Source: Candidatus Thorarchaeota archaeon (GTDB taxonomy: Archaea > Asgardarchaeota > Thorarchaeia > Thorarchaeales > Thorarchaeaceae). Taken from it: a stretch of DNA of 64,000 nucleotides. The stretch covers positions 43,460 through 107,459 of the forward strand of contig DXJO01000010.1 in NCBI GenBank assembly GCA_019057475.1, read 5' to 3'. Position 1 is the first letter of the stretch. Each line of letters begins with the position of its first letter. A program made the position numbers and the translations under genes. Below the pieces are notes generated by a model. It was not told the DNA's origin and searched no databases. It saw nothing but the letters and a program-made list of their open reading frames with translations. Positions 1 to 64,000 of the stretch are shown here, piece by piece.

Positions 1-499
1 CGCGATGTACTTCATGAGCCTTCTGAATAGCACCAACCCATACTGGATTATCGGGGCGCAAGCATTGGCTGCAGCTAACGTGAAACTCATCGGGATTGAA
101 GTAATTCCAATGGCATATCTCTTGGTAGCACCAGGGAAGACTGCTGCATGGGTTGGAGATGCCAAGGTGTTTCCGCGGGAGAAGCCAAAGATTGCCCTGA
201 TGTATGCACTGGCAGCTGAGCTTCTCGGCTTCAAGTTGGTCTATCTTGAAGCTGGCAGCGGCGCCGAGGGCAATGGAGTTCCCCCAGAGATGATCACTAC
301 TGTTTCTCAGTATGTTGACATTCCTCTGATTGTTGGTGGGGGGTTCAACGATGCCAAGTCTGTTACTAATGCCGTTGAGGCTGGTGCGTCAATTGTCGTT
401 CAGGGCACCTATCTCGAAAAGAACATCTTGGAAGACAAGGGTGCAGGTCTCAAGAATATCGTGAAGGCACTGAAAAAGGCTGGCGCGAAGCGGGTCTGA
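1..499 (+). CDS. Geranylgeranylglyceryl phosphate synthase (PcrB/GGGPS family). This is a C-terminal fragment that is truncated at the window edge.
   Basis: YLEAGSGA and IVGGGF motifs typical of the PcrB/GGGPS TIM barrel. The ORF runs off the 5' end of the window. Confidence 0.6.
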   Translation, partial: AMYFMSLLNSTNPYWIIGAQALAAANVKLIGIEVIPMAYLLVAPGKTAAWVGDAKVFPREKPKIALMYALAAELLGFKLVYLEAGSGAEGNGVPPEMITTVSQYVDIPLIVGGGFNDAKSVTNAVEAGASIVVQGTYLEKNILEDKGAGLKNIVKALKKAGAKRV

Positions 500-587
500 G
501 GTGCGGCGCGCGGCATTTGTGCTGGTCATGTTTAAATAGTTGTCATGGTTTCAGGAACCGAAGCACGTCCACGGAGGATGAATATCA

Positions 588-980
588 TTGTCCAGCAAGA
601 CTGAGTTGTTGAATGCAATGCTGCTAGACCTCAGTCGTGCTTCTCAAGACAACGTGCAAGCAAGCATCATAATTTCAAGGGCACAGGGTCTCACAATCTG
701 TTCTTACTTTCCTGAAAGCATAGACTCTGGTGTTGTTCCTGACGAGGATATCATTGCCGGGCGGTCCATGCAGATCCAGATGGGGACCAGGAAAGTCTTC
801 AAACAACTGAAGCGCGGTCCATTCGTCAGGATGCTCGTAGAAGGCGAGAGTGGGTACATAATCATCTGCGATGCCGGTGAGAATGCCATACTTGCGGTTC
901 TGACTAACAAGCGGGCCAATATAGGATACATGTTTTTCATGATGACCAGAATAGCCAGGCGCATCGAGCAAATCCTGTAG
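588..980 (+). CDS. Roadblock/LC7 (MglB-like) domain protein.
   Basis: It is 130 aa. The size and hydrophobic pattern match the Robl_LC7 fold. Called from residue pattern only. Confidence 0.45.
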   Translation: MSSKTELLNAMLLDLSRASQDNVQASIIISRAQGLTICSYFPESIDSGVVPDEDIIAGRSMQIQMGTRKVFKQLKRGPFVRMLVEGESGYIIICDAGENAILAVLTNKRANIGYMFFMMTRIARRIEQIL

Positions 981-1038
981 AATCGCTGTTCCAGCAATTT
1001 TTTATGGCTCTCGATTTTTCCTCAAACTGTAATCAAGC

Positions 1039-1983
1039 ATGGTGAATAAGGTGTCAGATGAAAAGTCAGATGCAACGAAGGATAGCGACCAGACTGAAGA
1101 TGAATGGGCGAAATGGCGACAGGCAGGTGTCATAGCCAAAGCGGCGCTCGATATTGCTCGTCCTATGGTGAAGCCAGGAACCAAAGTAATCGATATAGTT
1201 GAATCTGTCGAGAAACACATCCTTGAGAATGCATCCGGCATTGCCTTTCCGTGCAATGTATCACTCAACAGTATTGCTGCACACTACACGTCTCCCCTTA
1301 ATGACGAAACTGTGATTGAGGATGGTGACCTTGTGACAGTTGACTGTGGAGCCCACATAGACGGCTGCATTTCAGATACTGCATTCACCATCGCGTTGAA
1401 TCCCGCGCATGAGAGCTTGGTGAAGGCCTCGGTGGATGCCACGAATGTTGCCATCAGGATGATGCGGCCAGGGGCCAAACTGAACACTATCGGGGCCCTC
1501 ATCGAAGACACAATCAAAAGCGCTGGCTTTGAGCCCATTAAACAGCTCACCGGTCATCAGCTGCAGGAGTACGAGCTACATTCAGAGAAGCAGGTGCCAT
1601 GTGTTTCGGGCAAGTCTGAAGTGAAGGTGGAAGAAGGTGAGATCTACGCCGTTGAAACATTCGCTAGTACGGGTTCGGGTAATGTAACTGATCTCCCCAA
1701 CCCTCTGATCTATCAGCTATTGCCAATCAGAGTCCCTGTTCGATTTAAGGGGACGAAACAGTTTCTCTCAATTGCCAGAAGGGAGTACAAGGAGTTTCCA
1801 TTTGCCGAACGCTGGCTAGCTGAGAAGATGAAACATGCTACGCTCAAAATGGCCATTCGAGAGCTTACGCAGAAAAGCGCCCTTATTCCGCACCACATAC
1901 TTACTGAGGAGAAGGGCGAGCTAGTTTCCCAGCATGAACACACGGTGATAATCACAGAAAATGGACATGAGCGGACGACCTAG
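1039..1983 (+). CDS. map: Methionine aminopeptidase, type 2 (archaeal/eukaryal).
   Basis: AFPCNVSLNSIAAHYTSP and the pita-bread metal-ligand pattern are present. A roughly 20-aa D/E/K/S-rich N-terminal extension precedes the conserved core. Confidence 0.85.
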   Translation: MVNKVSDEKSDATKDSDQTEDEWAKWRQAGVIAKAALDIARPMVKPGTKVIDIVESVEKHILENASGIAFPCNVSLNSIAAHYTSPLNDETVIEDGDLVTVDCGAHIDGCISDTAFTIALNPAHESLVKASVDATNVAIRMMRPGAKLNTIGALIEDTIKSAGFEPIKQLTGHQLQEYELHSEKQVPCVSGKSEVKVEEGEIYAVETFASTGSGNVTDLPNPLIYQLLPIRVPVRFKGTKQFLSIARREYKEFPFAERWLAEKMKHATLKMAIRELTQKSALIPHHILTEEKGELVSQHEHTVIITENGHERTT

Positions 1984-2176
1984 TGTTTCTTGCGTCATGA
2001 TTCGCCTTCTAGGCGCTTCAGTGTCTACAATGTGTGAAATCCGTGCCGGGCTAAAACATTAAAAGACCCTTTGGCTATGTGTACTTTGGGTCAGGGAGAC
2101 TGTCGCGACAACATAAACATGTCCAGTGATATCTGGCACGTCTTTTCCCCCTCGCTAATTCAGTGGAGGCTTTGAA

Positions 2177-3145
2177 TTGGAGAACTCGCGTGGAGCTATC
2201 TCAGGCAATGGCAAATCAGCACGCAGTGATGGTGAGAGTCATGCATGTCCTGAGTGCGGGTTCAGCGCAGTCGTTGAGGATATCGCGCGAGGGGAACGCG
2301 TCTGTGGAGGATGCGGTCTTGTCCTCTCAGATCATCGTATCGATACCGGCGCTGAATGGAGAGCATTCAGCTCTGAGGAAGGTGATGCGCGTAGTCGTGT
2401 TGGTGCCCCTATGAGATATACCGTCCATGACAAAGGGCTATCTACAGTCATTGACTGGCGGGATAGAGACCTTTCTGGGCGCAAGCTTACCCCCTCACGA
2501 AGATCCGAGATATACCGCCTTAGGAAGTGGCAGATTCGGTCTCGTGTTCACAGTTCGATGGACCGCAATCTTGCGCAAGCTATGTCGGAGCTGGAACGGC
2601 TATCATCCCAGCTTGGGCTTCCTAAACCAATCAGAGAACTTGCAGCACTCCTTTATCGCAAGTCAATCTTGAAGAAATTGGTACGCGGTAGATCGATTGA
2701 GGCTATGGTAGCAGCTTGTCTTTATGCAGCATGCAGGATTCGGATTAAACCTCGTCCACTGGATGAAGTCGCGGATGCATCCCGTGTTAACAAAAAGAAG
2801 CTTGGTCAATGCTACAGGTTACTTCTTCGCAGTCTGAATCTAAGAATCCCACTGAGCAGTCCTGTACACTATATATCTCGCTTCGCTTCTGAGCTAAAGC
2901 TTTCAAGCCCTGTTCAATTGAGAACTGTCGAGATTCTGAATCAAAGCCGAGCCATAGGTCTCACGATTGGACGTGACCCGCTGGGTCTGGCGGCAGCTGC
3001 AATCTACGTTGCGTCAATAATGCTTGACGATCGTCGAACGCAGCGTGAGATCGCTGAGGTTGCTCGTGTCACAGAGGTTACGGTTCGCAATAGATACAAG
3101 GAGATTGTAGCGAAGCTCAAAATTGACACTCTCAACTCTGTGTGA
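2177..3145 (+). CDS. tfb: Transcription initiation factor IIB (TFB), paralog 1.
   Basis: N-terminal Zn ribbon CPECG...CGGCG, B-reader, two cyclin repeats, and a C-terminal EIAEVARVTEVTVRNRYKE. Confidence 0.9.
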   Translation: MENSRGAISGNGKSARSDGESHACPECGFSAVVEDIARGERVCGGCGLVLSDHRIDTGAEWRAFSSEEGDARSRVGAPMRYTVHDKGLSTVIDWRDRDLSGRKLTPSRRSEIYRLRKWQIRSRVHSSMDRNLAQAMSELERLSSQLGLPKPIRELAALLYRKSILKKLVRGRSIEAMVAACLYAACRIRIKPRPLDEVADASRVNKKKLGQCYRLLLRSLNLRIPLSSPVHYISRFASELKLSSPVQLRTVEILNQSRAIGLTIGRDPLGLAAAAIYVASIMLDDRRTQREIAEVARVTEVTVRNRYKEIVAKLKIDTLNSV

Positions 3146-3232
3146 TTGCGCTCATACAAGATGGGATGGTTCTCCCTGATTGAGATTACATCTGGCTATT
3201 AACCCGCAAGCAATCATTAGTCGCTGCTAGGC

Positions 3233-3574
3233 CTACCTCCGGCCTCTCCTCTGGTAAGTCCAATCGACAATAACCATCTCTTCGGGGAAGCCAAGCTTTC
3301 CCAATACTCCAGTTATAACCCCCCGATGATCACCCTGAAGTTCGACATGACCACGCTTGGCAGCTCCTCCGCACGCCAGTTTACTCTTCAGTTTGGTTGC
3401 CATGTCACCAACGTCAATGGTCTTATCAAAGCCAGATACTACGGTGGTAAGTCTTCCCCACTTGCGACGCTCGATGGTCACAGTGATTCTTGCTTCTTCC
3501 TGTGCTATCGTTTCACAAACGCACAAGTCGGTGGGAAGTCCACAGTTCGGACAAATGCCTCCTTCATCGCTCAC
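3233..3574 (-). CDS. Translation initiation factor aSUI1/eIF1.
   Basis: CPNCGLPTDLCVC N-terminus followed by a SUI1 domain (RKWGRLTTVVSGFD). Confidence 0.8.
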   Translation of the reverse strand: MSDEGGICPNCGLPTDLCVCETIAQEEARITVTIERRKWGRLTTVVSGFDKTIDVGDMATKLKSKLACGGAAKRGHVELQGDHRGVITGVLGKLGFPEEMVIVDWTYQRRGRR

Positions 3575-3724
3575 TAAATCAGTTACTCCTAATTCATTGC
3601 TGTAGCTTTATGCAGAGCTCCTTAGGTCAAGTCTGACATATAAGTGCTTTCGGATGTATGAATCATGAACCGCTTTCTCTAAGCGGAAAAGAGTAAAGAA
3701 CACAGTCACAATGCTTTCGTACTC

Positions 3725-5305
3725 ATGTCTGGGCAAGTCTTGATAGTTGATGCGTTGAGTGTTGGGTCCGGTCGTCGTGGAAGTTCGCGCGACTCAATTG
3801 GATGTGGCCCGCGCACAGTAGCTGGCGTAATGGAAACTCATGCGGTTCCCTGCAGAATCAAGAGAGCTGAGGCTGTTCTGTTTGCAAAAGGTCGAACTCG
3901 GGGGTTTGAGCATCTAGCTATTAGCGCGATGACGATGGACTTGCCAGCTACTCGGAGCATTGTCGCACAGTGGCGTTGGGCACACCCCCGTGGGAGAATC
4001 ATCGTCGGGGGACCAATTGCATCGAGGCCTCATGATGTTCTAAAGGAGGTCCGGCCTGATGTACTCGTGATAGGAGAGGGCGAGGCAACCCTTAATGAGC
4101 TGCTCCTTGCTGGTTTTCTTGAGGAACGCATTGACCTAGCTCCGATTGCCGGGATTGGTTACATGAATGGCTCTTATCCAGTCGTTACAGAACCCCGCAA
4201 TCTTCTTTCCGCCGCTGATATCTCCACACAGTATCAACCGTCTCGTGTTAGGATTGTAGACTACCCAGCCTACCAAGCCAGCAGGGTTTACGTAGAAGCA
4301 ATTCGCGGGTGTTCGAACTTCAGGAGGACATCTCTCACTCTGCCGGACGGTCGAAAGTGTTCCGACTGCAATAACTGTGACTCCGCTGACCCGCACGAAC
4401 GACTGGATTGTCCTGAGAACATTCCCCCTGGTTGTGGTTTCTGCAGCGTACCTGCAGTGTGGGGTTCTCCAAGAAGTCGGTTTCAGCAGTCCATTGTCAA
4501 CGAGGTAAGAGAGCTCCTAGACTTGGGAGTTCACAGAGTTGTACTGGAGGCTCCTGGCTTCCTAGATTACATGCGAGGGAGCGAACCACTCACTGATCCA
4601 TGTCACCCTCCCGCCAATCTCGAAGCATTAACCAAGCTGCTAAAGGAACTCAAATCACTTCCTCAACTTTCCGAGGGAACGGCTCATCTATCCATTGAGA
4701 ATCTAAAGGCGTGTTTGTTTACGGATGAAGTTGCAGACGTTTTCGCAAAGCACCTTGGTGACACAGCACCCAATATTGGCATTGAAACTGGCTCCGAACA
4801 ACATATGCGCCAAATCGGTAAGTGTGGTAGTCCTGAAGATGTTGTGAGAGCTGTTAGAATCGCAAAAGCACATGGAATGCTTCCCTACGTTTACTTCATC
4901 TACGGCCTTCCTGGGGAGAGCTTTGTCACTGTGGAAGAGTCGGTCAAACTAATGCGCCAACTAGACGAGGCAGGCGCCGCTCGAATCATAATGTATGGGT
5001 TCCGTGCCCTGCCGGGGTCAGCCTTTGAAGAGTTCCAAGAACCTGACATGCGTGACCCTGGAGGCGAGCGACTACGAAATGTAGCAAACCACATTAATCG
5101 TCGCAAGAAAGAAACCTATGTTGGTAGAGTGATACGGGGGATTGCTGCAGAACCGTCATGGAGCCGCCACGGTTACACCATGGTCTACCCTCTGGGCGAT
5201 GGACCACTCATGACAGTTCACGGTGGATATTCTGCCGGAGCCATTGTAGATGTCAAAGTGACAGAGGTGTTGAGTGCCGGTCTACTTGGCGGAGTAGCCG
5301 TTTAG
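3725..5305 (+). CDS. Radical SAM protein with an N-terminal B12-binding-like Rossmann domain and a C-terminal TRAM domain. It is MTTase-like, and its cluster motif is interrupted.
   Basis: RIIVGGPIAS...VLVIGEGE (B12-like domain). RGC...(CSDCNNC...C insert)...PPGCGFCSV (interrupted cluster motif). C-terminal TRAM-like beta-barrel (HGGYSAGAIVDVKVTEV). Confidence 0.55.
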   Translation: MSGQVLIVDALSVGSGRRGSSRDSIGCGPRTVAGVMETHAVPCRIKRAEAVLFAKGRTRGFEHLAISAMTMDLPATRSIVAQWRWAHPRGRIIVGGPIASRPHDVLKEVRPDVLVIGEGEATLNELLLAGFLEERIDLAPIAGIGYMNGSYPVVTEPRNLLSAADISTQYQPSRVRIVDYPAYQASRVYVEAIRGCSNFRRTSLTLPDGRKCSDCNNCDSADPHERLDCPENIPPGCGFCSVPAVWGSPRSRFQQSIVNEVRELLDLGVHRVVLEAPGFLDYMRGSEPLTDPCHPPANLEALTKLLKELKSLPQLSEGTAHLSIENLKACLFTDEVADVFAKHLGDTAPNIGIETGSEQHMRQIGKCGSPEDVVRAVRIAKAHGMLPYVYFIYGLPGESFVTVEESVKLMRQLDEAGAARIIMYGFRALPGSAFEEFQEPDMRDPGGERLRNVANHINRRKKETYVGRVIRGIAAEPSWSRHGYTMVYPLGDGPLMTVHGGYSAGAIVDVKVTEVLSAGLLGGVAV

Positions 5306-5379
5306 GGCTGCGACTTGCTCGTTGTCTAAGGCAAAACTTCTTATTGCTAACTTCAAGTGACTCCGGCTGGTGCTCTAGT

Positions 5380-5523
5380 ATGGTCTACACTTGCTTTTCC
5401 TGTAAGCATGAAGTTACGCCCGAAGGACTAAAGACCTTGCCCGGCGTAAAGTGCCCCTACTGTGGTGGACGAATTCTGTACAAGGTTCGCCCTCCTGTTG
5501 TTAAGCGAGTTAAGGGCGTCTAG
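5380..5523 (+). CDS. rpoP: DNA-directed RNA polymerase subunit P (Rpb12/RpoP), 47 aa.
   Basis: MVYTCFSCKHEV...VKCPYCGGRILYKVRPP Zn ribbon. It lies inside a longer spurious 121-aa ORF (5158..5523). The internal ATG at 5380 is in frame. Confidence 0.75.
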   Translation: MVYTCFSCKHEVTPEGLKTLPGVKCPYCGGRILYKVRPPVVKRVKGV

Positions 5524-5653
5524 TTTGTTCCCTTTTTTGTTTCACAATGTTCTATGGCTTGTATACTAGAAACGCAGCTACTACGATTGAAGCCAAGAAT
5601 AGCATCACAAAAAGGACAGACAAAATCTTTCTCTTTAGAGCGTATCTCAATAC

Positions 5654-6652
5654 CTACTCCTCCGTTTCACCTATGAGAATTTTCCCTAGCTTTTCTAGAC
5701 CCTCAATCCCTCTTATTTCCCCCTCAAAGAGCGGAACCACCGTCAGGCTCAGGTCAGAGTACAGGTCTCTGATATCCTTGAGGTTTGTCTGCTGCATTTG
5801 CCGTCGTGTAGCGCAAAACTTGCACGTTGGATTTGGTGGCACAAGATGATTCACCACAATACTACTGACAGGTATTTTCCATTTGTCCAAGCTATGCATA
5901 AGCCGTTGGGTTTCAAAGACGGCCATCGCTTCAGGTATTAGGACTACCACAAACTGCGTCAGCTCAGGGTCGGACAGCTGGATTCGTGCAGATCGTATCT
6001 TGTCCTTCATCATCTGCATCATCTGCCAAGAATTATCTTCTTGTTCAGCTCCTCCGAACATACCCTTGAGACCCGCAATCATTGAGCTCATTCTTTCTCG
6101 CATTGTAAGTAGCTTTCCCATCCAGCTGTCAAGAAGGTCTGGCAGCTCTAGCAGCTTCAGAGTATGCCCGGTGGGGGCAGTGTCGAATATGACCCGGTCG
6201 TAGGAACTGTCTTCCAGGTATTCTAGCATCTTCCCAAAAGCCATAGCTTCGTCAGAGCCAGGCGGAGACATTCCACCCATATCACCCATTAACTGTGCGG
6301 CCATGGCTCCTTCGGATCCCATCGCGCCTGATCCCATTGCATTCTGGAATTCAGCCATTCCCTTCTCGGTGTTGATCTCCAGTCCCCAGAGATTACCCAC
6401 ACCTTCTATTGACACTTCATTGCCGCCACTCAGGTTCTGATCAAAACTATCACTAAGACTGTGGGCTGGGTCGGTTGAGAGAACTAGAGTTCTGTAGCCG
6501 TGCTTGGCTGATAGAATCGCCATTGCACCGGCGCAGCTGGTCTTTCCAACGCCACCCTTCCCGCCAGAGAGTATGAACTTGATATTACCGTTGTAGACTA
6601 TATCCTTGATACCCATGGACTTCGACTCGTGATGTTTCGCACCACGATACAT
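5654..6652 (-). CDS. ArsA/Get3 (TRC40)-family anion-transporting/targeting ATPase.
   Basis: GGKGGVGKTSCAG P-loop plus the DTAPTGHTLKLLELP signature of ArsA/Get3. Confidence 0.8.
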   Translation of the reverse strand: MYRGAKHHESKSMGIKDIVYNGNIKFILSGGKGGVGKTSCAGAMAILSAKHGYRTLVLSTDPAHSLSDSFDQNLSGGNEVSIEGVGNLWGLEINTEKGMAEFQNAMGSGAMGSEGAMAAQLMGDMGGMSPPGSDEAMAFGKMLEYLEDSSYDRVIFDTAPTGHTLKLLELPDLLDSWMGKLLTMRERMSSMIAGLKGMFGGAEQEDNSWQMMQMMKDKIRSARIQLSDPELTQFVVVLIPEAMAVFETQRLMHSLDKWKIPVSSIVVNHLVPPNPTCKFCATRRQMQQTNLKDIRDLYSDLSLTVVPLFEGEIRGIEGLEKLGKILIGETEE

Positions 6653-6863
6653 AATGAGGCTTTTGGAATGAGCTCCGTATTAATGCAGTAACAGGTTTAA
6701 GCGGAAATATGTTGGCTCACTCACACTGATACGATAACTCTATCAATGATGTCACTGGAGCACACTGGAGGTTCTCACAATCTCGTTTCCACAAGTTCGA
6801 ACCACTGCTGAACAATTCCCATCCACGATTCTGCGGCTACTTCGTCTTGAGGTTCCTCCAGGC

Positions 6864-7514
6864 ATGCCCCCCGCTAATGAGGAGATTGTGAAACTATTCA
6901 ACCCGAAATCTATCGTCATGGTGATGATTGACAACTTCGGTCTGTTCGAGGCGGTTGTCTACAAACCCGAAGCACTAATCAAGAACTTGGAGGTACTCGC
7001 ACTTATTGAAACAGACGACCCCTATGCAGTATCACTAATCAACTCAATACTCCGTGGGCCCCTCGACCAGCAGTTCCACCTGATGCAATATGTGAAGAGT
7101 CATGGCAAGTTTACGCATGTTATCTGCCGCGAAGACGACATGAGCGCTTTTGGTTTTGATTCCGCTTACGCCGTGAACCCGCGTGACGACATGGCAACCT
7201 ATGTCGAGTCGACAAAAAAGGTCTTCCGCAGCGAATTACTATTCATGCACTTCTTGGACTTTGAGAGCCTCTATGCCCAGTATGGGCATCGAACGCCCCC
7301 GAAGACACTACTCGAGAAGATAGTTCGACGCACAGACAACTGGATCAAGGTCCTGTATCGTCAAGCAAGGGAGGACACGCTGTTCATGATAATAGGCAAT
7401 CACGGACGTAATCCGATTCCTCTGAACTATGAGGGCAAGCTTGCAGAATGGAGAAAGGCAAATTCTCCAATTGCAATCGTACTGCAGAAGCGTGCGAACA
7501 AACTAGCTGAATAG
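6864..7514 (+). CDS. Hypothetical protein, possibly of the alkaline-phosphatase-superfamily metalloenzyme fold.
   Basis: IIGNHGRNP motif is the only clue. The assignment is weak. Confidence 0.3.
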   Translation: MPPANEEIVKLFNPKSIVMVMIDNFGLFEAVVYKPEALIKNLEVLALIETDDPYAVSLINSILRGPLDQQFHLMQYVKSHGKFTHVICREDDMSAFGFDSAYAVNPRDDMATYVESTKKVFRSELLFMHFLDFESLYAQYGHRTPPKTLLEKIVRRTDNWIKVLYRQAREDTLFMIIGNHGRNPIPLNYEGKLAEWRKANSPIAIVLQKRANKLAE

Positions 7515-8294
7515 CGTTGGAATCCCGAATAGAATCGCGACTACGCCCAGAACCAAACAGAGCACCCAAAATCTGACTCGCCCCGCAAGGCGTAGAAGAA
7601 ACTCCATCGATAGAAGCCCGGTCACAAACACAATCACTTCAATCAGAAACAGGTCTATGATACTCACAGGCAATGACGATCCGCCTATCAATACGTCCAG
7701 TACGAAGATACCCACAACAGCAGGGACGCTCATAAGGAAACTGAACTTCATCGCTGCTTCCTTGTCAACACGCTGCATGAGCAGGGATGAAACAGTCACT
7801 CCTGACCTACTCAGTCCGGGCAGTACTGCAAGACCTTGGAGCAATCCCGAAATCAACGCTTCCTTGTCATCGATTTCGCGGCCTACTTCTTCCGATGCGC
7901 TATCTCTTCTGGTAGGCATGTACAGGACAATTGCTGTGACCACTAGAAGGACGCCAATCACAATATTCAGCATTTCACCATTGATTGTGGAGAAACTGCT
8001 CTTGAGCACAAAGTACAATGGAACCGCAGTCATCGCTGTGCCCACCGTGGCGATGAGAAGGCGTCTGAACATCAGCTTGTCTTTCATAGTCAGCAATCCC
8101 ACGATATCTCGCGGATAGCGAGCAATCACTGCCAAAGTAGTTCCGATGTGCAACCAAATCACAAGTGTGAGGAGGCTTTCGCTTGGTACCGCGCCCATGC
8201 TGTAGACAAAGAGCACTGCCTGCCCCTCGCTGCTGATTGGCAGCCACTCCACAAGACCTTGAATCAGAGCTACTACTACTTGCCACAGTTCCAT
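7503..8294 (-). CDS. uppP: Undecaprenyl-diphosphatase (UppP/BacA).
   Basis: EWLPISSEGQ motif and 7-8 TM helices. Confidence 0.8.
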   Translation of the reverse strand: MELWQVVVALIQGLVEWLPISSEGQAVLFVYSMGAVPSESLLTLVIWLHIGTTLAVIARYPRDIVGLLTMKDKLMFRRLLIATVGTAMTAVPLYFVLKSSFSTINGEMLNIVIGVLLVVTAIVLYMPTRRDSASEEVGREIDDKEALISGLLQGLAVLPGLSRSGVTVSSLLMQRVDKEAAMKFSFLMSVPAVVGIFVLDVLIGGSSLPVSIIDLFLIEVIVFVTGLLSMEFLLRLAGRVRFWVLCLVLGVVAILFGIPTLFS

Positions 8295-8379
8295 TTGATG
8301 GCCTTCTCACTGCCCCGGAAGTACCGAAGATTTAAAAGCTCGCCTCAATGGCACTGCTTCTTGGAGCGTAGTACACAAG

Positions 8380-9042
8380 ATGGTTCTCGATAATGGAAGG
8401 TTCCTGACACAAGAACTGGCAAACGTTACCCAGATGCTAGAGGAACACTTCCGTGTGGTATTATCAGCAAACAAGATAGCTGCAAACATACTCACTGATT
8501 GGCTTGATGAACACAAGACGGTGAGCAAAAAGGACTTGGCCAAGGTAACCTCTCTGGAAGAGAAGGGCGATGAACTCAAGCGTATCTTGATGAAGAAACT
8601 TGCTGATGCAAACTCTCTGATGCAGCGAGAGGACCTACTACGTCTCGTGCATTACAACGATAAGCTTGTGGACGGGGCTGAAATTGCCTGCTATCATCTC
8701 GCCGCCGTTATGGACAGCTGGGTTCCTAAAGGCGTACTGAAGAGGAAGTTGCACGAACTTGGCGGCCTAGTATTGTCGATAGTTACTGAGCAGAGGGAGG
8801 CAGTCAGATTCCTCTCGATCAACATGGAAACCTCCATGAAGAAAGCGGACGAGATTTGCAGGATTGAAAAACAGATTGACATCCTACAACGAGACATACT
8901 TCAACCACTCTACACGTCCGAAATCGGTCTGGCAAAGATTCTCCGACTGAGAGACTTTGTGAATGTGATGGAGGAGATTGCTAACCTCAGCGAAGATGCG
9001 GCAATCACAATCCGTTCGTTGTCACTAAATCTGCATACATAG
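8380..9042 (+). CDS. DUF47 / PhoU-like protein (putative phosphate-transport regulator family).
   Basis: Two PhoU-like helical repeats, similar to the TIGR00153 family. Confidence 0.6.
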   Translation: MVLDNGRFLTQELANVTQMLEEHFRVVLSANKIAANILTDWLDEHKTVSKKDLAKVTSLEEKGDELKRILMKKLADANSLMQREDLLRLVHYNDKLVDGAEIACYHLAAVMDSWVPKGVLKRKLHELGGLVLSIVTEQREAVRFLSINMETSMKKADEICRIEKQIDILQRDILQPLYTSEIGLAKILRLRDFVNVMEEIANLSEDAAITIRSLSLNLHT

Positions 9043-9050
9043 TCTGGCCG

Positions 9051-9626
9051 GTGCCTTGTTTGTCTAAGAAGATCGATGAGGTTGCTGTGGCTGACTTAGT
9101 CGGCGACAGGGCCATTGTTTGGGATTCCAAGCATGGAATGCAACTGTATGGTAATGGCTATTTCGGGCAACCAGTAGGAATAAGGAAGCCAAAGAGTGCG
9201 GAGTTTGAAACACCCCTCGAGCTGTCACTTCTAGAAGCGGCATACCTGACTAAAATCGGTATTCTTAGGGTCAATGTCGCAACCAAGAAGCGACCACTGA
9301 CGACGGATGAGATTGTTGAAATTGGCAGTACCTTTGCTAACGATTTTCTTGATCGTTTCTTGGTGTACTCTCACCTTCGTGAACAGGGCTATATCATACG
9401 CCCCGGTTTGAAGTTTGGTACTGATTTCGCTGTCTATAGGAAAGGTCCTGGGAAGGATCACGCCCCCTTCATGGTTCACGTAATTTCGAGCAGCAAAGGA
9501 TTGATCCCTCTTGATATTGTCAGAGCAGGACGTCTGGCGACAAGCGTCAAGAAGAAATTCATAATCGCAACAATCAAAGAGAATGCAACAATCGCCTACT
9601 ACTCCTTCGTTTGGCACCGTCCGTGA
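9051..9626 (+). CDS. endA: tRNA-splicing endonuclease catalytic subunit.
   Basis: YSHLREQGYIIRPGLKFGTDFAVYRKG...HAPFMVHV catalytic region. Confidence 0.8.
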   Translation: MPCLSKKIDEVAVADLVGDRAIVWDSKHGMQLYGNGYFGQPVGIRKPKSAEFETPLELSLLEAAYLTKIGILRVNVATKKRPLTTDEIVEIGSTFANDFLDRFLVYSHLREQGYIIRPGLKFGTDFAVYRKGPGKDHAPFMVHVISSSKGLIPLDIVRAGRLATSVKKKFIIATIKENATIAYYSFVWHRP

Positions 9627-9740
9627 GCAAGCTGGAGCACTCGTGCCCAACCCTCGCTCCTCATACCTTCCCGTCCAAATGAGGAACACAAATAAGCACT
9701 GTCTGACACAATCTCATCTGACCCGCGAGGGAGAATCCTG

Positions 9741-10058
9741 ATGGCAGACAAAGCTGAAAACGCGAAAGCCTTTGGCTTGCTTTTAGCTCAGGCGTGGGAG
9801 AATATACCCTCCTTCATCTGCAGCAACGATGATTACATGTATGTATTGTATCCCGTTGACGACACCATGGAGAAGTGGATTGAGGCGTCGATTACTTTTC
9901 CCGATGGCACTTTTGATCAACAAGAAATACCTCCAATTAGGGCTATCGCCCTTCTAGTCGAGGAGCTCAAGGTGTTGTCCAGCTACGGTGTTGAGTCATT
10001 GGTTTCATCAAAGGGCAAACTTGACGCGGCAGCAGGACGACTAGGAACCCTCACATGA
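9741..10058 (+). CDS. Hypothetical protein.
   Basis: ORF only. No recognisable motif. Confidence 0.3.
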   Translation: MADKAENAKAFGLLLAQAWENIPSFICSNDDYMYVLYPVDDTMEKWIEASITFPDGTFDQQEIPPIRAIALLVEELKVLSSYGVESLVSSKGKLDAAAGRLGTLT

Positions 10059-10089
10059 CATAGAGGTTTCTGCATCCGAACTGGGCTCT

Positions 10090-10920
10090 ATGCTCTTGGT
10101 CCCAATTTCTGAACAAGGACGGTCAAGTCAAATGTCAGACACACTTGTTGTATGTTCTTCTTGCGGGGAAGAAGTGCCTGAAGGCAGGTTCTGCAAATCA
10201 TGTGGCAGGCCACTTCATGAACATTCAGATTTGATTGATTTCGATGATGAAAAAGACGCTCCTCCTTTGATTGTTCCCATCTCCGATGAGCCTCTTAGGC
10301 TGCCTGAGTTTGGTGTTATAGTCAAGGGGATGGATGAGAAAGCATTGTGCAGTCTTCTGGCTCGGACTGAGATTTCCGTATTGGATATCGAGTTGGATAA
10401 CCTAATAGAGGAGGTTCAGGCGACAAGACAAGCGTTACGTCTGGAACATGCAGACAAGGGCGCCCTCGCAGCCAGAGCGGAACACTTGCGCGAAACCCTA
10501 GAGAGAGCGAAGAAGCGCAGGAATGCGTTATTGGAAGTCAGGTGGAATCTGAAGATTGAGCAGATCATTGAGGAACTAGACAGTCTAGAGTCCAAAATAT
10601 CAAAGCTCAAAGGGATGCGGTCTTCTGTGGACAAGGAAGTCTACCAAGAGCAGGGCGAACGCATCACCAAGAAGATCAAGGTTTTAAAGAAGGAGTTCGG
10701 TCCCGCAAAAAAAGAAGCACGTGGTTGGTTCAAGCGAATGACAAAGGCGCAGAAGGAACTCCTGCGTGAGGGCAATCGGCTGGATGCGAAGCATAAGATT
10801 GGGGACCTCTCTGATCGTATCTACAGAGAATCCAGGTCAAAGGTTGATAGATCCCTTGTGATTCTTGAGGGTGGTTTAGAGATACTGGACGGAATAATGA
10901 AAACTGCCGAGAAAATGTAA
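10090..10920 (+). CDS. Zn-ribbon protein with a long K/E-rich coiled coil.
   Basis: CSSCGEEVPEGRFCKSCGRPL followed by about 180 aa of heptad-like charged repeats. An alternative start is at MSDTLVV. Confidence 0.45.
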   Translation: MLLVPISEQGRSSQMSDTLVVCSSCGEEVPEGRFCKSCGRPLHEHSDLIDFDDEKDAPPLIVPISDEPLRLPEFGVIVKGMDEKALCSLLARTEISVLDIELDNLIEEVQATRQALRLEHADKGALAARAEHLRETLERAKKRRNALLEVRWNLKIEQIIEELDSLESKISKLKGMRSSVDKEVYQEQGERITKKIKVLKKEFGPAKKEARGWFKRMTKAQKELLREGNRLDAKHKIGDLSDRIYRESRSKVDRSLVILEGGLEILDGIMKTAEKM

Positions 10921-10924
10921 TTGG

Positions 10925-11260
10925 GTGATTCATATGACACAAGCAATTCTTCCGGATTGCACACCTTACTGCAAGAGTTTTAGATGCGGCCGGGACCCCC
11001 CAGCGATAGAGATATCGGTGAAGGAGGGCCGCAAGGTAGTGTGGTGTACATGGGTAAACGATGACTGTGATGGACCTTGGTGCAAGTTTGGCGCATGTGC
11101 AGAACGTAAGATGACGAGTAGTGGCAAGTGTAGCCGGGTGAAGAAGGAAGCCGCCAAAGCGAAGCCTGGCCATTTTGAAACGCCGGTGGATCCCGAGAGG
11201 GTACTAGACGAGAAATCTTACAAGCTCTTCAAGAAGACGCGCGGCACGGGTAATACATAA
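10925..11260 (+). CDS. Cys-rich small protein (putative metal-binding).
   Basis: About 10 Cys in the first 75 residues (CTPYCKSFRCG...CTWVNDDCDGPWCKFGAC). Confidence 0.35.
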   Translation: MIHMTQAILPDCTPYCKSFRCGRDPPAIEISVKEGRKVVWCTWVNDDCDGPWCKFGACAERKMTSSGKCSRVKKEAAKAKPGHFETPVDPERVLDEKSYKLFKKTRGTGNT

Positions 11261-11338
11261 CACCCATCCCATAGGTCTGCCCCACAATGTCTATAAGTGA
11301 CACGAGAAGGTCAGCACTGTCAGGCACGGTGTACAGAA

Positions 11339-11464
11339 ATGTTTGAAGAAATCAGACCCGAGATGAGAGCGCTGATCTACTTCATGATTGGGATGTCGCT
11401 CTTAGGAATCGGAATTCTTTTGGAACAAGCTGCTTTTGCACTAGGCTTCTTGGGTCCACCTTAG
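11339..11464 (+). CDS. Possible 41-aa single-TM micro-protein.
   Basis: MFEEIRPEMRALIYFMIGMSLLGIGILLEQAAFALGFLGPP in an otherwise empty 230-nt gap. It may equally be non-coding. Confidence 0.2.
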   Translation: MFEEIRPEMRALIYFMIGMSLLGIGILLEQAAFALGFLGPP

Positions 11465-11488
11465 TTACCACCCAGGCGACCAGTAGAG

Positions 11489-12481
11489 TTGTTTTCATTG
11501 ATGAATCTTGAAGAACTCGTTCGCTTCCTACTTAACTTCGAAGGGATATCACGGAAGTTCGTCCTCCCCAGTATCATTAACAAGCTCAGGCGGGACTCGT
11601 ATGGCGGCGACATCTCTCACTCTCTGGGCGAGGATTCCGCTGCCATTGGGACCGACTGCGATGACTTTATTCTTCTAACAACAGATGCAATCGTTGAGGA
11701 TCTCTGCATAAACAACCCTCATGCGGCTGGGTTCAACGTTGTGTTGGCAAATGTCATGGACATATACGCAGCAGGTGGGATCCCTAACTCCTTTGCTGTC
11801 GCACTCTCATACTCTGATTCTCACATTGGTGAAATGATGCTCCAAGGCTTGATAGATGCCTCACACTCATTCAGAGTCCCGATAGTAAGAGGGCATACGA
11901 ATCCTGCTTCAACGTCAACCTATGTGGTTGGGTCCTCTACTGGGAGCGTTCTGAAGGAGGAACTGCTCACGGCAGGAGGTGCACTTCCTGGCGATTCGCT
12001 TATCCTCCTCTTTGACAAGGTCGGCAATAGAGGGCGTGCATATGAATTGGGTTGGGACTCGGTTACCGGTTGTGAGTCTTCAGTTATTGTAGAGCGACTA
12101 TCTGTGATGAATGATTTAGCTCATAAACAGCTTCTCAACGCGTCGAAGGATGTTTCCGTCGCTGGGCTTGTCGGAACTGCCGGTATGCTTGTCGAATATT
12201 CCGGAATGGGTGGAGTGATTGACATTGATGCAGTAGAAACCTCGCGACCTAAGTCAATTCCGCTCACTGACTGGTTGCGGATGTACATCTCACTTGGCTT
12301 TCTTGTATCAGTTTCACATGCCAACATCAGTGCTGTGAGGAAAGTCGCAGAAGATCACGGGATGACGATGACTGAGGTTGGCGTGGTTGATAACTCAACA
12401 TCTTTGAGATTGAGAAGAGGTTCGGAGGAAGTGATTATGTTCGACTTCTCAAAGGGACCGATTCTTACGCCTCGTGGTTAG
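11489..12481 (+). CDS. AIR-synthase-related (PurM-superfamily) protein, ThiL/HypE-like.
   Basis: GEDSAAIG...LLTTDAIVED...VMDIYAAGG PurM-type motifs. Confidence 0.5.
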   Translation: MFSLMNLEELVRFLLNFEGISRKFVLPSIINKLRRDSYGGDISHSLGEDSAAIGTDCDDFILLTTDAIVEDLCINNPHAAGFNVVLANVMDIYAAGGIPNSFAVALSYSDSHIGEMMLQGLIDASHSFRVPIVRGHTNPASTSTYVVGSSTGSVLKEELLTAGGALPGDSLILLFDKVGNRGRAYELGWDSVTGCESSVIVERLSVMNDLAHKQLLNASKDVSVAGLVGTAGMLVEYSGMGGVIDIDAVETSRPKSIPLTDWLRMYISLGFLVSVSHANISAVRKVAEDHGMTMTEVGVVDNSTSLRLRRGSEEVIMFDFSKGPILTPRG

Positions 12482-12539
12482 CGTGTTGACTACGTTGCCG
12501 TCATAGTTATAATGGTGCCAGACTGGTTCATCAATTGAA

Positions 12540-12770
12540 GTGACAGCCTTGGATAAATCGGGTAAGAAGACCTGCAGCATAGTGGGATGCAATAAGGATT
12601 CAAAGAGGGCATTCGCTACTACTCGGATTGCTGAGAGCGTCGCGAGCACGGGTCTAAAAGTGAAAGACACGCGGTCCCGGAAGACTTACCTGTGTCAGGA
12701 CCACTGGAAGATAGTAAAGAAGGCTTTCAAGAAGGATACCAAGGCTGAACGCATGCGTTGGGGGCATTAA
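12540..12770 (+). CDS. Small basic Cys/His protein (putative Zn-binding).
   Basis: CSIVGCNKD...CQDHW. Short ORF between two genes. Confidence 0.3.
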   Translation: MTALDKSGKKTCSIVGCNKDSKRAFATTRIAESVASTGLKVKDTRSRKTYLCQDHWKIVKKAFKKDTKAERMRWGH

Positions 12771-12826
12771 AGCAAATAGACCCCTCTCGATTTCGCTACA
12801 CCCTTGGGAACTCTTGAGATGGGAGG

Positions 12827-13183
12827 ATGGGCCGGGTGGACAAAGATGCTGGCAGGGTTGAGAACCTAAAGCCAAATTACAAGCTGTGGCTTGAACAGGA
12901 TGGCCAGTATGTGTTTGGACTGGGCGCCTATAACATTTTGAAGAGCATCCACGAAGCGGGAACCATCACTGAGGGGGCCAAGGCTTTGAGTATGTCTTAT
13001 CGATATGCTTGGGGTGTGATCAAGAAAATCGAAATCACACTTGGTGTCAAATTGCTTGAAACTTACAAGGGGGGCAACGTTGGCGGTGGGGGCGCTAGAG
13101 TCACCGAACATGGGTTGAAGCTCATGAAGATGTTCGATGGTGCTAGGACTGCTGTAGACAAAGCATTCAGGAAAAGCCCCTAG
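12827..13183 (+). CDS. ModE-type N-terminal winged-HTH regulator (molybdate/tungstate-responsive family, no TOBE domains).
   Basis: AKALSMSYRYAW...KGGNVGGGGARVTEHG matches the ModE N-terminal signature. Confidence 0.55.
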   Translation: MGRVDKDAGRVENLKPNYKLWLEQDGQYVFGLGAYNILKSIHEAGTITEGAKALSMSYRYAWGVIKKIEITLGVKLLETYKGGNVGGGGARVTEHGLKLMKMFDGARTAVDKAFRKSP

Positions 13184-13189
13184 GAATAT

Positions 13190-14257
13190 CTACGCGAATC
13201 TGAACACGATGGCATTGTTCGGACAGTGGCTCTTGCACTCAAGACACATTATGCAGTCTGCAGAATGCATGTGCTGATATGGGAATTTCCGTATTCGGAT
13301 ATTCATCGGGCAAACAACTTCACACACATTGCAAGTGTCCGGTGTGCATAACGCAGGATTCCTACCGATTCCTATCAATGCGTCTCGCGAGAATATACCA
13401 TAGAACCAACCTGCCGGGCAGAGCCATCTGCAGAACCATCTTGGGAACCAGATTGCCACAATCGCGACAAGAACTGCGAATATGAGTTGCAACCAGAACA
13501 CAAGACCCCAAGTCTGTAGAATCCACAAGCTGTCAAATCCTGTAGGCCATATCTGCTCCGAAGCAAGTACAAAGATAATGTATGCGGGGTTAAAGGGATC
13601 AAAGGGCGCAATGGCAAGAGGACCCAGTAATTCAACGAGAGCATCTGCTGTGCCCAACGCACGACTTATGCCCACCCACAAAGCCAGAAACACCACAAAG
13701 AAGAAGACATACGCCTTCAACTTGCGCAGTTCGCTTTCTGTTCCAGGAGCGGGACGAATCTTGCTTCTGTTTGGAAGGGTAGCAAAATCTTGGATTGTAC
13801 CAATGGGACAAATCCATCCGCATGCAGACCTGCCCAGAATCACTAGGATAATGAGCATCGCACCCAGCGTGAAGAATGGAAATGATGCACTAGTGAACTC
13901 CCTTAGCATTGTGTCGAAGGATCCAGCCATCACAGCAAAAGGCGCCTCCAAGGGCGCGATGATTGGCAATGTTGGAAGGTACTCCGCCACGGAAGTCCAA
14001 AAGTCGGTAAGCCAGTCTAGACCCCACCAAGCGGCGAAGATGTAGCCATTGATGGCAACAAAGAACAGTATCTGAACTACTCGGCGTAGCATTCTCACAT
14101 TGAATATCAGTCCAAGCGGATTCGACAGAGTTGACCTTTTGAATCTCGAAGGCGCTTCGCTCTTCTCTTCTTTAGTAGCGATGTCTTCTGGTTCGGCCTC
14201 TTCTTCTACTTCATTTGCGTCTTCAGGCCTTTTGACATCCTCTGCCATAGAATTCAA
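13190..14257 (-). CDS. NapH/MauN-like membrane polyferredoxin.
   Basis: TM helices with CGWICPIGT and CRWLCPAGW half-sites. C-terminal 2x CxxCxxCxxxCP ferredoxin motifs. 40-aa acidic N-terminal tail. Confidence 0.6.
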   Translation of the reverse strand: MNSMAEDVKRPEDANEVEEEAEPEDIATKEEKSEAPSRFKRSTLSNPLGLIFNVRMLRRVVQILFFVAINGYIFAAWWGLDWLTDFWTSVAEYLPTLPIIAPLEAPFAVMAGSFDTMLREFTSASFPFFTLGAMLIILVILGRSACGWICPIGTIQDFATLPNRSKIRPAPGTESELRKLKAYVFFFVVFLALWVGISRALGTADALVELLGPLAIAPFDPFNPAYIIFVLASEQIWPTGFDSLWILQTWGLVFWLQLIFAVLVAIVAIWFPRWFCRWLCPAGWFYGIFSRDALIGIGRNPALCTPDTCNVCEVVCPMNIRIRKFPYQHMHSADCIMCLECKSHCPNNAIVFRFA

Positions 14258-14347
14258 TCCTTGCCCTTGGCGTCGTGGCCGCGAAGACCTTGACCAACAT
14301 TAAAAACGTTGCGTTGAGCCGGGGGCCTTCATTCGGTGAGGTGGCTC

Positions 14348-14752
14348 CTACAACTCGGTAAAAATCAACTCGATGATGCCTGCAACCATTGCAATGTGCA
14401 TCAGATGTGGTCCTGATCTACTGGGAGATTGCAAGGAGATTGGATGGCTGTAGCCCTCTTCCCACGTAGTAATCAGTCCCCCTGAGCTTTGAAATGATAC
14501 AGTGAGAGTTGACCCCTCTGCAGAAACAGTCACACCGGTGGGGATATTGATCTCAATGATAGTGTTGTTTGCTCCCGTGTCCACAAGCTGGGTCTCGTTA
14601 TGAACTCGTTCTGAGAAATTCTGTGCTAACTCGAGCTGGGTGGCGTTTCCCAACGTGTCGACTGCGAACAGCAGAATCGGGATTCCAACAAGCACAACTG
14701 TCGTGAGGCCGATGGCAATCAACATCAGCTTCTCTAGAGACCGTGACACCAT
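14348..14752 (-). CDS. Hypothetical membrane-anchored protein (pilin/class-III-signal-like N-terminus).
   Basis: Charged N-terminus, then a hydrophobic helix, then a T/S/N-rich beta-rich region. Confidence 0.3.
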   Translation of the reverse strand: MVSRSLEKLMLIAIGLTTVVLVGIPILLFAVDTLGNATQLELAQNFSERVHNETQLVDTGANNTIIEINIPTGVTVSAEGSTLTVSFQSSGGLITTWEEGYSHPISLQSPSRSGPHLMHIAMVAGIIELIFTEL

Positions 14753-14851
14753 AACTAGTTGTTATGCGGGCCTCCCAATAAACTGCTCTAAGCTGAATAG
14801 TCATGACCAAGGTTTTAACACCGCTCACGCACATTGCTTGGATGAATAGAA

Positions 14852-16249
14852 ATGGAGCAGCTGATTCCTGTCCATGTAGGCCTGCTTGGTCACATCGACC
14901 ATGGCAAGACTGAGCTAGCTAGAGCTTTGAGCGAAAAGGTCTCCACAGCTGGCTTGGACGGCCATCCGCAGGCCAAGAGCCGAGGCATTACGATAGATCT
15001 TGGCTTCTCAATGTTCGTGTTGGACAATTATCTTGTTACGCTCGTTGACGCTCCCGGTCATGCAGATCTCATTAGGAGCGTTGTATCCGGGACGAACATA
15101 ATTGACGCTGCAATCCTGACAGTCGCTGCCAACGAAGGACCCATGGTGCAAACAGGAGAGCACATTGTGGTTCTCCAGTCCATGGGAATTGACACTGTAA
15201 TTGTTGCGATAACCAAGGTCGACTTGGTCGATAGCGAAGTGCTCGCCAAGGTCATTGAGAGGACAAAAAGTGCATTGAGCGATTCAGGAGTGTCGACTGA
15301 CTATTTCATCCCGATTTCCGCTACTACTGGCTTAGGCATTGAACAGCTCAAGGATGCACTGGCTGCAATCCTAGAGCCTCGACAGCGTGACGTGAAAGGT
15401 TCCTTACTGATGCCGATAGACCATGCGTTTCCAATCAAGGGCCATGGCACAGTTCTTACTGGCACGATTCTACGTGGTCAGGTTTCAGTTGGAGACACTA
15501 TACAGGTGATGCCTCAAGGTTCAATGGCTAAAATCAGATCCCTGCAAACATACGGCGACGAGCGTAGAACTGCGAAGGCAGGCGACAGAGTGGGCGCCAA
15601 TATCCCCGACTTGGATGACAAGATGATTAGTCGCGGTGATTATGTGTGCACTCCAGGCTCCATGACAAAGACAACAGGGATCATTGCCCGTATTCGTATC
15701 AACCCGCTGTATCGTGGCAGAGTGACAAGCAGAATGGTGCTTAACGCCACGGTGGGTATGCCGAATGTGATATCAGAGATTATTCCATTTGAGACCGAGA
15801 ATGATATCCGCATCGCCGTTTCAGACATTGGAAATGATGAGTTTGACGCGGCCATTTTGTTCAAGAGGATAATTGGCACAGAACTTGGACTCCGGCTTCT
15901 TCTAATGCGCACTGATCTGCCTCCTACAGTCATGCGGATAATCGGCGCAGGCGAAGTCACGGATATTCCTACGGAAATTCGCTTGTTTAAGAAGAAGGTC
16001 CGGGTTGGCAGGGTGTCCCGAATTCGTGAGGCCGACGTGCTGGTCGAGGGGCTTGCCTCCAAGAAGGAGATTGCTGACTCACTCAAGGGTGTTTTTATCA
16101 AGACACGGAATGATGTGAAAGGAGTGATTGAACAGCCCTTTGGCACACGTGGAGTAGTGTCAGCTACATTTGATAACCCCGTGGAAGAAGGTGAAGATAT
16201 CATCTATGAGCGGCTGGGTAAAGAGGAGGTATATCGATTTGGACAATGA
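14852..16249 (+). CDS. selB: Selenocysteine-specific elongation factor (archaeal aSelB/eEFSec type).
   Basis: GHIDHGKT, DAPGH, ITKVD GTPase motifs and RGITIDLGF. About 465 aa with a short domain IV. Its 3' end overlaps SepSecS. Confidence 0.75.
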   Translation: MEQLIPVHVGLLGHIDHGKTELARALSEKVSTAGLDGHPQAKSRGITIDLGFSMFVLDNYLVTLVDAPGHADLIRSVVSGTNIIDAAILTVAANEGPMVQTGEHIVVLQSMGIDTVIVAITKVDLVDSEVLAKVIERTKSALSDSGVSTDYFIPISATTGLGIEQLKDALAAILEPRQRDVKGSLLMPIDHAFPIKGHGTVLTGTILRGQVSVGDTIQVMPQGSMAKIRSLQTYGDERRTAKAGDRVGANIPDLDDKMISRGDYVCTPGSMTKTTGIIARIRINPLYRGRVTSRMVLNATVGMPNVISEIIPFETENDIRIAVSDIGNDEFDAAILFKRIIGTELGLRLLLMRTDLPPTVMRIIGAGEVTDIPTEIRLFKKKVRVGRVSRIREADVLVEGLASKKEIADSLKGVFIKTRNDVKGVIEQPFGTRGVVSATFDNPVEEGEDIIYERLGKEEVYRFGQ

Positions 16250-17555
16250 TATCGAAAAACGGTTGACTGACCTTATACCTGAAAACATGGCCCGTCGCGG
16301 CCGCATCACGATTGACGCATTATTGGCTCCAGTGAAGGACATTCTAAACAGACAGAGATTCCCTGACAGGCCTCTCACGGAACGTCAGGTGGAGCTGATG
16401 TTTACACTCCTCTCTTCAATGGATACCGATAAGGATCCCGCAGCTGCCCGGGTTGGCGAAAGAGAAGGTCGAACTATCTCGCCTCTTCTTGATCGTCTAT
16501 CTGCTGGTTTCAACCACGGAATTGGCCGAAGCGGCCACCTCATGGCGCCGCAACCAAAGGCTGCAGGTGCCTCTCTGATGCAGCAGGTGACAAATCATGT
16601 TGCCCTTGATGCTATTCGACGGTTAGGCCTTGAGAACGTCCGGGCAGGATTAGTTACCCCCTTGTCAACTGGAATGAGCATTGCTCTGATACTTGGCGCA
16701 TTGCGTCGCACCTTGGGCATCAAAGAAGTTCTCTATCCGCGTATTGATCATGCATCTCCTCGTCGGGCGATTTCATTCGCTGGTCTTCAGGAAATTCGCG
16801 TTTCCACGATTCTTGAAGGAGATGCAGTGCGGGTTGATCTTGCAGAGCTTGAAAGCCGTCTGTCAAAGAGAAATGAAGCAGCTGTACTTGCCACAACCAC
16901 GTTCTTTCCCCCTCGCGAGTCGGACCCGGTGAAAGATATCGCCAAGCTGTGCGCTGAGAGTGGTGCTCCCTTAGTAATCAATAACGCCTATGGGGTTCAA
17001 TCGGAAGCCATCATGCATAGTATTCGATCTGCAATAGATGCGGGACGAGTTGATGCAGTGGTTCAGAGCAGCGACAAGAATTTTCTCACTCCTGTCGGAG
17101 GATCCATTATTGTTTCACCAGACAAGGAGATTATCGATAGTACTGCTGAAACATATGCAGGCAGAGCCACTGCAGCGCCGGTTGTTCAGACCCTTGCAGC
17201 ATTGTTACTGACTGGCCACGAGGAGTATACACGACTTCAAGCTGAGCAGATTGAAAACCTCACTTACTTGAGGGAACAACTGAGCTCCGTTGCTGACTCA
17301 ATAGGACAAAGACTGTTGGAGGTCGAGAACCACGTGGCATGTGCTATGACTCTGAATGGTCTGAATGCAAGAGAGATAGGTGCTCGGCTCTACAACTTGA
17401 GAGTGACAGGGCCGCGCGTTGTGGAAAAGGGAGAAGAGGGGTCTTCCGTTGATAACTATCCCCACGACTACATCGTGATGAACGCAGCGATAGGAGCGAA
17501 GAGAGAACATATAGAGCAAGCTGCAGTGAAGCTTCATAAGGCGGCCAGTAAGTAG
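16206..17555 (+). CDS. spcS: O-phosphoseryl-tRNA(Sec) selenium transferase (SepSecS).
   Basis: Colinear with SepSecS as I recall the M. jannaschii sequence: ARVGEREGR, GIGRSGHLMAPQPKAAGAS, TTFFPPRESD, VVQSSDKNFLTPVGG (PLP lysine region), YNLRVTGPR, HDYIVMNAAIG. Confidence 0.85.
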   Translation: MSGWVKRRYIDLDNDIEKRLTDLIPENMARRGRITIDALLAPVKDILNRQRFPDRPLTERQVELMFTLLSSMDTDKDPAAARVGEREGRTISPLLDRLSAGFNHGIGRSGHLMAPQPKAAGASLMQQVTNHVALDAIRRLGLENVRAGLVTPLSTGMSIALILGALRRTLGIKEVLYPRIDHASPRRAISFAGLQEIRVSTILEGDAVRVDLAELESRLSKRNEAAVLATTTFFPPRESDPVKDIAKLCAESGAPLVINNAYGVQSEAIMHSIRSAIDAGRVDAVVQSSDKNFLTPVGGSIIVSPDKEIIDSTAETYAGRATAAPVVQTLAALLLTGHEEYTRLQAEQIENLTYLREQLSSVADSIGQRLLEVENHVACAMTLNGLNAREIGARLYNLRVTGPRVVEKGEEGSSVDNYPHDYIVMNAAIGAKREHIEQAAVKLHKAASK

Positions 17556-17585
17556 TCCAGACAGCTTGAACGGAGGGCCAAAAGC

Positions 17586-18236
17586 TTGAATGAGCTTGAA
17601 GGCAATGTGAAGGTTTCACGCACACACGAATACGAGAAGACTGACCCGGTCACAGTTTTCAAACTTGCATGGTATGCAATAGCATCAAAGCCAGGTGTCT
17701 TGCTGGCTGATCACAGCGAGGCCGAGAGTCAATCATTCAAAGGTGAAGCAATGTTCACCGCGAAGATTGACCAGAAGCCCATCAAAATAAAGGTCGATGT
17801 CGACGAGGAACAAGGTTCTGTTGAGATGACTGGATGGGGCGAAGATGAAGTTGCCCTCGGCACCTATCTGGATGGTGCAATGGATGCCCTGAAAAAGTCC
17901 AGCGACAAGTATCTCAGTCTTGCAGATGAAGAAAAACAAAAGATCCGAAGAGCACTCATTGCAAAGACGTGCTGGGATCGGATTATCCACAAGATACTCA
18001 ACAAGGCTCCACTCAGCGACATCTATTTCCAGCTGGCACATGGCAGAGAGATGATGATCAAGGCGACTGAAGGTGATGAACTCAACCCAATCACACTCAC
18101 CACGAGTGGATGGTTATCACGGATAGAGCCACTGCCTAAGGACGAGGCACCTCCTGCGGGTCTTGCTACGGAACTGGCAAAGAAATGCATCGAGTGGAAG
18201 AGGGGCACACAGGAAGTCATTCAGAACTTTCTCTAA
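17586..18236 (+). CDS. Hypothetical protein embedded in the Sec locus.
   Basis: 216-aa ORF with normal composition and no known motif. Confidence 0.4.
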   Translation: MNELEGNVKVSRTHEYEKTDPVTVFKLAWYAIASKPGVLLADHSEAESQSFKGEAMFTAKIDQKPIKIKVDVDEEQGSVEMTGWGEDEVALGTYLDGAMDALKKSSDKYLSLADEEKQKIRRALIAKTCWDRIIHKILNKAPLSDIYFQLAHGREMMIKATEGDELNPITLTTSGWLSRIEPLPKDEAPPAGLATELAKKCIEWKRGTQEVIQNFL

Positions 18237-18403
18237 ATGCAGTGTCGATTACGTACGTCGGATTGATTTTAACATACACAATGCATTATCAACTGCAGTA
18301 ACAACATCCGCACTCTACGCAATCATTCGATGTAGACTCAAAGTGAAATTGGCATTAGTCCCGAAAGGTTTCAGTGATATGGGCCTTCGTGAAGAACGCG
18401 GGC

Positions 18404-18787
18404 CTAGCTGTGCTTCTTATGTAACGTGATAGATCCCCCTGCGTGGGGGAATGCTTCAACCTCAATAAGGAATGGGTTCCGCGATTCACCGACCTTTGTC
18501 CACATGACCTGATCGCGACGATAGTATCTGTAATCTGCGCCATTATGTCGAATCTCAATCATTGATGTGGGAGGAAGATCGCTAAGGGATGCAATCTCCA
18601 ACTTTTCTCCGGCTCTGGTCTGCTTGGGCTGAGAAAGGAAGACTGGAAAGATTTCATCATTGATAGGTACAAGCAATGCCACATGCGGACGGTCTACGCA
18701 GTCCCAGAGTTTCGGAACTGGGGGTGTCCTGCACGAGAATGCTCCATATGATGAGCTTAGAGCTTGGAAGATACCTGCATCAATCAC
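18404..18787 (-). CDS. Hypothetical protein.
   Basis: 127-aa ORF. An AT-rich putative promoter lies 5' of it at 18800-18900. Confidence 0.3.
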   Translation of the reverse strand: MIDAGIFQALSSSYGAFSCRTPPVPKLWDCVDRPHVALLVPINDEIFPVFLSQPKQTRAGEKLEIASLSDLPPTSMIEIRHNGADYRYYRRDQVMWTKVGESRNPFLIEVEAFPHAGGSITLHKKHS

Positions 18788-19044
18788 GTGACTCTGGTCT
18801 CCATCGAGTTCCTTGCATGACCCATTCCTAGAGTAAGGAATTACTGTGATATATTAATAATAGATAGCATATAACTATTTATAGTAATTGGTTTGTCATC
18901 TCCACGCAATGGCACACACCTTGGATGCCCATGAACTCCCTTTCCCCGCACGATATCTCTGAGAAATAAGAACCAGGCACATACAACTTCGCATCACAGT
19001 ATGCTACCCTCAGATTTAAGTCGCAATCACGATATTCTGCATTT

Positions 19045-19135
19045 GGCCCCCTACAGAGCTGGTGGTCTGGTTCCGTGGGCTTCAAACCCATGATCGTGCA
19101 AGCGATAAGAGTTCGATTCTCTTAGGAGGCCGCCA
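19045..19135 (+). tRNA. tRNA-Sec (anticodon UCA), folded by hand.
   Basis: Acceptor GGCCCCCTA pairs with TAGGAGGCC (19123-19131), with one C.A mismatch. G73 is at 19132 and CCA is encoded at 19133-19135. D arm is CAGAGC-TGGT-GGTCTG. Anticodon stem is 6 bp, CGTGGG/CCCATG. Anticodon loop is CTTCAAA, with TCA at 19082-19084. Variable hairpin is ATCG-TGCAAG-CGAT. T arm is AGAG-TTCGATT-CTCT. TTTAAG TATA-like box at 19015-19020. Confidence 0.7.
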
Positions 19136-19163
19136 TAGCCGTTTTCCACAAATCTCTCTCTTC

Positions 19164-19928
19164 TCATAGCAGAGCTTGCAGTTCCTTCAGAATAACATCT
19201 CTCGCCATCTTGGGACTAATCTTATCGTAGGCTGCACGTTTGAGAACTCTTAGTCGGATGATGGATACTTCTCGGTTTCCACGTAACTCGGGGTGATTCT
19301 GAAGAAATCCTGATACCGTGTTTCTAGTGGCAAGGTCCAGCTTTTCGAATTCATTATCACCTGCAAGAGTTGACTTCGGTTGCCTGATGACTTCGAGTGA
19401 GCGAATGGTATTCACAATTTCGCTGACAGTAGAATCAAGATCAGGAGTGGACATATCCACTTCAGCAAGGGGGCAATCCCACAGGTATCGAGCCCCGGGT
19501 CTGTCGAATCTTTCACTGATTCGTTGGATGACATGATCCGGAATCCTTGTGCCGGGTCTCTCTCTATTCCACTTGAGTGCCTCTTCAAGGGGCGTTGTCA
19601 CATGGATTATCCCAAATGCACACTTCGCGTCAATAGCGATCTCTAGAAGCTCATGCCGCATGCTATTGTAGTAATTTGTATCGTCGTGAATCACACTCTT
19701 TCCTTTGCTAACGAGCGTTTCCACTCTTGCTAATGCAGCCTGACGTACCTCACCCTCCTTCTCCGGCACGAAATCTGAGTAGTAGGTATCATCTCGCCAT
19801 TCATCAGTTCTGACAACCTCAACTTCAGGCCCTTTCGAATGAACTGCTAATCTAATTGCATCTGCCAGAGATGATTTTCCAGATGCTGGTAGCCCACAAA
19901 GGGCTAGTATGAACTGATTCATTGGCAA
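19164..19928 (-). CDS. pstk: L-seryl-tRNA(Sec) kinase (PSTK).
   Basis: ALCGLPASGKSS P-loop, VIHDDTNYYNSMR, RERPGTRIP and FDRPG are colinear with archaeal PSTK as I recall the MJ1538 sequence. Confidence 0.8.
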   Translation of the reverse strand: MPMNQFILALCGLPASGKSSLADAIRLAVHSKGPEVEVVRTDEWRDDTYYSDFVPEKEGEVRQAALARVETLVSKGKSVIHDDTNYYNSMRHELLEIAIDAKCAFGIIHVTTPLEEALKWNRERPGTRIPDHVIQRISERFDRPGARYLWDCPLAEVDMSTPDLDSTVSEIVNTIRSLEVIRQPKSTLAGDNEFEKLDLATRNTVSGFLQNHPELRGNREVSIIRLRVLKRAAYDKISPKMARDVILKELQALL

Positions 19929-20009
19929 TCTGCCACGTCAAGAAATCGCTTTCAAATGAACTTAGCGAAATACAAAGAAATGAAGAGTGATTGGGGAATT
20001 TCCCAACCA

Positions 20010-20951
20010 CTATGGTTTGATTGTGATTTGGAGGTTAATAGCGAGATCCTTGTAGCGGTTTCTCACCGTGACTTCTGTCACGTTGGATGCCTCTGCAATC
20101 TCACGCTGCGTGCGTCTGTCATTCTCGATGATACCAGCAATGTACAACGCTGCAGCCGCCAGACCACCCGGATCCTTGCCTGCGGTGAGGCCTCTAGCCC
20201 TCGCATTGTTGATTATACCTATTGCAGTCTGGACTGTCTTGCCCTCCAATGCTAGGTCTGAGGATATTCTAGGCATTAGGTCGTTTGCAGATGCTAGGGG
20301 AACCTTCAATTTGACGTTGCGTAGGATAAGCCTTACGCACTGGCCAAGCTCCTTCCTGTTGATTCTCGCCTCAGTCACTACCTCATCCAACTGGCGCGGA
20401 ATCTTGTGAATTCTGCACGAGAGGTAAATCGATGCCGCAACCATTCCCTCAATGCTCCTACCTCTGACCAACCGTGTGTTCAGGGCTTTCCGGTAAACGA
20501 GGGCCGCTGTTTCCTTGGTTTCATGAGGAACGCCCAGTTGGGATGTAAGGCGATCCATCTCACTCATTGCGATGCTGAGATTCCTGTGTTGAGAGCTGTG
20601 CACCATGGTCCGAATTTGCCACTTGCGCATTCGATAGATTGCTGCACGCTGGCTAGCTGCAATTGAGCGTCCGCTGGCATCTCTATCGCTCCAACCAATG
20701 GTCGTTGCAAGACCCTTGTCTGCCATCGTTAGTGTCATTGGTGAACCTGTTCTGGCTCGAGCATTTCTCTCTTCAGCAGTGAATGCTCTCCATTCGGGAC
20801 CAGTATCTACATGCCTATCACTGATCACACACCCGCACGACGTGCAGGTTTTCTCACCCCGGCTGCTGTCTTGGTAAAACTCGTTGCCACCACAGATGGT
20901 GCAAACTCTCATACCTGTTTTTCTATCTATAGCACGGACTGGTTTCGCCAT
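20010..20951 (-). CDS. tfb: Transcription initiation factor IIB (TFB), paralog 2.
   Basis: Zn ribbon CTICGG...CTSCGC plus cyclin repeats. About 55% identical to the TFB at 2177..3145. Confidence 0.9.
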   Translation of the reverse strand: MAKPVRAIDRKTGMRVCTICGGNEFYQDSSRGEKTCTSCGCVISDRHVDTGPEWRAFTAEERNARARTGSPMTLTMADKGLATTIGWSDRDASGRSIAASQRAAIYRMRKWQIRTMVHSSQHRNLSIAMSEMDRLTSQLGVPHETKETAALVYRKALNTRLVRGRSIEGMVAASIYLSCRIHKIPRQLDEVVTEARINRKELGQCVRLILRNVKLKVPLASANDLMPRISSDLALEGKTVQTAIGIINNARARGLTAGKDPGGLAAAALYIAGIIENDRRTQREIAEASNVTEVTVRNRYKDLAINLQITIKP

Positions 20952-21268
20952 GTATGTTCACCTATTCGTCTTCCTCTCTGGATGTGGTCCCACAAAAGGG
21001 CCTACAATCAGCGATTAAAACTGCACTCCGAGAAGAAGCGCCTCGCGAATCGCAGGACTTTCTGTATATAAGTGTAAGCATCGGTCCTCTGATGTACTAG
21101 CCTTGTCGCTTATTCTTTCAGAGAAAAACACTATATCCTCACTATATACAAGGATTTGACACAAAATGCACCTATGCTCCGGGATTAGAACACCAACGTG
21201 GGAGTCCTGAACACGACCCCGATGGACGGAACCGACCCGTTCTTATTCGGGTAGAGGTTTGTACTACC

Positions 21269-22153
21269 ATGCCAAAGGCGAAGGTCAATAACACAGAGAT
21301 TGAGTATGAAACAATCGGGGACCCCATCTCGAAACCGCTGCTATTGATAGCGGGACTGGGAAGTCAGATGCTTGCTTGGTCGGATGAGTTGTGCGAAAGT
21401 CTTGCAAATCGCGGTTTCTTTGTCATCAGATTCGACAACCGAGATGTGGGCTTGTCAACGAAATTTGAAGATGCAGGTTTGCCGGATTTTGTGAAGATTA
21501 ATGATGCCTATGCTCGTGGAGAAAAACCCGATGTACCATACACTTTAGAGGACATGGCCGGTGATGCCGTTGGTGTCTTGGATGCTCTGAATATAGATAA
21601 GGCACACGTCTGCGGTGCTTCCATGGGTGGAATGATCGCACAGGTTCTAGCATATAGACATCCATCTCGGGTGCAATCTCTCACGTTAATCATGAGCACG
21701 ACTGGAAATCCCGACCTACCACAAGGGAAGCCAGAAATCATGGCGCAATTCTTTGCACCCGTTCCTTCCGAACGCGAGGCATTTATTGAAGAAACGGTCC
21801 GGCGAGGTCGTCTCATACACGGCACTTTTGCTTATGATGAGGATCAATCAAAAGAGTATAGAGCAAAAGAGTACGACCGCAGTTATTATCCCGAAGGGAC
21901 AATACGCCAATTAGCAGCAATGGCTGTTCCCGGTAATCTGAAACCCGAACTTGCTGCAATACGAGCGCCTACGCTTGTTATCCATGGGAGGGAAGATCCA
22001 TTTTACCCTGTTGAAGCAGGTAACGACATCGCAACAGCGATACCCGGAGCGGAATTATTGATTTTGGATGGAATGGGACATAGTTTTCCTCATGAAGTCA
22101 TGCCACGTATTGTAACCGCACTAGTTGAGAATAGCAACAAGAATGGCAATTAG
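21269..22153 (+). CDS. Alpha/beta-hydrolase fold protein.
   Basis: GASMGG nucleophile elbow and an HG-type oxyanion region. A C-terminal His is present. Confidence 0.6.
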   Translation: MPKAKVNNTEIEYETIGDPISKPLLLIAGLGSQMLAWSDELCESLANRGFFVIRFDNRDVGLSTKFEDAGLPDFVKINDAYARGEKPDVPYTLEDMAGDAVGVLDALNIDKAHVCGASMGGMIAQVLAYRHPSRVQSLTLIMSTTGNPDLPQGKPEIMAQFFAPVPSEREAFIEETVRRGRLIHGTFAYDEDQSKEYRAKEYDRSYYPEGTIRQLAAMAVPGNLKPELAAIRAPTLVIHGREDPFYPVEAGNDIATAIPGAELLILDGMGHSFPHEVMPRIVTALVENSNKNGN

Positions 22154-22277
22154 AAAGTACACTAATCATATACAAAGAGTTAGTCAAACTATAACAAACC
22201 TACAGACTTTCAATCTGTAATCTGTGCTCATTTCAGGTGATAATAGCGTAGTTCAATAGATATTAAGTAAAACAGCC

Positions 22278-23219
22278 TTGCAAACCTACCCAAACCAACT
22301 GGGAGGTCTTTGGATGAATACACGCTCTGATTCCAGTCGATTCAGTATCATTACCAATCCGACCGATGATGAGGTGAAAGAATTCCAGAAAGGATTAGAC
22401 GCCTATAATATGGGACGGACTAATGGAGAGTTCAATAGTCCTAAAGACTGGATTAGTCTAGTTCTCAAAGACGATGAGGGTAATATCGTAGGAGGGATTA
22501 CGACTAGTACGATATTCTGGGCCCAGTATCTTGAGGTTCTCTGGGTAAATGATAAATATCGAGGACTTGGTTATGGAAGAGACCTCGTTCTTGAAGCAGA
22601 GAGATTAGCGAAGAAAAACGGATGCATAACCTCACACACGTATACGTTTTCGTGGCAAGCACCTGATTTCTATCAAGCAGTTGGGTACAAGCTCATAGCT
22701 ACCTATGAAGGATACATCGATGGCATTACAGAACTTATCCTTATGAAACGACTAGATACGATTGATAATGTATCAACCCAGAAGGTAGATTCCACTCGAT
22801 TTGCTATCTCTGAAGATTCGACTGAGGAATCACTGAGCATTGTCCGCAAAGGGCTCGGAAGTAATTTTGACCAGCACGTTAGTGATTCGCTTAAGGAACA
22901 TCCCCAAATCAGATACAAATTGGTCATTAAGAACGATGATGAGCAAGTGATTGGAGGACTGTGTGGTTATACTATCCTTGGGACCATGAATATAGAAGGA
23001 CTCTGGGTTGATGAGAGATATCGTGGTCAAGGTTATGGAACGGATCTCTTAATGCATGCAGAAAAACTTGCTAAAGAGAAAGGTTGTATTGCGGGCCAGA
23101 TAGCGTGCTTTTCATTTCAGGAACTTGATTTCTTGAAGAAACATGGATACAATACACACGGAGTTTCAGATGGGTATCCAGATGAAGTTAAGGAGTACTA
23201 TCTCATCAAGAAGTTTTAG
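22278..23219 (+). CDS. Tandem GNAT N-acetyltransferase.
   Basis: Two GNAT cores (RGLGYGRDLVLEAERLAKKNGC and RGQGYGTDLLMHAEKLAKEKGC). The gene is AT-richer than its neighbourhood. Confidence 0.6.
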   Translation: MQTYPNQLGGLWMNTRSDSSRFSIITNPTDDEVKEFQKGLDAYNMGRTNGEFNSPKDWISLVLKDDEGNIVGGITTSTIFWAQYLEVLWVNDKYRGLGYGRDLVLEAERLAKKNGCITSHTYTFSWQAPDFYQAVGYKLIATYEGYIDGITELILMKRLDTIDNVSTQKVDSTRFAISEDSTEESLSIVRKGLGSNFDQHVSDSLKEHPQIRYKLVIKNDDEQVIGGLCGYTILGTMNIEGLWVDERYRGQGYGTDLLMHAEKLAKEKGCIAGQIACFSFQELDFLKKHGYNTHGVSDGYPDEVKEYYLIKKF

Positions 23220-23290
23220 AGAAGGCTAGGTGGACATCCACAGAGAACTTCGCGAGTGCCCACCTGTTGTCAAATGTTTAGTTTGCTTGA

Positions 23291-23872
23291 CTAAGCTAGG
23301 CAAGCAATTTCAGTCACGACAGCTTCTGGTATGATGTGGATGTTTCCGTAGTATGTGTGGTTGGTTTCAGAAACCTCTGTCTTGGCACGTGCGATTTTAA
23401 TGAGGCCATTGCTCTTTCCTAGCAGGTAGCCAGCTATATACTGCAATGGCACTTGCTGCTTGTTGGCTTCTTCCTTGCTCATTGAGCAACACTCGACACC
23501 TGGACTCATGAAGGTCACCTCAACCATCTCATGCTCACCGCAGTTGTCCACGCGGTTGAGATGCTTGGTTCTCTCCTTGATCTGGTTCTTCCCTTGAATT
23601 CTGTGTACTTCATTCGCAGCGTAATGGAAAGGCTCACCCTTGAGTCTATGGATTGACGGCACAACATACATGGTTGTATCATTCAATGCTTCCACACTAT
23701 CATCACCACTATCCACGTAGGTCTTGTCCGAACTCTCGCCGACCAAGTACCGCACATGGTAGTGCTTGGCATCTACATTCTTGAACTCGTCAGCCTTGTC
23801 ATCCTTGATGCTAACGGATGTGTTTGCCCATAGTTCGACGGGCACAAATGGGTTTACTGTATTGTCTTTCAT
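23291..23872 (-). CDS. Hypothetical protein (possible cupin-like).
   Basis: ORF only. Confidence 0.3.
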   Translation of the reverse strand: MKDNTVNPFVPVELWANTSVSIKDDKADEFKNVDAKHYHVRYLVGESSDKTYVDSGDDSVEALNDTTMYVVPSIHRLKGEPFHYAANEVHRIQGKNQIKERTKHLNRVDNCGEHEMVEVTFMSPGVECCSMSKEEANKQQVPLQYIAGYLLGKSNGLIKIARAKTEVSETNHTYYGNIHIIPEAVVTEIACLA

Positions 23873-23905
23873 TGATAATCACCGCTTAACGATGGTTAAT
23901 ACTGC

Positions 23906-24565
23906 ATGTACTTAACGATGGTTATTTATAAGCTTTACGTTATAAACGCAACAGCACAAGTGGTGACGTCTATGTTCGAGCATCTAGCTATTGTTGCATC
24001 TGTCACAATCTTTGGCATTCAGCACAGCGGCATCTCGGCTCTCCGAGTGAAGCACTGGATCATTGACAGATGGGGGCAGAAAGGTTACTCTAGGATTTTC
24101 AATGTCACCTCCGTTCTAGCTCTAATCCCGGCTTCCTTGTCTCTCAACTACTGGGACTGGCTCTACTTTCTTCAATCTCCTGAACTAGTCAATCCTCTTC
24201 TCTTCCTTTCAGGAGTAATTCTTCTGGCGCTTGGCGTTGTGGTTGCCATATTGGCATCAAGGTCAATCTCAGTGAGCACAGTTGCAGATATGCGAACTGA
24301 CCGCAAGCCAGCTCTTGTGACCGGCGGACTCTATGCTCGAACGAGACATCCCCTCTACCTCGCGACTATCTTGTTCTTGTTGTCATTAGTCGCTTTCTAC
24401 CCGTTCTCCAACATACTAACGTTCTCATTGGCTTTCGTTGTCTATGTAGTCATAGGTGGATATCTCGAAGAGCGCAAGCTTGTTATTCAATATGGGACAG
24501 AGTATCTTACCTACCGTAAGACGACTGGTTTCCTATTGCCACGACTAAGTTCTCGGAATGACTGA
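23906..24565 (+). CDS. Isoprenylcysteine carboxyl methyltransferase (ICMT/PEMT) family membrane methyltransferase.
   Basis: ALVTGGLYARTRHPLYLA ... EE.L motif and multiple TM helices. Confidence 0.55.
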   Translation: MYLTMVIYKLYVINATAQVVTSMFEHLAIVASVTIFGIQHSGISALRVKHWIIDRWGQKGYSRIFNVTSVLALIPASLSLNYWDWLYFLQSPELVNPLLFLSGVILLALGVVVAILASRSISVSTVADMRTDRKPALVTGGLYARTRHPLYLATILFLLSLVAFYPFSNILTFSLAFVVYVVIGGYLEERKLVIQYGTEYLTYRKTTGFLLPRLSSRND

Positions 24566-24579
24566 ACCGGTAATCGTGG

Positions 24580-25026
24580 TCATTTGAGCATTGATTCCAG
24601 CTTAGAAAGATGTCTGGCTCTCTTAACTGCCTTGGGTGAAACTTGGTGCACCTTACCCTTTTCAACAACGAAATGGGCCGTTTCGATGTCCGGCGTAAAG
24701 TGACTCTTCAAGTCCTCTACGACGAAATGAAGCTGTACGCAATGTGGGCTGCCATCCACAGTCAAGACTGTGACCTTATTCATTTTTGAGTATCTGATGA
24801 TTGAGCCTATTTTGAAGCCCGCGTGGTTAACGTGCATCTCTTCCAAGCAAACGTGCAAGACTGCCTGACCCCCATCCTTCTCTCTGTACTCCTCAACTAT
24901 ACTTGGGAATCGACTATTCATGCAGCTGCCAACCAACAATAGCTGCCCTTTTTCTCTCAGCCTTCGATCGCCCACGTTTATGCTCATTAGGTTCTCATCG
25001 CAGTGGCATCCGCACAAGCCTACCAT
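24580..25026 (-). CDS. Hypothetical protein with an N-terminal CGCHC motif.
   Basis: MVGLCGCHCDE... GGAGG is immediately 5' of the ATG. Confidence 0.35.
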   Translation of the reverse strand: MVGLCGCHCDENLMSINVGDRRLREKGQLLLVGSCMNSRFPSIVEEYREKDGGQAVLHVCLEEMHVNHAGFKIGSIIRYSKMNKVTVLTVDGSPHCVQLHFVVEDLKSHFTPDIETAHFVVEKGKVHQVSPKAVKRARHLSKLESMLK

Positions 25027-25961
25027 TTCCTCCTGATGGGTTTAGGCCTGTCCTCTTCATGCTCTTTTTCTATCCATTGATCAACGAGTGGTGGCGCAAT
25101 TCGTGCAATGAGGTCTCCTTCGAAGACGTAGTTCATCTTGCTCACTGAGATGATGGTCCCCTCATGTGGTGACAGAACAGGATCCTTGTCCTGAACTTGA
25201 CCTATCGCCTCGTCACGTCTAACATCTTCGCCCGGATTAACAATGGGAACGAAGAAGCCCTCTGTGTCAACATTGATGTGCTGAACTCTTCCAGCAAGAG
25301 TGTTTGAAACATCTATGCTCTCTCCGGAGAGTATACCCTTGATTCGTAGGAAGTTGAGAATAGCTTCTCTCACCTGAACCGCAGCCTGCGGTTCGACTTG
25401 GCTCCTCTCCCCTCTCATCTCAATTGTCACGACAGGTATTCCCTCGTGTGCCACTTCGGTGGTAAGCGCGCCTCTCTGACCTGAGCTCTGAACAACTAGC
25501 GGCAGCCCGATTTGGGATGCAAGGTTTCGCACGTGGATGTACTTTCGGTGCATGGCCTCAATGTGACTTACGCAGGATTGATGCCCTGTCCGCAAGTGAA
25601 TGACATAATCTGCTTGTGAGGCTTTTCTCCATATTTCCCATGCTATTCTATCACTGACTGTTCCATGCTCGCTACCTGGGAACAGCGTATCAAGATCCTT
25701 TGAATCAAGTGGGGAGACCCTTGTGCCAAGCCTGAATGCAAGTGGATTCGCAACTGGGAGTAGTGTCACCGATCCGTTCACCCTGCCCAGACTCTCGAGA
25801 TGTTTCATCAGCAGGTAGCTCGAGTATACACAAGTAGCTGATAGGCCGTCCATTGCTGACACTATCAGTACGTTTGGTCGTTCTGTGCCGTATGTATAGA
25901 GCCCAAGGGCAGTGCCTGTCTTAGGGTCTATATCAACCGCATCAACTATTGCCTTCACCAT
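25020..25961 (-). CDS. Succinylglutamate desuccinylase/aspartoacylase (AstE/AspA) family protein.
   Basis: Zn-carboxypeptidase-like core with a C-terminal hybrid-barrel-like tail. Confidence 0.5.
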   Translation of the reverse strand: MVKAIVDAVDIDPKTGTALGLYTYGTERPNVLIVSAMDGLSATCVYSSYLLMKHLESLGRVNGSVTLLPVANPLAFRLGTRVSPLDSKDLDTLFPGSEHGTVSDRIAWEIWRKASQADYVIHLRTGHQSCVSHIEAMHRKYIHVRNLASQIGLPLVVQSSGQRGALTTEVAHEGIPVVTIEMRGERSQVEPQAAVQVREAILNFLRIKGILSGESIDVSNTLAGRVQHINVDTEGFFVPIVNPGEDVRRDEAIGQVQDKDPVLSPHEGTIISVSKMNYVFEGDLIARIAPPLVDQWIEKEHEEDRPKPIRRKW

Positions 25962-26041
25962 TGAGAGGCCTTCTACGGGCTTATGAAATCGACATCTCGC
26001 AGAAGGATAAGAAAACGAGTAACACAGATTCTCACGTGGTA

Positions 26042-26707
26042 TCAGTTCTCAAACCAAGATGTATCACAGTTGAACAAGAAGATATCAGTACGAAATTCTT
26101 TGGCGGCAAATCTGTCATGGCGACTTAGAGCGTAGCGAGTACGTCTTCTAAGGTGCGGGATGTCGAAGAGGTCTGGATGTCCGCATTTGTCCGGATTACC
26201 AATCCATACCACTGGCACTCCGCTCTCCACGATGTCGATGGCAGTCATAGACCACTGTGGCTCCCAACAGACTATCACAAGAGAGGGGTTATGGTGGCCG
26301 ATAGCCTTCAGAGCATCTATTTTCTCGATATGCTTTGGATATGCAATGTCGTAGCGATCTGATTTGGCATCTGTAACGATTATCTTTCTCTCAATCCATT
26401 GGGTCAAAAAGTAAGAGAGTCGACCATCTCCGCTCATTACCTCTAGTATGGGGCCCTTGTTGCCAGTTTCTTTCAGGACTATGTTCATCACGTGCACGAG
26501 CTCACGCACGAATTCCTCATTGAATATCTGGAATAGCCATCGTCCGCCAGCGTTTGAGCCGCTGCAGTATTCCCTCACGTTGAATTCCCTTTCAACAGTT
26601 TCAAGCAGCTCAAGGGCACGAGAGTAGGGGATCAGCTCACTATGAACATCCACGAACTCCCCGTTAGAGGCTCTTGTCCAATCATCTGTTGGGCGCATCT
26701 TGTGCAT
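26042..26707 (-). CDS. Putative class I SAM-dependent methyltransferase-like protein.
   Basis: ILEVMSGDGRLS glycine-rich motif I. Confidence 0.4.
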   Translation of the reverse strand: MHKMRPTDDWTRASNGEFVDVHSELIPYSRALELLETVEREFNVREYCSGSNAGGRWLFQIFNEEFVRELVHVMNIVLKETGNKGPILEVMSGDGRLSYFLTQWIERKIIVTDAKSDRYDIAYPKHIEKIDALKAIGHHNPSLVIVCWEPQWSMTAIDIVESGVPVVWIGNPDKCGHPDLFDIPHLRRRTRYALSRHDRFAAKEFRTDIFLFNCDTSWFEN

Positions 26708-26809
26708 CTGTCCCCTTTGTGCTGAATTTCTATTGGAGAACTAGACACGATTCAAAAGAGTATCTGTGTTACTGTGGACTTCGGCCCGTATTAGACAACA
26801 ATTCTTATC

Positions 26810-27794
26810 GGCCCTGTTGAAAAAGTCACCTCCCGGCACACTCCAAGAAGTTGAGGCGTTCGATGTTGTGCAACACCACCTTGATCAGCAGCTCTCTTCG
26901 CCGCTCCATCCAACCCCTCGAACTCAGACTTCCTCCGTATCTCAGCTTCATCATGCCGAACACGGTTTCCACAAGGCTCCTTCTCCCGTACTGATGAGCT
27001 CTCTTCCACTCCTCAGGGTCTGCTCGATACTCCCTCATCAACCTCCCATATGCCCAGTGACTCTTTGAGTTGATGCTCGAAGTGCTCTTTGGCTCGATGG
27101 CGGGATATGCACCGATATCAGCTATGAACTGGACATTCCTCCTTGAGATGTATGCCTTGTCACCATAGACGGTCTCAAGACTACTCTTTGAGACCCTCCT
27201 GACCAGTGGGACCATGAACATTGGATCACCTCCCGGCTTACCTCTGACCCGAGTCGCATGGATCAACAGGGTGTCAGTGTCCACTGCGTTGTGAAGTGCA
27301 TGGAAACGCCTTCTACGGCTCTTCCTCAACCTCACAGAGAACCACTCTCCCCCAGTGGAGTGTGAGAACCCGGAGGAGTCCACGGCAATGTTCTCTGGAG
27401 GAGGTCTCTTCCGGGCAAGAAGTTCGTACATTCGATGAAGGAGTCCTGTGTCGACACGGGTCAGTGCCTTCTGAAGCAGGGAGTAGCTGGGAGCTCTCTC
27501 AAGGCCAAGATGGCTCAACAAGTGGGGGTTGAAGTTGACATGGGCTACGAAGTCACGGTAGCTGAGTCCGAGGTCGAACTTGAGTCCGAGAAGAACAAAG
27601 AGAGTGGGGAGCGGGAACTCGACAGGTCGACCGTGTCTGGATCTGGTGTCGGGGATGGTATTGCAAAGGCTGATAAGTTCGTTGAGCAGAAAGTGATAAC
27701 GGCGAGCCTTGGCCGCATCATGTGATGCATGGTAGGACATGAATCATGTGACGTTGCTGACTCGCCTCTGAATTCTTGTATTATTCAACAGGGC
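26810..27794. mobile_element. IS4/IS5-like insertion sequence, about 985 bp.
   Basis: 12-bp terminal inverted repeats GGCCCTGTTGAA (26810-26821) and TTCAACAGGGCC (27783-27794). They are flanked by a 9-bp direct repeat ATTCTTATC (26801-26809 and 27795-27803). Confidence 0.75.
26826..27740 (-). CDS. DDE transposase (IS4/IS5 family).
   Basis: AVDSSGF ... GDKAYISRRN ... SLVETVFGMMK residues form a DDE triad. Confidence 0.8.
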   Translation of the reverse strand: MSYHASHDAAKARRYHFLLNELISLCNTIPDTRSRHGRPVEFPLPTLFVLLGLKFDLGLSYRDFVAHVNFNPHLLSHLGLERAPSYSLLQKALTRVDTGLLHRMYELLARKRPPPENIAVDSSGFSHSTGGEWFSVRLRKSRRRRFHALHNAVDTDTLLIHATRVRGKPGGDPMFMVPLVRRVSKSSLETVYGDKAYISRRNVQFIADIGAYPAIEPKSTSSINSKSHWAYGRLMREYRADPEEWKRAHQYGRRSLVETVFGMMKLRYGGSLSSRGWMERRRELLIKVVLHNIERLNFLECAGR

Positions 27795-27935
27795 CATTCT
27801 TATCCAAAAGTCTAATAGGGAGTTTCCTGAATCAGGAGTCTAGGTGAGCTAGAATGAGGTATTGTGTTCTCTAAACGTGAAAAATCCTTCACACACATAC
27901 CCAAACAGGCTCACAAGCATTGACTACTGAGGATA

Positions 27936-30851
27936 GTGAGTTCCATGGACTACGATTCCAGAAAAATCGAGAAGAAATGGCAGAAGCGTTGGACGAAAGA
28001 CGGGGTGTTTGAAGCAGACCCTGACCCTTCCCGACCTAAATTCTTCCTTACATGCCCCTATCCATACGTCAATGGTGCTCTGCACATTGGCCACGGTCGA
28101 ACCTACACAGTGGCTGACCTGATTGCCAGATACAACCGTATGCGCGGCTTCAACGTGCTGTTCCCAATGGCATCTCACATGACGGGCACGCCCATACAAG
28201 GGATGGTAGATAGAATCAAGTCTGGTGACCAAGTCGCAATGGAGCAATACAAGAGAGACCTTCGTTTGTATTTGGAAACAGAGGAGGAGGTCGAGGCGCA
28301 ACTGGCGAAGTTCATCGACCCATGGGTCACAGCCAGATTCTTTGCGAAGGCTATTCGCCAGGACTTTGATGCTTTGGGCTACAGCATCGACTGGCGAAGG
28401 AAATTCGCCACTGGTGATAAGACCTACAACCAGTTTGTCACCTGGCAATATCACAAGTTCATGGACAAAGGCTACATCAAGCAGGGTGACTATCCGCTAC
28501 TGTACTGCCCCAATGATGGTAACCCCGTTGGGGAGGATGACCTACTAGAGGGTGCGACAGCCAAGGTCAAGGAGTTCACTGCCATTAAGTTCGACTTCGA
28601 GGATGGATATCTGGTTGCTGCGACGCTCCGCCCGGAAACAATCTTCGGTGTCACAAACATGTGGATTCATCCAACTGAAGAGTACGTGTGGGCACTAGTC
28701 AACGGTGAGAAGTGGGTGGTTTCAAAGAAGGCTGTTAAGAAACTGAAGCTGCAGGCTAAGGAGGTGGAGGTTCTAGAAACCTTCCCCGGCTCGAAGATCA
28801 TTGGCAAGAGCTTCCAAGCGGTTCATGATGGCCATGATATTCCAATCTTTCCTGCTGAGTTCGTAGACCCGAATAACGCTACGGGCGTTGTGTATTCCGT
28901 GCCGGGACATGCTCCATTCGACTACATTGCATTGCGCGACCTGTGGGAAGATCCCTCTCCGTTGAAACCGTATGGCATATCAGCTGAAGAAGTTCGTGCG
29001 ATAGAAATCATCAGCATGATTGAAATGAAGGGCTACAGCGAGTTTCCTGCGAAGGATGCAGTCGAGTCCAGAAACATCAAGTCACAAGCTCAAGCGGAGG
29101 AACTGGAGGCCGCAACTCAGGAGATCTATAAAGCTGAGTTCTACGACGGGGTGATGAAGGACAACTGCATGCAGTTCTCCGGGCGAGAGATCAAAGATGT
29201 GAAGGAAGATGTGGTCAAATGGATGAAGTCGACGAACCACATTGATGTCTTCTACGAACCCGATGTTCGGCCTGTAGTCTGCAAGTGCGGAGCTGACGTA
29301 CAGATTGGAGTCTTTGCTGGACAGTGGTTCTTGGACTATGAGAGCACTGGGTGGAAGGACGAGGCATGGAAGGCTCTCAACTCGATGGACATTGTTCCAG
29401 AAACATTCAGAAACCTATTCGAGGCGACATTTGACTGGTTGGCACAGAGACCATGTGCAAGGAAACGGGGCATCGGTACAAAGCTGCCATTCGATGAGGA
29501 GTGGATAATCGAGTCGCTGTCAGATTCCACTATCTACATGGCGTTCTACACAATCTCTCACAAGATTACCGGGAATAAGCTGAAGCCAGAACAGCTGACA
29601 TTGAGTTTCTTTGACTATGTCTTCTTAGGAAAAGGCGGTATCAAGAAGACCGCGAAGGAAACCGGCATATCCGAAGATCTGTTGAAATCTATGCGTGACG
29701 AATTCGCTTACTGGTATCCCAATGATCAGAGACATACAGCTCCATCTCACATATCGAATCATCTGAGCTTTGCCATCTTCCATCATGTGGCCATATTCCC
29801 TGAGAAGCACTGGCTGAAGTGCATCAGCCTGAATGAGCACGTGAACCTGGAAGGCGCAAGGATGTCCAAGAGCAAGGGCAACGTCTTCCCTCTAGTGGAG
29901 ATCCCTCAGAAGTACGGTGCTGATGTCTACAGAACATACGCGGTTTCTGCGGCTGAGCCCGGCAGTCTGATGGACTGGCGCGAGCGTGATGTTCCAGCTG
30001 TGAGGAATCGGCTGCAAAGCTTCATGGAGATAATGCAGAAACACTCCACGAAAGAACCGAGAGTCTATCTGAAGAAGGACAAGCCAGCTGCAATCACTCG
30101 TTGGCTACTATCAAAGGTGAACTCGATTATTGAGTCATGCACTCAGAATCTGGATAACTTCAGGCTACGTGATTACGCAATAGCTGTTACATCTGAAATG
30201 ACACGAGCTGTAAACCACTACCTAAGACGGCCGGAGGTTCCCAAAGAGGAGCGTGAGGGAACATTGGCCTACGTATGTGATGTCTGGGTGCGGCTGGCGG
30301 CCCCTCTCATTCCTCACACCTGCGAGGAAGTCTGGTCCAAGATGGATCGAGATGGTTACATATCCTTAGCATCCTGGCCCAAACCAGACAAGAAACTGAT
30401 TGACCCGTCCATTGAAGTGGCTCATCAAGTCGTCTTGTCCACTATGCGTGACGTGAGGGAAATCATGAAACTCCTGAAGGACACCAAGGCGAAGAAGGTA
30501 CATGTCTATGTTGCGCCCGAATGGATGTTCCAAGCTCTGAATAGTGTCCGTGAGGCGGAGTTGCCAGTAATCGTGGGCACCATTATGAAACATCTAATGT
30601 CGAATCCCGACTTTAGGAAATATGGCAAGCAGGTGAAGAACATCGTTGATAGGGTTGCGAAGGAGAACGGCCTTTGGGACCACTCCTCAAGCGCTGCAGA
30701 TGAGATTGCGGTCCTGCTGGGCTCGGCAAACTACATGAGCGAAGAGCTGGGGCTTGAAGTAGTCATACAAAACTCGGAGAGTCCCGAATGCGACCCTCAG
30801 AATAAAGCACGGTTCGCACTGCCAGGACGGACATCGCTCTTCTTGGAGTAG
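27936..30851 (+). CDS. leuS: Leucyl-tRNA synthetase (archaeal/eukaryal type).
   Basis: HIGHGRTY and KMSKS motifs, CP1 editing domain, 971 aa. Confidence 0.9.
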   Translation: MSSMDYDSRKIEKKWQKRWTKDGVFEADPDPSRPKFFLTCPYPYVNGALHIGHGRTYTVADLIARYNRMRGFNVLFPMASHMTGTPIQGMVDRIKSGDQVAMEQYKRDLRLYLETEEEVEAQLAKFIDPWVTARFFAKAIRQDFDALGYSIDWRRKFATGDKTYNQFVTWQYHKFMDKGYIKQGDYPLLYCPNDGNPVGEDDLLEGATAKVKEFTAIKFDFEDGYLVAATLRPETIFGVTNMWIHPTEEYVWALVNGEKWVVSKKAVKKLKLQAKEVEVLETFPGSKIIGKSFQAVHDGHDIPIFPAEFVDPNNATGVVYSVPGHAPFDYIALRDLWEDPSPLKPYGISAEEVRAIEIISMIEMKGYSEFPAKDAVESRNIKSQAQAEELEAATQEIYKAEFYDGVMKDNCMQFSGREIKDVKEDVVKWMKSTNHIDVFYEPDVRPVVCKCGADVQIGVFAGQWFLDYESTGWKDEAWKALNSMDIVPETFRNLFEATFDWLAQRPCARKRGIGTKLPFDEEWIIESLSDSTIYMAFYTISHKITGNKLKPEQLTLSFFDYVFLGKGGIKKTAKETGISEDLLKSMRDEFAYWYPNDQRHTAPSHISNHLSFAIFHHVAIFPEKHWLKCISLNEHVNLEGARMSKSKGNVFPLVEIPQKYGADVYRTYAVSAAEPGSLMDWRERDVPAVRNRLQSFMEIMQKHSTKEPRVYLKKDKPAAITRWLLSKVNSIIESCTQNLDNFRLRDYAIAVTSEMTRAVNHYLRRPEVPKEEREGTLAYVCDVWVRLAAPLIPHTCEEVWSKMDRDGYISLASWPKPDKKLIDPSIEVAHQVVLSTMRDVREIMKLLKDTKAKKVHVYVAPEWMFQALNSVREAELPVIVGTIMKHLMSNPDFRKYGKQVKNIVDRVAKENGLWDHSSSAADEIAVLLGSANYMSEELGLEVVIQNSESPECDPQNKARFALPGRTSLFLE

Positions 30852-30859
30852 TCGATCTG

Positions 30860-31297
30860 TCAGGTCGTGTATCTTGCTACATTGTCCTTGAACCACTCTG
30901 GGACCTGGGCATCATCGACTCTATCAGATGAAGGCAAGTATGGTTTAATGTCAATAATGGGTGTTTTGTCAAAAGCGTCAATCTGGTCGATTCGGATTCG
31001 ATGGTTTGTATCATTAATACCCCTGACAGCTACTATTGAGATACCAATAGGGGTGGGCCGGGCAGGGGATCTAGTTGCGAATACGCCTGACAGTTCAGCA
31101 TTTGTCTTAGGAGGACGACCCCTCAGGTGAGAACGGTCTGCTGGATTGTCCCGTTCAGTAATCCACCAGAGCACGATGATGTGGGAGAACTTATCCAGCT
31201 GAAGTACAGCATCCCAATACTCCGGTTTGATTTCAAGATAGATTGAGTCGTCGTTCGTCTTCCTGACGGTTCCCACTACACTGGCACAGAGTTCCAT
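30860..31297 (-). CDS. tRNA methyltransferase TrmO/TsaA (YaeB family).
   Basis: GVFATRSPARPTPIG. Start placed at an internal Met (MELCASVVG) that fits the family N-terminus. The full ORF extends to 31408. Confidence 0.6.
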   Translation of the reverse strand: MELCASVVGTVRKTNDDSIYLEIKPEYWDAVLQLDKFSHIIVLWWITERDNPADRSHLRGRPPKTNAELSGVFATRSPARPTPIGISIVAVRGINDTNHRIRIDQIDAFDKTPIIDIKPYLPSSDRVDDAQVPEWFKDNVARYTT

Positions 31298-31418
31298 ATT
31301 GGACTTCACCTCGCTGCATGCAGGCGCACTCCCAGATGAATCAATTGGAATATCCCGGAATATTGATGATTCACAGATGCGAATCGGTGGGGTCCCAGTT
31401 CTTCTCAACGGAAACTAG

Positions 31419-31916
31419 CTAGACCAGCGGTCCTGCCTTCATCTTGAGTTTCTTGGCAGCTTCTTCCAAGGCATAGCCCTCAACAGACGGGGCGAGGCCT
31501 GTTTCTTCCAGTGGAATGACTAACCGCATTCCCCCTTTCTTTGAATAGGCACCAAGACCCACACTTGTGCCCACTTGGATAACCTTCTTCTTCCGGAAGA
31601 CCCGCTGGACTTTGAGAAAACCATCAGTGCAGGCAAGCACGATTATAGCTGTGGCGTCATTGTAGATTTCCTTTGTCGCCTTATGCTTCGTACGTTCACG
31701 AATCAGGGGGGGTTGGCAGCTAACGCCGACGAGTTCCTGACGGATGACGTTGAATCCATCCTTTTCAAGAGCTTCAGCAAGGGCCTTGAGATTCTTGCGT
31801 CCGCCAAGGTCGCAGTATTTCGTGCAGTCATTGCATGACCACACAACGATTTTGTCGTCCTTGTCAAGCTTCTCTTTCAGCTGTTCATAGTCGAGGCTAC
31901 GAAGCACTACAATCAA
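31419..31916 (-). CDS. CxxC-motif protein, paralog A (possibly MetV/zinc-finger-type redox partner).
   Basis: VVWSCNDCTKYC ... LACTDG. Paralogous to the next gene and overlaps it by 4 nt. Confidence 0.35.
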   Translation of the reverse strand: MIVVLRSLDYEQLKEKLDKDDKIVVWSCNDCTKYCDLGGRKNLKALAEALEKDGFNVIRQELVGVSCQPPLIRERTKHKATKEIYNDATAIIVLACTDGFLKVQRVFRKKKVIQVGTSVGLGAYSKKGGMRLVIPLEETGLAPSVEGYALEEAAKKLKMKAGPLV

Positions 31917-32311
31917 GATTCAACCCCCTCTGGTGTAACGACCTTCAACATTTCGTTCATGGCAGGCACTCCCAATGTTCTCACTCCTGCGACAACGGAG
32001 ATTTTGGGGAATTTCCGCTTGATTACGCTCCAACCCGCCCAACAGCCCAGACAGAGTATCTTATCGACATCGCTGGCCGGTTTCGCATAGTCGTAGTAGT
32101 CGAAATTGCAGCCAATGGTAAGCACAATCTCCTCCGCAACCTCAATTCCAACATCTTGCACAAGCTTCTGACTAATCTCTTCCATCAGCTTTGCTCCGCC
32201 AGCTTCTTGCGATCGTGTGCAAGTATTGCAGGTAACAATCGAAACTCGTTCTCCCTTCTTGAATTGAGCCTTGATCTTCTCATAGGGAACCGCTTCAACA
32301 GCACAGACCAA
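31913..32311 (-). CDS. CxxC-motif protein, paralog B.
   Basis: SIVTCNTCTRS ... LCLGCWAG. The layout is parallel to paralog A. Confidence 0.35.
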   Translation of the reverse strand: MVCAVEAVPYEKIKAQFKKGERVSIVTCNTCTRSQEAGGAKLMEEISQKLVQDVGIEVAEEIVLTIGCNFDYYDYAKPASDVDKILCLGCWAGWSVIKRKFPKISVVAGVRTLGVPAMNEMLKVVTPEGVES

Positions 32312-32313
32312 AT

Positions 32314-32805
32314 CTATCCCTCCTGGGGCAAGATGATTCTTCTTGCGTGCGTACCAGCGTTGTCAAGCCGCTTTGCAGTCGTTTCATGGTAGTCAGCTTC
32401 GAAGTCCGACAGCTCGCCAAAGACTAGCGCTTTTGAAGGGCAGACTTCCACACATGCGGGGTCTTTGCCAGCCTTCTGACGGTCGTAGCACATGTCGCAT
32501 TTCATGGTCTTCCGCGTCTTCTCATTGTAGATTGGAACCCCCCATGGACAAATCAATTCGCATGCACGACAACCGATGCACTTCTCATCGTCAATTAGCA
32601 CGATGCCATCTTCAATGTGGATTGCCTCAGTTGGACAGACCTTTTCGCAGGGAGCATCTTCACAATGTGCACAACGGAAAGGAACCGGAATTCCTTGGAA
32701 TTCATCCACATAGCACAATGATTCTCCATTCTCTCGGATACAGGCTTCGATGCATTCCTCACAGCCTAGGCAGCGATTCATGACTAGAAAGACATTTCGT
32801 GGCAT
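32314..32805 (-). CDS. 4x[4Fe-4S] ferredoxin-type protein (HycB/FwdF-like).
   Basis: Four CxxCxxCxxxCP-type motifs. Confidence 0.7.
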   Translation of the reverse strand: MPRNVFLVMNRCLGCEECIEACIRENGESLCYVDEFQGIPVPFRCAHCEDAPCEKVCPTEAIHIEDGIVLIDDEKCIGCRACELICPWGVPIYNEKTRKTMKCDMCYDRQKAGKDPACVEVCPSKALVFGELSDFEADYHETTAKRLDNAGTHARRIILPQEG

Positions 32806-32823
32806 TTTGGCACATCCAAGTTT

Positions 32824-33918
32824 CTAGGATTTTCTCCCCGTCGCCAGTGCGGGTTGAGCAACCTCCGCAATGGCCTGAGCAATCTTCTCGCGCTTGCACG
32901 TTGGACAGGTGGTGTACGGTTCGAAGGGAAGACTGAGTCCATCAATCGCCTTAACCGCCTCTTTCTCCGCAAGACGCTTTTTGAGATCCTCACCAAACGG
33001 AATTGGACTGAAGGGCTCTCCACAGACGGAGCATTTCTGCAATTCGACTTCCAAGTCCCAGAGAGGTTCCTCCTTCATGTACGATAACAATTCAAACCCT
33101 GGCACAATCTCAATGGCCTCTTGTGGACAGGCTTTTTCACATTCCTTGCACACAAGGCACTCAGTGTGAAGAGTTCCGTACTTGCGCTTGTCTTCTACGT
33201 CTTCAATGGAAATGACATCTTCAGGGCACACGCTATAGCACGCATAACATCCGATGCATTTGTCCGGGTCCCTCTTTGGAAAACCATAACCTTCCATGAC
33301 TTCTTCCGGTTCGAAAATCATGACCTTTTCTGGTTCATAGTCGACTCGTCTGGCGATTGAAACCAAGACCTCATGGATCTTGTGTTTCTTGGAAACTGTT
33401 TCATCCACATCCAGGTCAGTCAGGTCACTGACATCCTTCACTGGGGTGGGTCCAAGCTTCTCAATCTTATTTGTGAAATTCGCGATGACTTCTGCCCACT
33501 TCGCTCCTTCAGCTGCTGAAACATGTTCGAAGGTAATCCTATCTCCCAACCCCATCTCATCGAGTATCTTCTTGAAGAAGTCGAAGCGCTTCTTGGCGGC
33601 GATATTGCCCTCAACATAGTGACAGTCCCCAATGTGACAACCACTAATGAGAACACCATCTGCACCCATCTCAAGCGCTCGAAGCACAAACAATGGGTCA
33701 ATTCTGCCGGTGCAATTTACTCGTATAATCCGAACATTGGGGGGATGCTGTATCCTGCTTGTGCCTGCGAGGTCAGCTCCGGCGTAGGAGCACCAATTGC
33801 ACGTCAGAGCGAGAATCCTCGGAAAGAATTCCCCCTTCTTCTTTCCTTTCGATTTCGGGGCGGATGGAGTTTCTTTGCTCGTAACCGTCAAGATCAAAGG
33901 GGCCTCCGGATGCTTCAA
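32824..33918 (-). CDS. MvhD/FlpD-domain protein fused to ferredoxin domains.
   Basis: LTCNWCSYAGADLAG...CHIGDCHY MvhD signature, with all positions Cys. Two ferredoxin motifs and extra CxxC pairs follow. The start codon is TTG. Confidence 0.65.
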   Translation of the reverse strand: MKHPEAPLILTVTSKETPSAPKSKGKKKGEFFPRILALTCNWCSYAGADLAGTSRIQHPPNVRIIRVNCTGRIDPLFVLRALEMGADGVLISGCHIGDCHYVEGNIAAKKRFDFFKKILDEMGLGDRITFEHVSAAEGAKWAEVIANFTNKIEKLGPTPVKDVSDLTDLDVDETVSKKHKIHEVLVSIARRVDYEPEKVMIFEPEEVMEGYGFPKRDPDKCIGCYACYSVCPEDVISIEDVEDKRKYGTLHTECLVCKECEKACPQEAIEIVPGFELLSYMKEEPLWDLEVELQKCSVCGEPFSPIPFGEDLKKRLAEKEAVKAIDGLSLPFEPYTTCPTCKREKIAQAIAEVAQPALATGRKS

Positions 33919-34071
33919 GGCTCTTTTCGACTCTCCTATTAAGGTTCCTGATTACGGAGCGTTGCTCTCAAGTCGATTATTGGTTTCAACTTGTTAGCCG
34001 AGGAGAACAGTTTTATGCCCAGCCTAGGAATGCATCCATGAATACACGCTACTCGCACGGAGAGAAACGCT

Positions 34072-34308
34072 ATGATTATGGCATTCATAATGGCCAAGAT
34101 TGAATCTGCAAAAGCTCGAAGCATTCTGGAACATGTCAAAGAGATTGAGGAAGTAAAAGAAGCGTTTCTCATATATGGCGCATACGATCTCTTGCTCAAG
34201 GCAGTCTTCAAAACACCCGAGGCTCTTAGCTCCTTCGTAGTGGATACGTTGCGCAAGGTCGATGGGGTCAAGGACACCATAACCAACGTCTGCGCGACTT
34301 ACGACTAG
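34072..34308 (+). CDS. Stand-alone Lrp/AsnC C-terminal (RAM) domain protein.
   Basis: 78 aa with a beta-alpha-beta-beta-alpha-beta pattern typical of AsnC_trans_reg domains. Confidence 0.45.
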   Translation: MIMAFIMAKIESAKARSILEHVKEIEEVKEAFLIYGAYDLLLKAVFKTPEALSSFVVDTLRKVDGVKDTITNVCATYD

Positions 34309-34319
34309 AGGGATTTCCA

Positions 34320-34637
34320 GTGTCAGAAGTGCATAGTAGACGAGTCTACAAATTCAAGCCCCGTTGGGGGCATCAAGTTCATATGGGCGCAGCCGAGATA
34401 CGCGCTGCGGTTCTCAAGCTTGGCGAAGATGTGCTCGGCAGCCATTTCTCTGTGAGGATTGTATCTGAAGAGGAGAGCACGATAGAGGTACGATGCGAAG
34501 CGGCCACGGGTGCGATCGTGTACGAGATGGACTCGAAGATAATGTTCTCGATACTCAATTGGTGTGAGAAGGAGGACATTGACTTCAGCGTTGAAGAAAT
34601 GGACGCCATGACTCCTGACATGGATGATTACGTGTAG
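34320..34637 (+). CDS. Hypothetical protein.
   Basis: ORF only. Confidence 0.3.
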   Translation: MSEVHSRRVYKFKPRWGHQVHMGAAEIRAAVLKLGEDVLGSHFSVRIVSEEESTIEVRCEAATGAIVYEMDSKIMFSILNWCEKEDIDFSVEEMDAMTPDMDDYV

Positions 34638-34646
34638 ACTAGGGTC

Positions 34647-36539
34647 TCACTCGTCAGGAATCTCCATTCCACTGGCTTCTTCTACCAAACCAAGACGTTG
34701 CAGTGTAGATGCATACGGGATACCAGTTTCGTTGTCCCACCCACGCTTCAGATAGTACTCGTCCAACATCTGGTCCAGCTCAACTACTTCCCCCTTGGAT
34801 GGTCCAAGAGGCGCACCCTCTTTTGTCAGTCTGTCAGGAAGACAGTCATCAGCTCGTGTCACGCCACGTCTTGCATTGAATAGACGGTTCAGGTTTACGA
34901 TACGCTCCCCTATGGTCTGCAGGTCTGCTCTTGTGAACTCGAACCCATTGTGAACCTTCAGTGCAAGTGCTACATCCTCATAGTAGAACTCAGGAGGGAT
35001 TTGCGTTCCATACTTGCACAATCCTAGGCTCTCGACGACAACCATGAAGTCCTCACACTCTTTCACCATTATTCCCTTGTACTTAGGATTCAGACGTTCT
35101 GCCATCTCAGGGAGATACTCCTCTCCGAAGCGCTCCCTTATCTCATCATCAAAGCCGGCCTCATCTAGGACAGGGAATGCGTAGAGATGGTCCGCCCCCC
35201 TTGCCGCGGTGACTGCAGCAAGCCCCATGGACTTCTGAGCGCGCGGTTCTTGCCCTGCAATCTCTTGCTTTTTCACTGTCATCACAAACTTCTCGGTGCC
35301 TCGACCTATTTTCTCTGCGGCTCGTGCACTTCCTTCAGCAAGAACATCACCAAATCCCTCTCTGAAGGCAATCATCTTGATGAGCTTGACAATGGACTCA
35401 TGATTGCCCCACGAAAGGTCGATTCCATCTGTATCATCTGCCGTGAGTAGGCCCTCATCCCATGCCTCCATGGCCCAAGAGATGGTGCCACCCAAGGATA
35501 TCGTGTCCATTCCGTACTGATTGGCCAAATGATGACCAAAGAGGACTGACTCCAAGTTATCATTGCCACAACGGGAGCCCAGTGATGATTGAGTCTCAAA
35601 CTCTGGCGACCCGCCTACGTATTTGTACGGGCCTTCTTTGACGGAGGTATAGCGTGCACACCTTTGCAAGCAGCACCAGTCTGACCTTGGTTTCACAAGA
35701 TACTTCTCGGTGATTGTTTCGCCGCTTATCTTCTCATATCCCTCAAAGACCCCTTGACGCATGTTGTAGCTTGGCAGTCTCCCTATATGCTGCATCATCT
35801 CAACAAGATTAGTTGTTCCGTACTTCGCCCTTCCCGGAGTAAAGGGATTTGCCAGCATGCGACGATAGAATTCATCCATAGTATCCATGTACTTCTTGGG
35901 GTCTGCAACCTCAATCTTTCCCGCACCTCGCACACATATGGCCTTCAGCTTCTTTGAGCCCATCACCGCGCCAAGTCCAGAACGAGCGGAGGCACGGTCT
36001 CTATCATTCATCACTGCCGCAAAGCGGACAAGGTTCTCGCCTGCTTGCCCGATATAGATCAATCTGGCTCGCTTGCCGTGTCGCTTCCGCAGTATGTCAT
36101 CGGTCTCAAACACATCTCGGCCCCAGACATCATCAGCACTTAGGAGTTCCACAGTCGAGTCATTGATGTTCAAGTAGACTGGGTCTGGCGATGCTCCAGT
36201 GAAGAAAATGGCATCATAGCCTGCCAGCTTGAGTTCGGGTCCCCAGAACCCTGCCGCATGACTCTCTCCCCATACATCAGTGAGAGGCGAGAGAGCTGCA
36301 ACAACGTGTCGTGATGACTGCGGGAACATTGATGCTGTGAGCAATCCTGTGGCAAAGCCTAGGACATTCTCTGGTGAGAGTGGATCAATGTCAGTCGGAA
36401 TGGAGTCAAAGAGAACCTTTGAGAGATACCCCGCGCCAAGAAGGTACTTCTCTACAAGTTTCTTCTCAATAGGCCTCTTCTCAATCTCTCCTTTTGTTAG
36501 GTCCACCCAAATGACTTTACCACCTACTCCGTGAATCAT
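34647..36539 (-). CDS. aor: Tungsten-containing aldehyde:ferredoxin oxidoreductase (AOR family), copy 1.
   Basis: AOR_N and AOR C-terminal domains. Pterin-binding and EXXH/CxxxC cluster region present. 630 aa. Confidence 0.85.
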   Translation of the reverse strand: MIHGVGGKVIWVDLTKGEIEKRPIEKKLVEKYLLGAGYLSKVLFDSIPTDIDPLSPENVLGFATGLLTASMFPQSSRHVVAALSPLTDVWGESHAAGFWGPELKLAGYDAIFFTGASPDPVYLNINDSTVELLSADDVWGRDVFETDDILRKRHGKRARLIYIGQAGENLVRFAAVMNDRDRASARSGLGAVMGSKKLKAICVRGAGKIEVADPKKYMDTMDEFYRRMLANPFTPGRAKYGTTNLVEMMQHIGRLPSYNMRQGVFEGYEKISGETITEKYLVKPRSDWCCLQRCARYTSVKEGPYKYVGGSPEFETQSSLGSRCGNDNLESVLFGHHLANQYGMDTISLGGTISWAMEAWDEGLLTADDTDGIDLSWGNHESIVKLIKMIAFREGFGDVLAEGSARAAEKIGRGTEKFVMTVKKQEIAGQEPRAQKSMGLAAVTAARGADHLYAFPVLDEAGFDDEIRERFGEEYLPEMAERLNPKYKGIMVKECEDFMVVVESLGLCKYGTQIPPEFYYEDVALALKVHNGFEFTRADLQTIGERIVNLNRLFNARRGVTRADDCLPDRLTKEGAPLGPSKGEVVELDQMLDEYYLKRGWDNETGIPYASTLQRLGLVEEASGMEIPDE

Positions 36540-37027
36540 TGCAAATCCTCCTTTGAGTAGAGTTCCTCGCTATGTTCATCATGCAGTGCCCATATCTCGC
36601 CGTCGGGGTCTCTCTCTTCGAGTTCCCTCATTGTGGTCATCCATATGGCATCAACCGGACAGCGCTTGATGCACTCATCACACTGAATGCATTTGATAGC
36701 CTTCTCTGTGTCAGGATTAATCCGGATTGCATTGTACGGACATGCTTCGACACAGGAGCCGGAGCCAGTGCATTTCTTGTTGTTGACAATCACAATGCCC
36801 TTCGAGGTGCGCGATAGGGCTTCCTCCGGGCACGCATCAATGCAGGGAGCATCTTCGCAGTTTCTGCAGAAGAGGGTGAAATCTAAGCCTGGTTCAATGC
36901 GCACAGCTCTTACTCGAGACCGCTCTGGGCTTATCACCTTGAGGTAGCGCATGCTACACACATTGACACATATCATACAACCAGTGCATACTCGTGGATC
37001 TCCAATTACGAACTTCAAGTCGACCAT
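36536..37027 (-). CDS. Polyferredoxin (4x[4Fe-4S]), partner of AOR copy 1.
   Basis: Four Cys clusters. Overlaps AOR by 4 nt. Confidence 0.75.
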   Translation of the reverse strand: MVDLKFVIGDPRVCTGCMICVNVCSMRYLKVISPERSRVRAVRIEPGLDFTLFCRNCEDAPCIDACPEEALSRTSKGIVIVNNKKCTGSGSCVEACPYNAIRINPDTEKAIKCIQCDECIKRCPVDAIWMTTMRELEERDPDGEIWALHDEHSEELYSKEDLQ

Positions 37028-37030
37028 ATG

Positions 37031-38395
37031 CTACACCTCAAAGGGCTTGTTTCCTTCTCCCATCGCCAAGAACCGCCCGTGGCCTGGCTTCACTGTTGTT
37101 CGATCCTCATGAAATACTTGAGTCCCTCTCACGAAGGTCATGGTTGGCACTCCCTTCATTTCCATTCCCTCGTAGAGTGTCCAGCCACACTTTGAAAACA
37201 TCATGTCTGAGGTTATCTTCTCCTCTTTCGTGACATCTACGATGACGAAGTCTGCATCAGACCCGACCTGTAGTATCCCCTTCTTTGGATACAGGCCGAA
37301 TATCTTTGCAGGCTTTCGAGAGGTCACATCGAGCAGCCTTGAGAACGAGAGCCTGCCTCTATTGATTCCCTCTGAGAGGAGAATTCTGAGTATCATTTGG
37401 ATCCCATCCGCTCCTGCCCAGGCTTCCCTGATATCATCATTTCCTGCCTCCTTCTTCTCAATAGGACACGGGGCATGATCGCTGACCGTCATATCGATGA
37501 TTCCACGGAGAAGCGCCGACCAAAGCGCGGCTCGGTCAACTTTCGACCTCAGTGGCGGGTTCATCTTACTCTTGGGACCCAGTATATTCATCTCATCGCG
37601 CTGGAATACTAGGTGATGTGGACACACTTCGGTTGTGACCTTCACGCCTCCCAGCTTTCCACGTTCAACTTCACTTATGCCCTCTCGCGTGGTGATATGC
37701 GCAACGTGCAGATGGCCTCCTGTCTGGTGAGCAATCCCAACCACCTGGCGTACAGCAAGACTCTCTGCAATGTTAGGTCTGGACAATGCATGACTCACTG
37801 GGGCATCCCGGTCCCCTTCTAGGTCTCTACCAAACTCATCCAAGATCCCTTGGTCTTCAGAGTGCACTGTGATGTGACCGCCATGCTCAGAGACCTCACT
37901 GAGGAGACGGACAATCACTCCTGCATTGGTTTCATATGGTTCACACGTGAATGCCTTGAACCCAGCGATTCCCTTCCCAATCATCAGAGGGACGATTGGT
38001 ACATTTTCGGAGTTCATCATTCCAGCATAGAATGAGAAATCTATGATGGACATGGACTCGCCTTGACAGATTTTTTCCTCCACAGTTTTAACTAAATCGA
38101 CTTGGCTTGTGAGAGGCATGTCTATGACCGTAGTGACACCGCCAGCTGCAGCAGCTCTAGAGCCAGTGGTGAAGTCTTCATGGTCAAGCATCTTAGGGTC
38201 GTGCAGGTGGGCATGTCCATCTATCAGCCCAGGCATCAAGACTTTTCCTTCGGCATCTATGACTGTGTCAGCGTTTGGAAGATGCTCGTCGGTTGCTATG
38301 GCACAAATCTTGCCACCATTGACGCCAAGTCCCCCTCGTATGAGGCCTGACTCAAGAAGCAATCTTGCATTTTTGACAACAAGATCCACAGGCAC
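37031..38395 (-). CDS. Cyclic amidohydrolase (dihydropyrimidinase/allantoinase/dihydroorotase family).
   Basis: PGLIDGHAHLHDP metal site, carboxylated-Lys region, 454 aa. Confidence 0.7.
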   Translation of the reverse strand: MPVDLVVKNARLLLESGLIRGGLGVNGGKICAIATDEHLPNADTVIDAEGKVLMPGLIDGHAHLHDPKMLDHEDFTTGSRAAAAGGVTTVIDMPLTSQVDLVKTVEEKICQGESMSIIDFSFYAGMMNSENVPIVPLMIGKGIAGFKAFTCEPYETNAGVIVRLLSEVSEHGGHITVHSEDQGILDEFGRDLEGDRDAPVSHALSRPNIAESLAVRQVVGIAHQTGGHLHVAHITTREGISEVERGKLGGVKVTTEVCPHHLVFQRDEMNILGPKSKMNPPLRSKVDRAALWSALLRGIIDMTVSDHAPCPIEKKEAGNDDIREAWAGADGIQMILRILLSEGINRGRLSFSRLLDVTSRKPAKIFGLYPKKGILQVGSDADFVIVDVTKEEKITSDMMFSKCGWTLYEGMEMKGVPTMTFVRGTQVFHEDRTTVKPGHGRFLAMGEGNKPFEV

Positions 38396-38438
38396 TTCTT
38401 GTTCTCATCTCCAAATCTGATTGTGAAGCCGCGCCAAG

Positions 38439-38720
38439 TTAACCGCCACCCACAGGTGGGAACAGGGCGACAGCATCATTGTCGGCCAGCTCCGTTTCAT
38501 ATCTATCAAGCAGCTCGATTCGCTTGCCATTCACCATGCACGAGAAGAACTTTTTGAGCTCATCCGTCTTAGGGTCGATGACCACATCTATGAACGGTTT
38601 TCCAAACTGCTTCTTGAGTTTGTCCAGCAGCTCTCGTACATTCTTCGCATCCATCTCCATGCTCCTCATACCAGTAATCTCACGAACAGTGGCGAAGAAC
38701 TTCACAGTAACCGTTGCCAA
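38439..38720 (-). CDS. MoaD/ThiS/SAMP-type ubiquitin-like sulfur-carrier protein.
   Basis: 93-aa beta-grasp protein ending in ...PPVGGG (C-terminal Gly-Gly). Confidence 0.6.
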   Translation of the reverse strand: MATVTVKFFATVREITGMRSMEMDAKNVRELLDKLKKQFGKPFIDVVIDPKTDELKKFFSCMVNGKRIELLDRYETELADNDAVALFPPVGGG

Positions 38721-38814
38721 AGGTAGTCACCTAACACCGAACTCTGGAACCAAGAGATTAAAACACTTTCACTCTGACACTACGTCTCGCGATTCCAAAT
38801 GGAGTGTTGCACGA

Positions 38815-39699
38815 GTGGATATAGTCGTAGTTGGTCACCTCAGCAGAGACCTCTTAGTCACGCCGGAAACTACGAGAGAGATCTTGGGTGGGGGAACTGC
38901 ATACGCTATGCTGGCACCATCTCTTGGCATATCGAAGTGTGGGATAGTTAGCTGTATTGGCGATGACTTCGAACAGGCGTACATGAGGACTCTTGTGAAG
39001 TCAGGTCTTGACGTGACTGGTGTTGATCGAGGGGGACAGCATACAACACGATTCGTCAATCAATATGACTCCAACGGTGTTAGGACACAACGCGTCGAAG
39101 CAATCGCGGCACCAATCAGGAAGAACGCACTCTTGGAACACCATCTCCAGAGCCGGGCTATCCACTTCTGTCCTCTTATTGGAGAGATAGATATCTCGTG
39201 CATAAAGGCCGCGAAGGAGGCGGGTGTCTTAGTTTCACTGGACCCCCAAGGGTTTCTGCGCACCGTGCAGGGTGACCGGGTGGTTCCGAAGGAATGGACT
39301 GACCGCGCTGCTGTTCTAGAGCACGTTGATGTTCTGAAGCTCGACGAGGATGAGCTCCAGAGTGCCGTGGGCATTGCCACTGAACTCGATGCAGTAGGCA
39401 AGATTCTCAACGAAGGGCCTGAGATTGTGATTGTGACAAGGGATAGACGAGGATCGACAATCTACACTCAGGAGGACAAGATTGACATCCCGCTAATCTT
39501 GGCGGATCAGCTTGTTGACGCCACTGGTTCAGGTGACACCTATGCCGTCGGTTTCCTAATTGAGTATGCCAGGAATGAGAACCTGAGGCAAGCTGGAGTG
39601 TTCGGTGCCTCATGTGCCTCGTTCAATCTTGAAACCATGGGGCCCTATGAGATGCCTACTAGGGGACAGGTGGAATCTCGAATTAAGTCGTACGTATAG
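38815..39699 (+). CDS. PfkB/ribokinase-family sugar or nucleoside kinase.
   Basis: N-terminal GGG motif and DATGSGDTYAVGF anion hole. A GTG start at 38815 with GGAG 10 nt upstream is preferred, because the long ORF start at 38479 overlaps the MoaD gene. Confidence 0.6.
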   Translation: MDIVVVGHLSRDLLVTPETTREILGGGTAYAMLAPSLGISKCGIVSCIGDDFEQAYMRTLVKSGLDVTGVDRGGQHTTRFVNQYDSNGVRTQRVEAIAAPIRKNALLEHHLQSRAIHFCPLIGEIDISCIKAAKEAGVLVSLDPQGFLRTVQGDRVVPKEWTDRAAVLEHVDVLKLDEDELQSAVGIATELDAVGKILNEGPEIVIVTRDRRGSTIYTQEDKIDIPLILADQLVDATGSGDTYAVGFLIEYARNENLRQAGVFGASCASFNLETMGPYEMPTRGQVESRIKSYV

Positions 39700-39751
39700 C
39701 TGACGGAAGAAGGCTTTTCACATACCTAAATGGCATCTGAGCAAGACTGGA

Positions 39752-40945
39752 GTGACAACGGTGCTTGAAGATCTAGACGCTCTGATGGATGTAAATGAAA
39801 TTGATGCTCTCCTCGTTGTTGGCAATGTATTCGAGGTGCCAGATATCTACTGGCTCACAGGATTCAGGTCTCCGGATACTATCACCTACTTTCACAGTAA
39901 GGGCAACAAACCCGTTGGGATAGCTGGATTCAACACAATCAAACGAATTAAGACACAGAGTTTTCTAAAGAGAACGTACGACATCTCTGAACTCCTTCTG
40001 AAGTTCAGGAAGGCAGGAAAGAGGGCAGCCGATCGTCCTGACATCGTGTACGGGACAATCCTTCAGGAACACTTCACTGGCAAAATTCTGGGAGTTCCTA
40101 ATCATCTTCCAGCTCGGATACTTGTGGCTATCCAGAAGCTTGGATACACTGTCAAAGTGGTTCCAGACCTGCTCAAGGATGCACGTGCCACCAAGTCGAA
40201 GGCTGAGATCAAGACTATCAAGAAGGCAGGAGATGCTACAATCAGCGCGATTGAGCGAATTGCTAAGATGATTAAGAAGTCCAAGGTGGGACCAAAGAAG
40301 CAGCTCCTCTTGAAGAGTAATCCTCTGACCGTGCAGGACATTAAGCTCGCTCTTGAGCACTTCTTGCTGGACAGAGGGGCCGAGTCAGCAGAGGACGCGA
40401 TTGCCGCTGTGGGCAAGAAAGGCTTCGATTGGCACTATCTCGGAGCTCCAAAAGATGTGCTCAAGGCTGGAGTTCCCATAATCCTTGATGTCTTTCCTAG
40501 ACTGAAGCAGGAGAGGTATGTGGCAGACGTCACTCGCACTGTAGTCAAGGGGCAGCCGCATAAGAACGTGCACGCAATGTTCGAGGCGGTCATTGCCGCT
40601 TCAGATGCAGTCGTTGATGCGCTCACTGATGATGCGCCCATTGATGAAGTAAACATGGCTTGTTATCAAACATTGAAAAAGCACGGGTTTGATTCAACTA
40701 GGCTGAATCCTGAAGCTGTCGAGGGAATGACGCACGGTCTAGGTCATGGGATTGGCTTGGAAGTTCACGAGAATCCAAGCTTCTATGATCGGGAGGGGGG
40801 GTTCGTTGCGGGTCATGTTGTAGCGATTGAACCCGGTGTCTACCTGAAGGCTCATGGTGGCGTCAGAATCGAGAATGACTATGCAGTCACCACGCGAAAG
40901 CCTAAACGATTGACCATTGGACTCGACGACATCATGTACTTGTAG
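39752..40945 (+). CDS. M24-family Xaa-Pro aminopeptidase/prolidase.
   Basis: HGLGHGIGLEVHE plus pita-bread metal ligands. Confidence 0.7.
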   Translation: MTTVLEDLDALMDVNEIDALLVVGNVFEVPDIYWLTGFRSPDTITYFHSKGNKPVGIAGFNTIKRIKTQSFLKRTYDISELLLKFRKAGKRAADRPDIVYGTILQEHFTGKILGVPNHLPARILVAIQKLGYTVKVVPDLLKDARATKSKAEIKTIKKAGDATISAIERIAKMIKKSKVGPKKQLLLKSNPLTVQDIKLALEHFLLDRGAESAEDAIAAVGKKGFDWHYLGAPKDVLKAGVPIILDVFPRLKQERYVADVTRTVVKGQPHKNVHAMFEAVIAASDAVVDALTDDAPIDEVNMACYQTLKKHGFDSTRLNPEAVEGMTHGLGHGIGLEVHENPSFYDREGGFVAGHVVAIEPGVYLKAHGGVRIENDYAVTTRKPKRLTIGLDDIMYL

Positions 40946-40961
40946 CATATCGCCCATTCAG

Positions 40962-42074
40962 TCAGTTGTAGCTCAGGGCGTCATGCGGACAGACCGAGAT
41001 ACACATACCACAAGCTTGACATCTTGATTTGTCGAAGCGCAGTTCCTGTCCTTCCTTATCAGTTGATATTGCTTCATAGACACAGGACTTCTCACAGAGT
41101 CCACAGAGTGTGCATTTCTCCATGTCTACCTTTGGAGGTGGCGTGAAAACGATTTTCTTTGTGAGGTGCTTAAGCCCCAACCCTCGCACGTCTTCTACCG
41201 AGTCATAGCCATGAGCATCCAGCCACTTGTCCATCTCAGATGCAATGCGGCCATACACAGTCTGCCCCTCTAGGATTGCAGCTGTGCATACCTCGACAGC
41301 ATGAGCTCCGGCCATGATGAATTCTATCGCGTCTTCTCCGTCGCTAACTCCTCCCACACCGATCACAGGCTTTCGGATTGCCCGGGCGATGTCTGCCACA
41401 CACCGTATTGCTACTGGTTTTATTGATGCACCACTAAGCCAACCGTAGCCCGATTCACTCCCCAGCATGGGTTTACCGGTTTCTATGTCAATTCTGAGAC
41501 ATGGTCCCAGTGAGTTTATCGCGACCACTCCATCGACGTAAGGTTCCACTGACTTGGCTACTTCGACAACATCTACCTTCGGACTAAGCTTCGCAAAGAT
41601 GGGTATCTCAACAGCCTCACGCAACGCCTTTGCAATTTCGACATGCCCACCAACATAATGGGTACTGAATTCCAGTGCATGGACTCCCGCCTTCTCAATC
41701 TTCGGCGCGAGGCCAGCAACGTCTTCCGGAGTGTATCCTAGACTAGCAATCACAGGAAGACCAGTGTCCAATGCGATTTTGTATTCCTTGTCAAGCCACT
41801 GTTCAATCGGCAGCTCGCTCCATAGTTCTGCGTTGAGGATGCCCCGTCTTGAGCCTGCTCTTCCTTTGCGAACTGCAACAATGTTCGGGGTGGGCACTTT
41901 TGCAGCGCTCACGCTTACAGTCTTTGCAACGAGTCCGCCTGCGCCACCTTTTGCAGCCACGAGAAGAGTATCGCCGTCACGCGCTCCAGGGCCAGCAGCA
42001 GTAAGAACGGGATTCCTAAGAGTGAAACTTGTGACTTCGACACTGAGGTCAGCCATTTTATTTTCCTCTAGCAA
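40962..42074 (-). CDS. PreA-like dihydropyrimidine/dihydroorotate dehydrogenase catalytic subunit with a C-terminal 2x[4Fe-4S] domain.
   Basis: DHOD class-1 TIM barrel, then CTLCGLCEKSC and CQACGMCISVCP. Confidence 0.7.
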   Translation of the reverse strand: MLEENKMADLSVEVTSFTLRNPVLTAAGPGARDGDTLLVAAKGGAGGLVAKTVSVSAAKVPTPNIVAVRKGRAGSRRGILNAELWSELPIEQWLDKEYKIALDTGLPVIASLGYTPEDVAGLAPKIEKAGVHALEFSTHYVGGHVEIAKALREAVEIPIFAKLSPKVDVVEVAKSVEPYVDGVVAINSLGPCLRIDIETGKPMLGSESGYGWLSGASIKPVAIRCVADIARAIRKPVIGVGGVSDGEDAIEFIMAGAHAVEVCTAAILEGQTVYGRIASEMDKWLDAHGYDSVEDVRGLGLKHLTKKIVFTPPPKVDMEKCTLCGLCEKSCVYEAISTDKEGQELRFDKSRCQACGMCISVCPHDALSYN

Positions 42075-43995
42075 GCATCTTTCTCTTCGCTAGGTCGTCA
42101 GCAACATAATCGAGACCAAGCTCTTGAAGCTTCTCTCTCTTCGGAAATCCTGTTTCCCTGTCACAACCCCTGAAATCGTAGTACTCGTCCAGCATCTCGT
42201 CTAGGTCGGGAAGTCCACCCTTCGCTGGGCCTGTGGGCATGGGCTCCTTGAGCAGCCTTTGAGGTAAGTTCTCTTGCTTTCGCGTGATTCCTAGTCTGTG
42301 GTTATACGCGCGCCTCAGATGGCTAATCCTCTCAGCCGCCTGCTTTACGTATTTCGTGTCGGACCATTCAGTCATCCCCGTCAGCGGCGAGATAACATTC
42401 ACAAACGTATCATAGTAGTAAATTGGCGGCCACATCGTGGAATACTTGCAAATGACTGCAGAGTCAACTAACGCGTATAGGTCCTCAATGTCCTTGATAA
42501 TCTCACCCTTATGTTTTGGTGACATTATGTCCAGTATTTCATCGGCTTTCTCCGCACCGAATCTCTCACTCACAATATCCGGATAGCCCAGTTCTTCAAG
42601 ACTGGATAGACTCCTGAGATGGTCTGCTCCTCTCACATTAGTGGCGTAGGTGAGACCTACCGACTGGTGCGCTCTCGGATCTTGTCCTGAAGCCTCAAGC
42701 CCTTTCACATGCACCGCGTATTTCCAAGCGTCCCCGCCAATAATCTCAGCTGCTTTCCTCACGCCCTTGGAAAGCATGTCACCTATCCCCTCGCGTTTGC
42801 CAATCATCTCAACGAGCTTGACCATGGAGTCCACATTACCCCACGAGAGGTCGAGTCCATCGGTGTCCTTCTTTGTTAGAATGCCTTTCTCCCAAAGCTC
42901 CATTGCAAAGCCTATGGTCTTGCCGCATGAAATCGTATCCATCCCAATCAGGTCACACCTTGTACCCATATGGAATATGGACTCGACATCATTATTCAGA
43001 CAATTGGAACCAAATGCCATGAGTGTTTCGTATTCTGGCCCTCCTGCCGGCCCTCCTCCGAATGCGCCTTCCTTCACCTTGTATATGTATTTGCATCCAA
43101 TTGCGCATCCGTGACATGCCTCCTGAGTGGTTCGGTAATTCTCAGCAATTGTTTCAGGCCCGATATCATCAGCCTGCTCGTAGAACCCTGTCCAGTGATT
43201 TTTCGTAGGCAGTCTGCCTATCTCGTTGATGATGGCAACAAGGTCAGTTGTGCCGTACTTCCTCAAAGAAGCCAATGATGCAGTCCAGAGTGGGTCGTTT
43301 AGCTTGGCCATTTCCTCAGCATTGGCCTCTAGGTACTTGTCCATATCATGGACCTCAAGGCCAAGCGAACCCCTGCACGCAATGCCCTTCACATTCTTGG
43401 AACCCAAAACTGCTCCAATGCCACAACGGCCTGCGGCACGATAAACATCTACTATAACGCTGGCATACGATACCAACTTTTCTCCTGCTGTTCCAATTAC
43501 AGCGGTTTCGACAGCGGGGTCTTTGTGCTCCTCTCGAATCATCTGAGTGGTGATATCGGTTTCGCGTCCCCAAAGATCGGAAGCATCAAGAAGTTCAGCA
43601 TGTCCGTCACGGAGGAAGAGGTACACATGCTTCGGTGACCTGCCACGAATCACCACGAAGTCAAAACCTGCGTACTTCATCTCTGGTCCAAAGAATCCAC
43701 CTACATGGCTTTCAGCCCAGACGCCTGTGAGTGGCCCCTTTGCCGCGAACATCATTCGTCCTGACGGTGAGAACATAGAACCTGTGAGTGGCCCAGTACC
43801 TATGACAACCACGTTGTCCGGTGAGAGCGGATCTGTGTCTGGTCCGGTCGAGTCCCATAGTATCCTTGCTGCGACACCTGAGCCCCCCAAGTACAGTCGC
43901 GCCCATTCCTTCTCCATCTCGCGCTTGTGGATTTTACCCTTAGTAAGGTCGACATCCAGGTAGTGCCCTGCGTATCCCTTGTATGGAAACGTCAT
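42058..43995 (-). CDS. aor: Tungsten-containing aldehyde:ferredoxin oxidoreductase (AOR family), copy 2.
   Basis: Paralog of copy 1 with the same domain order. 645 aa. Confidence 0.85.
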   Translation of the reverse strand: MTFPYKGYAGHYLDVDLTKGKIHKREMEKEWARLYLGGSGVAARILWDSTGPDTDPLSPDNVVVIGTGPLTGSMFSPSGRMMFAAKGPLTGVWAESHVGGFFGPEMKYAGFDFVVIRGRSPKHVYLFLRDGHAELLDASDLWGRETDITTQMIREEHKDPAVETAVIGTAGEKLVSYASVIVDVYRAAGRCGIGAVLGSKNVKGIACRGSLGLEVHDMDKYLEANAEEMAKLNDPLWTASLASLRKYGTTDLVAIINEIGRLPTKNHWTGFYEQADDIGPETIAENYRTTQEACHGCAIGCKYIYKVKEGAFGGGPAGGPEYETLMAFGSNCLNNDVESIFHMGTRCDLIGMDTISCGKTIGFAMELWEKGILTKKDTDGLDLSWGNVDSMVKLVEMIGKREGIGDMLSKGVRKAAEIIGGDAWKYAVHVKGLEASGQDPRAHQSVGLTYATNVRGADHLRSLSSLEELGYPDIVSERFGAEKADEILDIMSPKHKGEIIKDIEDLYALVDSAVICKYSTMWPPIYYYDTFVNVISPLTGMTEWSDTKYVKQAAERISHLRRAYNHRLGITRKQENLPQRLLKEPMPTGPAKGGLPDLDEMLDEYYDFRGCDRETGFPKREKLQELGLDYVADDLAKRKMLARGK

Positions 43996-43997
43996 CT

Positions 43998-44510
43998 CTA
44001 CGCATCCACCTCCGAGAGGCCGTACGCTGTTCTTAGGTTCCGAACGCTATCACTTCGGCCCCGAAGTCCATGGCTGTCAGTTGATTGCAATGATATGGCC
44101 TGATACGTGCATGCGTCGATGCAGGCGGGTTCTCCTCCACAGAGGTCACACTTGATTGCCTTCCTAAGAAGAGGGTCTATCGCGATGCCCCCATAGATGC
44201 AGGCAGTTACACAGTTGGAGCATCCAATGCATAGGTCGTGATTAACCGTGAGAACACCAGCGCTGTTCTCAGAGATCGCACCTGTTGGGCAAGCCTCAGC
44301 ACAGAGCGGCGAATCGCACTGCAAACAGACCATCGGTATGACCATCGCCCGAAATTCCTCCTTGAGAATTTGGATTCTTGCACGAGCCGGGTTGAATGTA
44401 TTTGTGTGGTGTACTGAACAGGCCAGCTCACAGTTTCGGCAACCGGTACAGAGATTATTATCTATTGCAAGGGCTTTCCTCAAGTCACTCGAGCTCTCCT
44501 TGGTCACCAT
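43998..44510 (-). CDS. Polyferredoxin (4x[4Fe-4S]), partner of AOR copy 2.
   Basis: Four Cys clusters. The gap to AOR is 2 nt. Confidence 0.75.
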   Translation of the reverse strand: MVTKESSSDLRKALAIDNNLCTGCRNCELACSVHHTNTFNPARARIQILKEEFRAMVIPMVCLQCDSPLCAEACPTGAISENSAGVLTVNHDLCIGCSNCVTACIYGGIAIDPLLRKAIKCDLCGGEPACIDACTYQAISLQSTDSHGLRGRSDSVRNLRTAYGLSEVDA

Positions 44511-44699
44511 GTCAGGCTCTTCCCTCTTTCAACCGGTCCTTTAAGATGTTGCCATAGTCCCATGGAGTCTATCTATGCCGCCAGTGGCCCGTTGATATAT
44601 CACATTAAGATATATACAATGATGTGGGCCTGCAAATGTCGGACAGTTAGCTCTTCGATAGCTTTTCTGTTCTCTAGACTCCACTTGTTGGCCTGAATC

Positions 44700-46499
44700 A
44701 TGACTCCACAGACCAAGAAACCAACGACTGCATTTCGCTCAGCGAGAGCAAGAGATCAAGAGATGTTCGATAAGATATCTCTCGCAGTAGTGGAGTTTGA
44801 CCCTGAGCTAAACGTACTATATGCGAATCCGGCTGCACAGAATCTTCTAGGCATGAAACAGTCGGACATTGACACAGGATTGCACGTTTCTGATTTGGTT
44901 GTTTCCGAGCAGGTGAAACTTGTTCAGGAGGCTTTCAGACGCCTTCGGAATGGTGCTGAGCCTACTTCGCTCTCTCTAAGAGCAGTACGCAAAGATGGGA
45001 TTCAGATTCCCATTGAAGTGTTCGCCGACATGATTCATCACCGCGGCAAGCTCAAGGGCTATGTTGTGTACGCAACCGATATGACACGTCGCGCACAAAT
45101 CGTGGACAAGCTCAGAGAGAAAAGCGCGTTCTTCAAGACCGCCGTTGAATACTCGCATGTGGGCATATTCCAAGTAGGACACAACTTTAGATTCGAATAC
45201 ATGAATGACAGACTCTGCGATATGGTGGGCCGGACTCGGAGTGAGCTTCTGGGACACGATTTCCGCGAATTCCTTCACCCCGACAGTGTGGACCTTGTTG
45301 CAGACCGTTATGTGAGGCGACAACGTGGGGAAAAGGTACCATCGGTATATCAGTTCAAAATCGTCCGGAAGAACGGCACGCCAAGGGATGTAGAGATATC
45401 AAGCACCTCCATGATGGGTCGGGATGGTAGGATGAACACCATCGGCCAGATTCTGGACATCACAGAGGAAGTGGAGAGCAAACAAGCTCTTGGGGAGAGC
45501 GAACGTAGATACCGTGATCTTGTAGAAACCATGGATGACGGGTTGGCCACAGATGACGAGATCGGAGTGATTACCTACGTCAATGACGCTTTCTGCAAGA
45601 TGTTAGGTTATACTCGTGATGAGATAGTTGGCCTTTCAGGATACGAGATTTTTCACAGTATCACTCAGAACGGCTATGGCAACAAATCCATCGCCCGTGC
45701 GGAGGGGATCACCGAGCACTATGAGGCTGAATTGCTCGCCAAGAATGGTACAACAGTGCCGGTCATGGTTTCCGCTTGCCCACTCCCAACAGAGAGTGGG
45801 GATTACAAGGGAAGTTTCGCGTTATTCACTGACATTTCCGAACTCAAGAGTGTTGAGGCCGAAGCGCGCTTCCTACTTGATTTGATACTTCATGACATAG
45901 GCAACCAGTTGCAGTTGGTTCTTGCCGGTGCCGACCTTGCCAACAAGGAGTCGTCCCCCGAAGTCATTGAGACTGCCCAACAATACATCCTAGATGGTGC
46001 ACACCGTTGTATTGAGCTGATTCACAAGGTACGAAGTGCAGAGGAGTCAAAGGTTGAGCCTCTCAGGCCAATGGACTTGATTGAAGTGGTGGTTGGCGAG
46101 GCGCTTTTGCTTGCACGACAGCATGGCGTTACTCCTAAGATGAAGAATCTGCCAGAAACATTGATGGTTAATGCTGATAGTGCCCTGAGTCAGCTTGTAT
46201 GGAACCTCATGGAGAATGCAACAAAACATAACAGGAATCCTAAGAAGAGAATATGGATCAACGGACGGAGGGTGAGAGGGAACAAGTTCAAGATTACTAT
46301 TGCTGACAACGGGCCAGGTCTGAGTGATTCGAAGAAAATTCAGGTATTCAGCTCAGAACGGAGATTCGGTGGGGTGGGTCTTCATCTTGTGCGACGTCTG
46401 ATCAAGAAGTATGGCGCCATGCTTGAAATCAAGGACCGTGTGCGGGGCAGGCCAGGCAAAGGTCTCAAGGTTATAATCACGTTTGATATTCTCAAATAG
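44700..46499 (+). CDS. Multi-PAS sensor histidine kinase.
   Basis: 3-4 PAS repeats, H-box LHDIGNQLQ, N box ENATKHN, G1 DNGPGL, G2 GGVGL. Confidence 0.75.
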   Translation: MTPQTKKPTTAFRSARARDQEMFDKISLAVVEFDPELNVLYANPAAQNLLGMKQSDIDTGLHVSDLVVSEQVKLVQEAFRRLRNGAEPTSLSLRAVRKDGIQIPIEVFADMIHHRGKLKGYVVYATDMTRRAQIVDKLREKSAFFKTAVEYSHVGIFQVGHNFRFEYMNDRLCDMVGRTRSELLGHDFREFLHPDSVDLVADRYVRRQRGEKVPSVYQFKIVRKNGTPRDVEISSTSMMGRDGRMNTIGQILDITEEVESKQALGESERRYRDLVETMDDGLATDDEIGVITYVNDAFCKMLGYTRDEIVGLSGYEIFHSITQNGYGNKSIARAEGITEHYEAELLAKNGTTVPVMVSACPLPTESGDYKGSFALFTDISELKSVEAEARFLLDLILHDIGNQLQLVLAGADLANKESSPEVIETAQQYILDGAHRCIELIHKVRSAEESKVEPLRPMDLIEVVVGEALLLARQHGVTPKMKNLPETLMVNADSALSQLVWNLMENATKHNRNPKKRIWINGRRVRGNKFKITIADNGPGLSDSKKIQVFSSERRFGGVGLHLVRRLIKKYGAMLEIKDRVRGRPGKGLKVIITFDILK

Positions 46500-46591
46500 G
46501 CTCGTAATCTGAACTCTCTTCTAGCGCTCTTTGCACCGCAATCGTTATCTCTCACGCAGATGAGTTATCATGTTGCATCGGAGGTCATAGG

Positions 46592-47989
46592 ATGAAATCC
46601 GCTAAGTCACTCCTTGTCAAGAACGGCTACATTCTCACAATGAATCCCCGCAGGGAGATAATCCGAGATGGGACCGTGTACATCGAAGGTCAGAAGATTA
46701 TAGAAGTGGGCAAGAGTGAAGCACTGAAGAGTCGAAAGGCGGAGGTTGAGATAGACGCCCGGAATATGATCGTGATGCCTGGGCTCATTGACACCCATGT
46801 TCATCTCGCTCAAGCGCTGATTCGGGGGTGTGCCGATGATGTCGCATTGGTTGATTGGTTGAAGAACTACGTCTGGGTGTTGCAGGGGAATTTCACACAT
46901 GACGATGGCAGGGTGTCAGCAGAGCTCTGTATGGCCGAGATGATAAAGACGGGCACTACCGCTTTCGTTGAGTGCATGATTCATACTCGGTACGGTTTCG
47001 ATGGCATTGCGAAAGCGGTGGAACAGGCGGGAATGAGAGGTGCGCTTTCAAAGATAATCATGGACTCCACTGGATATGCCGATAGCCCCGACATCATGTA
47101 TCCTGGAATGGTCGAAGATGCTGATGCCTGCTTGAAGGAAACAGAAACTATGCTGGCGCGCTGGCATGGAAAAGCCGACGGACGGATTCAGGTGTGGTAC
47201 GGACTACGATCTCTTGGTGCTGTTAGCGAAGAGCTGTTCAAGGATGTGGGAAGACGTACTAGGTCCCACAAGACGCAAATGACAATGCATCTGGGTGAGG
47301 TGCCCGACGATGTCAGATACGTCCGGCAGAACCACGATATGAGCCTCACAGAGTTTGCTGAGACGCAGGGGCTTCTGGGACCAGAGATGATATTCGCTCA
47401 CGGGATTCATTTCGAGGAATCTGATCTCAAGCGGCTAGCTGAAACACGCTCCAACGTGAGTCACTGTCCTGCAAGCAACACGAAGCTGGCTTCAGGGTTT
47501 GCCAGGATTCCTCGCATGCTGGAACTTGGTGTACCTGTTTCACTAGGTTGTGACGGCGGACCAAGTAATAACACGTATGACATGATTCGTGAGATGCGCC
47601 TTGCAGCACTAATCCATAAGCCAATTGCTAACGACCCGTTGGTTGTCAGTGCTGAAGAAGTCATTGAGATGGCAACTCTCGGTGGTGCAGTTGCTATGGG
47701 TATCTCCGATACTGTCGGCTCTCTGGAACCCGGTAAACATGCAGATCTGATTCTTGTGGACATGAGCGATTTGGGGCTCACTCCAAACACCAATCCTGTT
47801 TCCAATCTCGTCTATGCAGGGTCTGGTCATGCGGTAGATACAGTAGTCGTGAATGGCAGACTGCTGATGAGAAACCGGGAACTACTGACCATGGATGAAA
47901 CCGAGGTGAAGAAGAAGGCTCTTAGACATAGCAAGGATCTCATAGAGCGAGCTGGCGTGGATATCAGTCCCAAGTGGCCTGTTCTCTAG
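46592..47989 (+). CDS. Amidohydrolase of the MtaD/SsnA/guanine-cytosine deaminase family.
   Basis: MPGLIDTHVHLAQ ... HCPASN ... D ligand pattern. Confidence 0.7.
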   Translation: MKSAKSLLVKNGYILTMNPRREIIRDGTVYIEGQKIIEVGKSEALKSRKAEVEIDARNMIVMPGLIDTHVHLAQALIRGCADDVALVDWLKNYVWVLQGNFTHDDGRVSAELCMAEMIKTGTTAFVECMIHTRYGFDGIAKAVEQAGMRGALSKIIMDSTGYADSPDIMYPGMVEDADACLKETETMLARWHGKADGRIQVWYGLRSLGAVSEELFKDVGRRTRSHKTQMTMHLGEVPDDVRYVRQNHDMSLTEFAETQGLLGPEMIFAHGIHFEESDLKRLAETRSNVSHCPASNTKLASGFARIPRMLELGVPVSLGCDGGPSNNTYDMIREMRLAALIHKPIANDPLVVSAEEVIEMATLGGAVAMGISDTVGSLEPGKHADLILVDMSDLGLTPNTNPVSNLVYAGSGHAVDTVVVNGRLLMRNRELLTMDETEVKKKALRHSKDLIERAGVDISPKWPVL

Positions 47990-48000
47990 TAGTGATGGGC

Positions 48001-49596
48001 TTAGCTGAAGCCAGTGAGTGCCCAGTTGATGTGGTATACGGACATAGCGTCCCTACCACAGATGATGTTATCATCGAGATCGACCCTATAGAGCGTGGTT
48101 AATGCGCCCCCGATATAACTCCCGAAGACCCAGAACCAGTCATCGAAGAACACGATGTAGTCGCATCCCCTGTCGTACATGTATTGCAATGTTTCCCGTG
48201 TTGTCATGTTTCCGTGAACAATGTCGGGTGTGACCAGACCTATTATGTCGATGACAGCCCTGTTCCCAAAGAACCTGACTGCTCCTGCATCGCAGATTGC
48301 CAAGACCGCATCCTCAGGAGTATTCTCCGCAATCCACTCGCCGATGGTCACCTGCATGTCATTGATGTTTTTCACAGCATTTCCAAAGGTCTGAGCCTGA
48401 TGCGCGTAGAGCGGCTGCATGGGGACAATTAGGACTCCTATGATGAAAATTACAGTCATAAACCTAGCACTCGTCTTGATGTCGGCATACTTCTTCAAAC
48501 TCAGTGCCCATTCCAACATGAATGCGGTGCTCGTGATTGCGACGACCAAGAATAGTGCGTGGGCGGGAATCAGATATCTAGTGTTGTTCACTAGGGACTG
48601 ATACGGCATTGTAAACCTATAGAGGAGGGTCAGTGACCATGCTACAAGCCAAGGAAACGGCTTCCCTTTGATGGCAAGTACCAGACCGCTCCCGAATGCC
48701 ACCCAGAGAAATGGCCATGAGCGCAGCCAATACCACCACCATATATTCCAAGCCTCTACCCCAGCTTCGGTAGGAAGATGCACCTTCACGTAGAAAGTGT
48801 CTGGAAGTGGATATCCGGTGGCATTCAGGCAGTACAGTATCCACGGGAGAACAACTGCCAGAGAGATTGCACCCATGAGAAGGAATGAGCCCAGTCTTCG
48901 CCAGGATAGTTCGCGATGCCAAACCACCATCAGAAATCGCACAGGAACGCAGATCAGCACAAGGATAACTCCCTCGGGTCTTGCCAGGTATGCCAGACCC
49001 AGAATGATACCAAGAATTGGATCGTACTTGATGTCCTTCTTATCAAGAACGAAGACAGCGAGAACTAGCAGGAAGACGAAGATGGGCGCCTCCATGCCCG
49101 ATAGCATAAGCCAAGTGTTGCCAGGTACTAGCACGAACCCTCCCATTGCCAAAAGGCTCCAAACCGGCTGGCCGGCGTAGTCTTGTGCAATCTTACCAAC
49201 AACAAACGTGGAGGTAGCGTACAAGACTATCGCAATTACGTACGTTCCCCAGATGATGTAGACTGGGTCATCTGTCAGAAAGAATAAGCTGGAGAGGATT
49301 ATCGACCACAAGGGGCTCGTGGAACCAGTACTTGGGACGCCAGGCGAGTACTGCCAAGGGATACCCTCGTAGATGGTCCTTGCGTATTGAATGTGAATCC
49401 ACGAGTCATCTAAAGGGAAACCGGGGTAGGTCCAGAGTTGCATTGTAGAGATGTAGTGAATGCAAGTTGCCAACGTGACGAGGATTGAGAACATCAAGAG
49501 TCCTAGGTCGAGCTTGTGGACAGCAACCCAGTCCATGAACGCAGCTCGAACTCTCAGGACGAGTGCATTCCCGTTGGAATCCGGACTCTCCTCCAC
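48001..49596 (-). CDS. Polytopic membrane protein, GT-C-fold (PMT/ArnT-like) glycosyltransferase candidate.
   Basis: At least 10 TM helices. DD/DE motif (PLDDSWIH) in the first loop. C-terminal soluble domain. Confidence 0.4.
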   Translation of the reverse strand: MEESPDSNGNALVLRVRAAFMDWVAVHKLDLGLLMFSILVTLATCIHYISTMQLWTYPGFPLDDSWIHIQYARTIYEGIPWQYSPGVPSTGSTSPLWSIILSSLFFLTDDPVYIIWGTYVIAIVLYATSTFVVGKIAQDYAGQPVWSLLAMGGFVLVPGNTWLMLSGMEAPIFVFLLVLAVFVLDKKDIKYDPILGIILGLAYLARPEGVILVLICVPVRFLMVVWHRELSWRRLGSFLLMGAISLAVVLPWILYCLNATGYPLPDTFYVKVHLPTEAGVEAWNIWWWYWLRSWPFLWVAFGSGLVLAIKGKPFPWLVAWSLTLLYRFTMPYQSLVNNTRYLIPAHALFLVVAITSTAFMLEWALSLKKYADIKTSARFMTVIFIIGVLIVPMQPLYAHQAQTFGNAVKNINDMQVTIGEWIAENTPEDAVLAICDAGAVRFFGNRAVIDIIGLVTPDIVHGNMTTRETLQYMYDRGCDYIVFFDDWFWVFGSYIGGALTTLYRVDLDDNIICGRDAMSVYHINWALTGFS

Positions 49597-49677
49597 GCTA
49601 CATCCTCCTAAGCTGATGCAGGCTCGGCAGTATCACCAAATTAGTCTTTTGAACCTCACAATGGACGGTCCACATGC

Positions 49678-50907
49678 CTACGCAATTATGGCTTCTCTTT
49701 CGAACAGCTTTGCTCCGATGATCATGAATACAATCGTGAATCCAAGAAGGTATGCGACATTCCCAAGCAGGCCGATGGGCGTGGCAGTACCTGACAGTAC
49801 ACCGTTAAGGAATATTATGGCATGGCTGAACGGAATCGCCAACACAATGAGCCCGAATATACCTCCGTACTGAAGTATGCTTCCAGTGAAGCCTAGGATG
49901 CCTATGACCATTGTGGGGACGAGGAGTATGAGGTTGTTCAAGGACTCCGCTGTGGCCTGGTCCTTGGCAAGGCATGAGATCACCACTCCAATCCCAATGG
50001 CACATAGCAATACCAAGAACTGGACGAAAACTATCAGCGGCACTGTATTCAGGTTGATTGAGTATAGATCGATGTATGCAGTTGCTTCTTGAGGCACAGT
50101 GCTCGTTGCACGAGTGATAACCAGCCAGTTGTACAGAACAATCCCTACAACAGTGAATGCGGAGTAGATAGACGAGAGGAGCATACCTGCAGCAAGCTTT
50201 GCACCTAAAATCTTCAGCCTGCTCATTGGTACCACTAGAAGGGCTTCAAGAGTATGCTTCTCTCTCTCGCCCGCGAAGGATTTGCTCACATATGGCGACG
50301 GTGCTAGAACAGATGTTAGCATGACTAAAAAAATGGCGAGCTGGTGTCCATAGGATGCCTCAGCAGTAGTCGGAACTTCCCACGCAATCCGAAGGTTTCT
50401 CACGATTTGAATAGCGTTTATTTTGATCCTCGAGAACTCAGCCAATCTGGCAGCTGCGGCGGATGCCCGGAAGTTACCAGTATTGACAGCAATCTGGATA
50501 GTGCTATGGTTCGTTGTTTCAAGTATCTGGGTGAAGTTTGATGGTATCCATAACCATACGGATGCTGTCCGGTTATCCCAGAGACTTTGACCAACAGACC
50601 TCTCCACGCGCACCAACTCCTCTATCAGGAGCAACTTGTCTGTCAGGTTGGCATTCTCAAGCGCAACCTGAGTGTCGATGGCGTCGTAGAGGATCTGTCC
50701 CCATCCTCCTCCATCATCAAGAGTGATGTACACGGTTTCAGGCTCTACGGCCTGCTCCACGATAAATCCGAGGAACATACCCTGAAACGTCCAAGCGAAG
50801 AGCGGACTGATGATGAAGCCAAGAAGCAGCCACCGCGAACGGAGAACAGACTTGATTTCCTTCCTTAGAATCCAGACAGTTTTCGAGTCGATTCTCATGC
50901 TCATCAT
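49678..50907 (-). CDS. ABC-2 type exporter permease.
   Basis: N-terminal TM helix, large extracytoplasmic loop, then 5 TM helices. Confidence 0.6.
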   Translation of the reverse strand: MMSMRIDSKTVWILRKEIKSVLRSRWLLLGFIISPLFAWTFQGMFLGFIVEQAVEPETVYITLDDGGGWGQILYDAIDTQVALENANLTDKLLLIEELVRVERSVGQSLWDNRTASVWLWIPSNFTQILETTNHSTIQIAVNTGNFRASAAAARLAEFSRIKINAIQIVRNLRIAWEVPTTAEASYGHQLAIFLVMLTSVLAPSPYVSKSFAGEREKHTLEALLVVPMSRLKILGAKLAAGMLLSSIYSAFTVVGIVLYNWLVITRATSTVPQEATAYIDLYSINLNTVPLIVFVQFLVLLCAIGIGVVISCLAKDQATAESLNNLILLVPTMVIGILGFTGSILQYGGIFGLIVLAIPFSHAIIFLNGVLSGTATPIGLLGNVAYLLGFTIVFMIIGAKLFEREAIIA

Positions 50908-51668
50908 CCCTCGAATACGCCTTCTCCAGTCACAAGCCCCGTAAAGACCTCCTCAAGATTGGCGGCCTTGTACTTCTCCTCAAGCTCATTCGGCTTGCCT
51001 GTGGCTACCAGCCGCCCGTCGTTAAGAATTCCCACCCTGTGACACAGTTCTGATACCTCGTTGAGGTCGTGTGTGGTCAACACAATCGTCCGCTTCTCTT
51101 CTGAGCTGAGCTTCTTCAGGAGGTTCCTGACGACTCGAGCCCCTATTGTGTCAATTCCGGTTGTAGGCTCGTCAAGGAATAATACCTCTGGCTCTATTAC
51201 AAGCGCCCTTGCAACCAGAACCTTCCTTTTCATACCGCCGCTGAACCCCTTGACTTGGTAGTCCTCTTTCTCGCGTAAGCCGACGATGTCCAGTAGTCTG
51301 TCTGCTCGGCGGTGGAGCTCGTCTTCGGGGATACCATATAGGCCACCATAGTAAACGATGTTCTCGCGTGCAGTCAATCGCTCGTAGATCCCCGCTTCTT
51401 GGGGTAGAAGAGCTACTCTTGGCCGGATGTAATCTATGTCCTCGACGACATCTTTTCCCAACACCCAAGCTTGCCCCTCTGTGGGAGTCAAGAGACCCAC
51501 CAGAACGCGGATGAGAGTTGTCTTCCCCGCTCCGTTCGGGCCAATCAGCCCAAAGACCTCCCCGCGGCCTATCTCAAGGTTGACATGGTCTAGTGCAGTG
51601 ACCTCCCTCTTCTTGCCCTTCTCGAAAACCTTGGAGAGGTTCTCGGTCCTAATGACTATGTCATCCAT
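50904..51668 (-). CDS. ABC transporter ATP-binding protein.
   Basis: Walker A GPNGAGKT, signature FSGGMKRK, Walker B LFLDEPT. ATGA overlap with the permease. Confidence 0.85.
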   Translation of the reverse strand: MDDIVIRTENLSKVFEKGKKREVTALDHVNLEIGRGEVFGLIGPNGAGKTTLIRVLVGLLTPTEGQAWVLGKDVVEDIDYIRPRVALLPQEAGIYERLTARENIVYYGGLYGIPEDELHRRADRLLDIVGLREKEDYQVKGFSGGMKRKVLVARALVIEPEVLFLDEPTTGIDTIGARVVRNLLKKLSSEEKRTIVLTTHDLNEVSELCHRVGILNDGRLVATGKPNELEEKYKAANLEEVFTGLVTGEGVFEG

Positions 51669-51693
51669 GATTTGCGCATTCCTGTTCTGGTTG

Positions 51694-52461
51694 TTATTTA
51701 ATGTGGTCTATCTTTGGAAAGGGCGGTTCCCCTTTCAGATCCAGCATGAACTTGTGGGCTCTATCGATGTTCTTGTCCTCTCCCTCTATGAAGAGAGTGA
51801 TGCTACCTTCCGCACCATTGACGCCTCCCGCAGCGAAGGGGATAGCTGAAACATCGAATAGCGCATCAATGGCCTCCATCTCGGTGAAGGCTATGCCCTC
51901 TGGCACTGCTATAACGCCAACTGGCGTTCCAATGGCGTAGTCCCAATCGTCTTTTCCGAATTGGCCAGCGAAATCATCATAGGCGACGGGGATGTTCTTC
52001 TCGAGACCTATCGGCATAATTATCGTGATATTCTTTGAAGCCGCAGTGCCGAGGAAGGAACCGACTGTTCCTCCGGTTGGACTTGCCAGGAGAACGACCG
52101 GAGTGTAGTCTGCATCTAAGGCATTTGCGCTCTTGATAATCACGTCGTCTGGTCCCAACTCCTCTAGGACATCAATGATCTTCTTGCCTTTGAGATGCTT
52201 CCCCTTGTGAAAGATTGCGTCGGAAGATCTGCTCTCAGCTTCGGTTACTGACAATCCCTGAGGCAAAACCACACCAGCTATGTGTCGTGTCTTGTCGTAT
52301 TCTCCTAGTATCTCTTCCACGAGATAGGAGGAGGTTGTACCCAGAGTCACGCAGAGGTAACCGTTCTTCAGGGCTTCCTTAACCGTATCTGTGGCAAGGA
52401 GGCCTCTCGCGATTAGCCTCTTACTCTCGGCCGGTGTCAGTGTCACAAGCAGCTTCTTCAT
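51694..52461 (-). CDS. Hypothetical protein immediately upstream of the ABC exporter.
   Basis: ORF. Start placed at the internal ATG (MKKLLVTL). The long ORF would start at a GTG at 52548. Confidence 0.3.
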   Translation of the reverse strand: MKKLLVTLTPAESKRLIARGLLATDTVKEALKNGYLCVTLGTTSSYLVEEILGEYDKTRHIAGVVLPQGLSVTEAESRSSDAIFHKGKHLKGKKIIDVLEELGPDDVIIKSANALDADYTPVVLLASPTGGTVGSFLGTAASKNITIIMPIGLEKNIPVAYDDFAGQFGKDDWDYAIGTPVGVIAVPEGIAFTEMEAIDALFDVSAIPFAAGGVNGAEGSITLFIEGEDKNIDRAHKFMLDLKGEPPFPKIDHIK

Positions 52462-52605
52462 CGTATCAATCTCCTCGTTATTCTCGTGATGCTGTCCATT
52501 TGAATTTGTAGGCTCCGATTTTCTCCAGATATGGTTATCTTTTTGCACACGGTTCTTGGCGCGCTTCCACGAAGCCTTTTACGAGGAAGCTACATTCCTA
52601 GCACG

Positions 52606-53598
52606 ATGCCCATGGCAGGAACAAGCCTCTTTGACTTGGGAGCTACAGGCGTGGAGAGAATCCTCGAGACCGCACAATCAGTTCTAGAAACCGGTTTCTC
52701 TACGATTGTGAAGCACATGCATACGCTCCGCGTAGTGGGGACCTTCCTGCACAATGCTCCGTCCTACGAACGGACAGTAGCCCAAGCAACCGCAGCTCGG
52801 CTTTATTCTTCTCATATCGACCTGAACATCCACAGAGAATACGCCCTGTCTGATTATGAGCTTCTGAGTGAGATTACCATGGCCAGCTCTGCCACGGATC
52901 TACTGCTGACATCCTATACGGACCCTCAGGCTTTCGGTGATGGACGGCGGCTCACTGAAAAACTCCCGAGTGTCATAGGCAAGCCCATGATAAGTCTGGC
53001 AGACGATATCTATGCCCATCAGTCTGCCCTTGCTGAGCTAGCCTCCGTCCGATATAATCTCGACCGAATTGAGGGTCGTCGCATCGTCATATGTTGGGGA
53101 TTTGGCTCAAGGTTCGTCTTGCCTCGGACACCCCATAGCTTGCTGATTCTGGGTGCTATGCTTGGCGCTGAGATGAGAGTTGCAGCTCCCCCTGGGTTTT
53201 CTCTTGTCAGAAGAGCAGTGCGTGAGGCCCGGAAGCGTTCAAGGACAACGAGCATAGTCATCGAAGAGGTTGACAGCTTCGAGGGCGCTTTCGAAGATGC
53301 GGATGCAGTGTTTGCTCTCAACTGGGGTCGACTGGACAACTTCAATCACCCTGAGCGCAATGCTGAGGACGCCAGTCCATTCAAGGATTGGTTCCTGACT
53401 GGAAACATGCTTCCCAAGAACTGTCTGTTTGCTACAGAACCTCCAGTACAGGATGACCTCATTGCTGGTGGAGAGCTGCTTCAGAGCAATAGGAATGTGA
53501 CCCCGACCTGGTTGAGCCGAAGAGTCGCAGTGTTGGCAGCATCGATTCTGCATGTCCTCCAGAACAGTAAGGCGGACGTTCCGGCCGCTCTCGTATGA
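52606..53598 (+). CDS. Aspartate/ornithine-carbamoyltransferase-fold protein with degenerate catalytic motifs.
   Basis: Colinear with the OTC/ATC fold, but STRTR is replaced by SYERT, HPxQ by AHQS and HCLP by NCLF. Start chosen at MPMAG. Confidence 0.45.
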   Translation: MPMAGTSLFDLGATGVERILETAQSVLETGFSTIVKHMHTLRVVGTFLHNAPSYERTVAQATAARLYSSHIDLNIHREYALSDYELLSEITMASSATDLLLTSYTDPQAFGDGRRLTEKLPSVIGKPMISLADDIYAHQSALAELASVRYNLDRIEGRRIVICWGFGSRFVLPRTPHSLLILGAMLGAEMRVAAPPGFSLVRRAVREARKRSRTTSIVIEEVDSFEGAFEDADAVFALNWGRLDNFNHPERNAEDASPFKDWFLTGNMLPKNCLFATEPPVQDDLIAGGELLQSNRNVTPTWLSRRVAVLAASILHVLQNSKADVPAALV

Positions 53599-53642
53599 CT
53601 CACAGACCTTTTATCATGTAGCCGCACATCCGTTCTACAATC

Positions 53643-54746
53643 ATGTGGCGCTTGCTACGTCCTGATGCAACCAGTGTCTGGAAGAATCCTGAAGCTTTGA
53701 AGAGGCTTCGCCGCTACCGAGGAATCATCGATATGGAGCGGTGGGCAAAGTATGTCCTCTCAAAGGATATTGAGTGTGATGTGGATTTCACTGAACCAAC
53801 TGAAAGCCTGTGGGAACGCCATGCTGCCCTATCAAAGCAGATGACGGAGTACTTGGAGCGGATTGATGGGGGCGGCAAGCGCGTGAGCACTGATGAAGCT
53901 CCTGAAGTCAGCTTCTTGGACCTCAAAGTGGAACTGACGAAACGGATTCTGCAGGAATGTCACTTCTGCGAGCGGAAGTGTGGAGCTGATAGGACGCGCG
54001 ACGAAAAGGGTTGGTGTAAGCTCGGGGCAGAATCAAGAGTTTCGTCGGTGTTCTTGCACACGGGTGAGGAAGCTCCCCTTGTTCCAAGCGGGACCATCTT
54101 CTTTGCATCCTGCTGCTTCGGTTGTGTGTTCTGTCAGAATAGCGATATCTCAACAGACCCAAACTCAGGCTCCGTCGTGACATCAGATCAGTTGGCAGCT
54201 CTTGCAGAGAGGCTATTCCGGGATGGCGCCCTGAACATCAACTATGTGGGTGGAGACCCCATCCCCAATACTCACACGATAATCGCTTCGCTGAAGAACC
54301 AAACATCGAACGTGACCCAGCTATGGAACTCCAATCTCTATTGCTCAGAGGACACAATGAAGCTGCTTGTTGACATCTTTGACGTGTGGCTTCCAGACTT
54401 CAAGTACGGGAATGATGAGTGTGCCTTGCGACTATCAGGCGTCAAGGACTACTTCCCAGTCGTGTCGCGGAATCATCTGATGGCGTACAATCACGGGGAG
54501 GTGATTATCAGACATCTGGTAATGCCTGGTCATCTGGAGTGTTGTACGTTTCCGATTCTGGAATGGATCTCAGAGAATATGCCAAACTGCATGGTCAACA
54601 TCATGGGTCAATACAGGCCCGAGCATCGTGTTCTCAAGGATCCAGAACGATACTCTGACATTGCTCGGGGGGTTTCAAGGGAGGAGATGCAAACCGCCTT
54701 CGATAAGGCCAAGCAATTAGGCATATGCTGGAAACCGGTCAGTTAG
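53643..54746 (+). CDS. Radical SAM enzyme, PflX/activase-like.
   Basis: CHFCERKCG...GWC N-terminal motif and CCFGCVFC (CxxxCxxC). Confidence 0.7.
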   Translation: MWRLLRPDATSVWKNPEALKRLRRYRGIIDMERWAKYVLSKDIECDVDFTEPTESLWERHAALSKQMTEYLERIDGGGKRVSTDEAPEVSFLDLKVELTKRILQECHFCERKCGADRTRDEKGWCKLGAESRVSSVFLHTGEEAPLVPSGTIFFASCCFGCVFCQNSDISTDPNSGSVVTSDQLAALAERLFRDGALNINYVGGDPIPNTHTIIASLKNQTSNVTQLWNSNLYCSEDTMKLLVDIFDVWLPDFKYGNDECALRLSGVKDYFPVVSRNHLMAYNHGEVIIRHLVMPGHLECCTFPILEWISENMPNCMVNIMGQYRPEHRVLKDPERYSDIARGVSREEMQTAFDKAKQLGICWKPVS

Positions 54747-54949
54747 GATATTGAGCAGCTGGTGCAAAGTTGGACACACCTGGACAATTCTATTGTAGTC
54801 TTCATATGGATTGGTGCGACATGCAGTAATGAGGAAATAGCCGGAATTAATGTCAGAAGATACTATCTGTTGCCCAGAACTCGCTCATTTAAAACAGCCA
54901 GAGTGGCATTTAAATCCGCTCGTGCACATACATATACGAGGACTGGACT

Positions 54950-55195
54950 ATGGGATATAAGACCATCTCACTTTCAGAGAAAGCCTATGAGATGCTCAGG
55001 AAGATGAAACGAGAGAATGAGAGCTTTAGTCAGGTGGTGATTAGATTGTCTAACAGGAAGACTCTGAATGACTTCATCCGCTGTATATCGGAGAACTCCT
55101 CAGAGAAGCTCGTAGATGCACTTAGGACGTTCCGTGATGAGAGAGGTAGAGTATGGTCCGAAAGCATGGAAGAGCTACTCGGTGAACAGAATTGA
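54950..55195 (+). CDS. vapB: VapB-type antitoxin.
   Basis: 81-aa ORF whose stop overlaps the VapC start (ATGA). Confidence 0.45.
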   Translation: MGYKTISLSEKAYEMLRKMKRENESFSQVVIRLSNRKTLNDFIRCISENSSEKLVDALRTFRDERGRVWSESMEELLGEQN

Positions 55196-55584
55196 TTGCA
55201 GATACAAGCTTCATCATTGACCTCATGAGGGGAGATAAGGCTGCCTTGGATAAGCTGAGCGAGATAGTTGACAGAGGGCTTGGCCACCACATTGCATCCC
55301 CGACAGTGATGGAGCTTGCAGTGGGTGTTTCAATGGCCGAACTGCCCAGGAAAGAGAGAGAGAAAATCGAGGAAATTATTGAGGGGTTCCAAATCCTTCC
55401 GCTCGACTCGATCAGTGCATGGCGTGCCGGAGTTGAGCTCGGGAAACTGAGGAAGGTGGGAATGCCTCTCGATCCCATAGACGCCCAGATTGCTGGTATT
55501 GCACTCCAAAACGATGATGTCATTGTGACACGAAATCCGAAGCATTTTGAGAGATTTAGAGGGCTGAAAGTAGAAACATACTAG
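55192..55584 (+). CDS. vapC: PIN-domain toxin VapC.
   Basis: MIADTSFIIDL... has an acidic PIN triad. Confidence 0.7.
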   Translation: MIADTSFIIDLMRGDKAALDKLSEIVDRGLGHHIASPTVMELAVGVSMAELPRKEREKIEEIIEGFQILPLDSISAWRAGVELGKLRKVGMPLDPIDAQIAGIALQNDDVIVTRNPKHFERFRGLKVETY

Positions 55585-55832
55585 CGTTCTGGGTTGCAAA
55601 CAGCTGCAGCAAAGTTAGATATATCTGGATGATTCCATTGTAGGCTTTATGTAGACCAATTCGACAGTGGTTTCTGAGGAACATGACACACCTGTGAAGG
55701 GTCCTCACGGAGTAGTCCAGTGACGTTTCCTAGACGTACTAGACTTCAGTGTCCATCTTTGTGCAACCTACAATGAACGGTCATGTCACAAGACTCTAAA
55801 ACCATGATACAGATGAACACCTGTTGGTAGCC

Positions 55833-56066
55833 ATGTGTCTTGCAGTTCCTGGACTTGTCGAGAGCATAGAAGACGACTATGCTGATGTTGACTTTGGTGG
55901 AGTCCGAAAGAAGGTGTGCGTGACCCTGCTTCCTGGTCTTGAGGTGGGCGAGTACGTTATCGTACACACAGGATATGCAATAGAGCGGATGAAACCCGAG
56001 GAAGCAAAGAAGACACTGGCTCTCTGGGATGAGATGGCAGAGATGGCTGCCAAGATGGAGAAGTAG
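55833..56066 (+). CDS. hypC: [NiFe]-hydrogenase maturation chaperone HypC/HupF.
   Basis: MCLAVPG N-terminus and DFGGV...VHTGYAIE core. The tool ORF starts 3 codons earlier. Confidence 0.75.
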   Translation: MCLAVPGLVESIEDDYADVDFGGVRKKVCVTLLPGLEVGEYVIVHTGYAIERMKPEEAKKTLALWDEMAEMAAKMEK

Positions 56067-56148
56067 ATTTCATCCGCGTTTTCTTGGCATCCGGAACTCA
56101 CGGAGTAAGCCTTTTCAATTAGCACGATTCCAGTCCGCCTGATGCCAA

Positions 56149-57003
56149 ATGCCGGATACGCTAGAATCAATCATGGCTGAGCTTCGCGCTCGAATCAATA
56201 CAGAGAACACAAAGACCAAGGTTTCTCCTAAAGAGATTGAGGAGATGAAGTCACACACCGTTGTGGTCCTACCTGCGGGAGGACGAGGATTGCGAATTCG
56301 AAATGAAGCGCAAAGCGGAGATATCAACAAGGCCATGATGAAGATTAATGGATTGAGCATGATTGAGAAAGCAATTCAGGACTATTCGAGCGCTGGCATC
56401 AAACGGTTCGTCGTTCTCACAGGTTTTCTTGCAGAGAAGGTAGAAGAACACTTGGGCGATGGGTCTAGATGGGGCGTTGAGATCAAATACTCGTGTGACC
56501 CAGATGGGCGGAAGGTGGGAAATGCAGGTGCTATCCTGCACGCCCTCAACAACGGATCACTGGACGACACCTCGACAAGCATTATCCATAACCCCGACGA
56601 TGTCATAGTAGGCATGAACCGTCCGTATGGGGATGTGTTCCTTGAGGGACAGGTGAAGGCAAAGAAGAACGGATGTGTGGCTACTTTCGTCGTTGTACCT
56701 GACACTCCATTCCAGTACTCTGGGATGATCATAGAGAACGGACGAGTCAAAGATGTTACCAAATACCCGCCAATTGCGATTCCTGCTCATACGGGAATCA
56801 CCATCTTCGATCCCGAGGTTTACTCCTATTTCCGACGACTTGTTTCGTTGGAGGCTGAATCCTCGTTTGAAAACGTTGTCTGCCCTGTACTGGCTCGGGA
56901 GAAACGACTCTTCGCAATCAACATTCCCTCTGAATGTTGGATTCCGGTCAATGATTTGAAAGGGCTTGAAAAGGTAAAGACTGCACTGAGTCATGCTGGC
57001 TAA
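56149..57003 (+). CDS. Sugar-phosphate nucleotidyltransferase (NDP-sugar pyrophosphorylase).
   Basis: VVVLPAGGRGLR G-rich loop of NTP_transferase. Confidence 0.7.
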   Translation: MPDTLESIMAELRARINTENTKTKVSPKEIEEMKSHTVVVLPAGGRGLRIRNEAQSGDINKAMMKINGLSMIEKAIQDYSSAGIKRFVVLTGFLAEKVEEHLGDGSRWGVEIKYSCDPDGRKVGNAGAILHALNNGSLDDTSTSIIHNPDDVIVGMNRPYGDVFLEGQVKAKKNGCVATFVVVPDTPFQYSGMIIENGRVKDVTKYPPIAIPAHTGITIFDPEVYSYFRRLVSLEAESSFENVVCPVLAREKRLFAINIPSECWIPVNDLKGLEKVKTALSHAG

Positions 57004-57322
57004 TGGAATCACGTTTCGAAATGCCCTCTGAAGCGATTCCATTCGGAATCGCAGATGTTTCAACATGTATCATTCTGATTTACTCCATGTCGCAGCAGTC
57101 GGAACCGTAAGCATCGGCCCTGTGAAGTAAGGGCTATCATGATTATGAGATGAGCGTCCTTGTGGATTGAATGACCGAAAATCATATAGCAGACACGAAT
57201 TGTACCAGCAACTTGGCAACGTCTGATAACCACATTGGCCTCTCTGCCATGCTGGTTGGACAACTGCATCTTCGTGATAACAAGAGATCAAGGTATCTTA
57301 TTCACAAGTAGGAGAAGGTAAA

Positions 57323-58237
57323 ATGAGCAGCGTATTAGTCACAGGGGCAAACGGATTCATAGGCTCACATATTGTTCAGCGACTCAAGGAAGAGAATAAA
57401 GTCATCAGTCTTGTATACAGCACTGTTCCTGGACGAGGGCTGGATACTGCCTTGGAAGGAACAACTGTAATTAATTGCGATATTCGCGATCATCACGCTC
57501 TTCGGCGCATACTGGCAAGATATGAAGTAAAACAGGTCTTTCACACGGCTGCGATTTCTATTGTAAAGACTGCATACTTGGATCCAATAGGCGTATTTGA
57601 CGTAAACGCGATGGGGACTGTCGCTCTTCTGGAAGCTTGCCGCCAAGTGGGCGTTGAGAAGATTCTGGTTCTTAATACAGACAAAGTATACGGCGAAGGT
57701 CTTGATGCCACTGAAGATAAATCCTATCAGCCTAGCGAACCATATGCTGCCTCAAAATGCTGTCAGGGGTTCATAGTTCATTCTTTCATTGATACATATG
57801 ATATGAACATTGTAATGAGTCATTCTTGCAATGTTTTTGGCTTTGATCCCAATTCCAACCGAATTGTTCCCAACGTCGTGAAGTCCTGTTTGAAGGGAAG
57901 AAAACCCAAGATATTCACTAACGATGACTCTGTGAGAGAGTACGTATATGTTGAAGATGTCGTCAGCGCGTTTAAACGATTAATGAATGAGGATGAACAC
58001 CGAGGTTCTCGCAACATATCAACAGGCTGGGTGTACAATCAGAAAGACATAGTCCTCAAGATACTGGAGCACTTCGAGAGCTTGGAGCCCCAGTACGTCG
58101 AGGGTAAAGTGCCATCCCAGATAGACACGCAATCGCTCAAATCGATTAGATGGGATTGGAAGCCAGATTGGAGCTTCGATAATGCCATCAAGGCAACAAT
58201 TGACAAGTTTGCGTTGTACTCCGGTGATTGGAAATAA
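57323..58237 (+). CDS. NAD-dependent epimerase/dehydratase (SDR extended family).
   Basis: VTGANGFIGSH and YAASK. Confidence 0.75.
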   Translation: MSSVLVTGANGFIGSHIVQRLKEENKVISLVYSTVPGRGLDTALEGTTVINCDIRDHHALRRILARYEVKQVFHTAAISIVKTAYLDPIGVFDVNAMGTVALLEACRQVGVEKILVLNTDKVYGEGLDATEDKSYQPSEPYAASKCCQGFIVHSFIDTYDMNIVMSHSCNVFGFDPNSNRIVPNVVKSCLKGRKPKIFTNDDSVREYVYVEDVVSAFKRLMNEDEHRGSRNISTGWVYNQKDIVLKILEHFESLEPQYVEGKVPSQIDTQSLKSIRWDWKPDWSFDNAIKATIDKFALYSGDWK

Positions 58238-58445
58238 TGAACCAATCTCCGAGAGCTGGATTCCAGTAAATGACCTCAAGGGCATCGAGAAGGCAAGACA
58301 GGCTCTTACGCAGGAATAGCAGCTCAAGAGTGAGGGTTCAGCTCTCGTCAACCATATATTTATCCAAGAGGCAATGCTCCAAATACCTTCAGCACAATCA
58401 CTCAACTCTTAGAACAGCATAATATTCTCGGGAGTTTGACTGACC

Positions 58446-59144
58446 ATGAGGACTGTCATAGTGCCAACCCTCAATGAAGAAGATAACATTGAACGCCTGG
58501 TTCGTTCGATCTTCAAAGTACTTGGCACTTGGAACACTCATGTCCTTATCGTCGACGACGACAGTACTGACCGTACACATGAGGTTGTATCAGATTTATG
58601 CAACGAGTTCCCTAGTCTACACATGATTGTACGAAAGGGAGAACGCGGTCTTGGCAGTGCGGTACGCTTGGGTGCATCTCACTATCGTCAGAGCCAAGTC
58701 GTAGTCATGGATGCTGACCTATCACACAATCCCAAGTATCTCCCATCAATGTTTGAGAAACTTGAACAGGGATTTGACGTGGTTGTTGGCTCAAGATATA
58801 TCCCGAAAGGTGACATTGTCGGGTGGCTGGGAAGCCGAATTGCAATCAGCAAAGTGGCGACCGCGATGGCCAGAGCGGTGTTCAGGGTTCCAGTGAGTGA
58901 CCCGATGAGTGGGTTCGTGGGATGCAGGTCTGGAAGGCTCTTGGAAGAAGGCTTTGACCATGCGGACTTCAAGTTCCTTCTTGAGATGCTTGTTAAAAAT
59001 AGGTCACTCAGAGTCACCGAGGTCCCGATTGTATTTCATGATCGGGCGAAGGGAACAAGCAAACTCGGTGCAATCACAATCGCGCTCTATATTGGTCTTG
59101 TTCTCCGGTTACTGTTCACCAAAGGCAGGAGGCCTCTTTCATGA
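58446..59144 (+). CDS. GT2 polyprenol-phosphate glycosyltransferase (Dpm1-like).
   Basis: VIVPTLNEEDNI ... IVDDDSTD ... DAD. A short C-terminal helix is present. Confidence 0.7.
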   Translation: MRTVIVPTLNEEDNIERLVRSIFKVLGTWNTHVLIVDDDSTDRTHEVVSDLCNEFPSLHMIVRKGERGLGSAVRLGASHYRQSQVVVMDADLSHNPKYLPSMFEKLEQGFDVVVGSRYIPKGDIVGWLGSRIAISKVATAMARAVFRVPVSDPMSGFVGCRSGRLLEEGFDHADFKFLLEMLVKNRSLRVTEVPIVFHDRAKGTSKLGAITIALYIGLVLRLLFTKGRRPLS

Positions 59145-61258
59145 TTGTTGAAGCCCTGCCCAGATTACGCGAAGTCAAAAAGGTAGACATTCTCCTTGCG
59201 GTCTCGGTCCTCCTGAATATCTTGATGGCCATAGCGATGAGAATAGTCGGGAGCTCGATGTATCCATTCTTCATCTTGATTTATACTTGGATTGCAGTCT
59301 ACGCGGTCTTCCTATCGCTTATCCTTCGTAGGAACAGAATAGTCGAAAACCCGCTTATCCGGAAGGGGGTTTCCTTGGCGTTGCTGGTCATGTTGACCAT
59401 CCTTGTCAGACTCGTTTTCATTGGACAAACCGAGCTGATTTCTCTCGATAGTGTCTGGTACCTGGATTTCGGCAAATTCATCCAGATGAACATGATGCCA
59501 TACGCCGACTTCTACTTCCCTTACCCTCCCGTCTTTGCCTACTTCATTGTGGTGATCTTCAACCTAGCTCCATCTATAGACAGCTTTAGGGTACTAGCGG
59601 CGCTGCTTGATGGAGCGGTCCTTATCGTGCTGTGGAAGATTGCTGATCGCCATGCGGGACCAAAGTGGGCTTCCTTTGTAGCGCTTGCCTATTCTCTGCT
59701 TCCAATCTCCATTATCGAGTCCGGTTGGAATGGGCACTTCGAACCGCTTGCCAATCTATTCATGCTGTTGTCGTTGTGGTTCATCTTTGATGGCCGCCAC
59801 CGATTGAGCAGCTTGGCACTGGGCTTGGCTGTCGCCACGAAAGTATATCCTCTTCTTCTGGCGCCTATCTTCTTCTTTTACATCAAGAGCTGGCGAAAAA
59901 GGATCGAGTTTGCTGTAGTAGGAACTTCGACCACTGCGTTGACATTTCTACCATTCATCATTCCTGTCTGGATGAGGGGTGGCACGGTTCCACCTAATGG
60001 TGCAACTCCTTCCAGCAGTTCCACTGATTTATTCAGTTCTCTCCTTGGCTTTCTGACCAGTCCACAATATCCCACTCAGGTCGTGTCAATCATTGTCTTC
60101 GCATTGGTCTTTCTGGGAAGCATCATGATAGTTCGACAGCTGGCTCAAGATAATCCCCAATCGAACCATCGTGTGTATCAATGGGCGGTGTTGTTTGCAG
60201 GCGCTGTCCTCGTAGTGATGGGTTTGGCTGCCGCTCTGTACCCCCTATCTCCTCTGTCGAGGTATGTCTATTGGCGCTATCCTCCCGATATAGGAATTGT
60301 GAGGGGCGCCTCAGCTGTCTTCATTGGCTCCCTAATCATGATGATGGGATATCGAGGTCTTCGGAAGAAAACAACGATTACTGTTTCCACGAACTCGATG
60401 GTCCTCCTTGTTTCGGGAGCACTGCTTCTCATCATGACAATGTCACGCGGCGTCTTCTATGGATGGTATCTTCTCTGGCCCTTGCCAATGTTCTTTTTAT
60501 TGAGGAACAAAAAGCTCGCTATCTTTACGCTGCTTTGTCTTCTACTGATTTATCCCAGCTATACGCATGACAACTTCGCGTCGCTGGGCTTCGAGGAGAA
60601 CAGGCTGTGGCAAGACGAGTTCACATCCATGGACGGATGGGTACCATATGTCAACATATCTGGAACCGGACTACAGCCCAACTTGGTGGAAGCTGGGGTC
60701 CGCTCCAATGGGGGCCTAGGAGAGTTCTGGTTCGACACTAGTGATGTATCAAACGCGTCGCGGCTAGAGAATGTGACAATCTCCTATACGAAATCGGTCC
60801 AAATCGATTTCAATATCGATATTGAATTCGTGACAAGGATGACCGCCAGCTGGGATCCCACCTTTGGACGATACGCAGACATTTCCCTGATGTACGAGGG
60901 TCACGATGAATATGGCCATCGCATCAACGGCACAATCATACCTATGATTAGTCTGATGACCAATCTAACCTTCGTCCTGTGGCGGTATTCCTTCTCGATT
61001 GCCGAAGTCCCTGTGAATGCGGGGACTATTGACAACCTCACTCTTGTCGTTTATCCTGTGCGGTCGGGGTACGCGTTTTATGGAGTCGACTTCTTCTACA
61101 CAACCTACTATGGGCTCTTGAATCCCTCATTCTTCCTGTTCATGCCCATCCACATGGCCTTGGCACTTACCGCATACGCTGTCCTTCATTTTGAGCTGAA
61201 GAGATTGGATCAATACGTCACAAGGAAGAAGGAGTTAGATCCAGAGTCTGCAAAATGA
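59141..61258 (+). CDS. Large polytopic membrane protein (GT-C-like / DUF2029-like).
   Basis: About 13 TM helices over 450 aa, then a roughly 250-aa N-glycosylation-sequon-rich soluble domain. ATGA overlap with the GT2 gene. Confidence 0.45.
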   Translation: MIVEALPRLREVKKVDILLAVSVLLNILMAIAMRIVGSSMYPFFILIYTWIAVYAVFLSLILRRNRIVENPLIRKGVSLALLVMLTILVRLVFIGQTELISLDSVWYLDFGKFIQMNMMPYADFYFPYPPVFAYFIVVIFNLAPSIDSFRVLAALLDGAVLIVLWKIADRHAGPKWASFVALAYSLLPISIIESGWNGHFEPLANLFMLLSLWFIFDGRHRLSSLALGLAVATKVYPLLLAPIFFFYIKSWRKRIEFAVVGTSTTALTFLPFIIPVWMRGGTVPPNGATPSSSSTDLFSSLLGFLTSPQYPTQVVSIIVFALVFLGSIMIVRQLAQDNPQSNHRVYQWAVLFAGAVLVVMGLAAALYPLSPLSRYVYWRYPPDIGIVRGASAVFIGSLIMMMGYRGLRKKTTITVSTNSMVLLVSGALLLIMTMSRGVFYGWYLLWPLPMFFLLRNKKLAIFTLLCLLLIYPSYTHDNFASLGFEENRLWQDEFTSMDGWVPYVNISGTGLQPNLVEAGVRSNGGLGEFWFDTSDVSNASRLENVTISYTKSVQIDFNIDIEFVTRMTASWDPTFGRYADISLMYEGHDEYGHRINGTIIPMISLMTNLTFVLWRYSFSIAEVPVNAGTIDNLTLVVYPVRSGYAFYGVDFFYTTYYGLLNPSFFLFMPIHMALALTAYAVLHFELKRLDQYVTRKKELDPESAK

Positions 61259-61371
61259 CAATCGGGTGTAGTGCCAGAGCCTCCTAGATTCCAAGAATGC
61301 TCAGGCGCTGGACATGTTCCAGCAACATTTAAAGCAGCACACGAATTGCTGCGCAGCAGGTGTGAAACGGG

Positions 61372-62322
61372 ATGGAACGCGTTCTTGTGACAGGAGGAGC
61401 TGGCTTCATTGGAAGCCACCTAGTCGACCGATTGATTCGTGACAACGAGGTTGTTGTTCTTGATGACCTATCAGCAGGTTCTGAAGAAAACCTGCAACAA
61501 CATATGGACAATGAACGGTTTAGATTCATCAAAGGTTCAATCACAAGGGAAAAAGATGTCAATATGGCCCTAGATGGAGTCACTATAGTGTTTCATTTTG
61601 CCGCACAGCCAGACGTTCGCCTCAGCGTTGAGCGTCCGAAATGGGACTTCGAGATCAACGTTGGAGGAAGCTTGGAACTCCTAGAGGCCATGAGAAAGAA
61701 CGATGTGAAGCGGATGGTATTCGCTTCATCCGGCGGGACTGTCTATGGAGAAACAGATGTCTTTCCAACCCCTGAGGTCACTGCCTTCCGTCCAATAAGC
61801 AACTATGGCGCTGCGAAGGGTGCATTTGAGATGTACCTGAACTCATACGCCGAGCTATACGGGATTGACTCAGTTAGTATGAGGTTAGCAAACGTAATCG
61901 GGCCACGGTCAGCTCATGGAGTAATGCATGACTTCTACATGAAGCTAAAGAGGAATCCAAAACATCTCGAGGTCCTTGGGGACGGAACACAGGAGAAGGC
62001 ATACATGTACATTTCCGACACCGTCGAGGCTGCGTTGGTCCTTGCTGAGAATATTGGGAGGGGTCACCTCCCGGTGAATGTGAGTTCCGGGGAGCGACTG
62101 ACCGTTACTCGCATCGCTGAGCTTGTGTGCAAGGAACTCGGCGTTCCCAACGCACACTTAGCCTACACCGGTGGCAAACGTGGGTGGACTGGAGACGTCG
62201 TTAGGACCGATATTGACATCACCAAGCTAGCGTCATTTGGATGGCAGCCTCGTGTTCCGCTCGAAGAAGGAGTCAGGCTCTACCTGCGTTGGCTAATCAA
62301 GAAGTTCGGCCCTGTGAAGTAG
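61372..62322 (+). CDS. NAD-dependent sugar epimerase/dehydratase.
   Basis: VTGGAGFIGSH and YGAAK. Confidence 0.8.
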   Translation: MERVLVTGGAGFIGSHLVDRLIRDNEVVVLDDLSAGSEENLQQHMDNERFRFIKGSITREKDVNMALDGVTIVFHFAAQPDVRLSVERPKWDFEINVGGSLELLEAMRKNDVKRMVFASSGGTVYGETDVFPTPEVTAFRPISNYGAAKGAFEMYLNSYAELYGIDSVSMRLANVIGPRSAHGVMHDFYMKLKRNPKHLEVLGDGTQEKAYMYISDTVEAALVLAENIGRGHLPVNVSSGERLTVTRIAELVCKELGVPNAHLAYTGGKRGWTGDVVRTDIDITKLASFGWQPRVPLEEGVRLYLRWLIKKFGPVK

Positions 62323-62441
62323 CATCGCTGTCGAAGAGGAATCTCATTGAAAAGGCAGCTCCAACGGACTGTTCTGGTGTTCGGATTTCTCTCCAATCCA
62401 CTTATATCATAACTGTGGCGATTCGATTTCCCAGTTATTAG

Positions 62442-63728
62442 ATGGTTGCTACCTTGAAACCGCCGAGTTCCCCAAAGCGCATTGCCGTCTTTGTTGAGCA
62501 TTTTCCTCCATATCTTGGTTCAGACAGGTCCATCTTCGAGTTGTCCAAGAGGGCAGCCGCAAGGGGTGTGAAGATCCATTTCGTGGTTACACAGCCACTT
62601 CGGTATCTCTATGGTCAGCGTCCGAAAACTTGGAAGTACAAGGAAAACTGGAAGGGTCCACCTCCAAAGGTTCACAGCAATATCAGCGCGAGATACTTGC
62701 TCTTGGGGAAGTGGATAGAGGCACTATGGCTTCGCTTTCTGCCCTTGGCTTATCTGATAACACTAGTACTCTTCACCGCATCCTCGCTGAAGGAACTACT
62801 CCGCTTCAGGCCGGATATGGTCGTTTGTGCACATGCATCTCCTATCCTTGGCGTAGTGGCGTATCTCTCTGCAAAGCTCTCCTTCAAGCCAATACTGATG
62901 GCCGTTCCTGATTGGATGTCCGCATATGCGGCTGGTTTAATGCAGGAAAGTATGGCTAGCCTTGGCCCTTCTCTGCTGCAGATGGTCGAGCTCAGGCTCT
63001 ACAAGTTGGCGAACCGAATCATCACTGCAACAGAGTTCTTGAAGAGTCTCTTGACTGATTATGGGGTTCGACCGGAAATTATGACCGTGATTCCAAACGG
63101 TGTAGACCCCGATCAATTCTCTCCTTCAATCGACTGTTCTGATATCGTTCAGAAGTATCGGCTCAAGAACCGCTGTGTCGTCCTATTCTCAGGCCATCTG
63201 GAGGAGTGGGCTGGACTGTCACTCATCTATGACCTAGCGAAACGGCTTGATAGTGATGTTCCTCAGTCGCACATTCTCCTCGTTGGATCCGGGAGAACGG
63301 TAGGGCTGCTCCTTGGGAAGCTCGTTACCAGTGGTTTGGGCCACATGGTGACACATGCCGGATTCCATCCATTCAAGGAGATGCCCAAGTTCATTGCTAC
63401 TTCAGATGTTGCGCTATGCCTCTTTCCTGACACCCCTGTGTCCCACGCAGCATCCCCATTGAAGCTATTCGAGTACATGGGATCTGGAAGAGCTATAGTT
63501 GCTACATCGGTAGCGGGCACATCTGAGATTCTTGACGATACTATGGGTGTCTTGATTCCGCCCGGCAATGTTGATGAAATATGTGATGCAGTCGTGAAAC
63601 TCTGTCAGCATCCCGATCTACGGAAGGAACTAGGCGAGAAGGCTCGTAGAGTTGTCACTCAGAAGTATACTTGGGAATTCCTTGCGGGACGATTCCTAAA
63701 TGAATGCAGGACCACTCTCAAATCTTAA
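62442..63728 (+). CDS. GT4/GT1-family glycosyltransferase.
   Basis: C-terminal GT-B domain with the E...E motif region (FEYMGSGRAIVAT). Confidence 0.7.
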   Translation: MVATLKPPSSPKRIAVFVEHFPPYLGSDRSIFELSKRAAARGVKIHFVVTQPLRYLYGQRPKTWKYKENWKGPPPKVHSNISARYLLLGKWIEALWLRFLPLAYLITLVLFTASSLKELLRFRPDMVVCAHASPILGVVAYLSAKLSFKPILMAVPDWMSAYAAGLMQESMASLGPSLLQMVELRLYKLANRIITATEFLKSLLTDYGVRPEIMTVIPNGVDPDQFSPSIDCSDIVQKYRLKNRCVVLFSGHLEEWAGLSLIYDLAKRLDSDVPQSHILLVGSGRTVGLLLGKLVTSGLGHMVTHAGFHPFKEMPKFIATSDVALCLFPDTPVSHAASPLKLFEYMGSGRAIVATSVAGTSEILDDTMGVLIPPGNVDEICDAVVKLCQHPDLRKELGEKARRVVTQKYTWEFLAGRFLNECRTTLKS

Positions 63729-64000
63729 GGACCCTCTCGTAGTACTCTACTGTTCTGTTAGCTGCGCGGCGCCAAGTTTCTCTCTGAGCATAGGACACCT
63801 GACTCTGGCCGAGCCTTGTCGCAAGGTTATCATCCGAAAGGATATTCTCTAGCCTCTTCGCGAGGCTCTTTGAATCACCTGCCTTGAAGAGGAGCACATT
63901 CCCACCGATGGACTCTCTCATGTGATAGCCAACATCTGCGGCTACAATCGGAATCCCATATCCTGCGTAATTGTGAATCGGACCACTCGCCCCCACGCTC
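63718..64000 (-). CDS. Glycosyltransferase group 1, C-terminal fragment that continues past the window edge.
   Basis: GYGIPIVAADVG ... GDSKSLAKRL GT-B C-terminal motifs. Confidence 0.5.
   Translation of the reverse strand, partial: SVGASGPIHNYAGYGIPIVAADVGYHMRESIGGNVLLFKAGDSKSLAKRLENILSDDNLATRLGQSQVSYAQRETWRRAANRTVEYYERVLKI

Follow-up and report, generated by a model that had tools for sequence, protein, structure and literature searches.

Described relatives and non-canonical motifs

Radical SAM enzymes are usually recognized by a CX3CX2C motif. In the activases of glycyl radical enzymes, such as benzylsuccinate synthase and 4-hydroxyphenylacetate decarboxylase, a ferredoxin-like insert lies near this motif and is thought to aid electron delivery or stability. 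That insert comes after an uninterrupted CX3CX2C and holds two CX2CX2CX3C clusters, whereas the family described here has a single CxxCxxC...CP site nested inside the motif itself.

Non-canonical radical SAM motifs have been reported in QueE (CX14CX2C), HmdB (CX5CX2C), ThiC (CX2CX4C), and PhnJ (PMC4389238). The largest expansion between the first two cysteines (Cys1 and Cys2) that we found described is that of QueE, a precedent for an extended loop with normal cluster geometry; its loop holds no metal site, and none of the non-canonical cases in that paper has a four-Cys metal site of its own in the loop (PMC4389238). In the present family the loop is 40 residues long in the protein studied and 18 to 42 residues across members, so that the spacing is CX18-42CX2C, with a conserved four-Cys site within the motif.

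The best solved relative, and the closest characterized one in sequence, is MgmA, also named QCMT (TIGR04014; PDB 9CCB), a radical SAM enzyme that depends on cobalamin and C-methylates glutamine in methyl-coenzyme M reductase (MCR). MgmA binds cobalamin in its N-terminal domain and is known from methanogens and from related archaea that contain MCR (PMC11796369), unlike the present family, which belongs to Asgard and TACK archaea. Its motif is a canonical CX3CX2C without a Cys-rich insert. Two other groups are also comparable: the B12-binding/radical SAM proteins of TIGR04013 (the MJ_1487 family) and the methylthiotransferases MiaB, RimO, and MtaB (PDB 7MJV, 4JC0).

An intact gene with a split cluster motif

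In the window, a stretch of 64,000 nucleotides from a contig of Candidatus Thorarchaeota archaeon, one unbroken open reading frame ending in TAG (5303-5305) encodes a protein of 526 amino acids (Table 1). Its homologues include P0001 (94% identity) and a protein of a Thorarchaeota MAG (90%). The Pfam match to PF04055 spans aa 236-409, and the AF2 model of the whole protein has a pLDDT of 94.6 and a pTM of 0.93. All residues invariant in the family are retained. The protein scores below the cut-off of every named family, and its annotation is generic only.

Table 1. Positions in the window of the radical SAM gene, its parts, and its neighbors.
Feature	Position	Strand	Remarks
aSUI1/aIF1 gene, divergent upstream neighbor	3233..3574	-	Pfam SUI1 56.5 bits
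Radical SAM enzyme gene, complete	3725..5305	+	intact ORF; Pfam Radical_SAM 60.1 bits, cut-off 29.5
N-terminal Rossmann domain, cobalamin-binding type, aa 1-185	3725..4279	+	
Radical SAM core, partial TIM barrel, aa 186-440	4280..5044	+	
Cys196 (RGC), first radical SAM [4Fe-4S] ligand	4310..4312	+	invariant; aligns with Cys1 of canonical RGCxxxCxxC
40-residue insertion, aa 197-236	4313..4432	+	proposed auxiliary ferredoxin-type [4Fe-4S] site
Insert codon C212	4358-4360	+	
Insert codon C215	4367-4369	+	
Insert codon C218	4376-4378	+	
Insert codons C229-P230	4409-4414	+	
Cys237-Gly-Phe-Cys240, second and third radical SAM ligands	4433..4444	+	invariant in family and outgroup
C-terminal TRAM-like five-strand beta-barrel, aa 465-526	5117..5302	+	profile and fold evidence
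rpoP (RNA polymerase subunit P/Rpb12, 47 aa)	5380..5523	+	Zn_ribbon_RPAB4 26.6 bits, cut-off 24

Cysteines occupy positions 27, 43, 196, 212, 215, 218, 229, 237, 240, 293, 330, and 367. From VEAIRGC196 to PPGC237GFC240 the distance is 41 positions, giving CX40CX2C, just as a sequence-only reading of this DNA had placed the first Cys about 41 residues before the CGFC pair. That reading had also named a frameshift as a possible source of the odd triad. No C-x3-C-x2-C was detected in the six frames of positions 3600-5400, which excludes a canonical triad hidden by a frameshift. With the reading frame intact and the same layout in hundreds of homologues, a frameshift or pseudogene was rejected.

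C196, C237, and C240 are present in all 46 family representatives and in all 20 outgroup sequences, and C237 and C240 align with the CxxC of MgmA, RimO, and MiaB. In MgmA (9ccb) the motif reads RGC-PGN-C-TF-C; the RGC aligns with RGC196 and the CTFC with C237GFC240, and thus the insertion is placed exactly between Cys1 and Cys2. These alignments show that C196, C237, and C240 are the ligands of the radical SAM [4Fe-4S] cluster, and that the split arrangement of the protein is far beyond chance. The protein has the three conserved cysteines, the partial TIM-barrel fold, and an above-threshold PF04055 match of a radical SAM enzyme, without the CX3CX2C spacing. CX40CX2C is a variant of the motif, and the cluster site is not absent.

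Extent of the family and its Cys-free members

The family forms about 50 clusters at 50% identity and belongs to Asgard and TACK archaea, where it was found in 299 GTDB species genomes. Its boundary is sharp: about 50 full-length representatives are matched at E-values of 1e-122 to 1e-64, after which the values drop to about 1e-17. The loop between Cys1 and Cys2 is expanded in every member. In the nearest outgroup, B12 radical SAM enzymes of the MgmA/TIGR04013 type, the motif is always canonical (20 sequences) and the insert is missing from each of them. The residues S197, N198, R284, E325, N326, K328, Y390, Y424, and N458, invariant in the family, are not found in the outgroup. As judged by alignment, the split motif is a trait of the family and no artefact. 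A literature search on radical SAM combined with Asgard, Thorarchaeota, B12-binding, TRAM, and tRNA found nothing on the family, and a review of B12-dependent radical SAM enzymes (PMC12931638) gave no match for the terms sought. The family is widespread in archaea and so far unstudied.

The four insert cysteines behave as an all-or-none set: all four are present in 40 of the 46 representatives and none in the other 6. Orthologues free of them (CX18-26CX2C) occur in Pyrodictium, Hyperthermus, Pyrofollis, and Fervidicoccus, and retain all other family-invariant residues. One of these, P0160 at locus L092, has synteny in common with the four-Cys form at L089. In a neighbor-joining tree the Cys-free members nest within four-Cys lineages, which suggests that the insert cysteines were lost twice, separately. 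A gene for a 69-aa ferredoxin with a CxxCxxC...CP pattern lies 28 bp downstream of the Cys-free member P0169, on the same strand; no ferredoxin gene was found beside the Cys-free members at five further loci (L090, L092-L095).

A role for C229 instead of C196 as cluster ligand, which would give CX7CX2C, was rejected as less parsimonious, because in every canonical relative Cys1 is the residue matched to C196, and because the Cys-free orthologues retain C196 without C229.

The insert between Cys1 and Cys2

The insert reads C212SDC215NNC218DSADPHERLDC229P, that is, C-x2-C-x2-C-x10-C-P, and the CxxCxxC-x10-C mini-domain claimed from sequence alone is present as described. In an alignment of 99 sequences, C212, C215, C218, and C229 are invariant together with R201 and R226, and the P230 that follows C229 is kept in 97. 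A frequent form of the first part is the ferredoxin-like CIxCGxC. The CxxCxxC with a remote Cys-Pro is the pattern of a ferredoxin-type site. Ten of ten homologous insert fragments gave weak, sub-threshold matches to Fer4, Fer4_2, Fer4_6, and Fer4_13 (7-16 bits, with cut-offs of 21-25), so that no Fer4-type Pfam model exceeded its threshold; the insert of the Thorarchaeota protein itself, as an isolated fragment, had no match to the Pfam Fer4 models.

The confidence of the modeled insert depends on the alignment supplied to AF2: pLDDT is below 50 with 15 close homologues and 92-96 with 99 sequences. The confident model consists of coil and two short helical turns, and DSSP assigned no strands to aa 197-236. 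A zinc ribbon has two CxxC knuckles on beta-hairpins; here a CxxCxxC and a single Cys are found. Of the early suggestion of a Zn-ribbon or auxiliary metal site, the second half is favored: pattern and model both argue for a ferredoxin-type motif (CxxCxxC...CP) and against a zinc ribbon. We predict that the insert is an accessory electron-transfer [4Fe-4S] module, because the motif is of ferredoxin type, because Cys-free orthologues exist, and because one of these has a stand-alone ferredoxin gene downstream.

The insert may instead be a structural Zn(Cys)4 module, similar to a zinc knuckle or ribbon, that serves loop stability or substrate docking without any redox role, in an enzyme otherwise as described. 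Four co-conserved cysteines suit zinc equally, and some fragments weakly match zf-C2H2_11 (E 0.02-0.16) and A2L_zn_ribbon (E 0.08). Loss of the cysteines in Pyrodictiaceae and Fervidicoccus is what would be expected of a structural accessory, and the invariant R201 and R226, with a median insert pI of 8.8, could suit contact with nucleic acid. However, a CxxCxxC with a distant C-P is the classical signature of a cubane cluster, unlike two CxxC knuckles, and the confident model is without a beta-hairpin. The Fer4-type matches of all ten fragments, sub-threshold as they are, and the CxxCxxC...CP ferredoxin that adjoins one Cys-free member also point away from zinc. Such a module is considered unlikely, and an auxiliary [4Fe-4S] site is preferred.

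An additional auxiliary site made of C27, C293, C330, and C367 was set aside. These four cysteines are invariant in the Thor-type clade only, and hence are no feature of the family.

A hybrid domain architecture

The N-terminus was first noted as B12-binding-like, and profile searches agree. With PF02310 (cut-off 32.1) the full protein scored 30.7 bits and the domain by itself 32.6, and many homologues have a precomputed PF02310 match. Searches with the family profile recover the N-domains of MgmA (2e-07), CysS, and TokK, and the GGP (G95-G96-P97) and GEGE (G117-E-G-E120) motifs are common to the family and relatives of this type. These matches to a Rossmann domain of B12-binding type show homology with the cobalamin-binding Rossmann domain of class B radical SAM methylases, and the family is predicted to use cobalamin.

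A B12-type fold alone is no proof of cobalamin; in AprD4 the Rossmann domain is vestigial and free of cofactor. If the same were true here, the enzyme might perform non-methylating radical chemistry, such as dehydration, epimerization, or C-C bond formation, on a substrate unrelated to the gene's neighbors. This is rather improbable: the domain retains the GGP and GEGE of proven cobalamin-dependent relatives, the closest characterized sequence relative is cobalamin-dependent, and the series D9-x-L11-x-x-G14, S67-x-M69, and GG resembles the classical B12 signature, except that a hydrophobic residue replaces His.

The core and the C-terminus are closest to those of the MiaB/RimO methylthiotransferases in both profile and fold. 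The alignment of the family profile extends across the TRAM domain in RimO (as far as chain residue 419 of 438) and in MiaB (as far as 452 of 457), and the TIGR00089 match pairs residues 237-521 with positions 153-428 of the 429-position model. In the AF2 model a long helix (aa 445-465) precedes five barrel strands at 469-477, 484-489, 495-499, 507-517, and 520-525. Pfam gave no PF01938 (TRAM) match with either the full protein or the isolated fragment, and the TRAM barrel named in the sequence-only reading is therefore supported through profile and fold evidence instead. The median pI is 9.2 for the family and 9.9 for the TRAM domain. In sequence searches, the C-terminal region of MgmA showed no alignment with this barrel.

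The protein had been described as resembling but not matching MiaB and MtaB, which is an accurate account: core and TRAM are alike, and the scores are 48.5 bits for TIGR00089 (cut-off 251), 34.5 for MtaB (357), 33.8 for RimO (357), and 27.3 for MiaB (355). Unlike these enzymes, the family lacks the N-terminal UPF0004 domain with its three conserved cysteines. Pfam found no PF00919 match in the protein, and across the family aa 1-185 contain no conserved Cys (C27 is mostly Ala in other members, and C43 is variable). The putative additional metal site lies elsewhere, in a split motif, and is dispensable. Scores with TIGR04013 and TIGR04014 also remain below their cut-offs. TIGR04013, the best NCBIfam match for most members, scored 101.9 bits with the query (cut-off 251) and 92-146 with family members, all below; at 382 positions it is too short for the TRAM domain, and the outgroup of this type is canonical. 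TIGR04014 (MgmA) scored 94.1 bits with the query (cut-off 360) and 69-97 with other members. Thus, the architecture is a hybrid of a cobalamin-type Rossmann domain, a methylthiotransferase-like core, and a TRAM barrel. No characterized enzyme joining a B12-type domain to TRAM was found.

A divergent methylthiotransferase that thiomethylates tRNA or a ribosomal protein, with its sulfur-donating cluster moved from the UPF0004 domain to the radical SAM loop, would fit the kinship of core and TRAM with RimO/MiaB, and an auxiliary cluster beside the radical SAM cluster would mimic their short inter-cluster geometry, but it is very unlikely, given the low scores with methylthiotransferase models, an N-domain that matches those of MgmA, CysS, and TokK and scores 1.2 bits with that of MiaB, four ligands that are all Cys and leave no open iron, and Cys-free orthologues whose preserved invariant residues and synteny imply that the insert site is not essential to the chemistry.

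Gene neighborhood and proposed function

The gene rpoP begins 74 nt beyond the end of the radical SAM gene, is read in the same direction, and is possibly co-transcribed with it. The two genes lie side by side in several phyla, at Thor, Odin, Baldr, Hel, and Atabeya loci and at many loci of Bathyarchaeia; aSUI1 adjoins the gene in the five Asgard groups as well, in agreement with the earlier remark that the position between aSUI1 and rpoP is conserved. Conserved neighbors across the family are rpoP, aSUI1, TFB, GlyRS, tRNA-splicing endonuclease, S30e, and GatDE. A substrate that is RNA or an informational protein fits these neighbors, and we infer a substrate of this kind.

The gene encodes a functional member of an uncharacterized three-domain radical SAM family with a split motif. 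Taken as a whole, the explanation in which the insert holds an auxiliary [4Fe-4S] cluster, and in which class B chemistry and an RNA or small informational-protein substrate are likeliest, has about an even chance (roughly 50%) of being right. The four insert cysteines would bind one auxiliary [4Fe-4S] cluster beside the radical SAM cluster and act as a built-in ferredoxin that hands it the reducing electron. The reduced cluster would cleave SAM to give a 5'-deoxyadenosyl radical, which would take a hydrogen from the substrate held by the TRAM domain. Methyl transfer from methyl-cobalamin in the N-domain may be the likeliest outcome, and the substrate would most likely be an RNA, either tRNA or rRNA, and failing that a small protein of transcription or translation. 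The auxiliary cluster is not expected to be a sulfur donor, since the four Cys are gone, and all else is kept, in orthologues that share the gene context.

A bolder form of this proposal is that the family represents the first class B radical SAM enzyme acting on RNA or on a core transcription or translation protein, for example RpoP, with a ferredoxin-type [4Fe-4S] electron-entry module nested in the motif, and that the resulting modification is conserved in Asgard and TACK archaea and missing from the model archaea with mapped modifications. We regard this as speculative and doubtful at present.

Asgard archaea are the closest known relatives of eukaryotes. The family makes a good candidate enzyme for an RNA or protein modification yet to be discovered in the scarcely measured Asgard and TACK lineages, because it occupies a deeply conserved neighborhood of informational genes in both. 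Should a second cluster reside in the insert, this would be a compact natural wiring of an electron donor directly to the catalytic cluster. The Cys-free orthologues of Pyrodictiaceae, and the member with a neighboring ferredoxin, are ready-made controls. Among the carriers of Cys-free forms, Pyrodictium and Hyperthermus are cultured.

The split cysteine motif

The radical SAM gene of the window (rSAM gene; see table) encodes a protein with cysteines at positions 27, 43, 196, 212, 215, 218, 229, 237, 240, 293, 330 and 367. Its translation around the motif, VEAIRGC196 ... C212SDC215NNC218DSADPHERLDC229PENIPPGC237GFC240SVP, exactly matches the layout of RGC, CxxCxxC-x10-C and CGFC described in a sequence-only reading. 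A canonical motif hidden by a frameshift was ruled out, as no C-x3-C-x2-C occurs in the six frames of 3600-5400; the split triad noticed earlier is genuine. The Radical_SAM model of Pfam matched aa 236-409 with 60.1 bits, and the B12-binding model was borderline at aa 57-126 (30.7 bits for the whole protein and 32.6 for the isolated domain; cut-off 32.1). The best solved relative is 9CCB, which is MgmA, the cobalamin-dependent enzyme that C-methylates a glutamine of methyl-coenzyme M reductase (PMC11796369). In the canonical RGC-PGN-C-TF-C of MgmA, the RGC aligned with RGC196 and the CTFC with C237GFC240; thus, the 40 additional residues of the rSAM protein (the insert) fall exactly between the radical SAM cysteines Cys1 and Cys2 (CX40CX2C).

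Features of the rSAM gene and its surroundings (window coordinates unless a locus is named)
Feature	Position	Strand	Description
rSAM gene	3725-5305	+	single unbroken ORF, 526 aa
rpoP	5380-5523	+	47 aa; starts 74 nt past the rSAM stop codon
Overlapping ORF	5158-5523	+	121 aa; overlaps the rSAM 3' end
Syntenic block	1-10058		~10 kb; Thor-type clade, loci L001, L002, L004, L005-L040
Cys27 codon	3803-3805
Cys293 codon	4601-4603
Cys330 codon	4712-4714
Cys367 codon	4823-4825
tRNA-Sec gene	19045-19135	+	anticodon TCA
Ferredoxin gene	L091 6486-6695	+	69 aa; starts 28 bp downstream of the P0169 gene, same strand

Delimitation and conservation of the family

An exhaustive search over 1.84 billion representative proteins gave about 50 full-length representatives with 34-44% identity and end-to-end alignments (E 1e-122 to 1e-64). 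Below them the E values dropped in a cliff to about 1e-17, and the matches there broke into two stretches. Alignment of 46 family representatives with the 20 next-best proteins (the outgroup, B12 radical SAM proteins of the MgmA/TIGR04013 type) showed the canonical RGCxxxCxxC in 20/20 outgroup proteins and an expanded Cys1-Cys2 loop in 46/46 representatives. The insert cysteines are strictly all-or-none: 40 of the 46 have all four and 6 have none. The split motif is real and conserved. With a probability of about 90%, the rSAM gene belongs to an uncharacterised archaeal radical SAM family defined by CX(18-42)CX2C, of which both membership and architecture are well supported.

A 99-sequence alignment shows no variation at C196, C212, C215, C218, C229, C237, C240, R201 or R226, and P230 follows C229 in 97 of the sequences. 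Residues S197, N198, R284, P292, P295, E325, N326, K328, E354, Y390, Y424 and N458 are invariant in the family and missing in the outgroup; GGP (95-97) and GEGE (117-120) are common to both. Within the Thor-type clade, Cys27, Cys293, Cys330 and Cys367 never vary (15/15); the rest of the family mostly has Ala, Arg, Ser/Asn/Cys and Pro, respectively, at these positions. C293 is always paired with C330 (9/9). These four cysteines could provide an additional metal site specific to this clade, or a disulfide close to the active site.

No NCBIfam model was passed by family members, which scored 92-146 bits on TIGR04013 (cut-off 251), 69-97 on TIGR04014 (cut-off 360) and 48-80 on TIGR00089 (cut-off 251). 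Source names are all generic: "B12-binding domain-containing radical SAM protein", "YgiQ/COG1032", "hypothetical" or the mis-assigned "MtaB". Literature searches found no published account of the family, which is of clear interest for specialists in radical SAM enzymes and in archaeal RNA and protein modification.

Distribution

Close homologues occur in MAGs of Asgard archaea (Thor, Loki/Promethearchaeota, Hermod and Odin), and one Thorarchaeota MAG shares 90% identity with the window. When GTDB species genomes were scanned, 299 were found to encode a relative, among them Heimdall-, Hel-, Odin-, Baldr- and Atabeyarchaeia, Bathyarchaeia, Korarchaeota, Methanomethylicia, Culexarchaeia and Thermoprotei/Desulfurococcales. 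Cultured carriers are Pyrodictium occultum, Hyperthermus butylicus, Pyrofollis japonicus and Fervidicoccus fontis. In two loci labelled as bacterial, L060 (Patescibacteria bacterium MAG) and L078 (Candidatus Desulfaltia sp.), an archaeal rSAM gene is followed by an archaeal rpoP; these contigs are probably archaeal and mis-binned.

Domain architecture and cobalamin

The family profile aligned with MgmA across the N-domain (85-196) as well as the core (2.6e-28), with the N-domains of CysS and TokK, and with RimO from residue 224 through 521, TRAM domain included (4.9e-16). The TRAM domain of MiaB was also aligned, whereas its N-domain was unmatched (1.2 bits). These alignments, together with a predicted five-strand barrel at aa 465-526, show that the protein is a hybrid, in which a Rossmann domain of class-B type is combined with an MTTase-like core and with TRAM. 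The earlier proposal of a B12-type N-terminus and a TRAM C-terminus is borne out, as is its distinction from MiaB/MtaB. No N-domain cysteine is conserved across the family.

The N-domain is homologous to the cobalamin domains of MgmA, CysS and TokK. CysS and TokK bind cobalamin base-off/His-off, and the MgmA N-domain does likewise (PMC11796369). In the rSAM protein the pattern is D9-x-L11-x-x-G14 ... S67-x-M69 ... G95-G96. We take this, as a lead only, to resemble the classical DxHxxG...SxL...GG, the His being replaced by a hydrophobic residue. A hydrophobic residue typically lies below the cobalt in B12-dependent radical SAM enzymes (PMC11796369). The N-domain was matched about equally well by CheY-like and B12 domains. 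AprD4 illustrates that the fold may exist without cobalamin. Cobalamin-dependent methylation of RNA or of a protein of the informational machinery is a plausible but tentative prediction.

Nature of the insert

In most family members, the window's protein included, the motif encloses what its pattern marks as a ferredoxin-type four-cysteine site. A CxxCxxC followed by a distant Cys-Pro is the classical cubane [4Fe-4S] signature of single-cluster ferredoxins, and CIxCGxC is found in many inserts of the family. Fer4-type matches, weak and sub-threshold, were obtained for 10/10 homologous insert fragments; zinc-finger and zinc-ribbon matches were occasional and as weak. A zinc ribbon would be expected to have two CxxC knuckles on hairpins. 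The confident predicted model of the insert has coil and two short helical turns with zero strands. Of the earlier suggestion of a Zn-ribbon or auxiliary metal site, the auxiliary metal site is the likelier, given four co-conserved cysteines of ferredoxin type; the two knuckles and the strands of a Zn-ribbon are missing. Pattern, predicted fold and Fer4-type matches favour iron-sulfur without proving it over zinc, and an auxiliary [4Fe-4S] site for electron transfer is moderately supported.

Members without the insert cysteines

In the Cys-free members, to which all four cultured species belong, the motif is CX18-26CX2C. One of them, P0160 (locus L092), shares its gene context with the 4-Cys Desulfurococcales form of L089: PhoU_div and EndA lie upstream of the gene, and downstream of it are GlyRS and arginase. 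At the L092 edge there is also an RpoP-type gene. P0160 is therefore an orthologue rather than a paralogue. In a crude neighbour-joining tree without support values, built with the insert columns left out, 4-Cys forms were basal and Cys-free members were nested in two places, one a crenarchaeal clade of five and the other the protein P0169; on this topology the module looks ancestral and lost at least twice. Every other family-invariant residue is kept in the Cys-free members, suggesting an accessory role outside the core chemistry, which fits either electron transfer or a structural function. The same pattern of loss speaks against a cluster that is sacrificed as a sulfur donor, as in MiaB/RimO. 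At the P0169 locus (L091), the adjoining single-cluster ferredoxin has C10-x2-C-x2-C16 ... C61-P, the same type as the insert. Such a neighbour would be expected had a separate ferredoxin taken the place of the lost built-in module; this is a single case, and no adjoining ferredoxin was found at five other Cys-free loci. The L091 pair may represent a split version of the window's fused arrangement. These readings are directly testable, with cultured Cys-free orthologues serving as controls.

Gene neighbourhood and possible substrate

The syntenic block runs PcrB, Roadblock/LC7, MetAP, TFB, SUI1(-), rSAM, RpoP, ArsA/Get3-like(-), a 216-aa hypothetical, BacA(-), PhoU_div, EndA and a 105-aa hypothetical. 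Its gene order is almost perfectly kept, with proteins about 60% identical, among MAGs that carry the labels Thor, Loki/Promethearchaeota, Hermod and Odin. The conserved place between aSUI1 and rpoP noted earlier is uninformative within this clade because the whole ~10 kb is syntenic. More informative is the pair of rSAM and, directly after it on the same strand, rpoP: it is found again in genomes of Odin, Baldr, Hel and Atabeya and in many Bathyarchaeia, but not in the Heimdall and Kor loci. The 121-aa ORF is only an in-frame upstream extension of rpoP, whose true start is the ATG at 5380 and whose homologues have 47 aa. Further recurring neighbours are GlyRS, EndA, PhoU_div, SUI1 and TFB; Csl4, PCNA, GINS and S27e adjoin the gene in Heimdall loci, and S30e, GatDE and Nop5 in the crenarchaeal clade. 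The link is to informational genes as a group.

The median pI is 9.2 for the family and 9.9 for its TRAM domain, and such basic values are compatible with RNA binding. The Thor protein itself is acidic (6.6 overall, TRAM 6.9). RimO, with its TRAM domain, has a protein substrate. So does MgmA (PMC11796369), and a protein target is thus possible as well. RpoP itself would be one candidate substrate.

The window also contains a tRNA-Sec gene, detected by ARAGORN and by Rfam RF01852 (52.1 bits, cut-off 47), and the Thorarchaeota genome therefore appears to use selenocysteine.

Follow-up and report, generated by a model that had tools for sequence, protein, structure and literature searches.

The locus described here is, with high confidence, a vertically inherited chromosomal selenocysteine (Sec) locus of a Thorarchaeote, an Asgard archaeon, which is the best explanation of the evidence presented below. 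In the window (the whole 64-kb stretch of DNA that was analysed), positions 14852-19928 hold genes for an archaeal SelB, SepSecS, a tRNA-Sec(UCA) with a 9/4 fold, and PSTK. The Sec cluster is real and intact, but it is already known for the Thorarchaeote lineage. A sequence-only reading had proposed a Sec locus of the archaeal/eukaryal type. aSelB, SepSecS, tRNA-Sec, and PSTK were all identified, and every feature that the reading claimed was found where it had been placed, to within a few bases. It was also correct that all dedicated Sec parts except SelD lie within 5 kb: five Sec parts occupy this span, and no SelD is encoded in the window. The genes are laid out as selB-sepSecS-ORF216-tRNASec-pstk, flanked by a gene for a small membrane protein and by tfb. 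Thorarchaeota is the label carried by the closest source-named homologues and by related genome records, and the presence of tfb, a housekeeping gene, indicates that the host is an archaeon.

The first gene of the cluster (14852-16249, plus strand) codes for a 465-aa selenocysteine-specific elongation factor (aSelB, or EFSec). It matched the selB model TIGR00475 at 280.2 bits (cutoff 242.25) and also matched PF21440 (aSelB_III). Its identity as SelB was tested against other elongation and initiation factors, and the 280 bits for SelB compare with 128 for aIF2-gamma and 151 for EF-1alpha. The best solved relative is SelB from M. maripaludis (4AC9, E 1.9e-94), with which the protein aligns along its full length (residues 7-456); the match to human eEFSec reached 2.8e-51 and that to EF-Tu about 1e-40. 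The second gene (16206-17555, plus strand) codes for SepSecS, the O-phosphoseryl-tRNA(Sec) selenium transferase, and scored 458.8 bits with TIGR03531 (cutoff 224.85) and 394.5 bits with PF05889. The profile check suggested for these two proteins thus placed both above the cutoffs of their TIGR00475 and TIGR03531 models. SepSecS also aligned with PDB 2Z67 (E 5.7e-110), and the PLP-lysine context was confirmed by the aligned motif SSDKN.

The sepSecS reading frame is open from 16170. Starting at ATG 16206 yields 449 aa and, with the selB stop codon at 16247-16249, the 44-nt overlap described in the sequence-only reading. In most relatives, the sole possible sepSecS start is a TTG inside selB, 11 nt short of its end. 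The counterpart in the window is TTG 16239 (438 aa), with AGGAGG upstream at 16223-16228. Because this TTG start is conserved among relatives and is preceded by AGGAGG, sepSecS probably begins at 16239 and overlaps selB by 11 nt rather than 44.

The kinase gene lies on the minus strand and codes for 252 aa if translated from ATG 19922 (19164-19922) or 254 aa from TTG 19928 (19164-19928). It is convergent with the tRNA-Sec gene and follows tfb, which shares its strand, at a distance of 87 nt. The PSTK gene, for an O-phosphoseryl-tRNA(Sec) kinase, had been placed at 19164-19928, 29 nt from the tRNA; these limits correspond to the TTG-start frame, but the gap is 28 nt (19136-19163) and ATG 19922 is an alternative start. 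Profile searches gave 126 bits with PF08433 (KTI12), the Pfam match, and just 134.5 of the 290.5 bits that the NCBIfam model for PSTK, TIGR03574, sets as its cutoff. These scores would fit an archaeal KTI12, an Elongator-associated ATPase, and the locus would then be without a Sec-specific kinase. We consider this extremely unlikely. At E ≤ 1e-3, M. jannaschii PSTK (3ADB and 3A4L, E 5e-23) supplied the only solved relatives, and no KTI12 structure was matched. The protein is colinear with 3ADB/3A4L over its full length, including the C-terminal domain, and keeps the M. jannaschii motifs GLPASGKSS, DDTNYYNSMR (identical), and FD.PG..Y.WD.P. The proximity of tRNA-Sec also argues against KTI12, as does the absence or truncation of the kinase gene alongside selB, sepSecS, and tRNA-Sec in seven Sec-negative relatives. 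The profile check gave a TIGR03574 score short of the cutoff, but the structural matches point to PSTK.

The tRNA-Sec(UCA) gene (19045-19135, plus strand) was called by ARAGORN and independently by Rfam RF01852 (52.1 bits, gathering score 47). Its acceptor stem is 9 bp long and its D stem 7 bp, closed by a loop of 4 nt; the anticodon stem, variable arm, and T stem have 6, 5, and 4 bp, respectively. G73 is present, and CCA is encoded. The 9/4 cloverleaf is the minimum-free-energy fold. Among 53 orthologues, pairing holds in 98.5% of cells and 16 of 31 pairs show compensatory changes, a level of covariation reached by none of 500 shuffles. The gene that had been folded by hand is thus backed by two programs and by covariation.

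Certain observations could be taken to mean that the locus is decaying, a leftover in a genome that has stopped using selenocysteine. We found no selD, selenoprotein gene, or SECIS element within the 64-kb window, the acceptor stem of this lineage's tRNA-Sec contains a C5.A83 mismatch, and a close relative (L002) has lost the Sec system. However, every ORF is intact, and comparison with the related locus L004 shows that SelB, SepSecS, and PSTK are under purifying selection (dN/dS 0.16, 0.11, and 0.25, respectively). The two tRNA-Sec sequences are identical at 89 of 91 positions and share the mismatch. Decay is very unlikely, and we read the Sec system as active because of these dN/dS values of 0.11-0.25 and the near-identity of the tRNAs. 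We infer that this genome uses selenocysteine.

The steps of the archaeal/eukaryal Sec pathway are established, and the parts are assigned to them here by homology. An ordinary SerRS would charge tRNA-Sec (19045-19135) with serine, and PSTK (19164-19922, minus strand) would phosphorylate the resulting Ser-tRNA-Sec. SepSecS (16206/16239-17555) would then convert Sep-tRNA-Sec to Sec-tRNA-Sec using PLP and selenophosphate, the latter presumably supplied by a SelD encoded outside the locus. Finally, aSelB (14852-16249) would bring Sec-tRNA-Sec to UGA codons in mRNAs with a 3'-UTR SECIS. selB is the first gene of a putative selB-sepSecS-selAsg operon, in which these two genes and the 216-aa Sel_Asgard gene would be translationally coupled. 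The spacing is compatible with this arrangement: the selB/sepSecS overlap of 11 or 44 nt is followed by a 30-nt gap, and GGAGG precedes both internal starts. The divergent intergenic region between o134 and selB (14753-14851) presumably serves as the promoter region; an A/T-rich GGTTTTAACA lies there, about 31-40 nt upstream of the ATG of selB. Co-regulation, which the sequence-only reading had proposed for the cluster, may thus apply to the three operon genes, but tRNA-Sec and pstk stand apart as units of their own, the latter on the opposite strand.

We compared the locus with those of its relatives. The order AIRS-o76-ModE-NapH-o134-selB-secS-selAsg-tRNASec-pstk-tfb recurs, and 45 of 67 related species-level loci contain the complete set of five Sec parts. 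According to the sequence-only reading, the Sec genes are dispersed in methanogens that use selenocysteine. The clustering is unusual compared with methanogens only; in Thorarchaeia it is the standard arrangement. At the left boundary, o134 (14348-14752, minus strand) codes for a small protein, hydrophobic in an N-terminal segment, that matched no family in Pfam, NCBIfam, or PHROGs. It is conserved in 55 of 67 loci and is not Sec machinery. At the right boundary, tfb (20010-20951, minus strand; NF001658, 417 bits) codes for transcription factor B, with a median identity of 84% across loci. Both genes keep their positions in Sec-negative relatives.

A horizontally mobile Sec island had also been suggested. 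The packing of five Sec parts into 5 kb, a DDE transposase gene about 7 kb away (26826-27740), and a low-GC stretch at 22-24 kb are compatible with this idea, but we found it hardly credible. At least 45 species-level relatives, and Sec-negative ones as well, share the flanking genes (o134 left, tfb right) and a syntenic backbone that extends further, and conserved backbone genes separate the cluster from both the transposase and the low-GC stretch. GC content across the cluster (0.46-0.52) is like that of the rest of the window, and no flanking or terminal repeats, mobility genes, or integrase were found at the cluster. The visible dynamics of the locus are repeated losses by deletion, with pseudogene remnants and no gains. 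A mobile island is thus close to refuted. Since the layout recurs complete in 45 of 67 loci, we conclude that the Sec cluster is an inherited Thorarchaeial feature.

The same parts make up the known Asgard Sec-encoding system (tRNA-Sec, PSTK, SecS/SepSecS, and EFSec/aSelB, with SelD elsewhere; Mariotti et al. 2016, PMC4989117; Sun et al. 2021, PMC9723677; ISME J 2024, PMC11227280). These studies report that 77.4% of Thorarchaeia use Sec and that, in the original Lokiarchaeum assembly, the Sec genes other than EFsec and tRNA-Sec were on separate contigs, whereas all five parts lie within 5 kb here. Asgard SECIS elements are eukaryote-like (PMC11227280). The Sec machinery of Methanococcales and Methanopyrus includes the nearest solved structure for each of the three enzymes (4AC9, 2Z67, and 3ADB), and its tRNA-Sec has the same 9/4 fold and long D stem. 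In the literature searched, we came across no paper that explicitly describes the conserved gene order of Thorarchaeia.

Two ORFs between sepSecS and tRNA-Sec had been described as uncharacterised. This holds for the second (18404-18787, minus strand), which codes for a 127-aa protein without a match in Pfam, NCBIfam, or PHROGs. It is a protein-coding gene (dN/dS 0.22-0.27, with third-position bias), and the stretch of about 800 bp that holds it, between the Sel_Asgard and tRNA-Sec genes, is a lineage-specific insertion. Only 15 homologues, all at least 52% identical, were found among 5.8 billion proteins, and the sole source-named one is from a Thorarchaeote. Most loci lack this gene, and in them the median distance from Sel_Asgard to the tRNA-Sec behind it is 46 nt. 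The orphan gene is lineage-restricted and does not belong to the conserved set of Sec cluster genes.

The first ORF (17586-18236, plus strand; 216 aa) belongs to a named family, NF045535 (Sel_Asgard), which it matched over the full model length at 225.4 bits (cutoff 132). Its TTG start codon lies 30 nt beyond the SepSecS stop and has GGAGG 9 nt upstream of it. All source-named members among 305 homologues are labelled as Asgard archaea (Thorarchaeota, Lokiarchaeota, Promethearchaeota/-archaeia, or Hodarchaeota). Only 29 representative clusters matched in a search of 1.84 billion proteins, and our homologue searches, this one included, found no named member outside Asgard, which distinguishes the family from the machinery shared with Methanococcales and Methanopyrus. 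The AF2 model (pLDDT 93.6 for the whole protein, 88.8 for the N-domain) shows a KA1/helix-grip-like domain and a helical bundle, with generic fold matches. The protein is acidic (median pI 5.1), and the family as a whole has no invariant Cys. On the basis of this fold and acidity, the most likely role of Sel_Asgard is to work with SepSecS as a binding or adaptor protein without catalytic activity.

The Sel_Asgard gene lies directly 3' of SepSecS in every Sec-positive locus examined, Thor-type and Loki-type. A hypothetical protein of this description, restricted to Asgard archaea, was noted beside secS, efSec, and pstk in 2024 (PMC11227280). In seven relatives, selB, sepSecS, tRNA-Sec, and pstk are gone from the locus (pstk being absent or truncated), but Sel_Asgard is intact in all seven. 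Sec-negative status here means absence at the locus. The seven loci fall in at least six places on the tree, indicating at least six separate losses, and remnants of selB, sepSecS, or pstk adjoin Sel_Asgard in three (L002, L046, and L030). In L028 and L029, the one Sec-negative sister pair tested, Sel_Asgard is under purifying selection, with the same dN/dS (0.096) as in Sec-positive pairs. The distant Sec-negative locus L070 keeps a trio of o134-like, Sel_Asgard, and TFB-like genes, with the o134 and Sel_Asgard homologues adjoining. We found no account of Sel_Asgard surviving Sec-gene deletion in the literature searched.

These patterns raise the possibility that Sel_Asgard is unrelated to selenocysteine and has a separate job, its gene having merely stayed beside sepSecS. 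We regard this explanation as doubtful, though worth serious consideration. Adjacency that persists over class-level divergence is usually a sign of functional coupling. The same-strand, close-set order of SepSecS and Sel_Asgard is found in Thor-type loci and in four Loki/Hod-type contigs, where nearly all other surroundings differ, and the genomes that keep Sel_Asgard were judged Sec-negative at the locus only. An adaptor role has a conceptual precedent in the transsulfursome's SepCysE and in PSTK-aSelB fusions (PMC8762117). Through such small adaptors without catalytic activity, or through fusion, the enzymes that handle Sep-tRNA are kept together and the Sep-tRNA routes to Sec and Cys stay separate. 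SepSecS and SepCysS both convert Sep-tRNA.

Retention in seven Sec-negative loci shows that Sel_Asgard does not strictly require the Sec genes. Because the gene outlives its Sec neighbours, the protein has, or can retain, a function independent of them, and it may combine this function with a role as an adaptor for SepSecS. The name of NF045535, "putative selenocysteine system protein", comes from gene neighbourhood. Since the gene persists without Sec neighbours, the label "Sec system protein" may be too narrow.

We identified the proteins of the selenocysteine (Sec) cluster from family profiles and from alignments to solved structures. The 465-aa ORF at 14852-16249 (+) scored 280.2 bits against the NCBIfam selB model TIGR00475 (cutoff 242.25), and the sequence-only reading of a SelB-like elongation factor held, with the same ORF reaching at most 162 bits against EF-Tu, 151 against EF-1alpha and 128 against aIF2-gamma. 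The protein contains the archaeal SelB domain III (PF21440 aSelB_III, residues 276-371), and its best solved relative is SelB from M. maripaludis (4AC9, E 1.9e-94, residues 7-456), followed by human eEFSec (2.8e-51) and then EF-Tu (~1e-40). The PF21440 match and the 4AC9 alignment reveal the four-domain architecture of archaeal SelB, domains III and IV included. The sequence identifies this product as aSelB (EFSec), which is predicted to bind Sec-tRNA-Sec and deliver it in a SECIS-dependent manner. The second protein of the cluster, whose frame is open over 16170-17555 (+) with an ATG at 16206, matched the SepSecS model TIGR03531 at 458.8 bits (cutoff 224.85) across profile positions 1-443 of 444, and PDB entry 2Z67 with an E value of 5.7e-110. 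Its PLP-lysine context, S-x-D-K-N, is present as SSDKN at a site where the archaeal and mammalian enzymes align (query VQSSDKNFLTPVGG; 2Z67, VSSSDKNLLTPIGG; mammalian 3BC8, QSLDKNFMVPVGG). We take this lysine to be the Schiff-base residue in the solved structures. These alignments bear out the assignment of the protein as SepSecS, including its PLP-lysine.

The kinase gene at 19164-19922/19928 (-; 252/254 aa) is filed as a divergent PSTK, with the caveat that its product missed the PSTK equivalog cutoff (TIGR03574, 134.5 bits vs 290.5). Pfam places the protein under KTI12. A PDB sequence search (E <= 1e-3) returned M. jannaschii PSTK as its only solved relatives (E 5e-23), with no match to KTI12 chains. 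Residues 4-251 of 252 are colinear with 3ADB through the C-terminal tRNA-binding domain. The P-loop GLPASGKSS aligns with GLPGVGKST of 3ADB, DDTNYYNSMR is identical between the two proteins, and the kinase segment FDRPGARYLWDCP aligns with FDEPGKKYKWDEP of 3ADB over the motif FD.PG..Y.WD.P. In Sec-negative relatives, pstk is absent or truncated along with the other Sec genes. We read the kinase as PSTK rather than KTI12; such co-loss, too, would not be expected for KTI12. It appears closer to PSTK than to this paralogue, and it is predicted to phosphorylate Ser-tRNA-Sec. The original call of PSTK thus survives the missed cutoff, on the strength of the 3ADB colinearity, the identical motif and the joint loss.

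ARAGORN called a tRNA-SeC(tca) gene at 19045-19135 (+), and Rfam RF01852 matched it at 52.1 bits (gathering score 47); the two agree independently with the tRNA-Sec(UCA) that had been folded by hand. PSTK does lie close to this gene, at a distance of 28 nt rather than the 29 nt first reported. In the minimum free energy fold, the acceptor stem has 9 bp with a single C5.A83 mismatch, the D stem 7 bp closed by a loop of 4 nt, the anticodon stem 6 bp (presenting UCA), the variable arm 5 bp and the T stem 4 bp; G73 is present and CCA is encoded. The tRNA is of the archaeal/eukaryal 9/4 form. We tested covariation on an ungapped alignment of 53 orthologues, in which 98.5% of cells were paired and 16 of 31 pairs showed compensatory changes (acceptor stem 6/9, D stem 5/7, T stem 1/4). 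None of 500 shuffles matched this signal, and sliding the partners by one column collapsed it. The acceptor-stem C.A mismatch (19049/19127, tRNA-Sec positions 5/83) is common to the window and L004, a close Sec-positive relative; in other relatives the pair is U-A or C-G, and it is unpaired in only 2 of 42 distinct sequences.

SepSecS and PSTK are both present, and the SelA family of the bacterial-type route had no match among the window ORFs scanned, in keeping with the proposed archaeal/eukaryal route. SerRS, PSTK, SepSecS and aSelB act in sequence in the standard archaeal pathway. Here, SerRS would put serine on tRNA-Sec and PSTK would phosphorylate the resulting Ser-tRNA-Sec. SepSecS would then use selenophosphate, from a SelD presumably encoded elsewhere, to form Sec-tRNA-Sec, which aSelB would bring to UGA codons.

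The layout of the cluster points to one operon and two separate units. The selB stop codon lies at 16247-16249, and the ATG at 16206 therefore gives the 44-nt overlap with sepSecS that had been reported. In most relatives the sole possible SepSecS start is a TTG that gives an 11-nt overlap with selB; the corresponding TTG in the window is at 16239, with AGGAGG 10 nt upstream. The third gene, selAsg, encodes a 216-aa protein, Sel_Asgard (17586-18236, +), and starts with TTG 30 nt past the SepSecS stop, with GGAGG 9 nt upstream. We infer that selB, sepSecS and selAsg form one operon, transcribed from the divergent intergenic region of 99 nt. The genes for tRNA-Sec and PSTK are separate units, and pstk lies on the minus strand 87 nt downstream of tfb (20010-20951, -). 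Co-regulation, as first suggested, may apply to the three-gene operon and would not extend to tRNA-Sec and pstk. Compared with L004, dN/dS was 0.16 for SelB, 0.11 for SepSecS and 0.25 for PSTK, and all three are under purifying selection.

The sequence-only reading also listed two uncharacterised ORFs. This description does not hold for 17586-18236, which belongs to a named family (NF045535), and stands for the 127-aa orphan at 18404-18787 (-). The orphan is a real gene, as its dN/dS (0.22-0.27) and third-position bias show. Among 5.8 billion proteins it has 15 homologues, none below 52% identity; a source name is given for a single one of these, and it is a Thorarchaeote. The gene lies within an insertion of ~800 bp; in most loci, the median distance from Sel_Asgard to the tRNA-Sec that follows it is 46 nt. 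A 70-aa ORF listed by gene callers at 18879-19091 (-) overlaps the 5' part of tRNA-Sec, has no family matches and is probably spurious.

We searched the 64-kb window for further signs of Sec use and found no selD, in line with the reported lack of SelD in the cluster, and no hdrA, frhA, fdh or SECIS. The SECIS search covered Rfam at E <= 5, whose models may not suit the Asgard SECIS type. An AIR-synthase-family gene at 11501-12481 was considered as a hidden SelD and rejected: it scored 38.9 bits against TIGR00476 (cutoff 125), its best match is methanogenesis-marker-2-like, its preceding stop is TAG, the Sec/Cys loop is absent, and the gene is also kept in Sec-negative loci. It belongs to an upstream block (11501-14248) that encodes this AIR-synthase-family protein (methanogenesis marker 2/sll0787-like), a 76-aa basic ORF, a ModE-like HTH protein and a NapH-like polyferredoxin membrane protein, and that is syntenic in ~50 relatives, Sec-negative ones included. 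The best in-frame TGA candidate, an aldehyde:ferredoxin oxidoreductase gene at 34647-36569 (-), ends in a genuine TGA stop with non-coding sequence beyond, and a six-frame scan of the window for U near Cys motifs yielded nothing beyond noise. The window has two aldehyde:ferredoxin oxidoreductase genes, both accompanied by a polyferredoxin partner, at 32314-38404 (-) and 42058-44510 (-), and no in-frame UGA is present in the genes of these two regions. Judging by its CNWC motif, a FlpD/MvhD-domain-ferredoxin fusion (32824-33951, -) carries Cys at the place that Sec would take in a selenoprotein form. Because the window is without selD and SECIS, the likely use of Sec by the source genome is read from the intact, selected genes together with the published distribution of the trait.

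That distribution makes the cluster, as a Sec locus, ordinary. Use of the archaeal/eukaryal pathway is known from Asgard archaea, most Thorarchaeia among them; the Sec trait is reported in 77.4% of Thorarchaeia, and the Lokiarchaeota machinery is on separate contigs except for EFsec and tRNA-Sec (PMC4989117, PMC9723677, PMC11227280). An Asgard-only hypothetical protein near secS, efSec and pstk has also been described (PMC11227280). The locus is real, correctly named and already known for the lineage, and the description of a compact archaeal/eukaryal-type cluster is borne out by its ORFs, its tRNA-Sec and their families.

We compared the locus with its relatives by mapping the window proteins and tRNA-Sec onto 67 loci from a one-genome-per-species scan, nearly all labelled Thorarchaeota. 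The recurrent order is AIRS-like, o76, ModE-HTH, NapH-like (-), o134 (-), selB, sepSecS, selAsg, tRNA-Sec, pstk (-) and tfb (-), where o134 and tfb are the left and right boundary genes. All five Sec parts are present in 45 loci, 15 are incomplete (mostly at contig ends) and 7 lack the Sec genes. The site of the cluster is unchanged in at least 45 genomes. Its GC content is even (0.46-0.52) and resembles that of the surroundings, no flanking repeats were found around it, and no integrase or transposase lies between o134 and tfb. The TFB gene indicates an archaeal host. The suggestion of a horizontally mobile trait or island does not fit these data: since the order recurs, GC is even, and repeats and mobility genes are absent, the cluster is an inherited Thorarchaeial feature.

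In one Thor clade (L016, L023, L034), selB-sepSecS-selAsg is intact, and tRNA-Sec, pstk and tfb were not found in the available 10 kb (L016, L023) or ~2 kb (L034) 3' of Sel_Asgard. In this clade, the cluster's right half has moved or been lost. Relative to the divergent loci L076 and L079, the window carries an extra alpha/beta hydrolase, double-GNAT protein and 193-aa ORF between tfb and a NnrU/PEMT-like gene, and GC drops to 0.41-0.43 in this region (21000-24000). A DDE transposase (26826-27740, -) has inserted ahead of LeuRS. All of these insertions are local and lie outside the Sec cluster. A second TFIIB-repeat protein (2411-3145, +) matched cyclin-like repeats only, with no zinc ribbon match at E <= 1e-4; a short TFB-like gene beside Sel_Asgard in the distant locus L070 is similar to it.

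The locus serves well as a clean and complete reference for the Thorarchaeial arrangement, and it opens onto the question of accessory proteins. Sel_Asgard matched NF045535 ("putative selenocysteine system protein") at 225.4 bits (cutoff 132) over positions 2-195 of the 195 in the profile. The family is small; a search of 1.84 billion proteins gave 29 representative clusters at E <= 1e-3, and all homologues with a source name are labelled as Asgard archaea, mostly Thorarchaeota. In a confident AlphaFold model (pLDDT 93.6), a beta-alpha-beta4 domain at the N terminus precedes five long helices. The protein is acidic (median pI 5.1), and none of its Cys residues is invariant throughout the family. 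Invariant or near-invariant columns in the Thor-type and distant alignments correspond to Y147, D131, R154, E155, W204 and K205 of the window protein. A PDB sequence-profile search with the family gave no meaningful match, and sequence-profile and fold comparisons detected no homology to SepCysE. Sel_Asgard resembles a binding module more than it does an enzyme or a classic RNA-binding protein.

The family name rests on adjacency to Sec machinery genes. Sel_Asgard directly follows SepSecS in the window, in all 59 of the related loci with a SepSecS gene, and in L074-L079. On the Loki/Hod-type contigs L074, L075, L077 and L078, a 226-228-aa homologue sits directly after SepSecS, aSelB is ~3-5 kb upstream on the opposite strand, and the other neighbours are unlike the Thor arrangement. 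Two more divergent lineages (L076, L079) have a Thor-like cluster. Adjacency to SepSecS is therefore the sole constant where Sec genes exist, being kept across both contexts. In L075, a tRNA-Sec (6267-6359, +) lies immediately 5' of SepSecS, so that the order runs tRNA-Sec, SepSecS, Sel_Asgard. L075 also has a Vps28-like gene ~7 kb downstream, and Sel_Asgard has a Vps28-CTD-like fold match; this is probably a coincidence.

Our interest lies mainly in how Sel_Asgard behaves across a natural deletion series, an NCBIfam model for this accessory ORF being already available. Seven related loci are Sec-negative (L002, L019, L028, L029, L030, L046 and L062), being without selB, sepSecS, tRNA-Sec and pstk, and in all seven a full-length Sel_Asgard remains, flanked by o134 and tfb. 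In the Sel_Asgard protein tree these loci occupy at least 6 separate places. Remnants of the Sec genes persist in three: L002 (7899-10386) has SelB residues 1-101 fused to SepSecS 328-449 and keeps PSTK 1-60, L046 (9557-9947) has frameshifted SelB and SepSecS fragments, and L030 (9764-9873) has SepSecS fragments. The losses happened in place. Each required deletions on both sides of Sel_Asgard, and the gene was spared every time. In the Sec-negative sisters L028 and L029, dN/dS for Sel_Asgard is 0.096 at a dS of 0.275, compared with 0.06-0.24 in Sec-positive pairs. The distant Sec-negative locus L070 also kept homologues of o134 and Sel_Asgard and a TFB-like gene. The o134 gene (14348-14752, -; 134 aa, an N-terminal hydrophobic segment, no family match) is always divergent from selB, adjoins Sel_Asgard directly in Sec-negative genomes and L070, and has a comparatively high dN/dS of 0.39. 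It was rejected as a conserved Sel_Asgard partner beyond the Thor type, being present in L070 but absent from Loki-type contexts.

Sel_Asgard is spared and, in the sister pair, under constraint; it has a selectable function that is independent of its Sec neighbours, with the caveat that Sec absence was judged at the locus. These losses, at least six in number, provide new comparative evidence on the only candidate accessory protein, and they argue that the label "selenocysteine system protein" is incomplete at best.

Our best guess is that Sel_Asgard may be an adaptor that acts with SepSecS and with another client. SepCysE and the PSTK-aSelB fusions provide a conceptual precedent (PMC8762117). 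The protein could instead be unrelated to Sec and merely syntenic, which we consider a real but minority possibility: its survival in Sec-negative loci would suit this explanation, and its place beside SepSecS in both Thor and Loki/Hod contexts would not. Taking the adaptor further, Sel_Asgard might be an unrecognised core factor of Asgard Sep-tRNA metabolism, one that docks onto SepSecS and perhaps onto PSTK, aSelB or SelD, channels Sep-tRNA-Sec or selenophosphate, and serves a second, Sec-independent client such as a paralogous SepCysS route. Such a client would explain why the gene survives deletion of the Sec genes. We regard this full proposal, taken as a whole, as unlikely. We know of no archaeal partner of SepSecS or aSelB and, to our knowledge, Asgard archaea have eukaryote-like SECIS elements and no SBP2. 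If the core-factor proposal is true, Sel_Asgard would go some way to filling the gap that the missing SBP2-, SECp43- and SepCysE-type partners leave.

Follow-up and report, generated by a model that had tools for sequence, protein, structure and literature searches.

A predicted selenocysteine tRNA gene of archaeal type within a selenocysteine gene cluster of a Thorarchaeota-lineage Asgard archaeon

The stretch of DNA analysed here, a single piece of 64 kb that we call the window, carries a cluster in which the genes for SelB, SepSecS, Sel_Asgard and tRNA-Sec follow one another on the forward strand and are then followed by PSTK and TFB on the opposite strand. The gene for SelB/EFSec, the Sec-specific elongation factor (14852-16249, + strand), matches TIGR00475 with 280 bits, which is above the cutoff, as well as Pfam aSelB_III, and its best match in the PDB is the archaeal SelB 4ac9 (E = 1.9e-94). 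SepSecS (16170-17555, + strand) is recognised by both PF05889 (E = 5.6e-118) and TIGR03531 (458.8 bits). With its listed TTG start this gene shares its first 80 nt with the end of SelB (16170-16249), and as the TIGR03531 match starts at residue 35 the true start probably lies further downstream, where in-frame ATGs are found at ~16206 and ~16287. Sel_Asgard (17586-18236, + strand; NF045535 with 225 bits, above the cutoff) is followed by a 127-aa ORF on the opposite strand (18404-18787, - strand) for which neither Pfam nor NCBIfam gave a match, by the tRNA-Sec gene itself (19045-19135, + strand), and by PSTK (19164-19928, - strand), which is convergent with the tRNA and lies 28 nt downstream of it. 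TFB (20010-20951, - strand) comes next. The PSTK gene matches the Pfam KTI12/PSTK family (E = 2.1e-36), and its best NCBIfam match is TIGR03574 (selen_PSTK), which spans the full length with 134.5 bits, below the cutoff of 290.5. A search of the PDB recovered only archaeal PSTK (3adb and 3a4l, full length, E = 5e-23) and no KTI12 structure. Taken together these matches bear out the original prediction, made from the DNA sequence by itself, that a tRNA-Sec gene lies beside PSTK.

Scanning a genome collection with this PSTK returned ten loci, the closest of which is 92% identical. Thorarchaeota MAGs account for six of the ten, including the five closest, and judged by these sequences the host is a Thorarchaeota relative. 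Its genome is already public, as a protein identical to Sel_Asgard is on record in NCBI.

Run on the whole 64-kb window, ARAGORN reports tRNA-SeC(tca) at exactly 19045-19135 and no second tRNA. An Infernal search of the window with the complete set of 4227 Rfam families likewise gave a sole match at gathering score, RF01852 (tRNA-Sec), which covers 19045-19131 and model positions 1-91 of 91 with 52.1 bits against a gathering score of 47. The margin over the gathering score is only 5 bits; the E-value, which applies to the whole 64-kb window, is 1.3e-7, and this value together with the sole Rfam match and the sole ARAGORN tRNA places the call far beyond chance. The gene is 91 nt long with its encoded CCA, its limits being set by ARAGORN, RF01852 and the extent of conservation among relatives, and reads GGCCCCCUA CA GAGCUGG UGGU CUGGUUC CGUGGG CUUCAAA CCCAUG AUCGUGCAAGCGAU A AGAG UUCGAUU CUCU UAGGAGGCC G CCA. 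ARAGORN, Rfam/Infernal, the fold, covariation and the neighbouring Sec genes agree on a tRNA-Sec gene at this place, so that the identification made in the original prediction is correct and well supported, and the check that it had proposed, with an Infernal tRNA-Sec model, yields the RF01852 match above gathering score. We put at roughly 95% the probability that 19045-19135 is a single functional UCA tRNA-Sec gene of the archaeal structural type in an Asgard host of the Thorarchaeota lineage.

The MFE fold of the gene is a 9/4 cloverleaf of -34.7 kcal/mol (z = -2.28 versus shuffles). In its 5′ half, a 9-bp acceptor stem (19045-19053 paired with 19123-19131; MFE, pair counts and RNAalifold) is joined by the two-base linker C19054 A19055 (Rfam alignment and MFE) to a D arm at 19056-19073, in which a 7-bp stem (19056-19062/19067-19073; MFE, pair counts and RNAalifold) carries the 4-nt loop UGGU (19063-19066). 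The anticodon arm that follows (19074-19092; ARAGORN, Rfam and MFE) has a 6-bp stem (19074-19079/19087-19092) and the 7-nt loop CUUCAAA (19080-19086), which presents the anticodon UCA at 19082-19084 together with U33 and a purine at 37. The 3′ half consists of a 14-nt variable hairpin (19093-19106; MFE, pair counts and RNAalifold) whose 5-bp stem ends in the GNRA-type tetraloop GCAA (19098-19101), one unpaired A at 19107 that would form the fifth T-stem pair in an 8/5 fold, a T arm (19108-19122; Rfam, MFE and RNAalifold) with the 4-bp stem AGAG/CUCU and the loop UUCGAUU, and finally the discriminator G73 (19132) and the genomic CCA (19133-19135), both evident by direct reading. Acceptor and T stems thereby form a helix of 13 bp (9 + 4) versus the canonical 12. 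Most of these elements had been drawn by hand in the original prediction and are recovered here, namely the acceptor stem with its one C.A mismatch (C19049/A19127; direct reading and MFE), the anticodon stem, loop and UCA, the variable hairpin, and G73 with the encoded CCA. The D arm had been drawn differently: its UGGU loop stands, while the stem has 7 bp rather than the proposed 6. The G.G mismatch that had been placed in it is absent from the register given by the MFE fold, the Rfam alignment and RNAalifold, in which GAGCUGG pairs with CUGGUUC through three G.U pairs in the window copy, and the dinucleotide at positions 8/9 that had seemed unclear is present as the linker. The same three methods rule out the alternative in which the linker is missing and a G.G mismatch lies in a D stem of 6 bp. 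Nor is the best fold a canonical 7/5 tRNA, as both MFE and RNAalifold give 9/4 with the anticodon UCA.

To place this fold among its relatives we scanned a metagenome collection with a pattern built from the anticodon arm and the T loop, both of which are conserved. Counting the window and the genome loci as well, the matches comprise 81 distinct tRNA-SeC sequences, which divide into 30 of 91 nt (Thor-type), a 93-nt and a 92-nt archaeal class, and eukaryote-type sequences of 87-88 nt without an encoded CCA. All full-length archaeal relatives recovered carry GCCA, and the eukaryote-type sequences stop at G73. Given an alignment of the 30 distinct Thor-type sequences (A3) and no structure, RNAalifold returned the same 9/4 cloverleaf with a 7-bp D stem. 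Under this structure 98.9% of the cells in A3 hold standard pairs and 13 of the 31 pairs show changes on both sides; not one of 500 column shuffles matched any observed measure, and when the 3′ partners were displaced by one, two or three columns, pairing fell to 27-52%. Changes on both sides occur at six of nine pairs in the acceptor stem and at five of seven in the D stem, where 99.0% of the cells are paired. Further examples are the anticodon-stem pair 32:46 (U-A in 26, C-G in 4) and the variable-arm pair 50:61 (U-A in 20, A-U in 10). The unpaired parts are nearly constant in the D loop (UGGU in 29/30) and the variable loop (GCAA in 29, GAAA in 1), and the linker is CA in 22 sequences, UA in 6 and AA in 2. 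No weight attaches to the invariance of the inner anticodon stem, anticodon loop and T arm in A3, because the search pattern had prescribed the inner three anticodon pairs and both the anticodon and T loops, and a filter had prescribed the T stem. Compensatory T-stem changes do appear when classes are compared, with GGGG/CCCC versus GCGG/CCGC in the 93-nt relatives. The pairs G2-C71 and C3-G70, which are the identity pairs for archaeal PSTK (PMC2330242), are invariant in all 30 Thor-type sequences including the window copy.

According to the descriptions given in PMC4989117 and PMC5330540, archaeal tRNA-Sec is marked by UCA, G73, a 9/4 fold, a 7-bp D stem, a 4-nt D loop and a long variable arm, and the window gene shows every one of these published features. 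A tRNA-Sec in Thorarchaeia had already been reported by Sun et al. 2021 (PMC9723677), who cite Liu et al. 2018, and the survey by Huang et al. 2024 (PMC11227280) covers Sec in Thorarchaeia. The gene described here comes from the same lineage and is the same gene, the window copy being 2-3 bases away from those of the Thorarchaeota MAGs L001-L003. It is a routine member of a described class, and standard tools detect such genes. The Lokiarchaeota tRNA-Sec (Mariotti et al. 2016, PMC4989117) shares all six features, but has been described as interrupted by a 31-nt intron in the T loop whereas the window gene is uninterrupted. The Lokiarchaeota Sec genes, except EFsec at a distance of ~6 kb, were reported on separate contigs (PMC4989117), unlike the window, where SelB, SepSecS, tRNA-Sec and PSTK are found within 5 kb. 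The genes of Methanococcales (M. maripaludis and M. jannaschii; Sherrer et al. 2008, PMC2330242; Santesmasses et al. 2017, PMC5330540) belong to a different phylum and share with the Thor type the 9/4 fold, the 7-bp D stem and the invariant G2-C71 and C3-G70, but have a well-conserved C5-G68 in place of the U5-A68 of most Thor-type relatives. In addition, the neighbours of methanogen Sec genes are not found near the Sec genes of Asgard genomes (PMC11227280). Eukaryotic tRNA-Sec has in common with the window gene the 9/4 fold, the 4-nt D loop, the 6-bp anticodon stem, the long variable arm and the PSTK/SepSecS pathway, but differs in its 6-bp D stem (PMC5330540), its C2-G71 (PMC2330242) and the lack of an encoded CCA. 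The window gene carries none of these eukaryotic markers. On the three discriminators of a 7-bp D stem, G2-C71 and an encoded CCA, the thorarchaeal tRNA-Sec thus lies on the archaeal side. The SECIS elements of Asgard archaea, in contrast, have been reported as eukaryote-like.

The arrangement of the cluster recurs beyond the window. Seven of the ten PSTK loci from the genome collection carry a 91-nt tRNA-SeC convergent with PSTK, and no tRNA-Sec was found within the flanks examined near the PSTK of L008-L010 (29-35% identity). These seven and 36 metagenome loci make up 43 Thor-type loci, in 39 of which PSTK is convergent with the tRNA and lies 4-460 nt downstream; of the remaining four, three offer insufficient downstream sequence to judge. 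The fourth (L066, Ga0316628_100006593) has ample downstream flank, PSTK is missing from its usual place, and TFB lies 71 nt downstream of the tRNA. On the upstream side, the stop codon of Sel_Asgard is located 20-190 nt before tRNA-Sec on the same strand in 35 of the 43 loci. The 127-aa ORF sets the window clade apart from the other Thor-type loci, as it is present only in this clade (the window, L001-L003 and L071; 84-91% identical in the relatives), whereas Thor-type loci outside it lack the ORF and have the tRNA directly after Sel_Asgard. L088 and L101 share the flanks of the window clade, with too little upstream DNA to show the ORF. TFB is a single gene at its place in the window versus a tandem pair beside PSTK in L006 and L007 (3764-5930), the two paralogues being 78% and 75% identical to the window TFB.

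Among relatives, conservation starts at G1 and ends directly after CCA, and the flanks diverge at once. A candidate archaeal TATA box, TTTAAG, lies at 19015-19020 (+ strand), -30 to -25 from the first base; the original prediction had pointed it out, and direct reading finds it there. In the window TTTAAG is rare, with 5 copies on both strands versus 20.8 expected from shuffles, and all 5 are on the + strand. A box of the form [C/T]TTAAG occupies about -32 to -25 in the window clade as well as in L006, L007, L021, L062, L072, L076, L106, L107 and L112, and is kept in distant lineages even where the upstream neighbour gene is a different one. This recurrence fits a putative dedicated promoter of the archaeal TATA type. 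Within the window clade the tRNA needs a promoter of its own, since the opposite-strand 127-aa ORF sits between it and Sel_Asgard. On the 3′ side a TTTT run 7-10 nt after CCA (19142-19145, + strand) is a candidate oligo-T terminator, and T-runs recur after CCA in the window clade. A T precedes G1 (position -1) in 35 of 43 distinct Thor-type flanks. We also observed that the motif GCCGTTACMTTTAGATT is conserved 30-50 nt upstream in many lineages; it appears to include the Sel_Asgard stop codon and could double as a TATA-like element.

What the analysis gives directly is the fold, its covariation, a conservation that is limited to the mature tRNA, and conserved linkage to SelB, SepSecS, Sel_Asgard and PSTK. 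If the archaeal/eukaryotic Sec pathway (PMC2330242, PMC5330540, PMC9723677) is taken as a guide, the gene's own TATA-like box at -30 would drive transcription of the tRNA, which would be trimmed to 91 nt with the encoded CCA at its end and loaded with serine by SerRS, which would recognise G73 and the long variable arm. The neighbouring PSTK would then phosphorylate the serine, guided by G2-C71 and C3-G70, the neighbouring SepSecS would use selenophosphate to produce Sec-tRNA-Sec, and the neighbouring SelB/EFSec would bring this to the SECIS-marked UGA codons of selenoprotein mRNAs. A quick six-frame scan of the 64-kb window for ORFs reading through a single TGA found only out-of-frame or terminal TGAs and no convincing selenoprotein gene. 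The clients would therefore lie elsewhere in the genome, and the use of this tRNA for Sec is deduced from the machinery and not from its clients.

If the gene were of the bacterial type, for example acquired horizontally and serviced by SelA, it would be expected to adopt an 8/5 fold with an 8-bp acceptor and a 5-bp T stem. Bacterial tRNA-Sec (selC) does share UCA, the 13-bp acceptor/T helix, the long variable arm and G73 with the window gene, A19107 could pair with U19123, and overall pairing in A3 is nearly equal under 8/5 (98.5%). Both folds can indeed be drawn for the window sequence alone, as had been proposed originally, but they are not equivalent once the relatives are considered. Pair 9:79 of the 9/4 fold is formed in 30 of 30 sequences (A-U in 27 and C-G, G-C and G-U in one each) with two double changes, whereas the alternative 63:79 is a non-pair in 4 of 30 and never changes on both sides, base 19107 being free to vary between A, G and U. 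This favours 9/4 over 8/5, which is rejected by the covariation and by RNAalifold, whose choice is 9/4. The ninth pair also covaries in the 93-nt relatives (A-U, C-G in L019 and U-A in L035). Bacterial selC has, besides its 8/5 fold, a 6-bp D stem and SelA as its partner (PMC5330540), in contrast to the 9/4 fold, the archaeal-type 7-bp D stem and the PSTK and SepSecS neighbours (the archaeal/eukaryotic route) of the window gene. With these bacterial markers absent, we consider a bacterial-type gene very improbable.

A second way in which the archaeal-type reading could fail is that the gene is a decaying or silent pseudogene, with the C5.A68 mismatch in the acceptor stem (C19049/A19127) and the G.U pairs at three of the seven D-stem positions of the window copy as signs of erosion. 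Among the 30 Thor-type sequences C5.A68 is found only in the window, L001 and L002, its two closest relatives, versus U-A in 21, C-G in 4 and U.G in 2 of the others. Being common to these three, the mismatch is inherited and tolerated in one small clade, at a pair that covaries in the other sequences, rather than the product of sequencing error or decay, and Methanococcus voltae tRNA-Sec has C5-A68 as well (PMC2330242). The remaining pairs are intact, the T, D and anticodon loops are canonical, the ORFs of all four flanking Sec genes are intact as well, and no second tRNA-Sec was found in the window by ARAGORN, all of which leaves decay with very little probability. The same slight chance is all that we give to a reading of the gene as a Sec-like allo-tRNA or UGA suppressor, by which Ser or Cys would be inserted instead of selenocysteine. 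In its favour, G73 and the long variable arm are also determinants for SerRS, the tRNA would carry Ser if PSTK and SepSecS did not act on it, and the quick scan of the window saw no selenoprotein gene. A suppressor does not account, however, for the acceptor/T helix of 13 bp, the D stem of 7 bp and the PSTK pairs G2-C71 and C3-G70 (PMC2330242), nor for the physical linkage to PSTK, SepSecS and SelB across 43 loci. In the 2024 survey, Sec usage together with selenoprotein genes was recorded for 77.4% of Thorarchaeia (PMC11227280).

The cluster draws attention to Sel_Asgard, which NF045535 names 'Sel_Asgard, putative selenocysteine system protein'. The protein has 305 homologues at E = 0.001 or better, and the organism names, where given among the matches listed, are all Asgard. 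It has no match in Pfam, a sequence-profile search of the PDB was empty at E up to 1, Foldseek against the PDB was empty at E = 0.001 or better, and a literature search for the family name Sel_Asgard found nothing. Near secS, efSec and pstk, the 2024 survey notes a hypothetical protein confined to Asgard archaea (PMC11227280), which by its description may be Sel_Asgard. The AlphaFold model, a confident one (pLDDT 93.7, pTM 0.90), combines an alpha+beta domain at the N-terminus with a helical bundle at the C-terminus. Archaea are, to our knowledge, without SBP2 or SECp43. Sel_Asgard might be a dedicated factor of the Sec pathway that is made together with the tRNA, such as an adaptor handling tRNA-Sec or SECIS in place of SBP2/SECp43, a proposal that we hold to be speculative and rather unlikely as it stands. 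Its place in a conserved, operon-like cluster nevertheless marks it as a candidate for work on how SECIS is read without SBP2 in Asgard archaea.

The significance of the gene lies mainly in correct annotation, as this kind of gene is already known. With it, this thorarchaeon is predicted to be able to recode UGA as selenocysteine, and gene callers should therefore expect in-frame TGA in its selenoprotein genes.

The other classes recovered in the metagenome scan are arranged differently. The 93-nt class (L018-L129) resembles Lokiarchaeota in layout, as SepSecS follows the tRNA after ~70 nt and EFSec is encoded on the other strand, 3-5 kb upstream of it; no T-loop intron is seen there, since the search pattern excluded intron-bearing copies. 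In the 92-nt class (L028, L049 and L056) a convergent SepSecS-SelB-PSTK run begins at a distance of 14 nt from the tRNA. Finally, L052, L075 and L092 are eukaryote-type marine metagenome contigs that carry two copies of tRNA-Sec a few hundred bases apart.
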